A stretch of 64,000 nucleotides of DNA from Tubulanus polymorphus. Lineage: Eukaryota; Animalia; Nemertea. Shown here piece by piece: positions 1 through 64,000 of the stretch. The stretch is from positions 3,100,001 to 3,164,000 of the forward strand of contig NC_134036.1 of NCBI RefSeq assembly GCF_964204645.1, given 5' to 3'. Each line of letters begins with the position of its first letter. Position 1 is the stretch's first letter. Below the pieces are notes generated by a model, which saw only the letters and a list, made by a program, of their open reading frames with translations, was not told where the DNA came from and ran no database searches. A program made the translations under genes and the position numbers.

Positions 1-720
1 TCAGCGATGTAGCAGTGTTGCAGTAACCCGCTACCGTGGGAACACCGCAGATAAACCCAACTGCTGAGCGACGGATTAAAGATCAACCATTTCTAATCTC
101 CTTTTAAAAAACGACCGAATCAAACGTCGAACTGTTGTTAATTCACCAGGTTCTCCGGATTGTGAGAGATATTTTTCAAAAATTTTTATGTGTTTATGTG
201 TTTACGCACAATTTCTTTTTTTCATTCACAGAGGCTGATACGATGATGGTCTCTCCTAATTCTAAATGATGATAATAATACTAATTCATTAATTTAGAAT
301 CGCTACACAAATCACATAGCTCTTTAAGCCGCTTGAACTCTTCTGGTTAATTTGTTAAATAACAGATGTAAAATTGTGTGGGTTTAAAGTTAACAAATAT
401 ATACAATTTTCAAAATAATTTCTCTAAGATGGCCTAAGCTTTACCTGGAGTACAGTGCGACTGACAGCCGGTGACGGGGTTGTCAAAACAACAATTAATT
501 TTTGTATGCGCGCACTAGATTAAGTATCGGGAAGAAATTTTGAAATTCAAATTAGCTAAGCGGATTGGAAAGTTTTTCAGCCTACAAGGCACATGTTTAA
601 CGTTGCTTTAGGCGAGTAGAGATTTTCGAGAAATGAGACGAGTCGAAATTTCAATGGGACCATACTTTTACTGAGTGGTAAAAGTTATCGCAAATAAGAA
701 GGTCTTTATTAGTAACTATA

Positions 721-992
721 TAATCATAATTTTACTGAATCGTTGAAGTTATTGAGAATGAGAAGGTCGTTATTAGTAACTAATCATAATTTTACCGAAT
801 CGTTGAAGTTATTGAGAATGAGAAGGTCGTCATTAGTAACTAATCATAATTTTACTGAATCGTTGAAGTTATCGAGAATGAGAAGGTCGTTATTAGTAAC
901 TAATCATAATTTTACCGAATCGTTGAAGTTATTGAGAATGAGAAGGTCGTCATTAGTATCTAATCATAATTTTACTCATAATCATAATTTTA
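721..992. repeat. 60-bp tandem repeat, ~4.5 copies
   Basis: Unit taatcataattttactgaatcgttgaagttattgagaatgagaaggtcgttattagtaac repeats in exact 60-nt register at 721, 781, 841, 901 and partially at 961. It explains ORF 743..1006. Confidence 0.95.
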
Positions 993-2101
993 CTCTCGAT
1001 GATTGATTTTACTTAATAAAGTTATCGAGAAAACTTGAAGTTCAAGATTGAAAATTCACATCACCGCTAAAAAGGTGACCAAACTACTATGAACTGATTT
1101 CTAACGAGACTATTATTAATTTGCCCACCTAACGCGCTAACTAGAGTTTTTGATATGGCAGTTATTTAATCCACAACAGCCTCGAGTGAGAACTATTCGC
1201 CTGGTGCGGCGGTCGCTTCCGATACCGATCTACAGCTTATGATGTATTAATACACGTGTATATATACATATATATTTATAAATGCATATTTATTTTCATA
1301 TTTGATGTTATTAAAGCAAATAGAAATGAAGAGAGAGAGAAAGAGAAAGCGATACTTCGTAATTCGAAGAAAAATGAATGCGCCCGCATAGGCGCGAAGT
1401 ATTTTGGTATATATAATATATCATGTATTTGGTTCTTTTTTCGAGGCAATACGTGGTTTCGCTGCAACGGGGAAAAATCGTAGGTATAAGAAAGAACTTC
1501 CCATCCTTTGATTATCTCGTGATTAGCTAAAAGTTTTATTTTTTCCATCCATTCATCGATAGCTCTACCGTAGAATCTCAACGATTCTAGAGGTATTACA
1601 TGTGACGTCATGATTAGTTCTTCACCCGTCAGTGTTTGCAGACTTACCATAAAATACTGCCAAATTATTATCAAGCTTCTACTATCATAAACTTCATTAA
1701 TATCATCTATCCTCTTATCAATGCGCTGCACTACTAAAATATTTAAACTCAGGGAATCCCTCCTTTGGTCATAACGCCATCAAATACTTATAACTGTATC
1801 ATAACTTTATCATTATTATCATTATTAACCCACTATTAATTAATCATTATCTAAATAGTACGTACATCGCTTCATATACATGTTATATAAAAATTGAAGA
1901 AAAAATGAGATACTAATACTTATATACAATTCTAAGATCACAGTGCTTACCACAATTCTGTTTAACAAGACCTAGTCATTATAAACTGATAACCCTTTTC
2001 AATTCCCCAAAAAATACTCTTGTCAAATTATGTAAGTTTCTGAAAGCAGCCTTTGAACCTCCATGATGTATCCCCCTAAATTACTAGATTACTAAATACT
2101 A

Positions 2102-2423
<322 letters not shown>

Positions 2424-2631
2424 TGCCACTATATTATATTATGTATTACATGAACGATATTTGTATACTGTGCTTTGTACAAAGTTACAATAAACGAAAT
2501 GAAATGAAATGAAATGAGTAACGAAAGACAGTTGATGGATTTGCAAACTTCGATGGGTTTGACGTATGGGTTGGCTGACAGTACTGTAAGGAGTGGAGGA
2601 AATACGAGCATCATATATCATATATCATAAA

Positions 2632-2900
2632 AGCGGCTGAACATGTAATCAGTTAATTAATGATGACCTTGTAACTGATAGTGATCGAATGCACTTTTAG
2701 CAGAATCTGTGATACTTGCCACCTAAAACTTACAGAATGGTGACCGTTAATAACAAATCTTATTAGAAAAAAAAACAGCTCGTCAGCCGAACACATATAT
2801 GATCATTTAATCAATGATGACGACCATGCGACTGATAATGATTCAATGCACTTTTAGCAAAATCAGTGACTTGCTACCTAAACTTACAAAACGGTGACCG
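2632..2900. repeat. Diverged ~154-bp tandem duplication
   Basis: atgatga...ctgata.tgat..aatgcacttttagca.aatc.gtga...acttaca.aa.ggtgaccg occurs at 2660 and 2814. Confidence 0.8.
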
Positions 2901-3282
2901 ATTTATCAAATGACGGCAATTTCCGTTCCGTTCTCACGAATGGTATAAAGCTATTGCGAAATTATACACCCTTTAAGCAATTCTGCGGCGTCTTCCCAGA
3001 CATGAAATAAAACATTTAGTTGTTTTTAGAAATAACGAATATAATTCCGAGTATTTTACAGCGATTATCTTGAACAGCAACGAGCTGGTATTGTTGCTGT
3101 AAGCGGACACGCGCGGTCTACAGAATCTATTCTCGTAGTTGATATCATATCTATCAAACAGTCATAATATCATAATATCTCCTCATTCCTGTTTCTCCCT
3201 ATATATTTTTTCTAACTTGATATCTTCGAAATCACCCATCAACGTTTGCTGATCATTCAATGATCATATTATTTGACAATCA

Positions 3283-3392
3283 GGGTCTGGTTTTACAGAC
3301 AGGTATTGCCTTCAACCCGATGGCTAACTCAACTCATTTTCAATTGAGTTAGCCCCAGGGTTAAAGGCAATACCAGCCTATAAAACCGGCCC
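3283..3392. mobile_element. Palindromic MITE (GGGYC...GGCCC ends, PIF/Harbinger-like)
   Basis: gggtctggttttacagacaggtattgcctt pairs with aaggcaataccagcctataaaaccggccc, and ggctaactcaa pairs with ttgagttagcc. The superfamily call is an inference from the termini. Confidence 0.7.
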
Positions 3393-5139
3393 AAGGACCA
3401 CGGTTGAAAATATTTTTCGATAAACTTAATGCTTTTGTCGGAATTTATTTCAATGGTAACAACCTCTTTCTCTATTTTGTCTTTACATTTGGATAAGCCA
3501 CATCTTCTCATTTGATCAATTAATTGTTTTTCAAAATCATATCTTGTCATCAGAGATTGGGTGGTGTTCTAAATTTACCCTGATAACTGCGTTATATAAG
3601 GGGTTCTGTGCGAGTCCATATTCCATAACTCTGATCTTAGTTTTGAAACGTTTCAATAATAATTTTTGAGATGACGTGCACTACGTCATCGATATATTGG
3701 GGCTAGACGGGTTGCCGGTCAATTCTATTCACTTATCGATATATTCAAATCTAGTACAACTTTGCTGATCTCTGACATCATACAATTTTGTATTATAATA
3801 TCTATGTCGACCATATTAAGCAATATTAGTTATTTTCCAAGGCTTCAATAAACTTTCAAGTTAGTTTTCCTGTTTTAATGTGTATGCCTAGTTGGTTTTC
3901 CAGACAACGATGGAAGGTTGCCTGAACGTGATTTCTCATTTTATTCAAAGGCAACGAGATAAAGTGGTCGCACGTGAATTGCGCGTGAAAGATTGGTGCT
4001 CAGCTGCTGAAAGAGGGTGGAGTAATCGTTGAAAATGAAAAGACACGTTTCTGTCGCCGTGTGATGCGTGATATTTCTAAAAGAAGACACCGCCCGCATC
4101 ATAATCAGTAAAAATGAAAATTATGAAAAATCACCAGTTTGAAGGGATTTGCTCCATGCAAACTAATTCGTTTCGGTTCCAGCCTTCGATAATTCGGTCT
4201 TTTTGCATAACAGTGATAGCTTAGATTGAATACTCGACCTCAGAAGGATGTCAGGCCAATTTAGTTCTGTAGCTAATCTAACAATAAAATAGGCCCAGAG
4301 TCATAGGACTTCGTTAAGACTTAACGACCATGGAACTGTGTAAAAACATCTTAACTAGTAACCTTGATTAGTATGATTAACTATATATGATGGATATCGT
4401 TGTGGTTATGTACAGTGACTGCTGAATGGCTCTTCATTTGATGGAATGATTTAAGACCACTTTTAGACTTCGAGTCATGATGATCTTGACAATGAAGACA
4501 ATGAACCAGGTGACAATGACACAGTTCATTAGTACTAATATATTCCGTCTCGAGTTGGTCTCCGCTAACCGAGGCGTTCAAGATGAGCATTCGATTTTAC
4601 ACTCGTTCCACTTCAGTATAGTATATGATGTTTTTAGATGTAGATTCTATTCCGAGAGATGAAAATTAAAATGATGAATTTTTACAACACACAAACGACA
4701 ACCGTCGAACGAGACTTAGTCGAAGCGATGCGCCTGAAATACCTCGATACTCCGCGCGAAATAGTCGCTTACCGGGGCAAGTCTCCCAGCACCGGCAGCT
4801 AGCTAACAGCTACATACCCGATGACAACTGAAGAAGTGAAGGGAAGATCGGATAACGCTGCGGAGAAAGAGACAATAATAAAACGCACCGATTGTTACGG
4901 GCATTACGTCGTAGTCATGGCAACTACAACAACAACTAAACTCCGCATAGAGTCACCTTTTAAAGAAAGGAAAACTAACCGTGTCTGTCTGTGTACCTTT
5001 GAGTGTGTGTACGCCAAACACGAGTGTTTGTTCTTTTTTGCGTATGATGTAGAGAGAAGAGAAGGTAGAGAGTTGGCGAGAGAGGTTGAGAGAAGTGCTG
5101 AGATTGAGAGGGAAGGGAGAGGAGAGGGAGAGGAGAGGG

Positions 5140-8100
5140 AGAGGTAGAGTATATAGGATGGCGAGAGAGGCTGCGAGGGAGAGGAGAGAGATGACAGGTA
5201 GAGTATATAGGATGGCGAGAGAGGCTGCGAGGGAGAGGAGAGAGATGACAGGTAGAGTATATAGGATGGCGAGAGAGGCTGCGAGGGAGAGGAGAGGTAG
5301 AGTATATAGGATGGCGAGAGAGGCTGCGAGGGAGAGGAGAGAGATGACAGGTAGAGTATATAGGATGGCGAGAGAGGCTGCGAGGGAGAGGAGAGAGATG
5401 ACAGGTAGAGTATATAGGATGGCGAGAGAGGCTGCGAGGGAGAGGAGAGGTAGAGTATATAGGATGGCGAGAGAGGCTGCGAGGGAGAGGAGAGAGATGA
5501 CAGGTAGAGTATATAGGATGGCGAGAGAGGCTGCGAGGGAGAGGAGAGAGATGACAGGTAGAGTATATAGGATGGCGAGAGAGGCTGCGAGGGAGAGGAG
5601 AGGTAGAGTATATAGGATGGCGAGAGAGGCTGCGAGGGAGAGGAGAGAGATGACAGGTAGAGTATATAGGATGGCGAGAGAGGCTGTGAGGGAGAGGAGA
5701 GAGATGACAGGTAGAGTATATAGGATGGCGAGAGAGGCTGCGAGGGAGAGGAGAGAGATGACAGGTAGAGTATATAGGATGGCGAGAGAGGCTGCGAGGG
5801 AGAGGAGAGGTAGAGTATATAGGATGGCGAGAGAGGCTGCGAGGGAGAGGAGAGAGATGACAGGTAGAGTACATAGGATGGCGAGAGAGGCTGCGAGGGA
5901 GAGGAGAGGTAGAGTATATAGGATGGCGAGAGAGGCTGCGAGGGAGAGGAGAGAGATGACAGGTAGAGTATATAGGATGGCGAGAGAGGCTGCGAGGGAG
6001 AGGAGAGGTAGAGTATATAGGATGGCAAGAGAGGCTGTGAGGGAGAGGAGAGGTAGAGTATATAGGATGGCGAGAGAGGCTGCGAGGGAGAGGAGAGAGA
6101 GAGGTAGGTAGAGTATATACGATGGCGAGAGAGGCTGCGAGGGAGAGGAGAGGTAGAGTATATAGGATGGCGAGAGAGGCTGCGAGGGAGAGGAGAGAGA
6201 TGACAGGTAGAGTATATATGATGGCGAGAGAGGCTGTGAGGGAGAGGAGAGAGATGACAGGTAGAGTATATAGGATGGCGAGAGAGGCTGTGAGGGAGAG
6301 GAGAGAGATGACAGGTAGAGTATATAGGATGGCGAGAGAGGCTGCGAGGGAGAGGAGAGGTAGAGTATATAGGATGGCGAGAGAGGCTGCGAGGGAGAGG
6401 AGAGAGATGACAGGTAGAGTATATAGGATGGCGAGAGAGGCTGCGAGGGAGAGGAGAGGTAGAGTATATAGGATGGCGAGAGAGGCTGCGAGGGAGAGGA
6501 GAGAGATGACAGGTAGAGTATATAGGATGGCGAGAGAGGCTGCGAGGGAGAGGAGAGAGATGACAGGTAGAGTATATAGGATGGCGAGAGAGGCTGCGAG
6601 GGAGAGGAGAGGTAGAGTATATAGGATGGCGAGAGAGGCTGCGAGGGAGAGGAGAGAGATGACAGGTAGAGTATATAGGATGGCGAGAGAGGCTGCGAGG
6701 GAGAGGAGAGAGATGACAGGTAGAGTATATAGGATGGCGAGAGAGGCTGCGAGGGAGAGGAGAGGTAGAGTATATAGGATGGCGAGAGAGGCTGTGAGGG
6801 AGAGGAGAGGTAGAGTATATAGGATGGCGAGAGAGGCTGCGAGGGAGAGGAGAGAGAGAGGTAGGTAGAGTATATACGATGGCGAGAGAGGCTGCGAGGG
6901 AGAGGAGAGGTAGAGTATATAGGATGGCGAGAGAGGCTGCGAGGGAGAGGAGAGAGATGACAGGTAGAGTATATATGATGGCGAGAGAGGCTGTGAGGGA
7001 GAGGAGAGAGATGACAGGTAGAGTATATAGGATGGCGAGAGAGGCTGTGAGGGAGAGGAGAGAGATGACAGGTAGAGTATATAGGATGGCGAGAGAGGCT
7101 GCGAGGGAGAGGAGAGGTAGAGTATATAGGATGGCGAGAGAGGCTGCGAGGGAGAGGAGAGAGATGACAGGTAGAGTATATAGGATGGCGAGAGAGGCTG
7201 CGAGGGAGAGGAGAGAGATGACAGGTAGAGTATATAGGATGGCGAGAGAGGCTGCGAGGGAGAGGAGAGGTAGAGTATATAGGATGGCGAGAGAGGCTGC
7301 GAGGGAGAGGAGAGAGATGACAGGTAGAGTATATAGGATGGCGAGAGAGGCTGTGAGGGAGAGGAGAGAGATGACAGGTAGAGTATATAGGATGGCGAGA
7401 GAGGCTGCGAGGGAGAGGAGAGAGATGACAGGTAGAGTATATAGGATGGCGAGAGAGGCTGCGAGGGAGAGGAGAGGTAGAGTATATAGGATGGCGAGAG
7501 AGGCTGCGAGGGAGAGGAGAGAGATGACAGGTAGAGTACATAGGATGGCGAGAGAGGCTGCGAGGGAGAGGAGAGGTAGAGTATATAGGATGGCGAGAGA
7601 GGCTGCGAGGGAGAGGAGAGAGATGACAGGTAGAGTATATAGGATGGCGAGAGAGGCTGCGAGGGAGAGGAGAGGTAGAGTATATAGGATGGCAAGAGAG
7701 GCTGTGAGGGAGAGGAGAGGTAGAGTATATAGGATGGCGAGAGAGGCTGCGAGGGAGAGGAGAGAGAGAGGTAGGTAGAGTATATACGATGGCGAGAGAG
7801 GCTGCGAGGGAGAGGAGAGGTAGAGTATATAGGATGGCGAGAGAGGCTGCGAGGGAGAGGAGAGAGATGACAGGTAGAGTATATATGATGGCGAGAGAGG
7901 CTGTGAGGGAGAGGAGAGAGATGACAGGTAGAGTATATAGGATGGCGAGAGAGGCTGTGAGGGAGAGGAGAGAGATGACAGGTAGAGTATATAGGATGGC
8001 GAGAGAGGCTGCGAGGGAGAGGAGAGGTAGAGTATATAGGATGGCGAGAGAGGCTGCGAGGGAGAGGAGAGAGATGACAGGTAGAGTATATAGGATGGCG

Positions 8101-9670
8101 AGAGAGGCTGCGAGGGAGAGGAGAGGTAGAGTATATAGGATGGCGAGAGAGGCTGCGAGGGAGAGGAGAGAGATGACAGGTAGAGTATATAGGATGGCGA
8201 GAGAGGCTGCGAGGGAGAGGAGAGAGATGACAGGTAGAGTATATAGGATGGCGAGAGAGGCTGCGAGGGAGAGGAGAGGTAGAGTATATAGGATGGCGAG
8301 AGAGGCTGCGAGGGAGAGGAGAGAGATGACAGGTAGAGTATATAGGATGGCGAGAGAGGCTGCGAGGGAGAGGAGAGAGATGACAGGTAGAGTATATAGG
8401 ATGGCGAGAGAGGCTGCGAGGGAGAGGAGAGGTAGAGTATATAGGATGGCGAGAGAGGCTGTGAGGGAGAGGAGAGGTAGAGTATATAGGATGGCGAGAG
8501 AGGCTGCGAGGGAGAGGAGAGAGAGAGGTAGGTAGAGTATATACGATGGCGAGAGAGGCTGCGAGGGAGAGGAGAGGTAGAGTATATAGGATGGCGAGAG
8601 AGGCTGCGAGGGAGAGGAGAGAGATGACAGGTAGAGTATATATGATGGCGAGAGAGGCTGTGAGGGAGAGGAGAGAGATGACAGGTAGAGTATATAGGAT
8701 GGCGAGAGAGGCTGTGAGGGAGAGGAGAGAGATGACAGGTAGAGTATATAGGATGGCGAGAGAGGCTGCGAGGGAGAGGAGAGGTAGAGTATATAGGATG
8801 GCGAGAGAGGCTGCGAGGGAGAGGAGAGAGATGACAGGTAGAGTATATAGGATGGCGAGAGAGGCTGCGAGGGAGAGGAGAGGTAGAGTATATAGGATGG
8901 CGAGAGAGGCTGCGAGGGAGAGGAGAGAGATGACAGGTAGAGTATATAGGATGGCGAGAGAGGCTGTGAGGGAGAGGAGAGAGATGACAGGTAGAGTACA
9001 TAGGATGGCGAGAGAGGCTGTGAGGGAGAGGAGAGGTAGAGTATATAGGATGGCGAGAGAGGCTGTGAGGGAGAGGAGAGAGATGACAGGTAGAGTATAT
9101 AGGATGGCGAGAGAGGCTGTGAGGGAGAGGAGAGAGATGACAGGTAGAATATATAGGATGGCGAGAGAGGCTGCAAGGGAGAGGAGAGGTAGAGTAAATA
9201 GGATGGCGAGAGAGGCTGTGAGGGAGAGGAGAGGTAGAGTATATAGGATGGCGAGAGAGGCTGCGAGGGAGAGGAGAGAGATGACAGGTAGAGTAAATAG
9301 GATGGCGAGAGAGGCTGCGAGGGAGAGGAGAGAGATGACAGGTAGAGTATATAGGATGGCGAGAGAGGCTGCGAGGGAGAGGAGAGAGATGACAGGTAGA
9401 GTATATAGGATGGCGAGAGAGGCTGCGAGGGAGAGGAGAGAGATGACAGGTAGAGTAAATAGGATGGCGAGAGAGGCTGCGAGGGAGAGGAGAGAGATGA
9501 CAGGTAGAGTATATAGGATGGCGAGAGAGGCTGCGAGGGAGAGGAGAGAGATGACAGGTAGAGTAAATAGGATGGCGAGAGAGGCTGTGAGGGAGAGGAG
9601 AGAGATGACAGGTAGAGTATATAGGATGGCGAGAGAGGCTGAGAGGGAGAGGAGAGGTAGAGTATATAGG
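5140..9670. repeat. Purine-rich minisatellite (45-bp and 54-bp units plus a 55-bp variant) with higher-order structure
   Basis: Core gtagagtatataggatggcgagagaggctgcgagggagaggaga[gagatgacag]. Diagnostic variants recur 1667 bp apart. Confidence 0.98.
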
Positions 9671-9952
9671 TCGGGGTGAGGTTGTGGCAGAGGTTTGAGT
9701 TGAGATGCACGAATGGAGAGGGATGGATAGAGAAGGGAGGAAAGATAGAGATTTGACGGGAGGTAGAGATGAGTGAGCGTGTAGTATGTTCATCCAGTCC
9801 TATAGTGTGGTTGTCTCCACAGTGATCTCCGTCGCTCTGCGATCCTAGTGTACCAACTGTGATACATCAGACACTCAGGTTCTTGGTGAGGTTATGTTGT
9901 GTGAAGCTGACGAGGGACGAGAATAGCAGGAAATTATCTTCCAGAAAAAGGC

Positions 9953-10097
9953 GAACGATGTTGTTGCAGAAGATCTGGAGCATGAAGAAAACCATACGAA
10001 TGTAGTGCTTACGGAGGAGGCTCATGAACGATGTTGTTGCAGAAGATCTGGAGCATGAAGAAAACCATAAGAATGCAGTGCTTATGGAGGATGCTCG
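9953..10097. repeat. ~73-bp direct duplication
   Basis: gaacgatgttgttgcagaagatctggagcatgaagaaaaccata at ~9953 and ~10026. Confidence 0.85.
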
Positions 10098-12086
10098 ATC
10101 TGCAAATGTTTCTGAAAACATTCTAGCAGCTAGAATGATTTCAGATGCGATTTTAGAATTTGTGACGAGGAAAACTTAAGCGTAGAAATAATCTTAATTT
10201 TCCCTTAATTTCAATCGATTTCGTATGACATATTGCATGCCAGGGGCGGACCCAGGGGGAGACATGGAAAGGAGCATAAAAAATAAAAGGGCGTATAAAC
10301 TGAAAAGGGGAAAGTGTCCGAAGCAAAATCGTGGGTCTGGAAAATTTTGAAATGTCAGTATGTAAGTTAATTGCCAGGCACATAGGTTTAGTGACATTTA
10401 AAAGAGAATATGAGGGTTATAGGCCCGAGTCTTTTGAAGCTGAGTGCTGCTTTTGAAGGTGGTTAAATTGTGCCCAAAAATTTCAGAAGGGCACAGAGAA
10501 ATTAAGCGAAGGGAGCACGTGCCTGTGCCGCCTTCTGATCTATCCCTAATAGGCCTATTCTACCGTGCAAAAGCCGATTGCGGCGTTATTCTATCGTAAA
10601 TTTCACATCAAAAGCGCAAAACGTTTCGGAGTTCAATCTAAACGCTTTATTTACATTAATATCGGTTTAAAGATTACCCCGAAGCGAAATTTATCGGAGC
10701 ATCCCTTTGAACTGTCAGGTCGCGCCGGAAACCACGCAGCTACCGAGAGACACGTGTCAAAGCTCGGTCAAACAAAATTGTCTCCTGGCAAATATGTATT
10801 TCTCCAGAGTTTATCTTTGAAAACAGACATTCTAATATTACATTTGTTCAAAGGGTTCGAATTTATAACGATTAGTTCAAAGCGTTCGAATTCTTATGAT
10901 TCTTTAGGTTGAAAGGTTTAAAATTACTGATTCTGATGTCGAACGGTTTGGAATGATAATTCTGAAGTCAAAATGTCTGGAATTTATCAAATCTGGACTT
11001 ATATATATTCACTGTTATAGTTGAAATATTGATAATCATTATTACATTAACACAATCTCAATACTCGTATTACTCAATACTCGTGTTACCCAAAACTCGT
11101 ATTACATTATCGTATTACGTTTATCGTATTTGTATTACCAAAAATTCTAGTCTTTATGAATTTTTGGTATTACAAAATAACAATGACTAATCAGTGGCTA
11201 TCAGTGACTAATCATAAAAACCAAAAATGCATAATCTTTATGAATTTTTTATAAAACTCATTGAATGAAAATGCTTTTGAGGTTTAAAAGACTGCACTGA
11301 TGGTCGGTACGGCTGTGTACTGGCAAAGACCAATTGAAAGGTGAAAAGGAAGACACGCTATACATGAAACCACGTGTGGTAATGGATTCTGAAATGATTT
11401 CAGTCGTTAAATTACTTTTATACCCGAGGTGAAATTCATTGGCAAACAACGAACAGAGGAAAATGGGACGATTTGCGAAAGATTTCCAGAGATTTAAGTA
11501 TCACCCAAGGCTGCGTTGTCCACGTCAATGTCGGTACATCGATTTCTAGAGAGACAGTTGTTTTGGAAGCCCATCCCCGACAGAACGACTAGGATCTACA
11601 CTATCTACAAACAAACAGCACGCATTGCTATTGAATTGGGATCTTATATCGTAGTCGAATTATAATTACAAGCCGATCTATATACACGGTTATCTTGGCA
11701 ATTCCTGATCCACAGAGCCGTCTCTGGGGCCGGTTCCATAGAATATAATGAACAACTGTATTTGAACGTGCTACGTTTTTTAAGATCTAGTCAGATCACC
11801 TCCTTCTTAACCAATCTGTTCGCGGTATAATCCCTGTTAAACAAAGCAGTATTAGCAGCCTCTATCGCCCGGTGATATCTATGATTTATAATAATCCCTT
11901 TTTTCGTGCTCGGAGAATTAACAAACCGAAAATAACAACGCAGTTACTGAAAGATGTTTTGATAAACGAAGCATCGATTTTTTTAGGAGTTCTATTATCA
12001 GCAGGATGGGCTATTCGGTGCAAAAATTGCCCATAAGCACGCGTATGAAAAGGATACTAAAACTATTTGTAACGAAACCTTTAGCT

Positions 12087-12905
12087 AAACAAGAGCCCCA
12101 AGGGGCACTATGGCCAGCCTGTCAGCTTTTCATAAAATGGCAAATGATGATGCATTCTGTGGGTTAAATTTGTTAAAATACACTCCCGTCTGAGAGTCAA
12201 TACATAATAATTTACACAATACAATCATAGAATGCAAAAGTAGCACAGACAGCGATTGGATCTGGCAGGAACAAATACCTCAGATGAATCTTTTCCCTTG
12301 GTCTTATTGATTTTAATGCGGAATGGAATTGAATTTTCTGAAATTTGCTCAATAAAACAAAATAGAATTGGATCTGATATTGTTTTGCAGAATAAAATTT
12401 GATTGAATTTGTAGTTTGAACACATGGCTAATTAGCATATCAAGGTCATCTATCCGATTTAAGAAAAAGCTATTTTTTCCGGACAACGGTCAATGATATT
12501 TTCTGTAGTGCTTATAAAGATATTCCTCCCAAAAACCAAATCAACTAAAGCTTTCACAGAAATCGATCTTGAAATACAATTTTAGATCTAGAAATAAAAC
12601 AGGTCCACGTGAACACCTGCTGATTTCTGCGGCTAAGCCAATCATAGAGGAGTCTTTGCTTTCTGATTGGCTTTTCAAAACCAAAATTTTTGCAATCAGA
12701 TATTCGCGAAAAAGCTCATACAAATCTTAACGAGGCCCTCTTTCAAAATTCAGCTACGTAGAGTTTGGAGAATGGATAATGCTGTAATGAATGATTTGTA
12801 TGAATATATGCTCAGTTGTACAGACAAAGAGCCTTTGGAAAACATGTCATTTAAATTCGCTCCATTTTTTATAGTAATAGGCTCAGCCTACGGCTGGCCT
12901 AAAAA
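12087..12905 (-). mobile_element. Non-autonomous Helentron-associated element (HINE / DINE-1-like)
   Basis: The minus strand begins TTTTTAGGCCAGCCGTAGGCTGAGCCT (subterminal IR folded into a 5' hairpin). It ends GGCTGGCC-ATAGT-GCCCCTTGGGGC-TCTTGTTT (second subTIR, 3' stem-loop, T-run). The subTIR GGCCAGCC at 12112-12119 matches GGCTGGCC at 12892-12899. Confidence 0.7.
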
Positions 12906-13379
12906 TTATGTTTGTCATAATCGGCTAGGTCATTTTGTCAGGTCTGTTCATGGTAAAATTGATCGTGATTTTTAAAAATGTAATGTACAGGATATATAGG
13001 CTAGGCGGCCGGCCGGGAGAACTTTTAAGCTCAGCAGCAAAAATGAGAAACAAAGTACAATTTTTTTTTACCTCAAAATGAAAATATGCAATTTCCCGCA
13101 AAAACAATCAGCCAAATTGAACAATGCACTATCAATCGACTATCAATGTTTTGTTTTAAGTGGTGCAATCTCATATCAAAAATGTCGAGGTTAGACCCAT
13201 ATGAAAGTTTTTTTTAATGTCTTAAGCATGATTTTACGTGTTCTTTTAATATGTAAAAAATGAAAAGCGCCTAGAAACTTACCATAGAACGTGTTAAAAA
13301 CGTGAGCAAGCTTCTTCTTTTGGTAATCGCTCAATGCGGCAGGAGCCATTTTATCAGTCCGGTGATTCAAGGTTGATAC

Positions 13380-13700
13380 AAAACGTGACGACGAAAGAGC
13401 GAGCGAGCGAGCGAGTGAGATGTGTAGAGACCTCCGGAGCTACGAAAGACCTTCCAAGAACAGCGCTGTAAAATCTACCCGCGGCGGGCAACTCGAGCGC
13501 GTGATCGTTTCTATCGACGACGCCGATTGGCTGCGTAGAGAGCCTAGATGCGCACGGCAGCCAATCAGCGACGTCGACACGCCACCAGCTCAAGTTTCTC
13601 GGGCGGCATCGATTCAAATTACGGTCGAATATTTAAACAAACATCAGCATCTAAACACGTGTACTCGCGTGCCAGAGGTTCGATTCTTTTTTGGTAGGTG
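13380..13700. promoter_or_regulatory. CpG-rich promoter-like region with two opposed CCAAT boxes
   Basis: gattggctg (~13525) and cagccaatcag (~13558) with locally high CpG. Splice-donor-like sites face outward on both sides: minus ATG|GTAAGT at 13283 and plus G|GTAGGT near 13694. The target gene is not identified. Confidence 0.45.
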
Positions 13701-14328
13701 AGATTCGTCAATGTGTATAGAGAATAGTTTTAGGAGCTGTCCATAAAAAACGTTGAGAAGGAGAGATTTTTGAACTTAAGACATTTGTGGATTTTGTGAT
13801 TTCACAGTTTTTTGTGGCCAGCCTCAAACTATTCAATATCTATAGAGAAACATTCGGAGGTTTTCAATGAACATTCGACGAAAAACGGAAGGAAACACGG
13901 TCACATAACCAGAATACCATCCTACTATCAACAAATGATACTATCTTTGATGATGAAAATGAAACAATGAAATCCGTTGCGGGAAGTATTAAAGGCGATC
14001 AGGCAGATTTGACGTACTATTTTCGTTGTTGCCTTTAACGCAGACTTTTCGGTGCCTGGATTTTCTTTGGTGACGACGCGTGGGAGTGGAGGGTAGCGAG
14101 ATCGTTCATTTTTGGTCCGTTTTCTACGAAGGAGTTATTTTTTCTATTAGAAGCTTATGAATATAGACAGTGGTCGCGGTCATTGTGTTAGCAGTTTTGT
14201 CTGATGGTCAAAGAATGGACAAGGCATGAATTATGTATGAAACGATATAATACAGTCTACAGTAGGACGCACTAATAACTAGTGACCATACGGAGTATTG
14301 GGTGACATGGTGGCTTAGATACTGACCA

Positions 14329-14435
14329 GGACCCAGTTCCACAGTTGTGAGTTAAGATTTGAAAGTTAACTCATTGAAAATTAACTAATTTTAATTCAGA
14401 GTAAACTCTCACTCACGACTGTGGAACTGGATCTC
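14329..14435. mobile_element. MITE with TIR ccagttccacagt...actgtggaactgg
   Basis: Terminal inverted repeats are visible. Related termini occur at 34312-34450, 59156-59284 and 63633-63860. Confidence 0.7.
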
Positions 14436-17400
14436 AAATGTCTTAGTGTAGCCCAATAATCTTGTTACATTTTCTTCCTCAGGCCCTATTCCTTCTTTAA
14501 ACATTATTTTTGACACGGCTAGATAGTCCGTGCGAGTCTCCGTGTAGACCCTATTATCTTGTTACATATACTTCCTCGCACCATTTCCCCCAATTTTTGT
14601 AATAGAATAATTTGTTAATGGAAATAAATCTAAAGACAAAGATTCAGACATGCATTTTTAGCCAGGGGTATTTTCTACAAAGTTCGTTGATTCAAAAGGC
14701 CAGCCGAGAAGTTTTTGCCCGGACTCGAATCGGGTTCTTGCGGAGGTAATCTGAATGGAAACGTCGCACAGCCCCGCCATCTTGCAGAAGTATATTCAAA
14801 GACGTTACTTATCTAAACCATAACGCAGCATGTCCTAGGGGCATTGAATTCAATTAAAAACATCCTGATCTATGGATACAGACGATGAACTGAGGCATGG
14901 AACGCCGTACAGGTGTAAAAGTGATGACACCTGTGTTGTTGTTGCTACCGGATGATAGAACAAGGTTAGCGGCAAAGAAATAGTTCTTGTCTTCCGAAGC
15001 ACTACTTCTTGCTTTCATTTGAATCGGTGAATATATATGTACCGTTTTGTTATTGTTGACTATCATAACATAACTATGCACACGTTGCTCCACAGCATAT
15101 GTCTTATCAACAATAACATATAAATGTGTTTCAGTGATTTTACGGATAAACAACCTCGCTAAGCATCCAATACCACCATCCGTATCAACATCACCACCGC
15201 CTCCTCATAGCTCATCCGTATCAACATCAACACCACCTCCTTGAAGCTCATCGCTGAGCTTTCCTCGGTTGCATTCCCACCAACAACGCAACACCAGCCA
15301 GACTCGTGTCGCATCACCACAGTCCAGTGCTTCGTCTGACCACTGGCTCCCTTCCAATCGTTGCCTAACTATCCCTTCTGCTATGTTGTCGTTTCCACCA
15401 CCAGTTATGCCTTAATTGTTATTTCCAAAAATCTCGATGTATTAGATTAGGCAGCCATTGTAGGATGATGTTATTCGCTTGTGGTTTCACAGAGGATGCT
15501 ATTTTTGGTCTAGTATCAGGCCTCACGGACCCAGATGTAATTCGCTTGTGCTTTCGGAGAGGTTCCTGTTTTTTGGTCTAGTATCAGGCCTCACGGACCC
15601 AGTATAACAGAAACATCACGTACAAATCATACATGATATAATAACAATATCAATGTTTATAAATATACATAAATAACTTCATCTTATTACTCGGATAAAT
15701 ATTTCACCTGACATAACACGTTAACAGGTAGTTGTATCATCAGGCCTTTAACAAATTGTTAGGTAGTATATAGATTTATATACTTCAATATGATCTAAAC
15801 ATGATATACGTACTTATGGTGGTAAGAAACAAGTGCACCAATTCATAGTATTTTCTCATTAGAATTACGACCGAATTCATTGAACATTTTGAGACGAAGT
15901 AATTTTGCGGTCAATATAACAAGCCTTCGAGATTTTCAGAACGGATACAGAAAGAAAGAATATGCATTATCAAAGCATTGTTACTTCATTGCAGTACCAG
16001 CCAGCTGGGCCGTGCCGGGTTTTTAGGGCAGTTGTATTTCAAGAAAAAGGGCACTTTTTCATCGTGAAAAAGTACTGACCTTAAATAAAGTGCCCGGGTA
16101 CCTGAATATATTTTAGAATGGATGACTTTTCATTTTCCAAAAAAAATTGTGAAAATTCTATCGAAATTTCGAAAAATCTTAACAAAGTTTCTTGGCACTG
16201 ACTTTTTGAAGGGCACTTAGCAAATTTAAGTGCGTCCGTTCGATATCAAAACAAGTGTGTAAGTTCTGGAGATAATCTGTTTTTACAACAACCACGTCAT
16301 TAGGGACAGAAACTAAGTTTGTACGACTAACTCACTTCATTAATACAGGATTCGAACCCACGCAATCTATCGCCTATGACGTCATTTTGGGAGAGCCGGG
16401 ATATCCCAGCCGTCCAATGTAACAATATGTCCCTGACTGTAGTGTATTTTTATTACCTGGCGATCGAATGTAAACAATCTAGCGCTAAGAAGACAGGCAC
16501 TGATCGTCCAGCTTGTTCCAGATCCTATCTAGGATCAATGTCCGAACTGCCGAATTTATGTGTTTACTGAGTGACTCCAAATATCCGAATTTGACGGAAT
16601 AATTTGGCCATAAATTTGATCAGATATATGTTCATAAATCGAGGTCACAGACACAATAATCATCGTACTACCAGCTGACACCGACGTAGAGATAACGATA
16701 TGAGTGAATTTCGACTATCAATGTTTATATGCTGACCTGTTGTTAATGTTATTAGCTAGGATAATTTCGACTTCATTTCGACTTTTGATCGGCGGTAAGT
16801 GACCCATATTTTATACTAAGTAAATTCTAGTTTTTTTTAATGAATAACCATTAATTCATTGGGTGCCATTCTTGGGATCAGCAAGATCGTCTGATTCATT
16901 CAATTTCTAAAATCTAGTCGTTACCACCAATGGAATCAGGCCAGGGTATAACCCGTAAAACCGATCCCAAACGACCCGTTGCGCAGGGGGACACGTACAC
17001 CGTCTGTTATTCAGACTGCCCGTAACATCATCTATGATTTTATTTTCAATTTAATTTCTTGCTGCATTTTGGTGTAAAACGATTCTTTGGAAAAAAAATG
17101 ACTATGAATATCCTTATCTAATCTAAGTATTGCTAACAATCGAAAAAAGTAATGCCATTTTCCCATTTCCATTGCCGCATATTCCGACTGCGCCTTCTAA
17201 ACTGTCAAGGCACCAGCTGGCGCGCTGAGCCGTTTCATTGAACTAACAACAGTAACATGCAGTAACGTGCTAATCCAAATTTAATTAGAAATGTCTCAAC
17301 ACGTATTATGCTTAATGTATGCTAGCAAATGCCAATTGTTAGTAAACGGCGAAGGACTTAAGTAACGCTTTAAAAACCGGTTCGGTATATGTGTCGCAGA

Positions 17401-17452
17401 GTTGAATTTTCTAAATATTCCAAATCCAACTTCAGCCCGCGTTATCAGCGCG

Positions 17453-20407
17453 ATGTTGTCGACGACGGCGAAGAGAAAGTTGATAATTGATACGGATGCT
17501 GGTCTGGATGATGCTCAGGCTATAATGATGGTGCTGGCGGATCCGAACGTTGAGCTGCTGGCGTTGACGACCGTAACCGGTAACGTACACGTCGATCAAG
17601 TCAACGTAAACGTTCTGCGAGTATTGAAACTGTGCAACAAATTGGACGTAAGTTTATACCGCGTAATCTTAGATTTCGTTTGAGCAGGTCGGGGGGCCAA
17701 GTATAAGTAGTCAACCCCCGATATACCGCCCACAACGATTTTGGCGGTATAGAGAGTATGGCGGTATATTGGAAGTGTTTTACTATGTATTTGTATTGAG
17801 ATGTACATTGAGAAAACTTGGAGGTAGGCGGGGGTGGCGTTAAATGGGAGGCGGTATATCGGGGTTGACTGTTGTTGAGTTGGTGAAACGTTAGGGTTAG
17901 AGTTGAGATTTCAATAGTGATGACTGCTTCATTTTTGACAGCGTTGAGATGTACAATTTGGAGTTAAAGACACATGAGTTGATCGTTGAAGTATAACCAA
18001 ATCTGTCATATTTGATGATATTTTCAATTTACAGATTCCAGTATATCAGGGCAGCTCTGATCCACTTGTAGGAGAATATGACAAGGGCGGTGCTGTTAGT
18101 TATCACGGTAAAGACGGACTGGGCGATGTCCCTAATCCAGAAGTGGTAGATATGAGTCTCATCAAGTCGGAGCCAGCCGTCTCGGCGCTTACACGTCTAG
18201 TAAACCAGTACCCAGGTAAAGAAGGATGGTCGATTTTTTATGTTCAGCTCTCTTTGCGAGGTCCATGAGGACACTGCAACGCAGTGCACTCCATGATGGT
18301 ACATGCTTCTGATCCCCTTCTTACAAACAACTCTTAAATCTACCAGAAAAAGCAACAAACCATCCAAATCTACTGAAGAATGAATCATTCTGAACCGAAG
18401 AAATCCACATGAAAAACCGATCCACTGAAGCAATTTGTTTTTCTCTTCAGGTGAGATAAGTCTGGTAGCTATAGGACCGTTAACGAATGTAGCCAAGGCG
18501 ATACGAACTGACGAGAAATTCGGCTCGAAACTGAAAGAATGTTACATAATGGGCGGAAACTATGATGGTAAAAACACAGTTATTTAGATCGTCTTTCAGT
18601 AACTGACCCCTGTACCGTGATATTTAAACACTAGTTTACATTAAGCAACCTTTCAGTAACTGACCCCTGTACCGTGGTATTTGAATACTGGTTTACATTT
18701 AACAACCTTTCAGTATCTGACCCCTGTACCGTGGTATTTGAATACTGGTTTACATTAAACAACCTTTCAGTAACTGTCCCCCGTAAACCGTGGTATTTAA
18801 ACACTGGTTTACATTTAACCTTTCAGTAACTGACCCCTGTACCGTGGTATTTAAACACTGCTTTACATTAAACAACCTTTCAGTAACTGAACCCTGTGCC
18901 GCGGTATTTGAATACTGGTTTACATTAAACAACCTTTCAGTAACTGTCCCCCGTAAACCGTGGTATTTAAACACTGGTTTACATTTAACCTTTCAGTAAC
19001 TGACCCCTGTACCGTGGTATTTGAATACTGGTTTACATTAAACAACCTTTCAGTAACTGTCCCCCGTAAACCGTGGTATTTAAACACTGGTTTACATTTA
19101 ACCTTTCACTAACTGACCCCTTTACCGTGGTATTTAAATACTGGTTTACATTAAACAACCTTTCAGTAACTGTCCCCCGTAAACCGTGGTATTTAAACAC
19201 TGGTTTACATTTAACCTTTCAGTAACTGACCACTGTACCGTGGTATTTGAATACTGGTTTACATTAAACAACCTTTCAGTAGGCCATACTAACTCCCTTA
19301 CTTACAATATATTAAATAACCTTTTCATCCGCGATGGAATGATATGACCCGAAATTTTAAACTGAGATGATATTTTCACAGGTATTGGTAACATTACGCC
19401 ATACGCCGAGTTCAACTTCTACGTCGACCCGGAAGCGGCAAATGAGACATTGACTAAACTAGGCTGTCCAATAACTATCATTACCTGGGAATTGTGTCTA
19501 AGACATCCACTTACCTGGGTAAGTTTTCTTCGAGCCAGCTCTCTACCAAATACAGCTCTCAGGTGAACAAAAATAGCGCGTTCCAAAATTCTGTCAAAAT
19601 AGTTGCCGACCTCGGAGTTTTTTAGATGGTAATTCCAGCTTCCGTTACTGGATGTTCTAATATCAAAGACCACCCATTGAAGATTGTAGGGATCCATAAA
19701 TGCTGGATATGAAAGGCAGGGATTTTCACCGAAAACCATGCATCCTTAAATATGCTTCACCGTTGCAATTGAAGGGGACGGAAGACCACAATCATGTAAT
19801 AATAAAATATCCAAGAAAGGGTTTGCCAGGATATATCTGCCTGGCTGTTTTGAACTCAATGCTTTAAAGGGATGTTGCTGTTAATGGATGGGAGGAGTTC
19901 AACAAACCACTTGACCATCAGATCACATGCAAAAACGACTGCCGTGCTTGAAAGAATCCTGTGAAGAAACGGGAGGAATGCAACAACGTACTGTCCGTTA
20001 TGGACAATGCGATCCTGTCACATGTTTCTGCAAGAGGAACTTAGTGACGCATTTATCTTATGTTACTGTTACAGGAAAGTCGTGACAATTACATCAACAA
20101 TCCCAGCAGTAAGGCGCAGTTCATCAAAATTGCCGAGACGGAAATCGTCGAAAGGCTACGAGACGAGGGGAAGACCTATATCTTTTGCGATCAATATGCA
20201 ACCGCCGCCATTTTGAATCGGTCGTTCGTTTTGGAGACGAAGCGGTGCCGGGCAACGGTGGCGCTGGAAGGTGAAAAACGCGGTATGATGGTTCCCGAAT
20301 GGACGCTTGAAACAGACGATGAACGCACAACAATTGACGTCGTTACGAAAGTCGACGTGGATATATTTTTGAAAATGTTTAACGAAATGTTAACCAGAGA
20401 TGAATAA
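17453..20407 (+). CDS. Inosine/uridine-preferring nucleoside hydrolase family protein, isoform using proximal last exon 5a (320 aa)
   Basis: Exons 17453-17647, 18035-18215, 18451-18567, 19382-19518 and 20075-20407, all GT-AG and in phase. Motifs: LIIDTDAGLDDA (DxDxxxDD), HGKDGLGD, IGPLTNVA, IMGG, AEFNFYVDPEAA, YIFCDQ. Confidence 0.92.
17708..17871. mobile_element. Tc1/mariner-like MITE in nucleoside hydrolase intron 1
   Basis: TIR agtcaaccccc gatataccgcc ... ggcggtatatcggggttgactg. Confidence 0.7.
18593..19281. repeat. ~58-61-bp intronic minisatellite, ~11.5 copies, partly alternating two variants
   Basis: Unit ctttcagtaactgacccctgtaccgtggtatttgaatactggtttacattaaacaac alternates with a ctgtcccccgtaaaccgtgg variant. 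Confidence 0.95.
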
Positions 20408-20635
20408 AATTTCATGTCTATATAGAAAAATACTTCGGCATTACTTCTTCATTTAATTAATGAAAATGGCGCGGATTTTCAAAACCTGGTCACTAACGGT
20501 TTATCTGTTCGAAGCCTTGTTCCCATCCAGAAACCAACATGGTTGACCCTTAGGAAGCTTACACAAAATTGCCGTATCTCTAACCATTCATCAACGTTTT
20601 GATGCTTTTTTTTATCGGTATTTTTGCATTTTCAG

Positions 20636-20983
20636 GAATACTACGACACTTTCATTGGCCGTCCTCATCTACTATGCAAATTTATCGCCGCCGCCGAAAA
20701 TAGATCCGTCACTGGGCAACGCAACAATAACGACCGGTACCGGTGTTCGGATCAGTTCGCCGCGGCGATTGCCATCGACGAATCGGTTGCGGAAGAATAC
20801 GAAGATTGCCGACGTTTTCCGACGGTCAGGCTCGATGGCACCTACGAAGGTATGATGGAGGCGACATTTTGTGATAGGGGAGAACACGCTTCAGAGGACA
20901 ACGAGAAAACGAACGTTCGCGTCGTGACTGTTTTAGATATGAATAAATTCAAATCGTGTTTGGAGAAAATCTGTTCTCTGTAA
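20636..20983 (+). CDS. Alternative (duplicated) last exon 5b of the nucleoside hydrolase (gives a 325-aa isoform)
   Basis: Pyrimidine tract plus ttcag acceptor at 20635, phase 0 like exon 5a. Open 115 aa collinear with 5a (FI..AE, Y...DQ, TV.L.G..GMM, VVT.(V/L)D...F). AATAAA at 21248. Confidence 0.8.
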   Translation, partial: EYYDTFIGRPHLLCKFIAAAENRSVTGQRNNNDRYRCSDQFAAAIAIDESVAEEYEDCRRFPTVRLDGTYEGMMEATFCDRGEHASEDNEKTNVRVVTVLDMNKFKSCLEKICSL

Positions 20984-21584
20984 AAATCGTAGGGCATCAA
21001 TCGGCATTCCTTAGTTAACTTTATTTCATTACATTCGATGAATTCCGTAACGAGTTTTCGTTTTATTTGACGTGAAAATTAGAATACCTATTGTGGAATT
21101 CTTTCTGATGACGGACATCGTGAAGTGCACATTTTAGGACCGGCCGATATCGTTGGCTTCATAGAGAATGTTTTTACCTGTAACAAAAGCATTTATTGTA
21201 AAAGTACATGACGTATACATTTTCATGTGTTGCAATGACCAATTTTGAATAAAACATACAGTTACATTTTACTACAATTGCTGTACAAAAATCAACAGTA
21301 TGATTGTACTATAAGCCTACCAAAACAGAAATCTTGCCATGTAATGTTATAAATGCATTTTTATTGATATAAGCGCACGCGTCTCAGAAATGAAAATCTT
21401 TTTTTATAAACCTTCGATTTATTTCACATAATTTCTATTCATTTCACACAATTTTTATTCGAGTCGGTCTGAAAACAAGGGTCTTCTTGTTCGTGTGCGG
21501 TTGTCACTGCGGACCTGGTTATTACACTACTGTGGCAATCAAGGATCCACTGGAGGCGCCTTCCTTTGAGTTCATCCAAAACTA

Positions 21585-21624
21585 GCCGAAATAGCCCAGT
21601 TGGGAGAGCATTAAACTCAAGATC
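21585..21624 (+). pseudogene. tRNA-Phe-derived 5' half fragment
   Basis: gccgaaatagcccagttgggagagcattaaactcaagatc vs metazoan tRNA-Phe GCCGAAATAGCTCAGTTGGGAGAGCGTTAGACTGAAGATC (recalled; 36/40 matches). T-arm and 3' acceptor strand are absent, and the anticodon is mutated to CAA. Confidence 0.8.
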
Positions 21625-21707
21625 AGAATTTATTTGCTTCTTGATTTTCTCCCAAGCACCACCAGTTGCTCAGCGAGCACCTTAGATTATTATAATAACC
21701 GGTAGCG

Positions 21708-23115
21708 CTATCTATCGGGCAGAAAATGAGCTACGAACTCGGTATAGCTGTAAACATCACCGCATCCGACCGATTTTTCCATCGAGATGAAGTCATCCAA
21801 GTTATGGTTACAATCTGTGGAACACAAGACAAAAAGCGGACAATTTTTTTCGGAGATATTCTCATTTAAAGCCTGAACTGCCAAACGGCGAGACCTACCG
21901 TCAGTTTTAATACACGGATATTCGGGTGGAGGCTGTTGCCATTCACCGGACGACGTTCTCATGTGCGAACGATCGGAAGCGAACTTTTCTAAATAAACTT
22001 CGGCCGGTATTACGCGGAAATATCTGAAATGACAGGTCCAAAATTTTAAGATCATCGAGGAGCTTAGAGTCACAGCCATTCTTCAATATTATCAATGTTT
22101 ACATCTTTAATTTTTTACGCATAATAAATGAGGTTCTTGAAATACACCTGTGATATTTTGTTGCTAAACGTCGATCTTCGTGCAAGAACGCTTTATCCAC
22201 ATAGGTGGCGACACTGGTAGGGAACGACAACCGAGTATCAAGGTCATACACGTGACTTCCGTCTCCGTCGGTAACGTGCAGAAATATCACGTGATAATCC
22301 TGCGAACGAAAAAGTACTGCGTGACAAGAAGAGGTATGCGCAGGCAAAAATTGAAAAAAATCGTGTGCGACACTGCACACATCTTACCCAAACTACCGGG
22401 TCTTCGGGATCATCGGATGCAATTTGTTCCCAAAGCGGAATCTGAAATTAACGAAACCAATGAAGTTTATTTTTTCCAACACTGAGAATAAGCCGTACTA
22501 CGATGGTCTACGTGAATGCGGTGTATAAACGATGATCAAGAGCAGAGGATATTGAAAAGTATTCCCCGAACTCTCGGTACTATAGAGCCCACCCTTAAAA
22601 CTAACTTTGTCACCTCTTCCGGGCAAAATCAATCAGTTCCCATAGACATACCGTTCTATTTGGATTCGATAGAACTACGGCGTAACATTTTTCCAATTCC
22701 GAAGGAATCCGTTTACGAATCGATTCGCACATTTTCCAAACGTTCTCTTCACTGAATCGAGAATAGAAATTCGTGTAGCTGTTTTACCAAGAACATTAAA
22801 CCCTAAAGATCGTTATATTGGCCATGAAACGGGCACGAGGCACGAACCGATGTAATAAAATTATATTTGTAGTTTGAGTTTGTAACGGGTAATGAGCGGC
22901 CGTAGTGAGCTGCGTTAACAAATAATTATTAATTGTCATGGTATTTAGTATAGTATCAGTAGCCCCGCTACAAACCTAGAAAACAATAACGCACAACAGT
23001 GACATCTGCAGCACGTACTAACTACTTACCAAAAACATTTCGTGTAAATGCACTCGTCTTTCGAGGCAAAGAGAATTCCTCGCGATTGAGAGTCGTTTTC
23101 TTCTGTAGCGGCCAT
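21708..23115 (-). CDS. NTAQ1: Protein N-terminal glutamine amidohydrolase (Nt-Q amidase, N-degron pathway)
   Basis: Exons 23030-23115, 22652-22751, 22388-22441, 22148-22299, 21899-22023 and 21708-21814. Motifs: [17 protein letters not shown]|[38 protein letters not shown]. Cys/His/Asp triad is present. Confidence 0.95.
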
Positions 23116-23650
23116 TTCTAATGATTCCATTGTCCGAACAATTCACCGATTAGGCCCTGTTCATCTTCCCAACACTAAATAATTCGTCACGCTTAAATCG
23201 CTAAAATGCACTGATTACTTTTGTCGAGCGGGCCACGACGGATCGGCGATGTAAATTTTACGTTAATGTCAATTCATTACGATAGATGGCAACCCGGTGC
23301 ATGAACACAGTTCAGTGTGGCGGCGGTAGCGCTCGGCTTGAGCCGCCGTTTCACAAAGCGCTGGCGACATGTCCGCCGCGGTATAAGGGCTGGCTCGCGT
23401 GTTTAAGCGGGTTTCTGACCAACTGACCGCGCCAAATCGGATCGGCGTTTTAAGCCGTAACTACGCTAATGTTGTTACGATGTCATTAATTCTTCTACGC
23501 AATAGGACGTTATTGGCAACTTTTTGTTTTTGATACCAGGAAAAAGTTGGCTTTTAATCGAAATGGGATTCGAACCCAGTTCGTGCATGGCAGATCCGTT
23601 CTAGCTTGCCGATATAGGAATTAACCTGCACACACATGCTGTCGACTACC

Positions 23651-23662
23651 GTATATAAATAG
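23651..23662 (+). promoter_or_regulatory. TATA box upstream of thioredoxin
   Basis: gtatataaatag ~110 nt before the ATG at 23771. Confidence 0.55.
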
Positions 23663-23770
23663 CAGTGACCGACCACACCACCACACTCACCACACTCCAC
23701 ATCGACGTGTTTTCTATTAACAGTTCCCAGGGTTCAAGTACAAGTGACGACCGATATTTACACAGCAATC

Positions 23771-25424
23771 ATGGTGTTGGAATTGAAAACGAAGGTGAGA
23801 TTAATTTAAATCAATTTATTTTTTACATCTAATCGAGGCCTAGAGTAGGAGGACATTTATGATTTATATCGAATCGATAGATAGAATGACCCCGTGTGGC
23901 CGTGGCATGTGTGGTCTAATATTATACTATATTATAGTCTAATCGTCTATTTCAACCTGACTTTGAGAGCATTCCGGGTGGCCTAGCGCGCTCATTTTTG
24001 GTAGTACATACCTGATAAATGTCTTAGTTGGACCAGAAGGGACAAGCAGTCGACCTAAATCATCATTTTTTAATCCATTTGACACTGTATTGAAGGATAT
24101 CCAAAAAGTCTTCACTGAAAAGGGTTAAATGAAGAGAAGTGACTCCATGATTTGAAAGTTTAACAAGTTGTTTCCATGCCTACATACCAAACTCAGTTGG
24201 TAGGCATTGAGACATATTGTTAAACTTTCAAATCATGGAGTCTTTTTTCTCTCATGAACCCCTTTCAGTGAAGACTTTTTGGATATCCTTCAATACAGTT
24301 TCAAATGGATTAAAAAAAATTTGGTTAAGGTCGACTGCCAGTCCTTTCTGGTCCTACTAAGATATGTGTGGTCCTGATTTTTATCCCCTGGGCCCTCGCT
24401 CACTTGCCAGGGATAATTTGTTCATTCGGTGAACTCATTATTGGCCTGATAGTACTCTAGGCAATGATTTCCATATAAAACGTTTCGCATTTTCCATTTT
24501 AGCCCGAATTTGATGAATTCATCAAGAAAAACCCGAAAGTCGCTATCGATTTCACCGCCGCCTGGTGTGGACCGTGCAAAATGATTGGACCGAAATTCGA
24601 AAAAATGGAGTCAGAATTTCCAAACGTCAAATTTGTGAAAGTTGACGTCGATGCGAATAGTGAAGTAAATAAGATGAAAGCGTCCTCCCTATTTTCCCAT
24701 AAGGCGAAATGATGAAACCCCTCAATTGTTTTTATGGATCTTAACAAATTGGATTGTTTAATTATTGACCTCTGTTTGTTTGACTCTGTCTAAAAATGCT
24801 GTGCTGCCATGATGATTATGATATGGACATAAGGCCTAGTGACAGTCTATTTATTGGCCGACAGACGAAGGTTTAACTAATATTGAATCTCGCTTCGGTG
24901 ATGCCTACCTTCCATCACCTACCTACCTACATTTAACTACCTTTTTATTTTTTTTTTAGACTTCAGAAGAATGTAAAATTTCGGCTATGCCAACATTCCA
25001 TGCATACCACGATGGCAAAAAGGTAATTGATTTTTATAAACACCATACACTGCCCATCATCCAACCCCGAGAGCTGAAAAATCTTTTCATTTCAATGAAA
25101 AAATGTTTTCGTTAAAGTCCTGATCACAGACGAATAAAGGCCATTCAAAAATTAGAAGAATGGCAATAAAGTTTGTCTTGAGGTGGATGCAGTGGGTCCT
25201 TACATCGGGTTGCCTTGATGCAGGGGTCCTTACATCTGGATTGCCTTGAATTCCTCACATGGGGATGCCAAGCTCGGACAGCAGATTGACCTGCATTACT
25301 TACGAGCATGTTTGTTAGCCTATAGTCTGTTATTATTGTCTGTTTCTAATTTCAGGTCGATGAATTAGTCGGTGCCAGCGAAGATAAATTACGCGCTTTA
25401 TTGAAAAAGCTCAACGACATGTAA
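23771..25424 (+). CDS. TXN: Cytosolic thioredoxin (105 aa)
   Basis: Exons 23771-23794, 24503-24664, 24960-25022 and 25356-25424. Translation MVLELKTK PEFDEF...IDFTAAWCGPCKMIGPKF...KVDVD...ISAMPTF...VGAS; WCGPC active site. Confidence 0.96.
24019..24365. mobile_element. Fold-back (palindromic) element in TXN intron 1
   Basis: Arms of ~160 bp are near-perfect reverse complements, e.g. actgtattgaaggatatccaaaaagtcttcactgaaa / tttcagtgaagactttttggatatccttcaatacagt. Confidence 0.85.
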
Positions 25425-27964
25425 ATTGCAACTCGAAATCATCGGGGCTCATTCGGACAAAATGCTCAGCAGCGCCATCTTGAACTGAGCCCTGAATGAA
25501 AAAAAGCGCCATTCGTAAATCAAACCCGTTTAATGTCGATGGTAAATCGGAATTAGGCGGGTTTGATCATCGATGAAACCTTTCAACTTCTTTCGAAAAA
25601 CCAAAAACCAGATCTACGATATATGGACTTTAGTTGTAACGGTAAAATTTACCTTGTCCTCAAGGTGTTTTAGTAGGTGACACACGCATAATATAATACA
25701 TTATATCAAATCGCGATTATTCTGTTTGACCCCTTTGTCAAAGATTAGTCAATATTTAGGGGCTTTTAAATTTTTATTTCAACTTATCAAGGAAGCATAC
25801 GTACTATAATGGTCTTTGAAACTGATAAATTTTTTTAGATAAGCAGGGTCCGCGGCCAACCTGTCTAATTGTTTATTGCGAAACCATAACAACTCACTAA
25901 GACACAATGAATATTTAATCATCGGCATGAAATCTATTGACATTATGATTATTGCAGTACATTCATGTATCTCTTCTATAGAATTAACCAGGCCACAATT
26001 ATCAGCACTACGCGTGTATATATGTGTGGACTTGTTTGTCACTGTATTCCGTGATAACCTGCTGGTCTGAAGAACAATCTAAATTAGACTTTTGTGTATA
26101 GGACATGTAGAAATATAAGTACAATATGATCATAGTACGTGTAACTTCATTTCGACATAGGCCTATTCATGTGTGAATTGAATTGAATAGATGTGCAGCT
26201 TACATACCTGACCTATGTGACCTGTGATTAGGAACATGTAACATTTTGACATTCGAGTAGGCCTAATTCATGTTCATATGACCCGAGTAGGCTGAAAAAA
26301 ACTTATGTTCATACTTTCCTTGTAAGAAGGCCTTGTGCATTTTGCATGATCTTTGAAAACATAAGAAAGTAAACGTTATTTCATTTTAAATAATAAAGGA
26401 AACGTTTTTGTATGTTATCAAGTAATTACGTTATTTTCTGGCAGATAAGTTGTTCAATTTGAAGGTTAGGTTATAGATAATCAAAGCAATCTTGTCGACG
26501 AACATTTAAGATAATGAAATTCAAAGGAATCAAAGCAATCTTGTCGATGAACATTTTAAAGATAATGAAATTCGAAGGTTAGGTCATTATTGCATAAGTA
26601 CTTGTCTAACATTAGGGCTTTAAGTTTTTTGTACTATTTTTGAATGCTGTGGTTGATTTGTGACGGAGACATATAGCTGGAATACTGATGTACTACATGT
26701 ATAGCACTGTTGTACTATGAGGACAATATAGGGTCAATAAGATGCTAGTATTACTATGCTGCTATAATATATCAATTATGCATCGCGTGAACCGTCACTG
26801 TTTGGGTGGTTTCTATTTCTTTTGTGAAGATCATGTGCCTTGAGTGATTCAGTTAAATAAACTATTATATTATGTCAACATAATTTTATCCGTTTGTCAT
26901 ATTTTTGTGTATACCCCTTAAGTCATTTGTTGGTTGATGAGACGAGAAGATACGCAATATCCGTGTATGATGATAACGAGAGAAATCCCACAATAATGAA
27001 GCCAAAATTGAAAAGTTCTATATCAGAATGATTTTATTTAAGAGCAACGTTTTGACTAATTGCAATAAGCCATCATTAGGCGTACTGACATTTGTTGGTC
27101 GAGTCGCCTCCTAAAGTGCTGGTAGCTCGAAGTCCGACTCCCTTGCAAGGATTGGAACCTTCCTTACCCAAATAAAGCCATCCTCCACAAGAAACCTTTG
27201 ATGGTATCACACGACCCTACCAACCACAGTAGACTGTATGACAATGTTAAGTATTGTTTTATTGGTAGGGTATTCAATATTTGTAGAGCAGAAAGGCATG
27301 GATGTCATACTCCAAGCAAGGCAAGTTAGTACTGTAGAATTCACTTAATTCAGATGGCTGGGGACTGCCAAGATTTTTCTTCACAAATTAAGTAAAATCC
27401 AAATTACGAATAATAGTTTACGTCGGTTAAATGGACCAAATATAGTTCATTCAAATTAAGTGAAAATCCACATTGGAAAATCCGATACAAGTGAGTTCAT
27501 TCTGAACTTTCCACTGAATTCAAAGTTGAATTATATGTATATGTGCAGCTTGTGCACGTAATCTGTAGATAAACCATACCGTTGACATTGGACTGATACC
27601 GCTAGTAAAACTGGAAAAAATTGTTTGAACTTGCCGACCCAATAGCCCTCATACATCCTCAATGTGAGCAGATTCGAAGATTAGGACAACCCAGAACAGA
27701 TTTAAGAAATATATGTTCGGCTTTTATACGGAGGAATTAAAGAATAAATCCTCGCACCTGTGAAGCGTAGATGTGGCAGGTGACATGACGCGACAATTCA
27801 ATCGGCGAAAAATAATGACAACAAAAGCACAATTTCATGTTTTATATATATAAATAATGTTTGTTTATATATTACATTTATTTCTATATGTTGTTTAAGT
27901 ATAAAATAGAGAAAGATAAATGGAATGTTTGAAGATACAACATAATATTCAAGTAAAATGTATC

Positions 27965-28136
27965 CAGGGGCAGATTTAGGGAGGTGCGCGTGGGTCGCCA
28001 ATTAAGTGTCCGTTATTTTTTTCCAAATTGACAAAATTTTTCAATGTTTGTCCTTTCTAATTTTCTAAACATTTACATAAAACATAAGCATTCAGAAAAG
28101 CGCACCCCCTTTTCAATATTCCTGGATCCACCCCTG
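27965..28136. mobile_element. MITE CAGGGGCRGAT...ATCCRCCCCTG with apparent 5-bp TSD GTATC
   Basis: TIRs plus flanking GTATC at 27960-27964 and 28137-28141. Relatives at ~10241 and ~59693. Confidence 0.7.
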
Positions 28137-28447
28137 GTATCCGATAATAGAAACTTAATATTATTAGCTTTATTCATTGAATTATGATTTTAATTTCATT
28201 TTCCTACATTTAGATAAAATAATAAGATATTAATTTTTCAATTTGTATAAAATCATTAAGGCCTATATATTTACAGGTAATGTATAAAATGAAGTTTTAC
28301 ATTGTATTATTGTACATCGCGCGCGCGTGTTAGGAAATAATTTACATCAAATCTGTATAAAATCACATCATTTTCTTTTCACCTAATTCTAAAAAATATT
28401 TGTGGATGTAAAAATTTATATTAAATCAGGTAAAATTATTCAACTAC

Positions 28448-28565
28448 CATGGCTGTATTTAGCGAGGTGCCCTATTTTTGCAAATATTAATTCATATCCT
28501 ATGGAACGACCCTTTTTCGGGTTACCCTGCCCCCCAAAAAAATTCAAACGCTAGTTACGGCCCTG
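28448..28565. mobile_element. MITE with apparent 5-bp TSD ACTAC
   Basis: catggctgtatttagcg...cgctagttacggccctg flanked by ACTAC at 28443-28447 and 28566-28570. Confidence 0.6.
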
Positions 28566-30016
28566 ACTACAATCTATGAAAGTACATAATACAACTATGT
28601 ACATGTATATTCTATGCAGGCATATGTGCCTGTCTAGAATTACTTGAGGTCGATCACTTAATGGACATTTCTTTTTAATTGAATTCAAATCAGAGCGTTT
28701 AAATTAAAATCATTATCATATTTCAAACACGACTCATGTGAATTAGATTAAAATCCAGGGTGAAAAAATAGGACATGATTTCTAAATCTCAACCAGGCAA
28801 ATGAAATTAAGATGGGTGGGAAATACTGACCTGATCTAGGCGCCATCTGGTGTTAATGTATGACGATGGCGATAAGAAAATCAAAATTTTCTCTGCAATG
28901 AATACGAGTCATTGAACGAGAAATATAGGTGTAACTGTTATATTACATGAGACACATATTAGTCACGTACTGGAGAATACTGCAGTGTTTAAAGCTGATC
29001 GTTATACATGGACACATCAGTGATTAAACAGAGAATGTGCTCGACTAAGAGAACTTTAGACATATATAGCAAAGATCAATAATACTGTCTAATCTAGTAT
29101 GTGATGAAAGCTAAAGTATACTTTGTAATAAGTGTACACTTAGTGTATACTGATATACCGAGTAAAGACTTAATTGTATCCTTCGCATTTTAATTTGTAG
29201 CAAAACAGTAGTTCTTTAACTTAATTGTAAAAGAGCATACCAAAGTAAAATGATGGCCAAACTGTAACAGTCATAGGAGAAATTGACTGCATCTATGAAG
29301 CACCTGAAGATATTTCAATTTTATTTCAAAAACTTGAAATGTTGAATCAAGTTTAGAAGCTTATTAATGTAATGGGGAACCCGCAACATCGTCTATTCCA
29401 CCAGATGGCAAGAACTTGGACGGTCTTACGTTGTTCAAAAGTACTTCACTTTCAATGAACTGAACTGAATTTTTTAGACTCCCGAATCCATATATTTTCA
29501 CAGGACCTGCCACATGAACAATTAATTCATTTTTCTACTCGGATATTGGAATAGCTTTCATTAATGATTCATTCAGATTAATTGAAATGTAGAAGAAATC
29601 GAAGGCCGAGTTAACATAGCGACCCTACTAGATACTCTCCTACCGTGAGTAAAATGCTCGATTGCCGCAGGAGGTTAGGTTCCCGATTAGTTTCAGCGGA
29701 AGTAGGCATCAATCTAGATTTAAATCTACGATGATTTGATGGCTCGGGTAATTAATTGGACGGTTATGAGATTGAATGAAGAGGATGGAAAACATTGCGT
29801 GGACGTTTTAATTAAACAATGATCCTGAAATCGAAATTTACCAAAATGTATCATCTGCGTCGAAATTGTTCGCGCTTAAGAATGCAGTTAAAATCCGTTG
29901 ATCCCAAAAATTTTTGAATGTTTTTTTTTCTTTGATCCGAATTTATGAATGTTTATCTGGTTGATGATCGGAGACACAATCCCTGATTCCTGATAAATGA
30001 AAACGCGCTTCCGATC

Positions 30017-32840
30017 CTAGGACGAGAATCTCAACGACACGAATACGGTCGACGCTACAGCGAGGACGACAGCGGCTGCGATCCGGGATCGAGTCCGGAT
30101 CGAGTCGCCGCCGTTGCAATAATGACCCCAACAACACGAGTAATGATTTAACCAGTAACCGTTGACTTCCTTCGGCGGTTCGCACGACACAGCACATCGA
30201 CGAATCACGTGAAGGTCGTCACCACGTTGGAATACTTCTTTCTGCGAAACAAGAAAATAAAAAAACGCGAATTGTAGTTTTCTTTTTTTATAAAAAAAAA
30301 TCTGTGCCGTGTTACGATATGTTGTGTGAGCATAGTATATGTGCAGATTGAGAGTAGGGTCTACGAGGGTTTATAAGTGAGGGTATAATCTATAGTATAC
30401 AGTGTTATGGGTTCAGTATTTAAGGTATAGAATGGAACCTTGTCATAACAACCTCAGATATAACGATCTATTCCTAGAACCATTTTAATATAAGGAATTC
30501 CATACTGAATATAATGAACCTCTTAGTTTGCTGTAACAAGGATCCACTGTATTAGTCTATACTATTAGCATATACTTTACGAAATAGATAACTTTAAAAT
30601 GCTTATAAAGCACGATATATATTGCGGTGCTCGCTACGGGGTCGGGTTTCGTTCTTGTATGAAACAGCTGGTTCGTAAAGCGTGATAAATGACTCGGTAG
30701 AACGCATTAAAAAAGCAACAGATTTTTCAATGAATTTTCTCGTTGAATTCGTTACACCTGCAGCTGATGTTTACGGATTGAACAGGAACAAGAATTGTAA
30801 TCGGTCTAAAAGTGATTTCTACAACAAGTGTCGCATCTGATTGAGAACAATTTTGTGAATAAATAAATGCATGTTTCGGGTTTTTGTATGATACACGCTT
30901 TTATTTGAGAATTTTGGGTATGAAAGTGTTATCTTAATACCAATCTGAGTAAGTGTAGAAGCAGGCTATCAGGTGTCAAAGTGCTGATAAACGATGTGGC
31001 CTTCAGTGTATTGAGGTGTGTATTAGAAAACGTTTTGCTGTATCTGTTAGTTTTTTGTTTTTCTTTTTTCATTACCTCTACCACCACGTCTGAGTGTGGA
31101 TTTTAATTGTTAGTAGGAATTTTAACAAACAAACTGGTTAGTCTTTAACGGTAAAAAAAGAACTGAAGCCTCCATAAATCACTCTAGACGACATCATATC
31201 AAGAATATTGGGCAGGCGAAGATAATCAGCCTGAATTACCGAACCAAAAATGTAGTGTCCACAAAACGACCATCCATTTCTGCGCGCCACTGACTTACTC
31301 TAGACAAAGTGTCGCCACCTGTTTCAATTCAAGTCAGACTTACCTACAACGTGATATTACGAGAAAAAGAAACAAGTGGTCAGGCAGCATTATCCACATT
31401 CCCTGAGATTTCCAGGTTTTGCCAAAATTTGTAAAAATTTGTTTTCCAGGTCAGTGGCGCAACCCAGCTACATGCGAAAGTAACAAAAACCGTTGATGAT
31501 GATGTCATAGGGGGATTTATGAAGACAGGCAGCGCACCACCCTCCGTTTGGAGGGGATGTTTGAACTTACAACGCAGACCGTGCCGACGACATTTTGCAC
31601 GTCTTCCTCGCTGCAGGTCGGTAGTTGAGTCGGCGTAAACGGATCCAGACAACGTTTCATGTTTATACGACTCTGGAAGTAACCGGGACTGAGCTCCGGT
31701 AACAACGCATTCTCCGACACGCTTTCATCGCCGACGCATGTGTAACAATGCCAGCCGTTAACAACTGAAATTTGATAAATAAAACGCACATCGGTTACTC
31801 ATCAATATAGATCGAGACTTGTTATCGTTGCCCCAGCCCTAAGCTTGCGTTTACTGGACTCAGGTTTAGCAGAATCATGATCATATGTTTGCAACAAGCT
31901 CAACAATGATGACCAATTGAACACTAACGATGAGTAGAGGTTACTAATTAGTATCTCGTTAGTAACCTGCGTATATTTCATTTTCATTATTGGATATAAA
32001 TCACTGACATTCACAAACCGTCTGAGGATAAGCCTGACTGATTATAAAAGCTTACGACCAACTACCTGACTAACTTAGGTGACAAGATTATCGACAGGAC
32101 AGTTTCTTTAAAAGAAGTTCTCAATTCTCAATAAAATAATTCTCTAGTCAATTTCAATTGTTTAAATTATTCAGTTCATCATAAATAAATTTAGGAATTG
32201 GGCCTAATCGTTTTTATGACACTTAGTCACAAGGTTCTATAGGCCCAAATATAAATTTCCGAAATGTAGAAAGATATATCGGAAAAACTCCTAATATCTT
32301 ACCAATCTGTAGGGAAGATTAACATGCCATCCCCGGAACCATAAGGTATCCATATAAAATAAACAAGGGCCAGGGATCTCACTTTCAATGATTAATTCAG
32401 ATAGGCCTATACTATCTGACTATGAGTCACTAAATTAAATTGATGACTTGATTCTGTCACAACTTCTCAAAATCTGGCCCCGCCCTTTTGTTTGTTGTTA
32501 AGCCACACGATCATCTTGTTCCCATTTACACATTAAACACCTTTCTTTTCCACCCTCCCCGCTTCGTTTCGTAATTTTCGACCCCTTATGCTTGTGCTCC
32601 CACAATAAATATACCGAATTGAATTGACCTAAATCTCAACGATTCAATTTCAAAATCTCACTTTCGATCTCATTACCGACGGAATAAAGGTGAAAAACGT
32701 ATCGTATTTCGCGCCGATAGACGCAGAGTTTCATTGTTTTATGTTTAAGGGTATGAATCGATAGGCTTACCGAGCAATAAGGCTGCAAAAACGGCCGAAA
32801 TCAAATGGAATTTCGATGATGATATCATGGGCGCCGCCAT
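30017..32840 (-). CDS. Ly6/uPAR (three-finger) domain GPI-anchored protein, 162 aa (quiver/sleepless-like class)
   Basis: Exons 32771-32840 (signal peptide), 31571-31764 and 30017-30241. Ten Cys in LU pattern: CYTC...C...C...C...C..C...CCWGHYCN. Followed by a small-residue omega region and a hydrophobic C-terminal tail. Confidence 0.85.
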
Positions 32841-34282
32841 CTTGTTTCTCTCTAGTCCCACCTATCTCCAGCAACCTATTTACTCAAAAAGGCCAACAAA
32901 GGAAATTTAGGCGTTTCACACTAAAATTAAAAAATTCTATATTCGAAACCAGCCTAGGCACCCGATACCTAATTTTCTAAGGGTACCTAAAATGCCCAAG
33001 TTAAGGTGAAGAACATTTTTGATAAATTACTTTCTCTTGTCTTCAACTTCACAAAGTTACTGGGTTTAAGATTGAAACAGTGTCACTATTTGCACTGAAA
33101 TGGGAAATTTCCGCTAAAGTTGACTTATGCAAAACACAATTAATTCATTCATAGTCGCAGGAACCGAGGAAGGCGATAATAAGCTAATTCTTTAATTTCT
33201 CCAAGCTTATTTTTGTTTCTATTTTCATTTCTTAACTTTTAACTTATTTTCAATTTCTCTTCATTACATATATAGGGGTTACAGGCCAGAAAGAATTATT
33301 CCGTTTAGGAGTTCTTCAGAAACTAATAAGGCCAAAGAACAAAATGCCAAGTCTTTCTATCGCGAGAAGAACACTGGTGATTTGAAGATAGAAATAGAAT
33401 CTAGATAATTTCAAATGTCAAATTTAAGAAACGTGAAAATTGTTTCCAATTCAAAATTTGAAAGAAAAGGTATTTATGGGAATATTTTTTTTCGGTGATG
33501 TATCGACACTATTCTCGCTTGCGCGATTACGGCTCAATCTCTCAAGGTCGTTGAGCCAATATTTACTGGCCCTAAAAATTGTATCACGTAGACCAAATGT
33601 AATGCCTTATTTAAGCTTTGATTGACGTTTTAGTATTTCGTAAGTAAATGTGCATGTAATTTACGAGTTTTGTAGAATTGAGTTACACAGAAAATTAGAT
33701 TTGAGTGGAGGGGAACTTCACAAGTTCAGTGGTCGCTGCACACGCAGGCCAGAATGAGAAGAACAGTCTGGTTAGTACCCTCTCACTTATCCGAATTGTT
33801 TGTGTAGGAGCTGCGGTCCTGGTGGATTTATTCGCCACAGGGTTCAACTAGGTACTCGTAGCAAAATACACTCCAGAAAATGACTGCAAAACAACAATGC
33901 AGTTTTCTCCGCCTGAGGCGCGCTTAATCTCATCTGGGGCCCCCTTCCGAGGCCTTCCTTCTGCATCAACTTTCCAATATTTTGCCCTTTTTTGATAGAA
34001 TGCCTTTAGAACAATTGGGCACTCAAAATTTCCTAGCCAAGGTCCTACCGAGAAATCTTTGAAAAACCCCCTCATTGCCCAAATAATTATTGGCTTACGG
34101 TTTGTTTTTTTTCGAATTTCAGTAGTGTGGTTTGATTGTAGTAGGTGTTTTTAACAAGGATGAAATCAAAAGATCGATGCAGAATTCAACCGTGTTGCGT
34201 TCAGCTGACCAGAGACTCGAATCTCGACAATCTCGCGATTTCACTCATTCGCAAACAAAATCGCAAACAAAAGGGTACGAAA

Positions 34283-37200
34283 ATGATGAATTCGGCTGGT
34301 AACCAGCTACTGGGCCCAGTTTCACGAACAAGGGTTTAGGCCAAACTCAAATTTTTGGTGTAATTGCTATTGGTTACTTCATGTTTTCGATGAGGACAAC
34401 AATTCAAACTTAACCGTTTTAGGCTTAAACTTTCTCATGAAACTGGACCCAGCCCGCAATCATCAAAATCAAACCATTCATAGTCCATCATTTCTGAAAT
34501 CGCTGTTTTTTTTTGCAGGTGATGCGAGTAAGAAAAATGGAAACGGCGATCAATATCTAGACGAAGATATAAGTTTTGGTACGTGGCGAATTTCGTTTTT
34601 TAACATTGATTCTTAGGCAGGTTTCCATTGGTCTCTATCGATTCTGAAATCTTTTCTCCCATATTTTGATTTCGAACAGAATAGGCTCTACCTATTCCGG
34701 AGAGGAATAATCTGTAAATCCGAAAGGAGCGGCTGGTTAAGAGTTTGTAATCCAGATTTGCTTATTCCTAAACCAGGATTTATTTAGGGCCTAATCAAAA
34801 CCAGTCTTAATGTCCCACATATACGCCTGAAGCTGCCCCACACATAGACCTTGAATTGCCCAATACCTACACCCGGAGCTGTTCCACGCATACACATGGA
34901 GCCACCCAATACAAACACCTGAAGCTGCCAATGATACAAATACCTGGAGCCACCCAATACAAACTGTGCTGTCCCTCACATGCACCCGGAACTATCCCAT
35001 GCAGACACCCAAAGCTGTCCCAACTGTTCCTGAGATCAAATCAGTCAAAAATTGTTTATTTTAGTTATAATCTTTTCCCTATAGGTGGCACTGATGTAAA
35101 TAATGATGATGATGACGGAGATGATGAGTACGATCCGTCTGCCGACGTCGAAGACAGCGATGACGAGGAAATCCACACGTTCGAAACGAACAAACAAGTC
35201 AAGAATTATCGCCAAAAAACTCTCGTCACCGCGACGACGACTAAAAAGAAAAACTCTCGCTCGAACAATCGTCAACGGCGACGATCACCGCGACATCAGC
35301 GACAACGACGCGCAAGTTTACGGTCGTCGGCGAAATCGGACGATTTGACGTCGACTTCGGAGGATGACGACGAGTTGGAATATTCCGGCGCCGGGGACGA
35401 CGACGATGATTCGTTATCTTCTATGACGAGCATCGATTTGGACGACTTCGCGAAGAATTCATTACTCGGTATTGTCGATGAATCGCAGATCGGTAAAACG
35501 GCGTCGTTGGAACAATTCGTTGCTTCGTGGACCCCGAAAATCGAAGCGCAAACCGGAAAACCGAAATCGCGATGTAGACAAAGAAGCCGATCGCGACGGA
35601 AAACGCCCCCGCAACAATCGCAGGAACAATCGGGATGTGTCGCCGCGATGACGACCGCGCGACGTAAATCGTTGACCGACGTCACCGAAGTTTTAGGCGA
35701 ATTATGCGGCGAATTCAGTAGCTCAGATAGTTCGGTGGTCGAAGTGGCACGAATCGACCACCAGCCGGTCAAACCGGGCAATACTAAACAGACGTTAGAA
35801 TGGACATCGAGCGGCGTAGGGGACGACGTCATTCATCGAAATATTTGGGACGATATTTCGAAATATTCGATTGCGTCGTCGACGCGATCCCGAAAGCCGC
35901 GGTCGTCGAGACGGAGTCCACGTTCGAAAAGTTTCGAGGATCATAGAGTTAAACCGGTTAGAATGGCTCCCCCTAGACGGCGGTCTTTACCGGGCGGTGC
36001 CGTAGCGTCTACGAGGAGCCGATCTAGTCCGCGGTTGATGGCTGCCGCAGCCGTCGCTACGAACGTACGTGAAAAACGGTCGAAAAAGACGATTGAATCA
36101 AAAACGCAAATCGAAAATAGAAAAGTTAAGAATTCTACGACCGAGGAGACCACTACGTCTACCCCGACGAGCGAGATTACCCTCTATAGCGACGACATAT
36201 CGAAATCTTCACTTACCGACGAAATACAACCGAAAAAGGAAAATGTCATATTGGGAGTTTTTCCTGGGTCTGCTCCTCAAGAGGAGCATTCACCTTCGAG
36301 CGAGATTTTACCGAGCGGCGGGGACAACGTGTCAAAGACTTTGCTAGCGGATGATAGCGATGATTTGCGGGTTTTTAGACCATTGATGCTTCCTGAAAAT
36401 GAGGAGGATGAGGTGGACAATGATGGGGAAATTCTGTTCCTCGACGACAAGTCAGGAGTTTTTTCGAAAAAGAAACCCGGAGACGTCGACGATTACGATG
36501 AAAGTAGTGCCACCTCGGTGGAAGTTGTTAAATTAGAAAAAGAAGGCGATGCGGTTTCGGTCGATGATTCGAACGCTTCGGATGAAGGATTAGAAAATTT
36601 GGGGAAACTGTCTTCGAAAATTTCCGCGTCGAAAAAGTTTGAGGATGAGTTTGACGGCAAGAAAACAATTTTCCTCTCAAGTGGCGATACGCGCGTTAAC
36701 CAATCACAGGGTATTAAACATTCTGGCAGCAGCCAATCGGATCATGTTACATGCGAATCCAACCAATCATCGTCTCCGAAAGATGCGGCTATTCTTCCAG
36801 CTGTACAATCGCAGGATATGATTGGCCGGAATGATGACAAGTCTAGCCAATCATCACCTCAGTTGGAATCTAAATCTCAATCACGGCACGCGAATGAAAT
36901 TCAGGATGGAACGTCTGACCAATTACAGTGCTCAATTGACAGTTCTGACCAATCGCAGAAGAAGGATCCAATATCAGACCAATCACAACGCACAAATGAA
37001 TCTGAGAAATCGCTGAATGAAACATTTGACCAATCACTGTGCTCAATTGACAAATCTGACCAATCATTGACCTCCAACCATAAAACTGACCAATCAGAAA
37101 GTTTGGACATTGAAACCAGCCAAACAGAGGAATCTATTCATAAATCTAATCAATTGCAGCAAAGTGTGGTCTGTGAATCTGGTCAATCGCAGAAACCGGT

Positions 37201-40200
37201 GAAAAAATTTAACCAATCAGAGCAGAGTTCGTTCTGCCAGTCTGACCAATCGCATGAAACAGTGGATATATCCAACCAATCGCCACACCGTTCTGAGAAT
37301 AGTCCCAACCAATCAGAAGATGAATTCGTGAGTTTGAAACGAATGCACGATAAGAGCACGGCGATTTATCATGTTTTGTCCGGGTCGAATAACACTGATA
37401 AGAGATTACCTCGTGAAGATTCACCAGGTGAGTTATTAATATAAAATCCGAGAATGAAAAATTGTAATGTACAGAGTAGATATGCGGCCATTCGGGTAAA
37501 CTTTTAAACTCAGTAGAATTGAGAAACAATGTGTCTTAACCTAACAGTAAGCTGTTAACTGTCTAGCCTAACAGTAAAATTTAAATCAGTAACTGTGGTC
37601 CATAGTTTTTAAAACCCATCCTCTATGTTACTAATGGTGATGTTTATCGGGCTTTTTTCCTATTTTCAGATTATCGCAGTTTTATTACGGGTCTCCAATT
37701 TTGTCCTCCTTCAATCATCAAATCATCACCGCCTCACCTGCCAGAGACAGCTGAATCGAAACGTCAACGACAGAAATCCAGACTAGGTTTGTGTTACTGT
37801 ACATATAGGCCTATTGTATATAACTGTAACATAGATGCTCGAACACTGTTCAGAGAATTGAACTGATAATCACTGAGCTTACACTTATTGGATAGACGTA
37901 ACTACAGTAGAACCTGCGTATCAGATCGAAATCGAATATAATATTTTATTGATAATAAGCAAAACTGATAGTTGATGACTTAACAGTTTATTCTGACAGT
38001 TTCAACTAGAATTCAGCATCGGAGAAATAAAAATAACACAATAACATTATTCATGTTTATCATGTGATTTTGGGTTCTCTGATGATGAAGCTAAGTCAAA
38101 ACTTCGTAGAAACTGTCAGAAAATAAATTGTTAAATCTTCAACTGTGGAGTTTGTTCATCAACTCGGAAATACTGAGATTGATATCAGTCTCTACGGGTC
38201 ATTGTATTTCACATCCGCAGTAACCTATTCCTCATAACACTGAACCGATTTATTTTTAGACGAATTACGCCGGAAACTGGAAGAATTAAACGACGATGAT
38301 AAGAGTTTATCAACTGCATCGACGCAGACAATTAGCTGTAACCGTCCGTATGTTTGTCCGGTAAGTGTGCGGAGAGCTGACACTGTGACAGTCACTGTCC
38401 CAATCTCAATGAATATCAAATCCCTGTCATCCCCTGTATCAACTAGTGAAGTGGTATGTTTTTCAAACCCTTCACTCCTACTTTCTACGCCTGCAATCAG
38501 TCACATTAACTCTTTCTCCTTTGTAGTGATCACTTATTGAGTCCTGTATTGTGTTTGTTCAGGGTGGCCACTTTCCTGGAAATCAGGGAAAAGTCAGGAA
38601 ATGTTTTTTTTTCCTTATAAAATTCAGGGAATTTTGTAGAAAAGATCTCAGGGAAATTTGTTAAGGTTGCTTGTCATACCTAAAATCAAACAGTTTGCCT
38701 CTTTGCCATATATGACTGTGTTAATTGATGGATTCTTAACAGATCATGTCAGAGAAAACAACGTATACATGTCAGGGAACAGTTGGGGATAAAGCAAGTC
38801 TAATAGAAATTGTATTCACAGTCCAATAATTGTGAAGGACAAACTTCTGAGATACTTTATTTATATCGGAACATTTCAATTCATGTCACGTGCTGCCATC
38901 TTTCTATTTTCGTCGAAACTACTTACCTTTCTCGCTGGTATGATTCTCTGTTAGAGCTACTAAGTATGTCCTGATGAACTATTTAAATTCAAATTTCTCT
39001 TACGATTATCCCCATGGATCTTGACCGGAACAAACTTTTCCATTAATTCACTGAAATATTTGTTTAATTTGCATACATGTTCAACACCGAATTTATAGCT
39101 TGGTCGAGTTGAATACTTAAACATTTGAATAATTGTGGGGAAAGAGAAGAACCTACGAAAAGAAACTCAATTATTTGGCAATCCAAACCTATTTCCCTTT
39201 GAAATACAAGTTGGATTATCCAGCACATGCAGATGGCATCTCTGAAATTGATCTAACCTGTCAGCTTACTATGATGAATGCTGAGAATTAATATAGTGTT
39301 ATGAGATGGTTATCACATGTTTTGGTCATGCACTATGTCCTTTCACATATTTTGGTCATGCACTATGTCCTTTCCGCTGGTTCAAATGATTTATCAAGAG
39401 ATAGGCCTATATGATATATGAGAATATAGATGATAGATAAGAGAAGTCTCTACAGTGAGAATATCTAATCTGTAGCCTCATATTTCAGAACAAAACGCAT
39501 TATTTTTCCTTTCCTACTTATTTGATGATGAAAGTATCTGAATAATTAGTGATTGATTTATAGAAATAATGAATCGGAATTTTTGGAAGCAGGATTTTAA
39601 AGGGGTATCTGGGCTGTATCTGCCACTGCTGCACTACACCGCACTGACCTGACCGCAACACATTTGACTGTACCACATTCAACAACTTCAGCATTTTCAT
39701 GTATTTAAGATATGCGGTTACGATTTCTGGACGCTGAGCGAGCAGCAAACTCACATGAGCGGTCATCGTCAGGACGCGGTCAGTCTGCACGTCAACCTGT
39801 GTCTAGAGGCTATGATCGAACGTAGACGACTCGGTTTAGTCGTCAACATGCCCAATTTCGCGCACCGGTGCCCGTCGTGCGAGGCTGATTTCTCCGGAAG
39901 AGACGCACTCGGACATCATGCAAGATTTTTCGATAATTACACGCAGCAGTACGCGTTTCACAGTCACGTCTACACCGATCCATCGTGCGTCGATGATAAT
40001 CTCAACGAGCTCATCTCACAAACAGGTAATAGAATCAAAGCTGATCGTTGAGCATGGTCGCATTGTGCGCAGGGTCCCCAGGTCAAAAAACTAAAGCAGT
40101 TTAGATTAAATAAAACTATTTGTTTTTGATTGGGTCTTATTTATTATGATGTTTCCTCGATGAAAATGGCTAGAAATTTTATTTCTAAATTCCGACCACC

Positions 40201-43200
40201 ATGAGAATGTGACAGCATAGCGCATGCAATGAACCATGTCCTGGCGCCACCAGCCAGGACATGGTTCATTGCAAAGTTTTGCCATCTATCAGAAATAATC
40301 AGAACTAAAAACGTCTGGTGCGGGCACATAGAGTTATAAGGATAGTGTGCTATACAATACTATATTGACGAGCTGATTTCGTCATATGCACAAGAAATAA
40401 CAATTTTTTTATGAGCCCAGCTTGTCATACGCGGCAAAAGGGTAATAGGAGGGATTGGTTTGTCGATAGGTGGGTGGGTTAGGAGAAGAAAAAGGAGTAA
40501 TTTAGAAAAGAGTAGCATGTAATGAGGGATAGTTTTTGAAACGTTTGGTTAGGTTTGCAAGTTGGATATAGATTTTGAGGAGGGAGTGTAAGTTGAGATA
40601 TGAAGATATTGCATTGCAAAATTAGAATTAGAATTTTTTCCTTCTCATAGACTATGTGTGTAAGACGAAAATCAACAAAGACAACCTGGCTGCTCTGCGA
40701 GATATGGCTGAAAATCTCGCCACCCCTATTTCAGCTACTGAACAACCAGACAGCAAGCAACTAACTGAAGATTCTAACATCCCGAAAAACTCAACAGAGA
40801 TTCTTACGGTTGATGTGAAAAAGTCACAACCACCACCGATGAAGGTGACCGAACATGAAATCACTGAGTTTTCACTGCTAGGTGAACCAGTATCTGGAAA
40901 TGATGTTGAAAAGAATTTGGCCATGTTGCAAGATTTGGCAGAAAATTTGGTATTCAATTCTGAAAATAAAGATGACGCGTCAAAAAGTGAAGTTGCGGTG
41001 GAGACCGAAGCCTGCAAAATGCTCAGTGTTGATGAAATTTCTACCTCGAATGTCGATTCTCAACTTTCAGAGAATGTCGAAAAAGTTGCCAATGGCAGGG
41101 ATCATGGCAATAACATGATCATTGAAAAACAGGAGAAAGAGGATGGCAAGGAATACTACTGTGATAAAAGCCTTTCTGAGAATCCGAATGTGATTACAAA
41201 CAGCTCTGTTATTCAGAAAGTTGCTTCTGAAAATAGAAATGAGCCTATGGTGATGAAAAGTGATGATTTGAATCTCGATGTCTCCATAAATGAGGACAAT
41301 ATAAAATACTCTAATGAAAGCCAGTTTGAAAGTCAGAGTGCGATAATAAATACGCCTGTAGTGATAGATTCTGAAAAAGTCCAAAACCTTGAAACAGCTG
41401 AAAATAGAAGCATTGAAAATGTTGATTCAGATGAGAATGCAGCAAAGAAAACTTCATCTCCCAGTAGGGAAATCGTAAAGACAACTGAAAAGTGTGAAAT
41501 TCTGCCATTGAACGAGAACTTTCCTGTTGATAAACTAGAACAAGAAGCAAATCTAGAAATTGAAAAGATTTCAACAGATGATCATTGTTCTGATAAAACT
41601 TCTACCGATAAGGAAATTAATTTGGAGCAAATGGATGATTTTGAAGTGCCGCCACTGAATGAGAAATTCTCTTTGGATGATAAACAAGATGAGTCAAATT
41701 TATCGAATACACAAGGAGAAATTGTCGAAAGCACAACGGTTGTTCGAGTGAAATCACCAAGCAAAACAACGGAGATCGAAATAAGTACTGGCACAGCTGT
41801 CACTAATAGTGAGGCGACTTCAGCTGATCAGGAATCACTTACCAAAGTTAAAAACACATTTACCTCAGAAATGGACAAGGAATCTAAAGATGTTGAGATG
41901 AGCGATGTATCTCAGACTAGTGCTGATGATATGGAGGTAACGGAAATATGTGCTGCGAAAATCTTAGCAAATACAAACCTCGAAAACTCTATGCCAGAAA
42001 AAATAGATCTAGCCCTAGAAGAGTCGAAATGTGAATGTGTTGATGATTCTGCTGTGACAAAAACTGGCATTGAATTAGAAATTGCTGATTTGACCACTAG
42101 TGACCCTAGAGAACAGCTGAGTACTGAATCTCTTGATGTTGCCAAAGACTCAATAGCATGTAGGTCACCAAGAGCCAGCATCCCGGACATTAGTGGTTCC
42201 ATAGAACAGCTGAGTACAGAATCTCTTGATGCTGCCAAAGACTCAATAGCATGTAGGTCGCCAAGAGCCAGAATCCCGGACACTAGTGGTTCAATAGAAC
42301 AGCTGAGTGCAGAATCTCTTGATGCAAAAGACTCAATAGCAGAAGCTGAATGTAGGTCACCACGAGCAAGCATCCCGGACACAAGTGGTTCAATAGAACA
42401 GCTGAGTACAGAATCTCTTGATGCAAAAGACTCAATAGCAGAAGCTGAATGTAGGTCGCCAAGAGCCAGCATCCCGGACACTAGTGGTCCCATAGAACAG
42501 CTGAGTACAGAATCTCTTGATGCAAAAGACTCAATAGCAGAAGCTGAATGTAGGTCGTCAAGAGCCAGCATCCCTGACACTAGTGGTTCCATAGAACAGC
42601 TGAGTACAGAATCTCTTGATGCAAAAGACTCAATAGCAGAAGCTGAATGTAGGTCGTCAAGAGCCAGCATCCCTGACACTAGTGGTTCCATAGAACAGCT
42701 TAGTACAGAATCTTTTGATGCAAAAGACTCAATAGCAGAAGCTGAATGTAGGTCACCAAGAGCCAGCATCCCGGACACAAGTGGTTCCATAGAACAGCTG
42801 AGTACAGAATCTCTTGATGCAAAAGACTCAATGGCAGAACCTGAATGTAGGTCGCCAAGAGCCAGCATCCCAGACACTAGTGATTCCATAGAACAGCTGA
42901 GTACAGAATCTCTTGATGCAAAAGACTCAATAGCAGAAGCTGAATGTAGGTCACCAAGAGCCAGCATCCCGGACACAAGTGGTTCCATAGAACAGCTGAG
43001 TACAGAATCTCTCAATGAGAAAGACTCAATAGCAGAAGCTGAATGTAGGTCACCAAGAGCAAGCATCCCGGACACTAGTGGTTCAATAGAACAGCTGAGT
43101 ACAGAATCTCTTGATGCAAAAGACTCAATAGCAGAAGCTGAATGTAGGTCACCAAGAGCCAGCATCCCGGACACAAGTGGTTCCATAGAACAGCTGAGTA

Positions 43201-46200
43201 CAGAATCTCTTGATGCAAAAGACTCAATAGCAGAAGCTGAATGTAGGTCGCCAAGAGCCAGCATCCCGGACACAAGTGGTTCCATAGAACAGCTGAGTAC
43301 AGAATCTTATGATACAAAAGACTCAATACCTCTGAATATGTCACACATACAAAACATCTCAGCAGCTGAAACGAGCCTACTTGAAGAAGTAAAAAATGAC
43401 GATGCCATGCCTTCATCATATGTCATTTTGTCAGCTGATTCAAATACAATATGCGATTCATCGAATGAAATAAGTAACTCTGAGGTGACAACTACTCAAA
43501 CTTTGTCAGATGCTAATAATCCTGTAACTGGTCAAACAGAGAATGAGGGTTTCGAAGAGAAGACGAATGATGAAGCTTTACAAAGAAACATTGATAATAA
43601 TGGATTAGAAACTGGGATTCACATCGATAATTCAAAATGCGAAACAACTGATAACGATTTTCAAGAATCAAGACCAGTTGCATCAAATACAATCGATGAT
43701 AGTTTTCTTCTTTGTTCAGAAACATTGGATGACACTCCCAGCTCGAGTCCAAAATCAACCTCTATGGTTCCTACGACTGATGAAACATTGACTTCTGCGT
43801 CGGATAAGGATTCGCGAAAAGAAGCTGAAGTTGTGATTGAACAAAAAAATTCATCGGAATTCACATGTTTGAATGCCAGTATAGATCAAAAGCAGGAAAC
43901 TGAAGCTATGCAGGAATCAACGGAAGAATCAATGGAAGAATTTCAGTCCTCTTTCAAGCCAATATTTGCCGATTCAGGTGAAACAAACTCCAATGTAGAA
44001 TCAGATAAGCTTCAGTCTGTACAGCTAGATAGTACAAATTCGTCAGAAGCCATAAGTACCGGCGGTACCTCCAATATAAGCCAGATTGATGAGATTGTGG
44101 ATCAGATCGAGAAATTGGATGACCATAATCAGAATTTGAAAGGATGTGAAGTCTCAGGCCAGACTGAAGGAAATAGCGGTTCACTATCAGATATTGAAGA
44201 CACGGAAAAAGATTCGATGACTCACGGAAGCATCGTTAGAAGTGGCGAAATTGATGACAACACGAGTCAAGAATTGAACCCAAATACCGAGGAAATATCA
44301 ATGACTGATATTGAAAGCAAAGTTGTTGAAACACACGAAATAGATGAAGAAAAGGTGGACGATGATATTATAGAAATGTCAAAAACTGAAAATGTGAGTG
44401 TCTGTGATGAAGATGTAGTTACTGTTGATGTAATTTCTGCTGCTAGTAGTGATAAAATAAAGGAAATAGATTATGATGTTATGGAGAAATGTCAGCCAGC
44501 TCAATGCAGCAATGAAAACAAGACTGAGCACCCCGGTATATCGGCTGATTCACCTGAATCAGTTGATATCACAATGCAAGAAACAATTACTGTTGCAGCT
44601 GAAGTATGCAGTCTTATGCCGGATCTTTTGTCAAAAGTTGAATGCGAAATTGAAGCTTTCAAAACCAGTGAAGAAGAAATTCCAAATCAACTGAATTTAA
44701 CAGAACTGACCTGTTCAGAAAATCCTGGCTCGGCAATGGATTCAGTTACCGAAAGTTCAGAAGTAGCAACAAAAATATGTGTTGCAGATGACAGTTTGGT
44801 TCACCCAGCCCAGGTTGCCGTAGAGCCTGAACTTGAATCGGATGGTGGTGTAGATGACAGTTTGGTTCACCAAGCTCCGGTTGCCGTAGAGCCTGAACTT
44901 GAATCGGATGGTGGTGTAGATGACAGTTTGGTTCACCAAGCTCCGGTTGCCTTAGATGAACTTGAATCGGATGAAGTGATATCCGATGAAACAGTTGATA
45001 TATGCAAATCCATACAAGAGGATGTAAGGTTTGAAATGCACGAACCAACCGTAAACGTAACGAATCAATCGGAAATAAGAAACGAAGCTAAGAAAGAAGA
45101 AGTTGTTCTCGATGAAGATAGTTTGATAGAATATGTAGAAGGCGAGGCTGTGGAGAAATTAAATGCTGCTCAATCTGATTCCCTGCAAACTATTATACCC
45201 CAAAATGTGCCTAGATCTCCAAATGATGGTGATTCTGACCCCGCTCAATCTGTATCTTCTTGCACACCACACTACGACCCTTACATTCCAATATCCAATG
45301 CATCTGCGGTGGATAGAATTGACCAAGACTCATCTGGCTCCCATGTCTCATATGGAATAAATTTTACTGACAAGAAAGAAATCGAAATTTGCCAAGAATC
45401 AGTAGAACCTAAAACTAATCCTCAAAAGTTTCCCAGCTACGGGTCTGGTGAAAATATCCACTGCTTGATTCGTGAGAAAATTCCTAATGAAACTGTACCA
45501 ATGGAATTGGATCAAGTGAAAGAAATAAAAATTGGTGATCGAATTGATGAAGAAGAATCATTGTGTAGCATGAATGAAAGTGGGCAACAAGAAATTTCAG
45601 AGCATTTAGAAGCCCATGCAACATCTGATAATGACGAGGAATGTGTTGGGTTCAAAGATGATGGAGAAATAGATTCGAAGCAAGTAAACCTCGACAGACA
45701 AGAGACCCAGTCTGGGAGTACCACGGAAAGCAATACCAAAAATAATCAATTTGTTGATCATAACTTGATTGATGCTAACCAATCAGTTCCGATTGTTAGT
45801 GAACAGAATTCTGAGATAATTCCACCAGAATCCCTGATGCAAACTGGCGAAAATGAAAAAGTTTCTGATACTATTCAGAAAGAATCTCTGCCAGATAATT
45901 CTACTCCAGTGAAACCTGAAGATAACGTGTCAGAAGTTGAAGGAGAAAGTGTTGAAATATGTAAACACGAATGTAACAATGAATTAGAGTTAGAGAACAA
46001 TGCCACTGATAGTAATGATAAACAGAACAGTTCTTATGGAACTTTTTCTGACCAACCTGAAGAAAGTGGTGGACCTCAACTTGATGCAGTCTCTCTCACT
46101 GTGGCTGATAATTGTGAGAATTTATCCGAAGTTTCTGACTCCCCAAATGAGGGTCTGTGTGACCAAGTCAATGTCTCGCCCACTGAAGCTGATGCTGGGT

Positions 46201-49200
46201 CTGAAGGTTTTGATTCATTACAGCCTGCAGTTTATGATGCACCAAAACTGAGCTCAACTGCCGCTGAAGTTTCGAACCTGCAAATACTCGAAACTCCTGT
46301 CGAATTAGAAGTTTCCAATTCACACAAGGATGATGAAGATAAGAAAATCAAAGACCCACTGATTCCTGCGGAAGCTGGTGACACACCCGAAGTTTCAGAC
46401 CTTATGGTACTGAGTGAAGCTGGTCTCAGCACTGAAAATTGTACCTCATCCAAAGATACCTGTAATTCAGTGGTGAAATCTTCGATGCCTTTGGACGAAG
46501 CTTCAAATCCGATGAGTTGGAATGAAGCTGATATCGCATTTGATCTAAAGGCCTCAAAAGAAGACAGTCACAGTGACTTAGTTGAAGCTGGTGCTGTATC
46601 TAGAAAACATGATTCACCAGGAGACGCCCAATCTTCATCAGTTGAAGTATCGAATGATCTTTTCTCTGAAAGGTCAAAAGAAGACAGTCACAGTGACTTA
46701 GTTGAAGCTGGTGATGTATGTAGAAAACCTGACTCACCAGGAGACGCCCTATCTTCTCCATTAGTTGAAGTATCGAATGATCTTTCCTCTGAAATGTCAA
46801 ACGATGGCAAGGTTGATCTTAACACCTCGAAAGATAGTAGTCAGACTGACCTAGTCAAAGCTGGTACAGCACCTGGAAAACATAACTTATCATCAACTAA
46901 CCAGTGTTCATCAGTCGAAGCCCCGGCGTCTTTGGGCGATGTTTCGAAAGAAGTTGCCTCTGAAACTGCAACTGATTCAAAGGTTGAAAACAAAGATATT
47001 GATTGTCGTAGTGATGTTGAGCAGTCGGCATTCTTCGCATCGCTCTCTCTACAACAGGGACCAGCACCGGCTGTGATCAGGTCGCCAGAAAAACCATCGG
47101 GAAATACCCGCTTGAAACGACAACGAAGATTGTCCGAGAATATGGCAGCGAATTCGTCAGCGGTCAGGTCGACGGCGGTCGAGAGCACGAAAACATCTCC
47201 GACGAAATCACCTGTTAAAAAAGCGAGAAGCGTTGCAGAAGCTCAGTCTCAGATAGCGGAGGATGGTTCGACCAAAGAGGTAGCGAAACAACGTCCCAGA
47301 AACATGCAGCGCACACCTGACATTATTAAAGTGCATAATTTACGCAGCAAATCGAGTGGGAGTGGTTGCCCGGCAACGGCGGCTGCTGCTTCAGAGCATG
47401 GGCATAATTTACGTAAAAAGTTATCACAAGTCAAAGGCTCAGAACGAGTAACAAGGCCCAGTCAACGAGCTAAGGCCACGAGTCGGTCAGCTCAATCCAC
47501 TGATGCACGAGAAGATAAACTGAAATGGAAAGCTCATGAAAGGGCTACGAAAAAGGCCGTCCGCGAAACTGCTGATACAAAAAAGAACGAGAAAGCCAGG
47601 GGCAGCAATGTCACTAAAGATGGCGGTAGCAGAGGTCGCAAATTGAGGACGGCAGATAAGAAGACTGTGGCCGAAAAATCGTTGAAAGAGGTTAAAAACT
47701 CTAAATCGTCGGCCGTTGAGTTAGTGGCCGATTTGTTTACATCGGAAGAAAATCGACGAACGTCTGCTAAGCTCGTCGCCATGGCAATACTGGACGACAA
47801 CAAAACGTCTAAAGTGGAAACGGAGAGCAGTATCGCTTCTGACTCGGAGACGAGTGAAGCGCCGAAATTTGAGAAAGTTATCATCAACGATTCGAAAATC
47901 GAAAGTCTGCCGCGTACGCTCATCAGGTGCGAACACTGCGCAGTTCAGTTGGAGACTCACGCCTCGGCCGTGCGTCATATGCGCGTTCACAACATGCAGC
48001 TGAAAGACGATGATAAAAATCACGCATGCGCGATTTGCGCTAAGAAGTTCATCTGCGAGTTCCTGCTCGACGAACACATCCGGTTGACGCACGCTTCCGG
48101 TTATAATCTCGTGTGTCCGAAGTGTCCGGAGCGGTTCATGTGGAGGATACTCTTAGAGGAACACATGGAGTCCTGTCATGTTCCGATTGCTGAAGAATTA
48201 CAGGCTGGTATGTATAGTTTGATTTCGACTAAGTTAAGCAGGTTCCGATCCTGGAATCAGCTCTGACGCGTTCGTTTCGACCGAAATACGTTCTGCCCAT
48301 TCGAGAATACAGTCAATGCCCGTTATAATGCCGTTGCTAAGATAGAGAACATATTTGTCCAATCTAACTCAATGAAAATACCATTCCTTTTTTACGCCAA
48401 ATTACCAATAGCGCCAAAGATAAAAACCCACTATTTACAAATTAAAATAAATCTAAAATCGAGAAACGTATTTATTGAAACGAAACGATCTAAAATATAA
48501 GAACACGATGTTTCGATCTCACCCTAGAGATCATCGTCTAGGGTGAGATCGAAACGTCGTGTTCTTTTAATTCGTAAATAGTTGGTTTTTATCTTATCAT
48601 CTGTTCACCACGTGTGTGTGTGGTTATGGTACCACTATAGCGCCATTGGTCCCAAAAGTGCCATTATAACGTAGCATAATCTGTAAATCTGATAGAAGCG
48701 GTAGGGAGTTTGTATCACGTGTTTGATATTTCTAAATCGAATGCACGAACTTTCAAACGGAACCTGCATTACATATGGAATGATTTCATGCCACAAACCA
48801 GTGCCAGGTTTTATTAACTTTAACCTTAAAGATAATTCCAGTTTGTAAATCAGGGCCCTGAAGCTTTTCCACAATTAACATAAATGAAATAAACATGCCT
48901 GTGTATTGTATCTATTTCAGAAACGGTTAACACCAGTCCAAAGAGTTTCAAAAGACGAAAGAACAAACCGTCCGATGCAAAGTCACGATTCACGTGTCAT
49001 TTGTGCAGCAATACCTCGATCGGTAAAGCGAACCACCGTAAACACATGCGTTTACACGGATACGGACCGTGCATGGAGTGCGATCTGTTCAAGCCGTATC
49101 ACAGCAAGTGTCGCAGTAAAGAGTGCATAACTTTCCGCAAAACTGCCGCCGAACATCGCCGCAAAATCGCCGGCTCTACGCCGTCGAAGAGAGCGGCGAG

Positions 49201-51823
49201 CGCGACGATCTGGAAACGGCGATTGGACGACGACGCCGGCGATGATACTGGAAATATCGGCGATAAAAAACAACGTGTAAAAAACGAACCGAGCGAGAAG
49301 ATGATGAAGATATTCGAGAAAGTTCCGCCGGCGTCGACGGTTACTTTCCTGTCTCCCGAGAAGAACAAACTCGAATCTGATGAGATTGGGGAGAATAGCG
49401 GTGGAGCCGGTCGAGGTCAATGGGGACAGCGTCTTCACCTGGCGAATGAAGATTTCGAAGTGACGTTTTTGAACGAATTTAAACCCGATGTGAAAAAAAC
49501 GACGGAAATTGAACTGAAAGAACCGACTAAAGCTTCATCTGCGAACAATGAGACGGAAAATATATCTAGTTCAACAGCGGCTAATGACAGTATAAACTCA
49601 ACTGTTGTTGATTCCGTGGTGACCAGTTGCGATGTTCGGACCGTCGCCCCTGGAAATCAAACATCTCCACCTCGGACTAATGACCCCGTCAATTCACAAT
49701 CGCAAAATTTAGAAAACGACGGAAAGGTTGACGTTTCCGACAACGTTAAAAAGTGTTCGGAAAATAACGAAATGTACCGACGAAACGCTGGTGGGGAAAC
49801 GAAAACTGAACCGGCTGTTAACACAGGAATTCGCGTGCCCGGCGCGCCTGTACAAATGGCAGTTTCGCCGAAGCCGGTTAGAAAAAGGAAAATGACCGAT
49901 CGACTGTTAAGTTATCGGCAAGAAGTTCAGAAGAAAAATTCGAAAACGAAAAAATATCGTAAGACCGTCGAAGACGAACGCTTCGAAAAAGCAGACGATA
50001 GCGACGACGAGATATCGTTTAGAAAATCTGCACTACCGCTCGTACAAGTCGACTGGGAACTAAGCGAACAAGGTCAAGGCGACGTGGAGAACAACTGGCA
50101 AATACCTGACGTAGAAGAAAGCGGTTTAATTAATGAACCAATAATTTCGTTATCTGAAGCCGTACGACAGGCGAAAGACCAACAAGAACGCGGAGACATT
50201 CCGGTGCCGATAGCAGAAATTGGAGATGCGTTAGTTGAAGAAACGCATCCGTTTGTTGTTGAAAATGTTCACATTGAACAATCTCCGATAGCAGACAACA
50301 CTGCTGATATCGGCGGCGACGACAATGTCCAAAAACATTTAACTGCAGCACAAACTGAATGTGTCGAGAGTAGAAAATCTAATGTCGAAAGGCAGCAACA
50401 AGTCGCAGATGAAATTACATCATCCGTAACTTCGAGGCAGCAGTCATCACTTCCGCAATCGGATCCGTCTCGTATCGCGCAGCAAAACCAATATCATCTA
50501 AACGAAGAGAATTCCAAATGGAATTCATTGAAATCATCGTCATCGTCCTCGTCGACTTCATCTTCACCCGTCTCTTGGCAACACGGTCGCTTTCTAGCTG
50601 GCGCTACATACGAGCGACGGCGTAAGAAGCAGCTTTCGGGAGTTCGTGTCTCGACGAAAAGAACTTCGGAAGATGATGGCGACGGATGTAAATACGCGAA
50701 AAAACCTTCCACTCGAATTGGCAAGACACGCCGTCGGTCGCAGGAGAGTCCGGAATACTCGTCGAGGCGAAGGGGTCCGGCTTACTCGTGGGCGTCCTTA
50801 GCGCAGCACGGATTCTCGGTGGATAGTTCTACAATGGATCATAGTTTGACCATCGAAAGTCCCACGAAACGGAGCAGTTCGGTCGAACAGTCGAAACTGT
50901 TTGGAACCGATACGACCGATGGAAGGCTGCCGATTAAGTCTCTTGTCGTGGTACGGCCAGTATCGGTAACATCTCTGAATCAAAACAACGCGCGTTTGGA
51001 AGAGAGTCTCTCGACCGCCTCTAAACAAGATACTTCACTCGCGAAAAGCCAAACAACCGTCTCAGATCGAATGGACCGTTTGGTCCGAACCGGTGGATTG
51101 ATTTGTTCTAGTAAGAAATCCCTGAATCCTATGCCTTCATCGAGTAATTTTCAGCATTCGAAAGCGACTACGCGTACCATTGAACATGTCTCAGCAGAGT
51201 TGGAAGTACAAACAAATTATCATCTGGAAAGCTCAAAAGACGATGCTCCGGTGGTTGGTCAAAAGCAATTCATGGACATAAAATTTACGCAATTGGCGAC
51301 CAGACGACCCAGTACATCCTCGGCTTCGTCTTACGTGGACGAGTTGATTTCACCCGAGGGAGAGAGCGAGGTGATAGCTTCGTACGCAATGAATGCGTTG
51401 AAGAGGTTGAGCGCTTCTGCGCAACAGCAACCATCGCAGCCACTGGTAAAATGCGAGCCACACCAACAGCAGCAGCAGCAGCAGCAGGAACAGCAGCGTG
51501 GTCTCACCTGGGAAGATATCGTACGTGGTAAAAAATGCAGCTCGTCGCCAACGCCATCTATATGCAGCTCCGTCATGTCTAAGACGCCGACTCAGACATA
51601 CAAGCCTTATAAACCGGAAGGGATGCCGCCGCCATGCGAGGTATGCGGCGAGAAGAACGACCTGTGGGCGACTGCTTTATCGCATCTTATTTCGCATCGT
51701 GATAGCCACGCGGCTGGTCGCTATAACTGCGAACACTGCGGTAAGAGGTTCCAGTGGCAGTTACTCTACTCCTATCACATACAGGTGTGTCAGAGTCTGA
51801 ACAACGACGCCAATAACGCATAG
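34283..51823 (+). CDS. Giant (~4470 aa) multi-C2H2 zinc-finger protein with long acidic/Ser-rich disordered regions
   Basis: Predicted exons 34283-34298, 34519-34578, 35085-37427, 37670-37786, 38260-38360, 39710-40025, 40651-48207 and 48921-51823; phases are consistent (13413 nt total). Fingers include YVCP|ICGYDF..H...H (split by an intron), CEHC..HMRVH, CAIC..HIRLTH, CPKC..HMESCH, CHLC..HMRLH, CEVC..HLISH and CEHC..HIQVC. The first two small exons are less certain. Confidence 0.8.
34312..34450. mobile_element. MITE (gggcccagtttcacga...tcatgaaactggaccc)
   Basis: Terminal inverted repeats visible. Confidence 0.65.
37950..38160. mobile_element. Degenerate fold-back element in zinc-finger gene intron
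   Basis: agttgatgacttaacagtttattctgacagtttc pairs with gaaactgtcagaaaataaattgttaaatcttcaact. Confidence 0.6.
42110..43330 (+). repeat. Coding tandem repeat, 99 bp / 33 aa, ~12.5 copies (first two 93 bp)
   Basis: Unit IEQLSTESLDAKDSIAEAECRSPRASIPDTSGS; agaacagctgagt recurs at 42296, 42395, 42494 and onward. Confidence 0.97.
44787..44975 (+). repeat. Coding 66-bp / 22-aa repeat, ~3 copies
   Basis: DDSLVHQAPVAVEPELESDGGV. A further ~120-bp coding duplication lies at ~46553-46793. Confidence 0.9.
48418..48595. mobile_element. Inverted duplication resembling a Penelope-like element end (hammerhead-like relic)
   Basis: aagaacacgatgtttcgatctcacccta...tagggtgagatcgaaacgtcgtgttctt, plus outer arms agataaaaacccactatttacaaattaaaa / ttttaattcgtaaatagttggtttttatct. 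Confidence 0.5.
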
Positions 51824-53053
51824 TCGTAAAATCAATAAATATCTTCCAATTAAAAGTGAAAAGAAAAACAACCTGAGGCTAAAAATTAATACCTTGTTTC
51901 TCATTGCTCGAAGATTCACCCGGCCCCTACATTACTTATTTCAAATCATGATCACGCTGATTTTAACATACCCAGCAGCTATAGAAATGAACTGATCGCA
52001 AATGTCATTACGATTTACGAAATGACCCGGCCGATTAGGAGAAAAACAAGGTATCATTTCTGTTTATCCCTAAAGTTAACATGTACGGTACACGCTATTA
52101 TGAACGTCTCTTTCACCTGTCGATTGTAAAACATGGCATCCACTTGTAGATGAGAAAATGTAAACGCGATTGATCGACTTATACTGGTCTCAAGATACTT
52201 AACTTAAGTTGTAGATATGCTACAATATATGAATGAAAATACTTTGAAATGATTGAAAACTGCAATGACCTGTTTATTAACTGTACATTTTTGTGTGACA
52301 ATCGTTTCTTTTATTGTTTCATTTGGTTCGACGTTTATTTTACGCAACTAACATAATGTTTACATGTATTTGTGAGAGGGTTAGGCCGTACAATGCGTAC
52401 ATTGGTAGTTATTTATATAAATATCTGTACATAAATGATGTTCATTTTTAAATGGTTTGTAAATAAATCGTTGGAATTTATATTAAGATTTTGTTTCATT
52501 CGTATTTTCTTTCGTTTCGCCACATTCTCGTCGATCAGAGCTGGGATGGCTCCATAGTGCAAGAGAGTAAACTCCTCCATTGCGGGACTACATTCTACCC
52601 CCCCCCCCCCCCACTAACGACTCTGCCCAGGAAACAACTGGGAACCTCGTTGATACGACGAACCTATCTTGAATTTAATGCGAAATAGTCGTAGTTTCGT
52701 ACTATGTATCAAAAACATGATCGATATGAACATCTTAGTTGGGACATACTGGAAATCATCGTAATAGATGGATTTCATCTTAGGAAAATCGAGTTCAACG
52801 GTATTCATTCCTCGGGGTACCAGACAATGTTTGTCACAAACGATAGTTCGTTATATCGAATAGGAAACTACATGTACATGTACAGTTCTAGAATCTATCT
52901 TTTTGTGACGAAATGAGTCCCTGTTTTAATATCGAGGTACTGCAATCTACTGTACATCGAAAATGAGAACATACATAACTGACTAAAAACATTTTTTTAT
53001 TATCAACAATTTATTCACGCGTACAAAACAAATGCAGAAATTGTTAAAAAGTG

Positions 53054-55900
53054 TCACAATTCTTCTTTATCTCGAGTTTCATTTTCTAGACTGGATTTCG
53101 TCTTCTTTTCACTTTTCTTCGTAGTTTTCTTGTTCGCAACATTTTCCTTCTAGAAAACAAACATGAAAAACATCATAAAACACCAAACGAATTCTTTCTT
53201 AATCAGATCTTTTAAAAAACCCGGACCCTGGTCGACTACGGTTCTCACTTGCACAGATCCGGCTCCGGGGTAAACTTTCCCTTCAATCGTTACGTCTTTA
53301 CAGCGATCCTGAGCGATCAAATAATTCTTAACAGTCCACGCGAGTGCGCCGTCCTGCAGTACGAACAACACCCGGTCGGGACTTGTAACGTATCTGAAAA
53401 TTTTTTAAAAATTGAGGAAAATTTGAACGAAGTCAATTTAGAAAAGATTATGAAAATAACAATTACACGGGTCCCACTTTTCAAATCCAGATCTCCAGAT
53501 ATGCTACGTAGTATCAGGATTAAGAATTATACCTTTGTAGTTCAATGTTGCCGTTGTAAAGACCCTGTTGCCACAGTCCGGATATTTCTTCAGTTTCGCG
53601 TTGACTCGGGTTTCCGGACACCGAAACGAACATCATTAGAGTTTGACCTTTCTTCGCGTTTTTCATCACAGATTCCGGGTCCTTGGGATCGATTTTATTC
53701 ATGTCGATTGTCGGACGTTTTTGTTTATACTTCGGCTTTTCATCTTCTTCTAATTCGTCTTCGTCGTTTTCCTGGAAAAAGTTTTGCATAAAAAAATCAA
53801 ATATAGGCACCCTATACTGAAGCAAATACTAATAGATTTCATAAAGTATATAACTTGACTTTAACGTTACTTCAAAAAAAAATTTGCTGTCAAAGAAGAA
53901 TCGGTAAATCTCCATTATTAATGATCTAATTAGTAGGGTCGGATATAGTTAGTTACCTAATCGTTGGTGGTAAGCTTTTTATAATCGGATGGGCTTATAC
54001 CAACTTGTGGTTTGTAAAAATATCCGATCGTGAAACTAAACCACAGACAGGTTACTGACTAGGTCGGATAGGGAAAATAATAATTTATTCAACAAATTGA
54101 GAAGAGGTCGAGTCCCGAAGAGTTGACAAAGAACAGACTAAAAGAGGGAACAATTTTTCAGCTTCCGATATGACCTGAAATTGAAATACAAATTCCATCG
54201 TATTTTCTAGTTCAATCTATCATTAAAGGGTAACTGACACTTTTTAAAAGATTTTCTACTTTTTACACTAAACGATATATTATAGTATACAATAAGGCTA
54301 GGTGATTTCATAATTGGACAAATCTTTTCAATCTAGTCAGAATTGATGATTTTGATGTTCGCGCACCTGTTCAGTGTATACATTGCTTCTGCTGAACGCG
54401 TGGTACTGTGTCTATTAATAGAACTACGTCACTAAAGTAACGGCTCGGAAATGATGTCTATAGAAATGAATAGGAAATAAGCTACAAGAGCAATTCAACT
54501 TAATTTTATACCTATTTGGCATTCGAATTGAGACAAAATGCCTCTTGATTTTGAAAGTCTACATATTAATGATTATACTTAACTGTTGAATGGACCATAT
54601 CCGTTCCAACTAAGCGCAAAAATAGGATTTGAATAGCAATCCATGGCATTTTCTAGTAGACAGCAGGGAACACGGATGTTTAAATCATCGTTTTGTAATA
54701 TCATTTAGTGATAGTAAGTAAGATCATGGTTAGATCTAAGAATATTTTGACTAATGAACTGATGATGAAACTTAGACAGAATTAGCTGCAAGAATAATTT
54801 CAATTCTTTTCTTGAAATATACCTCGTATTGGTAGCGGCTTTGGTCACAAAATAAGAATATTTCCTCATCCATCCTATTTTAAAACTTAGAAATAACATT
54901 TGTGAAAGATTTGTGATGTAATCTATCAAAACTCTTCTGCAGCGTGAAACTTTAATCGAAAAACATTATTCCTTTGAATATTTGTTGTAAAGCTGTAGAA
55001 ATTTATGAAAGTTTTTGTAGAGTTTTGAAGTGTTAGTTTTAAAACTAGGCCTACTTAGTCTTAAATGACTTTGAAAAATAGTAAACGAATATGAATCTAT
55101 TTATTCTTTAGCGAGATCGAAATCTGTGATTACATAAGACATTGTAGTATGCTTGTGGTGCTGAACTATAGGTGAACTATGGAGCAGCAGTAACAGTGCT
55201 GAGAGCTTAGCATAGTGTACTTTAAAATAGCTTCATAGCAGCGGATTGAAATCTGCATCTTCAATTTGATCGATTTAGCCTATTCAAATTACTCATTGAT
55301 TCTTTGAAATAGGTTTATGCAATAGACAATAGATCCTTTTAACTCCCTGGCCAGTTTCAAAGCTGTAAAACAATCTGGCATTGAGATATAACAGAAAATA
55401 CACGCAGTTTCCTCAAAATTCAACACATTTCTATAGACGCTATTTCTCAGCTCTGCCTGTAATGACGTTGCAGCGCGCACCTGCTGATTTAGCCGACGCT
55501 GAACAGTAAGCGATGTAAACAACGAAATGAGGTCAAAAATCTTGTTACAAAATCACAAATTGCGCGTTAACTAAACATTTTGGAACAGAACGGTTGAAGA
55601 TGAGTGTATAGATCAATAGAATACATCATATTTTGAAATAAAAAAAAAAGTGTCAGTTACCCTTTAAAAGACTACTTTCTTCAACAAATTGCGACCTGGC
55701 TGAATTTGCAACCGGAAGCTGTCGGATTTTACCTCCCACTGATCAAGTAAACGCTCCAAATCGGCATCCGTATAATCTCTGATGTCTTTCTTCTTCCATT
55801 TCGCGTCTTGCTTCGATTCGGCAGATTTTTCCGAGCCGTGAACGACGCAAAAATATAGAATAAACGCGCAAATCGATAGCTTGACCCAATACGACGCCAT
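53054..55900 (-). CDS. MESD: LRP chaperone MESD (boca), 215 aa
   Basis: Exons 55733-55900, 53533-53771, 53249-53393 and 53054-53149. Signal peptide, KKKDIRDYTDADLERLLDQWEE, KKGQTLMMFVSVSGNP, DGALAW..K.YL..QDRC..VTIEG..YPG, and a C-terminal KEEL ER-retention signal. Confidence 0.96.
54227..55663. mobile_element. Non-autonomous Kolobok-type DNA transposon (1437 bp) in MESD intron 1
   Basis: TTAA|AGGGTAACTGACACTTTTT ... AAAAAGTGTCAGTTACCCT|TTAA: perfect ~19-bp TIRs, AG termini and a TTAA target site. No long ORF inside. Confidence 0.85.
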
Positions 55901-56487
55901 CTTGTGGCTCCACACAGCCGCCTCGATTACGCCTTCACCGACGGTTAGAATTTAGTACTTGAGTCTATTCATCGATAGATGGCAGTACTACTCGTGGGGC
56001 GATATCCACCGACTGCGCGTGCGCGCACGTTAAATAAAGATGGCCGCTCGATCGAACTATGTCGAATTTTGTCGATATTTCGACAGAAATACGTGAATAA
56101 AACAACTTTCCCGTCACCCTATCACTCGAAAGTGGAGATAATCTCAAAGACCGCCTCTTTACCGTTAATATGATGCCGGAATTTCGATAATCGGACCCCG
56201 ATAAATGTGTGAAATCAGTCTTTAATCGATGTAATTCTACTAAAATTGTCACTAAAAAAAGTGGGTACGAAAATACACCGGAGATTTTCGTTCAGATGAC
56301 CTCAACATAAGAGATTGTACGTCGGTTCGTTTTACGAATTGAGGCCCGTGAAAAGACCTCGGAATAAGAAACAGACACGTTAAAGGGGACCTCATATACT
56401 GTAAATTACTAGTATCCAGACAAGAAGGGGAGGAGGCTGTGCCCTCGCTGCTGTTAGTTACTGGGTTTGAGTGCTGTGCTGTGTAGT

Positions 56488-58252
56488 ATGAGTGTAGATA
56501 TGGATACTGATCACGATGCCTCGCTCACGGACGTGGCAGTCGCTGTCAAACCTAAAGAAGGTTCTGTCAGCTTCCGAGATCCTCCCAATGGTAAGTGCTG
56601 TCAATTTCTTCCGATGGACCGAGGGCTTTAACAGGCGCATTGGAAGCAATTTTTTATTGCTGCGGCCAAATGCCAATTTTGGACAGGTTCTTAATATTGC
56701 CGTGGCGAATTTACTTAATTTCTTCAAAAACATAGTATTCAAAGAAAAAAAAAAGTCATTCAATGAATTATTGCCGCAGGTTTCGTTGCTGCAGTCGCTG
56801 CAATTTCAACGCCACTGCTTAAGGCACTGGATAATGAATGTGATGCCTAAAGGATCACACAAAATGCTAACACAACACTATTGTATGTGGTACAATGAAA
56901 TAGATGTTTAATTAATTTTTCACTTTTTACAGAATCTCGGGAGCTAGAGTTTGTTGCGAATACGTCGACCACAAACATGACACAAGCCGCTACTCGTCCT
57001 GCTCCTATCGATGTAAGTTATGATAAAATGATACCTTGTTTTTCCTGTGATCAGCCGGGTCATTTTGAAAATCGCAATTAAATTTGTAATCGCCGAAAGC
57101 TAATTGGTAATTAAATGTGGAAGTGACTTCATAGGGGTCGACACTACCCTGTACTCATAAAGGTGGTCACCATATGTGTGGAATCGACTACCACCACACT
57201 ATTTGATGACGTCATAGGTGGATTTACGGTGGAGGCAGCCATACTATTTGAAAGAAGTTTTACGCTTGATAATACAGTATATGCATGGACCGATCCAAGA
57301 GGGAGCAAAAGCAGCCCAGCCCTCCTTTTCGATGAGAAATAGCATTTCCACATGTTATTTTGCTCTCTTAGACTTCAGAAAATGTTCCGAAGTTTTTTGC
57401 AAAATTTGGACCACAAGCCCCCGTAAGAGGCCAACCAAGCGCGTGTATACAACTAGACCTCAGATGTTTTGCCCCCTTCAATTTTCCTGGTTTCGTCCCT
57501 GATATGTTCATACCATACATAGGCCTATGTGTTTATACAGGCGTGTATATGTTTATATAAACATATAAATGTAAGTATGGATTATGTCAGTGGATATTAT
57601 CTGCAGGCATTGACCTGTTAAAGGTATTAGAATTCCAGCTGAGCATTTAAGTACGTGTAAATAAATAACCGTAAAACCTTTTGTCTTCTTGTGTCTTTCG
57701 AGTAATTTTTAGAATTTGGACATTTCCGATATCAATACCTGAAAGTATCAATGAAAACAATTTCAACCTTGAAAAATCCTAGTCAAAGTCACTTATTGGG
57801 CGTGCATTAATGAATGGGTTTTTCTTGAATTTACTCCAAGACTCGGAAAGATTTAAGATTATCCAAGGACAGTCCAGATGGGCTTCTGAGACATGTACAG
57901 GGTAACTGGCCACTTACCTGGAAATCAAGGAAAAACTTAGTTTCCATCTATGTCTTACATATTTGACTGTGTTAATTGATTGGACAAGTGAATCAATGTT
58001 TTTCTGATTTGTTTAGGATTTATGTTTAGCTGATGCTTGAAATGTAACAAGTTACTCTAAAACCCTCGATCTAGCCCCTTTTATCTCATCTCGAAATTGA
58101 CATTTCTCCACATTTTTTTTCCGTAGATTTCTAAAGACCCGGCATCGAGCAGCGGTCCGAAAACTCCATCGCTGGAAACTCCTCGATATGACAAAGAGAA
58201 GAAGATCGGTCACAGACGAGTGGATGACACGGGTCAAGTCACGTATAAGAAG
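56488..58252 (+). CDS. PIP5K1: Type I phosphatidylinositol 4-phosphate 5-kinase, 5' exons (gene continues beyond window)
   Basis: Exons 56488(or 56500)-56590, 56933-57012 and 58127-58252 in phase. The third encodes EKKIGHRRVDDTGQVTYKK, the conserved PIP5K1 N-terminal motif, and ends at a phase-0 donor. The kinase domain is not in the window. Confidence 0.82.
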
Positions 58253-59933
58253 GTAACGATCAGTTTTTCCTTCGATTCATAGTTAGAATGCTACAAGTTC
58301 AGTAAACTATGGATTTGCCGTTTCATTTTATGAAAAATAGGACTTTTTAATGCGTTGTTCAGTGAGATTTCACTTATTGCAACTACAGAGCTGCCATTTC
58401 AACACTGTTCCTCATTTTCAGTATTTGTTATCATTTTATAACGAGAAATACTGATTTGATTTGCTTTTGATGCATACAGAAGTTGTTAAGTTGGCCTCAT
58501 TCCGGTCGTCCTCCTTGATGGGATGGTTATTATGCGGATTACTTATCCAAATGATCATTTACGATAAGTATATCGAATTTAAATTGAATTTTAAATTTGA
58601 AAAATACAAATTGAATGCAAGACCTGCCATATTTAAACGCAGTGATTAGAAATTTAATTTGCACCAAGATATTGTCGAATTGTGCGAAAAGCGTTCGCGA
58701 TAAATTCATAGATTACTGCATTTGATTTGATGTTTCTTTTATTATCAAATTTTTGTTATCATTACGCGTTATATAGCAATGACAACCTATACAATAAAAA
58801 GGCCTAAACATGAATTCCGGCCTAGTTCACCAGTCTACGGAGACTCAGTTCCTCTTGAGAGCTCGATATCGATTCGGCCTATCTATCGATCGGTTTAGAA
58901 TTTATGAAACTGATTTCTGCGCAATATATACATAATTCTTTCTATCCTGTGAAATCGAAATCTATATTGAATAAAAGAGTTATTATTACACGAAAGATTT
59001 TTATGCCTAGTTCGTTTCTGGGAGATTCTTCTTTTGATTAATTAGCTTCGTTATTGGGTTTTGCTGAGAGACATGTTTTTCAGGTGTCGTTTCTTTTATC
59101 GCGACGTTAAAGGTGTTTTTAGCTAACGCGGATATCTGGATTTAGATCAAAGTCTGGGGCCAGTCGCTCAAAAGTTGGTTTGAGTTAACCAGTGGATAGT
59201 TAACTTAGTGACAATTGAAATTGCATTGTTACTATGGTATTCATTCGTTTACTCTATCTAACTAACTTTTGAGCAATTGGCTGCTGGATTGTACATTACA
59301 TATGTGATTCGCGTGTATTTGCCAAAATTGTTTCGTCATATCCTCAATAGATGGCAATGCCAGTGTCGTAAATGAACAATACAAGTCGAAGTTAGCTTCG
59401 TATCGTATTGTCACTAGATGGCAACAAGGCAGTGATTTGTACTCATTGTATTGATTCTATTATGTGTGTATTTGTTTGGGGTCTATAATAAGAGATCAGT
59501 TGATACACATTTAGTTGTGCCTCCTGTTTGCTATGTCATTCACTATATGAACTCTTACTATGATCTGCCTCAATGGTTACTATTCGTATGGACAAATATA
59601 GCATTCATAGTAGCTATATATCTCAGATCCTAACGAAAATTTCCGAATCCTGCCGAAAGCAAACTTTCTGCCAAATGGAAATCTTTAAGTGGCAGGGGTG
59701 AATCGAGGAATTTTCAATAAGGGGGCTAAAAAAATCTGAGGCCTAGAAGTTGTGTACACGTACTTGGTGCATGAGCGCAAGTGCCGTAGATGCAAAGTCC
59801 TCAGGCCCCTTTGGATCTGCCCAGCTTCGAACATGTTAATTTGAATTCTTTCATTACTAACTATCTGAGCTACATAGATGTATTATGTAGGCCTATGTTA
59901 GTTTATACCATAAATACGTTTTGAAAAAAGGTT

Positions 59934-60220
59934 TCTTCCCTCTCTCCCTTCTCTCCCCTATCTCCTCCTCTCCTCTCCCTTCTCTTCATCCTCTCCCTCT
60001 TTCCATCTCTCCTCCCTCTCTCTTCCCTCTCTCCCCTTCTCTCCCCTATCTCCTCCTTCTCCCCTCTCCCTTCTCTTCATCCTCTCCCTCTTTCCATCTC
60101 TCCTCCCTCACTCTTCCCTCTCTCCCCTATCTCCTCCTCCCCTCTCCCTTCTCTTCATCCTCTCCCTCTTTCCATCTCTCCTCCCTCTCTCTTCCCTCTC
60201 TCCCCTTCTCTTTCCTTTCT
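59934..60220. repeat. Polypyrimidine (CT-rich) low-complexity tract with internal ~78-bp duplications
   Basis: Nearly pure C/T; ctctcccttctcttcatcctctccctctttccatctctcctccctc occurs three times. Confidence 0.9.
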
Positions 60221-62372
60221 CTTGTAATTATTCAATACCCTCCAGAAAAATCGCCCAATAAAAGTTCATCTATCCTCAGCTTATGGCGATGGTATATTTT
60301 CTCCCATTTGGCATCGCATTTAAACTTTCCGTGACCTTATCATCTTGCAACAATCGATGTTAAATTGGGCGGCGTGTTAAAGAATGGGCGAAATCGATAC
60401 CGATATCAATATAACATATCTACATAGTCGATGATGTTTAGGGTGTGAGAAATAAATAAATAGTTAGATAAGCAGTTACACCCCATCTCTATCCGAGTCT
60501 ACTGGAGAATTAGCCAGGGATGTGCGCGCGGGTTGACGTAGTACTTTTATCTAGGCGTAGCTCATTTCTGTAGGCGCGCGCGTGACATGTTGAGTCTGTG
60601 GATTTATATATTCGATTGTTCATAAATCCATATTAATGTATCGTATGATCGTGTTGAATATGAATTTGATAAAACACTTAATGCTTATGTAAACTGCGAC
60701 TGATCATGGCATTAAGGCATCGGTCAGGTTTCTGCCCCCGCGATAAGATTGTGACTAATAGACTTGAGAAAGTTTATTTTAGGGTTAGAAACGTAAATAA
60801 AGTCAAAATTTTTTGATTTGTTCAATTAATCGGATTTAAAGATTTGGTCTAAGATTATCGAGCCAAAATTAGTTGGATTAGAAATATATAGGTCAGCAGT
60901 GCAGTTGACTGACAGTTAATCCTGAAATAGGGAATCAATTGTTGCTCTTAATCATTTTGTTGAATGATTACATGTGATGCTATGCTCACTTTTCGTGTGT
61001 CCTTTACAAACCTATCACATCTTCTGGCAATAAACCACCTTTACAGATCCAACACACTTAGTGGAAATAAAACAGGGGTTAAACTTGTTGATACATGCAA
61101 TGTTAGAATAGAAATACGGGTCAGAACATTGCCATGCATTAGTCGAGTTCTAAAAAACCTAGCCCTATTAGAATTTCTGCACATTTATCAATTCAAAACT
61201 ACTTCTGTAATTTGTTGAATATGGCTGCCATTTAAAAGTAAGTCCTTTATCCAGGATGACATACGATAGTATAAAACTAGATCGGGTATAAAACCTTAAA
61301 TTATCCTTGACAGTTTTAATAATAATAATAATAATATCCTCGAGGAAGAAGCTTAGTTTTTAATGTCAACATAACTTGCGATATTCGTAAAGTGCATCAT
61401 TATCGATTTCGACGAAATATGATAGAATCAAGACACGACACTTGCCAGTGGCGGTGTGACGATGATAGGCGTACCGCAGGCAGGGGAGTTGACGTTCGGT
61501 CCGTTTTATTACTGAATAGCGACGAAAACCTATTGTTGACTCTGTTGACGGAAGTGAAATGTCCCCCTTAATGAAATTGATGAAATTCATGGTCATGATC
61601 TTCGTGACATATGTGTATCCTCTTTCGCTGTTTTCCAGATGAGCTTTTTAGCCTTTTTTGCGGGGAGGTTACGGCCACCGCCATATATTACAATATAAAC
61701 ATGATCAGTAGTTCTTTGTTTATTTTTTCTTGCTTTACATCGTTGGATAATGGTTTCCTAAGACTCTTGGATTGTTCATTCAACTTCACGATCGGACGAC
61801 AGCCTTCAAAGTGTTGCTCTCACACTTTAAGCAGCCTGAGTGCAGGACTCAAATCCGCCTGTCATTCAGTAGCGATTAGTTGGAGAACCTTTTAAAGATC
61901 AAATTCAAATGAATTGATTTTACTAATAGATTATTTTTTGTGTACCTTGTTTATATGACTTCTGGCTCTGTATATCCTAACGGACATGTTCAGGGTACAT
62001 ACATTGATCCGACATTCTTATGTAGGCTCCAACTACAAGTATAAATGACAATTGCCCTTTTCTTCGCTTTATCCAATATTGCAACACATTTTCTCAAAAA
62101 TCTAATTGCTGCTTTGAAACTTTCGGGTGTTTCTAACACTGCCATATATTAACTCAAGCAGGATATAATTTATTAATTATTAGTGACAGGTTGTATTTTA
62201 ATCATAGATAACAGTTTATTAAGGAGTACACGATTGCTATATATTCAATATTTCAAGCACTTCTCTCTATTAATCTATAATATTAACTGTTTACTAATTG
62301 ATCAAGTATCGATATTAAGTATCGGTCTGATCTGTCGTTAATTCACTCATTTATTAATCGGGTAATTGAGCA

Positions 62373-62640
62373 TCCTCCTCGGCATAGATTCAAACCTGAT
62401 GGCGTCATGAGATTCGCTACAGTATGAAACCCTGCAACACTAACGCGGGTGTGCCGTTTCATTTAGGCCTGGGTTTTCCAATTTATAGTTTATCCTCAAT
62501 GCGCAATCTGATTAGGGTCGCAAGTTTTTGTGTGTCAAACTTGTGCTTGCAGCTGCGCACCTGGGTCTAGTGTGGCAGGGTTTCGTGCCGTGGCCGAGTC
62601 TTAACGATGGCATCAGGTTCAAATCCCTGCCTTGGGGGGA
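62373..62640. mobile_element. Inverted pair / long-TIR element with tRNA-like B box
   Basis: 62373-62455 is roughly 70-75% similar by eye to the reverse complement of 62556-62640, which contains GGTTCAAATCC. Confidence 0.5.
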
Positions 62641-62782
62641 GAACGCTAATTGATAAGCACTCTTCTTCATCAAATCATTAGTCGTAAACAATTTCCGAAA
62701 TGACGGACAATTGAAGTCTGGTTTAATAATGTCATCTCATCCCACTCATACTAGCATCCAGACAGGGAAGTATCTGTATATC

Positions 62783-62807
62783 GCAGCAGCAGCAGCAGCA
62801 GCAGCAG
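62783..62807. repeat. (GCA)8 microsatellite
   Basis: Directly visible. Confidence 0.9.
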
Positions 62808-63632
62808 TAAGAGTTAGTTGATAGCGGTACACCGGCGACAGCGATGTTGATGCCGGTATTGGTTTATAGTTCATATCTAGCTACCACACCCATTTATACC
62901 AGTTTGTTACAGCTTTATCTCTCCGCTGACATATTCATCATCGTAAGTTCTACCTCTCAATGGTGTCATCGACACCCGGATCATTAACTCTAACTGTACG
63001 TGGACCATAGATGAACGAATTAGTCGTAATTTTTTAGAGTCATGCTGTTATATATCCATGTGAGAGTTACTACAATTCTAGAATTGGCGCGGATTGATAC
63101 TTGAATAAGTGACATTGACGATCAGTGGAGATATATCCACCAGGTTTAAGACGCATGAATTGCTATCGTCGCGGTGTATGAGTTTTACAGCTGTTTTTAC
63201 AACCGCGGATGGATGACAGTAACTAATGATTCGACTTGATCTTCATTTTCTCGAGGGATCTGGCGAATGAATGATGTTTTTTTTTTCTTCTTTCAATCGC
63301 GCGGTGGTTGCTCGCACCTCTATGGCGCGTATTCTGGATTGATGAGATTTTCGATTGTGTTTTTAAGCGTCGCGTAGCTAGCTGTTCGGAATTCTTGAAA
63401 TTGCGTCTCTCGAGGGGTATTGTTTATTTTGTGTCAACTTCGATTTATTTCTTTTCATCGGAGTCGCGGTGATGTAGCGCTTTCAACTCGGTCAGATCTG
63501 GATTTCGTAGATTTGTGTTCAGCACTGAACGGTAAATTTTTGTAGTCGTGTAAATATGTGATGGTCAGGATGAGAAAACCATTCTTTTAGCCTGCTTGGC
63601 CGAAAGGCTATTCGGGCATATGCTGTACCCCC

Positions 63633-63860
63633 GGGACCAGTTGCACAGTCTTGAGTTAAGTCCAAAAGTGGTCTTTAAGACTGGTCTTAAGTTGGTAGAT
63701 TGGCTTGACTATGGAACTGGGACCAGTTGCACAGTCTTGACTTAAGTCCAAAAGTGGTTTAAAATCTTAAGACTGGTGCTTAAGTTGGTAGATTGGCTAT
63801 GGCTATGGATCCATGTTGGTCTTAGACTGGACTTAAGTCTAAGCTATGACTATGCGACCG
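63633..63860. mobile_element. Tandem/compound MITE (gggaccagttgcacagtc...gactatggaactgg)
   Basis: Two head-to-tail starts at 63633 and 63719 with inverted ends; same terminal style as 14329. Confidence 0.65.
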
Positions 63861-64000
63861 TCTTTGTGGTGGTCTGGCATGTGTATCTGTGCATCAGATT
63901 TCTTGTGAACACAATTTTTGACAAGTCGTCTTCGAATTTGGATATGTTGTGTATGACCAAAAAATTCTCGCACAATATTGATATTGGTAATCGGATCCAA

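What the first reader, a model, noticed from the sequence alone, without database searches (positions are those of the whole stretch)
20075..20983. Nucleoside hydrolase with two duplicated, mutually exclusive last exons that swap the specificity half of the active site
Seen in sequence: after shared exon 4 (ends ...HPLTW, phase 0) there are two phase-0 acceptors (20074, 20635). Each is followed by an intact ORF (110 and 115 aa) with its own stop and AATAAA (20403, overlapping the 5a stop; 21248). The two align end to end at only ~30% identity by eye (YIFCDQYATA vs YRCSDQFAAA; TVALEGEKRGMM vs TVRLDGTYEGMM; DVVTKVDVDIF vs RVVTVLDMNKF). No second copy of exons 1-4 exists. Established: in nucleoside hydrolases this C-terminal Asp binds the catalytic Ca2+/ribose, and the preceding residue and loop II track base specificity (His in IU/CU-NH, Trp in IAG-NH, Cys in a metazoan-type group). 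Inference: one N-terminal DxDxxxDD module is joined to either a Cys-type or an unusual Ser-type C-terminal module. That would make two enzymes of different specificity from one gene through alternative splicing/polyadenylation. Deep divergence without frameshift or stop suggests both exons are under selection.
Basis: partly seen in the sequence, partly recalled or inferred. Interest (0 to 1): 0.85.

Follow-up and report, generated by a model that had tools for sequence, protein, structure and literature searches.

The report
Nucleoside hydrolase with swappable catalytic tail
A ribbon-worm gene for a nucleoside-cleaving enzyme ends in either of two duplicated last exons that carry different active-site residues, and the same two-ending design is kept in annelids, molluscs and another ribbon worm, so one gene has probably made two versions of the enzyme for over 500 million years.

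Summary
Confirmed, and broader than reported. The gene is Tubulanus polymorphus LOC141914321, a group-III-like nucleoside hydrolase (NH). Shared exons end in a phase-0 donor (19518), followed by two intact last exons (20075-20407; 20636-20983; ~30% identical, synonymous sites near saturation). RefSeq annotates both isoforms. An RNA-like run shows the join to 5a; the join to 5b was not seen, though a contig covers most of 5b. Both isoforms model as complete NH folds. New: the same switch, at the same junction, exists in Lineus, Owenia, Patella and venerid/myid clams. Proximal exons (Ala/Val-Asp-Gln) and distal exons (Pro-Cys/Ala/Ser-Asp-Glu) sort by position across phyla; independent duplications are rejected (AU p=1e-7). 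The Tubulanus pair looks like a later re-duplication of the proximal type; Octopus and Mytilus also re-duplicated; Haliotis has two tandem genes instead. The swapped part supplies the substrate helix, the residue matching catalytic Cys253 of C. elegans NH (Cys or Ser here) and the Ca2+ Asp. Different specificity is inferred, not shown. The mechanism is of a known kind; no paper on it in NHs was found. The scan noted similar tails in other genes of this genome.

The parts
16746..16794 (+). Upstream coding exon (16 codons + 1 nt); with the start of the next exon it gives a basic N-terminal extension without acidic residues, mitochondrial-presequence-like (untested)
   Evidence: Matches the N-terminus of RefSeq P0001/P0071; GTAAGT donor
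17436..17647 (+). Shared exon 1 (second ATG at 17453); DxDxxxDD Ca2+/ribose motif, Asn66 at the position of C. elegans Cys42
18035..18215 (+). Shared exon 2; beta3-alpha3 loop with Tyr110-His111
18451..18567 (+). Shared exon 3
   Evidence: exon 3-4 join seen as the loose end of the run X2 contig
18593..19281 (.). 57-bp minisatellite in intron 3 (12 copies); not part of the switch
19382..19518 (+). Shared exon 4; AEFN motif; ends on Trp232 with the phase-0 donor used by both last exons
20075..20407 (+). Proximal last exon 5a (110 aa; Glu253, Cys270-Asp271-Gln272); AATAAA at 20403 overlaps its stop
   Evidence: spliced contig, depth 493, ends at 20413; RefSeq XP_074661696.1, isoform X2
20636..20983 (+). 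Distal last exon 5b (115 aa; Glu253, Ser270-Asp271-Gln272)
   Evidence: RefSeq isoform X1; contig over 20697-21700+, junction not seen
20984..21270 (+). Probable 3' UTR of the 5b isoform with AATAAA at 21248; overlaps the 3' region of the convergent NTAQ1-like gene; end position inferred

Best explanation
One promoter and shared exons make the N-terminal two thirds of a nucleoside hydrolase. The exon-4 donor is spliced to 5a, with cleavage just after its stop, or skips 5a and is spliced to 5b, with cleavage near 21270 (alternative last exons coupled to polyadenylation). Each product is a complete enzyme fold. The swapped third holds the long substrate-binding helix, the residue that activates the leaving group (Cys or Ser), the third Ca2+ Asp, the beta-hairpin and the last core strand, so the isoforms most likely differ in nucleoside preference or turnover. 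The design arose once by tandem duplication of the ancestral last exon before annelids, molluscs and nemerteans split, and the exon has been lost and re-duplicated since; the Tubulanus pair is probably such a re-duplication of the proximal type. Shown: anatomy, 5a splicing, conservation of design, folds. Inferred: 5b use at a useful level, different kinetics, history of the Tubulanus pair.
For: RefSeq lists both isoforms, identical to the model. Spliced 3-4-5a contig in run X2 ending 5 nt after the 20403 signal. A second X2 contig covers 20697 onward; the last minus-strand AATAAA is at 21020, so antisense NTAQ1 UTR explains coverage of 5b poorly (inference). 5a/5b codon identity 46/53/31% at positions 1/2/3, four-fold sites 6 of 16; a neutral ORF of this length survives 0.5 substitutions per site in 0.65% of simulations. 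AlphaFold pLDDT 91-92 for both; TM 0.8-0.9 to solved NHs. Same donor and two tandem phase-0 last exons in the genomes of Lineus, Mercenaria, Owenia, Patella vulgata and Octopus vulgaris; isoform pairs also in Ruditapes, Mya, P. caerulea, O. sinensis. Leave-one-lineage-out profiles assign 14 of 14 exons to the right type; distal exons form a clade, 98/95; independent duplications rejected, AU p=1.3e-7. Role of the helix and of the residue before the Asp: PMC8910321.
Against: No 4->5b junction in the four runs laid (contigs only). 5b is the most diverged last exon in the set: 9 of 16 highly conserved columns kept, lowest of all full-length rows (5a 10), with the TRG..VDW motif eroded. The position before the Asp is labile even within the distal type (9 Cys, 8 Ala, 1 Ser), so Cys versus non-Cys is not a strict rule. 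Placement of the two Tubulanus exons is unresolved (5a in distal clade p=0.28, 5b p=0.07, sister pair p=0.62). No enzyme data.
Confidence: 0.7

Rival explanations
1. Both isoforms are made, but the 5b product is a weak or inactive enzyme that acts as a nucleoside-binding or regulatory subunit, for example in mixed tetramers with the 5a product; the swap changes activity or assembly rather than specificity.
For: Loss of the Cys that activates the leaving group in C. elegans NH (PMC8910321); 5b lost several residues of the conserved hairpin; NHs of groups I and III are tetramers.
Against: All Ca2+/ribose ligands are kept, including Asp271. Non-Cys last exons are the only ones found in the Lingula and Mytilus genes, which suggests that such forms work on their own.
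Confidence: 0.12
2. The two isoforms have the same chemistry; the second exon is kept for regulation (different 3' UTR, tissue, stability or location), and the sequence differences are drift under structural constraint.
For: Octopus carries a younger pair (about 70% identical) with Cys in both; 5a has almost no 3' UTR, 5b about 290 nt.
Against: In the ancient pair the type-specific residues lie in the substrate helix and catalytic loop and are kept across phyla (distal Arg, Trp, Pro, Glu in 16-18, 14 for Trp, of 18; proximal Gln in 11 of 13, no Cys in 13).
Confidence: 0.12
3. In Tubulanus 5b is a little-used, decaying duplicate; RNA over it comes from the convergent NTAQ1 3' UTR and the RefSeq isoform rests on few reads.
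For: No junction seen; the contig over 5b runs on towards NTAQ1; Mytilus shows that a duplicate of this exon can decay; 5b is the most eroded exon.
Against: Intact frame, acceptor, stop and Asp271 despite near-saturated synonymous sites; position-3-biased divergence; exon-like GC3 0.55 against 0.34-0.42 GC around it; no variant in its coding sequence in run X1 (weak, the neighbouring intron is also nearly invariant).
Confidence: 0.06

Closest known systems
Group III nucleoside hydrolases (C. elegans NH, PDB 5MJ7; PF01156)
   Same: Fold, DxDxxxDD motif, C-terminal Ca2+ Asp, and Cys before that Asp in the 5a isoform.
   Different: Asn, not Cys, at the Cys42 position; 5b has Ser for Cys253; an alpha-helix Glu253 and a Gln after the Asp that outgroup NHs in my set lack; two alternative C-termini from one gene.
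Tandem exon duplication-derived substitutions (236 human events, 77 C-terminal; PMC9741552)
   Same: Homologous alternative 3' exons, ancient, kept under selection; C-terminal swaps are the enriched class.
   Different: Those regions tend to avoid ligand-binding sites and are rich in tails, coils and membrane helices; here a third of a globular enzyme with catalytic residues is swapped, in Lophotrochozoa.
Anopheles gambiae GMC-beta4 oxidoreductase (PMC1891103)
   Same: A shared cofactor-binding front exon joined to duplicated C-terminal exons that hold the substrate-binding region. Mosquito delta-class GSTs with alternative 3' exons are a similar case (own knowledge, not checked here).
   Different: Reported for one mosquito gene; the NH switch is shared between three phyla and turns over repeatedly.

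Membership tests
IU-NH nucleoside hydrolase family (PF01156) | Pfam match over the full model and NH fold, both isoforms | tested here: met
   277 and 261 bits, model 1-296/297; Foldseek E 1e-24 to 1e-29 to solved NHs
IU-NH nucleoside hydrolase family (PF01156) | DxDxxxDD and the downstream Ca2+ Asp | tested here: met
   D35, D37, D41, D42 and D271 present in both isoforms
IU-NH nucleoside hydrolase family (PF01156) | Hydrolysis of nucleosides | not testable with these tools
   No assay
Group III NH, isoform 5a | Cys directly before the last Ca2+ Asp | tested here: met
   C270 aligns with the Cys of YCDE in 5MJ7
Group III NH, isoform 5b | Cys directly before the last Ca2+ Asp | tested here: not met
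   S270; by descent it belongs with group III-like animal NHs, by this residue it does not
Group III NH, both isoforms | Second active-site Cys (C. elegans Cys42; 'usually' present, PMC10526354) | tested here: not met
   Asn66, as in 90% or more of the animal homologues aligned
Group I / group II NH | His (group I) or Trp (group II) before the last Asp | tested here: not met
   Cys or Ser
Tandem-duplicated alternative last exons | Homologous adjacent exons, same phase, each with acceptor, stop and polyadenylation signal | tested here: met
Tandem-duplicated alternative last exons | Both exons spliced to the shared donor in RNA | tested here: inconclusive
   5a junction seen, 5b junction not seen in contigs; both annotated by RefSeq, whose read support I could not inspect
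Ancient lophotrochozoan proximal/distal exon pair | One exon of each type, proximal then distal | tested here: inconclusive
   Both Tubulanus exons carry the proximal-type Gln272 and lack the distal Arg/Trp/Pro/Glu signature, but trees do not exclude 5a or 5b from the distal clade

The most novel reading that the evidence does not exclude
Lophotrochozoans have kept, since before the split of their phyla, a splice switch between two chemically different nucleoside hydrolases, one with the group III Cys and one without a general acid at that position. The Cys-less form would be an undescribed NH class that prefers substrates needing no protonation of the leaving group, such as nicotinamide riboside or methylated, cationic nucleosides, possibly helped by the clade-specific Glu253. 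Tubulanus would have rebuilt the Cys/non-Cys pair a second time after losing the distal exon.
Probability: 0.25. Interest if true: 0.8.

Novelty: new variant of a known kind. Interest (0 to 1): 0.6.

Why it matters
Animal nucleoside hydrolases have no known physiological role and one characterised group III member (PMC8910321). This gene gives natural pairs of enzymes with an identical N-terminal two thirds and a swapped substrate helix and catalytic loop, repeated in several phyla, so the role of the Cys and the determinants of specificity can be tested directly. It is also a clear case of an ancient alternative-last-exon switch in an enzyme core, with later loss, re-duplication and, in Haliotis, an apparent hand-over to two tandem genes. 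The splicing mechanism itself is ordinary.

Tried and rejected
The search for homologous proteins with exon 5a alone gave nothing (length limit) and with the 5b region only the RefSeq protein itself: 5b has no close relative on record, so dN/dS against a near species could not be computed. The look-up of encoding contigs had no record for P0001, P0081, P0075. The primary C. elegans NH paper could not be opened; its content is cited through two reviews, and the residue numbers Cys253/Cys42 are from my own memory of it. Four literature searches found no report of alternative exons in NH genes; the library lacks most subscription journals. Rejected: 5b as the tail of a second, truncated gene (no second front in window or genome); assembly artefact or haplotype duplication (one DNA contig spans the stretch; exons only ~30% alike); independent duplication in every lineage; a strict Cys/Ser dichotomy. 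Callorhinchus P0091/P0119 share a front but diverge from exon 4 on at about 80% identity, a different pattern. A second last exon was not found within the flanks in Lingula, Liolophura, or either Haliotis gene.

Full report
Observation. The gene model was rebuilt from the sequence. Exons at 17453-17647, 18035-18215, 18451-18567 and 19382-19518 have GT/AG ends and keep one frame; exon 4 ends on Trp in phase 0. Two AG acceptors (ending 20074 and 20635) open frames of 110 and 115 aa, each with its own stop, and AATAAA lies at 20403 and 21248. The two share 34 identities in 117 columns; the local score is 117 against 26.8 +/- 4.9 for shuffles. All six exons hit PF01156 in order, 5a and 5b on the same part of the model. 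The window has no second front. The genome (268 Mb) has one other full NH gene, on C4, with the same introns and one last exon, and two identical deleted relics. The last-exon boundary is therefore older than the duplication.

Method note. The exon search returned the public protein P0001, and later searches used that id and P0071. The joined models were built only inside scripts, to compare with these.

Identity and expression. P0001 is RefSeq XP_074661696.1, LOC141914321 isoform X2 of Tubulanus polymorphus; P0071 is isoform X1. They equal the 5a and 5b models exactly once an upstream exon at 16746-16794 is added. So both isoforms are in an automatic public annotation; I could not see its read support. 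Among public runs, X2 behaves as RNA: one contig (depth 493) joins exon 3, exon 4 and 5a and ends at 20413. No 4->5b joint was seen. A second X2 contig (depth 108) starts 61 nt inside 5b and runs beyond 21700; its remaining length roughly fits the spliced convergent NTAQ1-like mRNA (inference). The last minus-strand AATAAA is at 21020, so coverage of 20697-21000 is better explained by 5b transcripts whose UTR overlaps the neighbour's than by antisense UTR alone. Contigs show presence only, so the level of 5b is unknown.

Selection. Between 5a and 5b, identity is 46, 53 and 31% at codon positions 1, 2 and 3, and 6 of 16 at four-fold sites of identical residues. A neutral frame of this length survives 0.5 substitutions per site in 0.65% of simulations without indels and in none with them. 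GC3 is 0.55 in both exons against 0.34-0.42 GC in flanking non-coding DNA. Both exons were thus constrained for most of their history. Both are fast-evolving: of 16 columns conserved in 70% or more of the family, 5a keeps 10 and 5b 9, the lowest of the full-length rows.

Structure. With an 81-sequence alignment both isoforms fold with pLDDT 91-92 and pTM 0.89 and match solved NHs at TM 0.8-0.9, including C. elegans 5MJ7. The last exon codes for the long helix 244-262, the loop and helix carrying Asp271, the hairpin, the last core strand and the C-terminal helix. In characterised NHs that helix sets purine against pyrimidine use (two Tyr put into E. coli RihB raise inosine kcat/KM 50-fold) and the residue before the Asp activates the leaving group: His, Trp or, in group III, Cys (PMC8910321). 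That residue is Cys270 in 5a and Ser270 in 5b. The other wall of the base pocket (Tyr110-His111) and the ribose ligands are shared, so 'specificity half' is about right for one wall only.

Conservation. Among the homologues, isoform pairs with an identical front and a switch right after the same Trp occur in Lineus longissimus, Mercenaria, Ruditapes, Mya, Patella vulgata, P. caerulea, Owenia fusiformis and Octopus. Genomic DNA shows one donor and two tandem phase-0 last exons in Lineus, Mercenaria, Owenia, P. vulgata and Octopus vulgaris. In the first four the proximal exon reads Ala/Val-Asp-Gln (Glu in Owenia) and the distal exon has an invariant early Arg, a Trp and Pro-Cys/Ala/Ser-Asp-Glu; the order in Ruditapes, Mya and P. 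caerulea was assigned by homology, not read from DNA. Profiles built without the tested lineage assign 14 of 14 exons to the right type. In a 31-row tree the distal exons of nemertean, annelid, gastropod and bivalves form a clade at 98/95 and most proximal exons one at 95/86. A 78-row tree recovered the distal group at 95/87 but placed the Patella proximal exons inside it and left the proximal type scattered. Forcing each lineage's pair together is rejected (AU p=1.3e-7); single-pair constraints were borderline (p about 0.05). One duplication before these phyla split is the best reading; that split is Cambrian or older (general knowledge). The front part of the Tubulanus gene groups, with modest support, with these genes and not with the C4 paralogue, and both its last exons carry Glu253, found only in this clade in my set.

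Turnover. Lingula has only a proximal-type exon, Mytilus an intact one plus a decayed copy, Octopus a younger pair about 70% alike with Cys in both, and Haliotis two tandem genes ending in a non-Cys and a Cys exon. Both Tubulanus exons have Gln272, seen only in proximal-type exons, and lack the distal signature; they pair at 96/76 in the small tree. This favours loss of the distal exon and re-duplication of the proximal one, with Cys now in the upstream copy. It is not proven: trees with 5a or 5b in the distal clade are not rejected (p=0.28, 0.07).

Mechanism and odds. Most likely (0.70): alternative last exons coupled to polyadenylation give two NH isoforms with different substrate preference or turnover. 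Rivals: 5b as weak or regulatory subunit (0.12); same chemistry, different regulation (0.12); 5b decaying in this species (0.06). A testable guess for the Cys-less forms is a substrate whose base leaves without protonation, such as nicotinamide riboside; this is inference from general NH chemistry only.

Known and new. Tandem duplicated exon substitutions are a known class, often ancient and enriched at C-termini, but they tend to avoid ligand sites (PMC9741552). A shared front with duplicated substrate-binding tails is described for Anopheles GMC-beta4 (PMC1891103). No paper on such exons in NHs was found. Earlier notes of this scan describe similar duplicated tails in an esterase, an ABHD14-like hydrolase and an ALDH1 gene of this genome (not checked by me), which suggests the design is not rare here. 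Verdict: a real feature, a new variant of a known kind; its worth lies in the cross-phylum conservation and in the natural enzyme pairs it offers. Interest 0.6.

Noticed in passing
window 16746-16794 and 17436-17452: Upstream coding exon gives a 22-aa N-terminal extension rich in Arg, Ser, Leu, Ile with no acidic residue, like a mitochondrial presequence; orthologues in Lineus, Lingula, Haliotis, Liolophura and Mytilus also have basic extensions, so there may be a second choice (mitochondrial or cytosolic) at the 5' end.
   Followed up: partly
window ~21710-23130, minus strand: NTAQ1/WDYHV1-like N-terminal glutamine amidase gene (PF09764), tail to tail with the NH gene; the 3' regions appear to overlap in RNA contigs.
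   Followed up: partly
L011 (G000:C2:~18104900-18114400) and L012 (G000:C3:~16100400-16109900): A segment of at least 9.5 kb is 99.9% identical on two chromosomes and holds an internally deleted NH relic (start of exon 1 fused to the end of a last exon); recent segmental duplication or assembly duplication.
   Followed up: partly
L010 2577-4927 (G000:C4): Second full NH paralogue with the same four introns and one Cys-type last exon; belongs to a separate lophotrochozoan paralogue group. Its second intron has a GC donor.
   Followed up: yes
L021 25657-25854 (Mytilus californianus): Decayed copy of the proximal-type last exon 1.3 kb downstream of the intact one.
   Followed up: partly
L020 (Haliotis asinina): Two tandem whole NH genes, the upstream one ending in a non-Cys exon and the downstream one in a Cys exon, the same order as the alternative exons elsewhere; the upstream exon looks mixed in type.
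   Followed up: partly
window 20271: G>A variant in runs X1 and X3 changes conserved Gly298 of 5a to Asp.
   Followed up: no
window 5124-9670: 4.5-kb purine-rich satellite (54/45-bp units) that gives long open frames on both strands; probably non-coding.
   Followed up: no
window 34856-51823, plus strand: Very large exons (862, 2536, 940 codons) of an acidic, low-complexity protein with a 99-bp coding repeat (42158-43328) and C2H2 zinc fingers.
   Followed up: no
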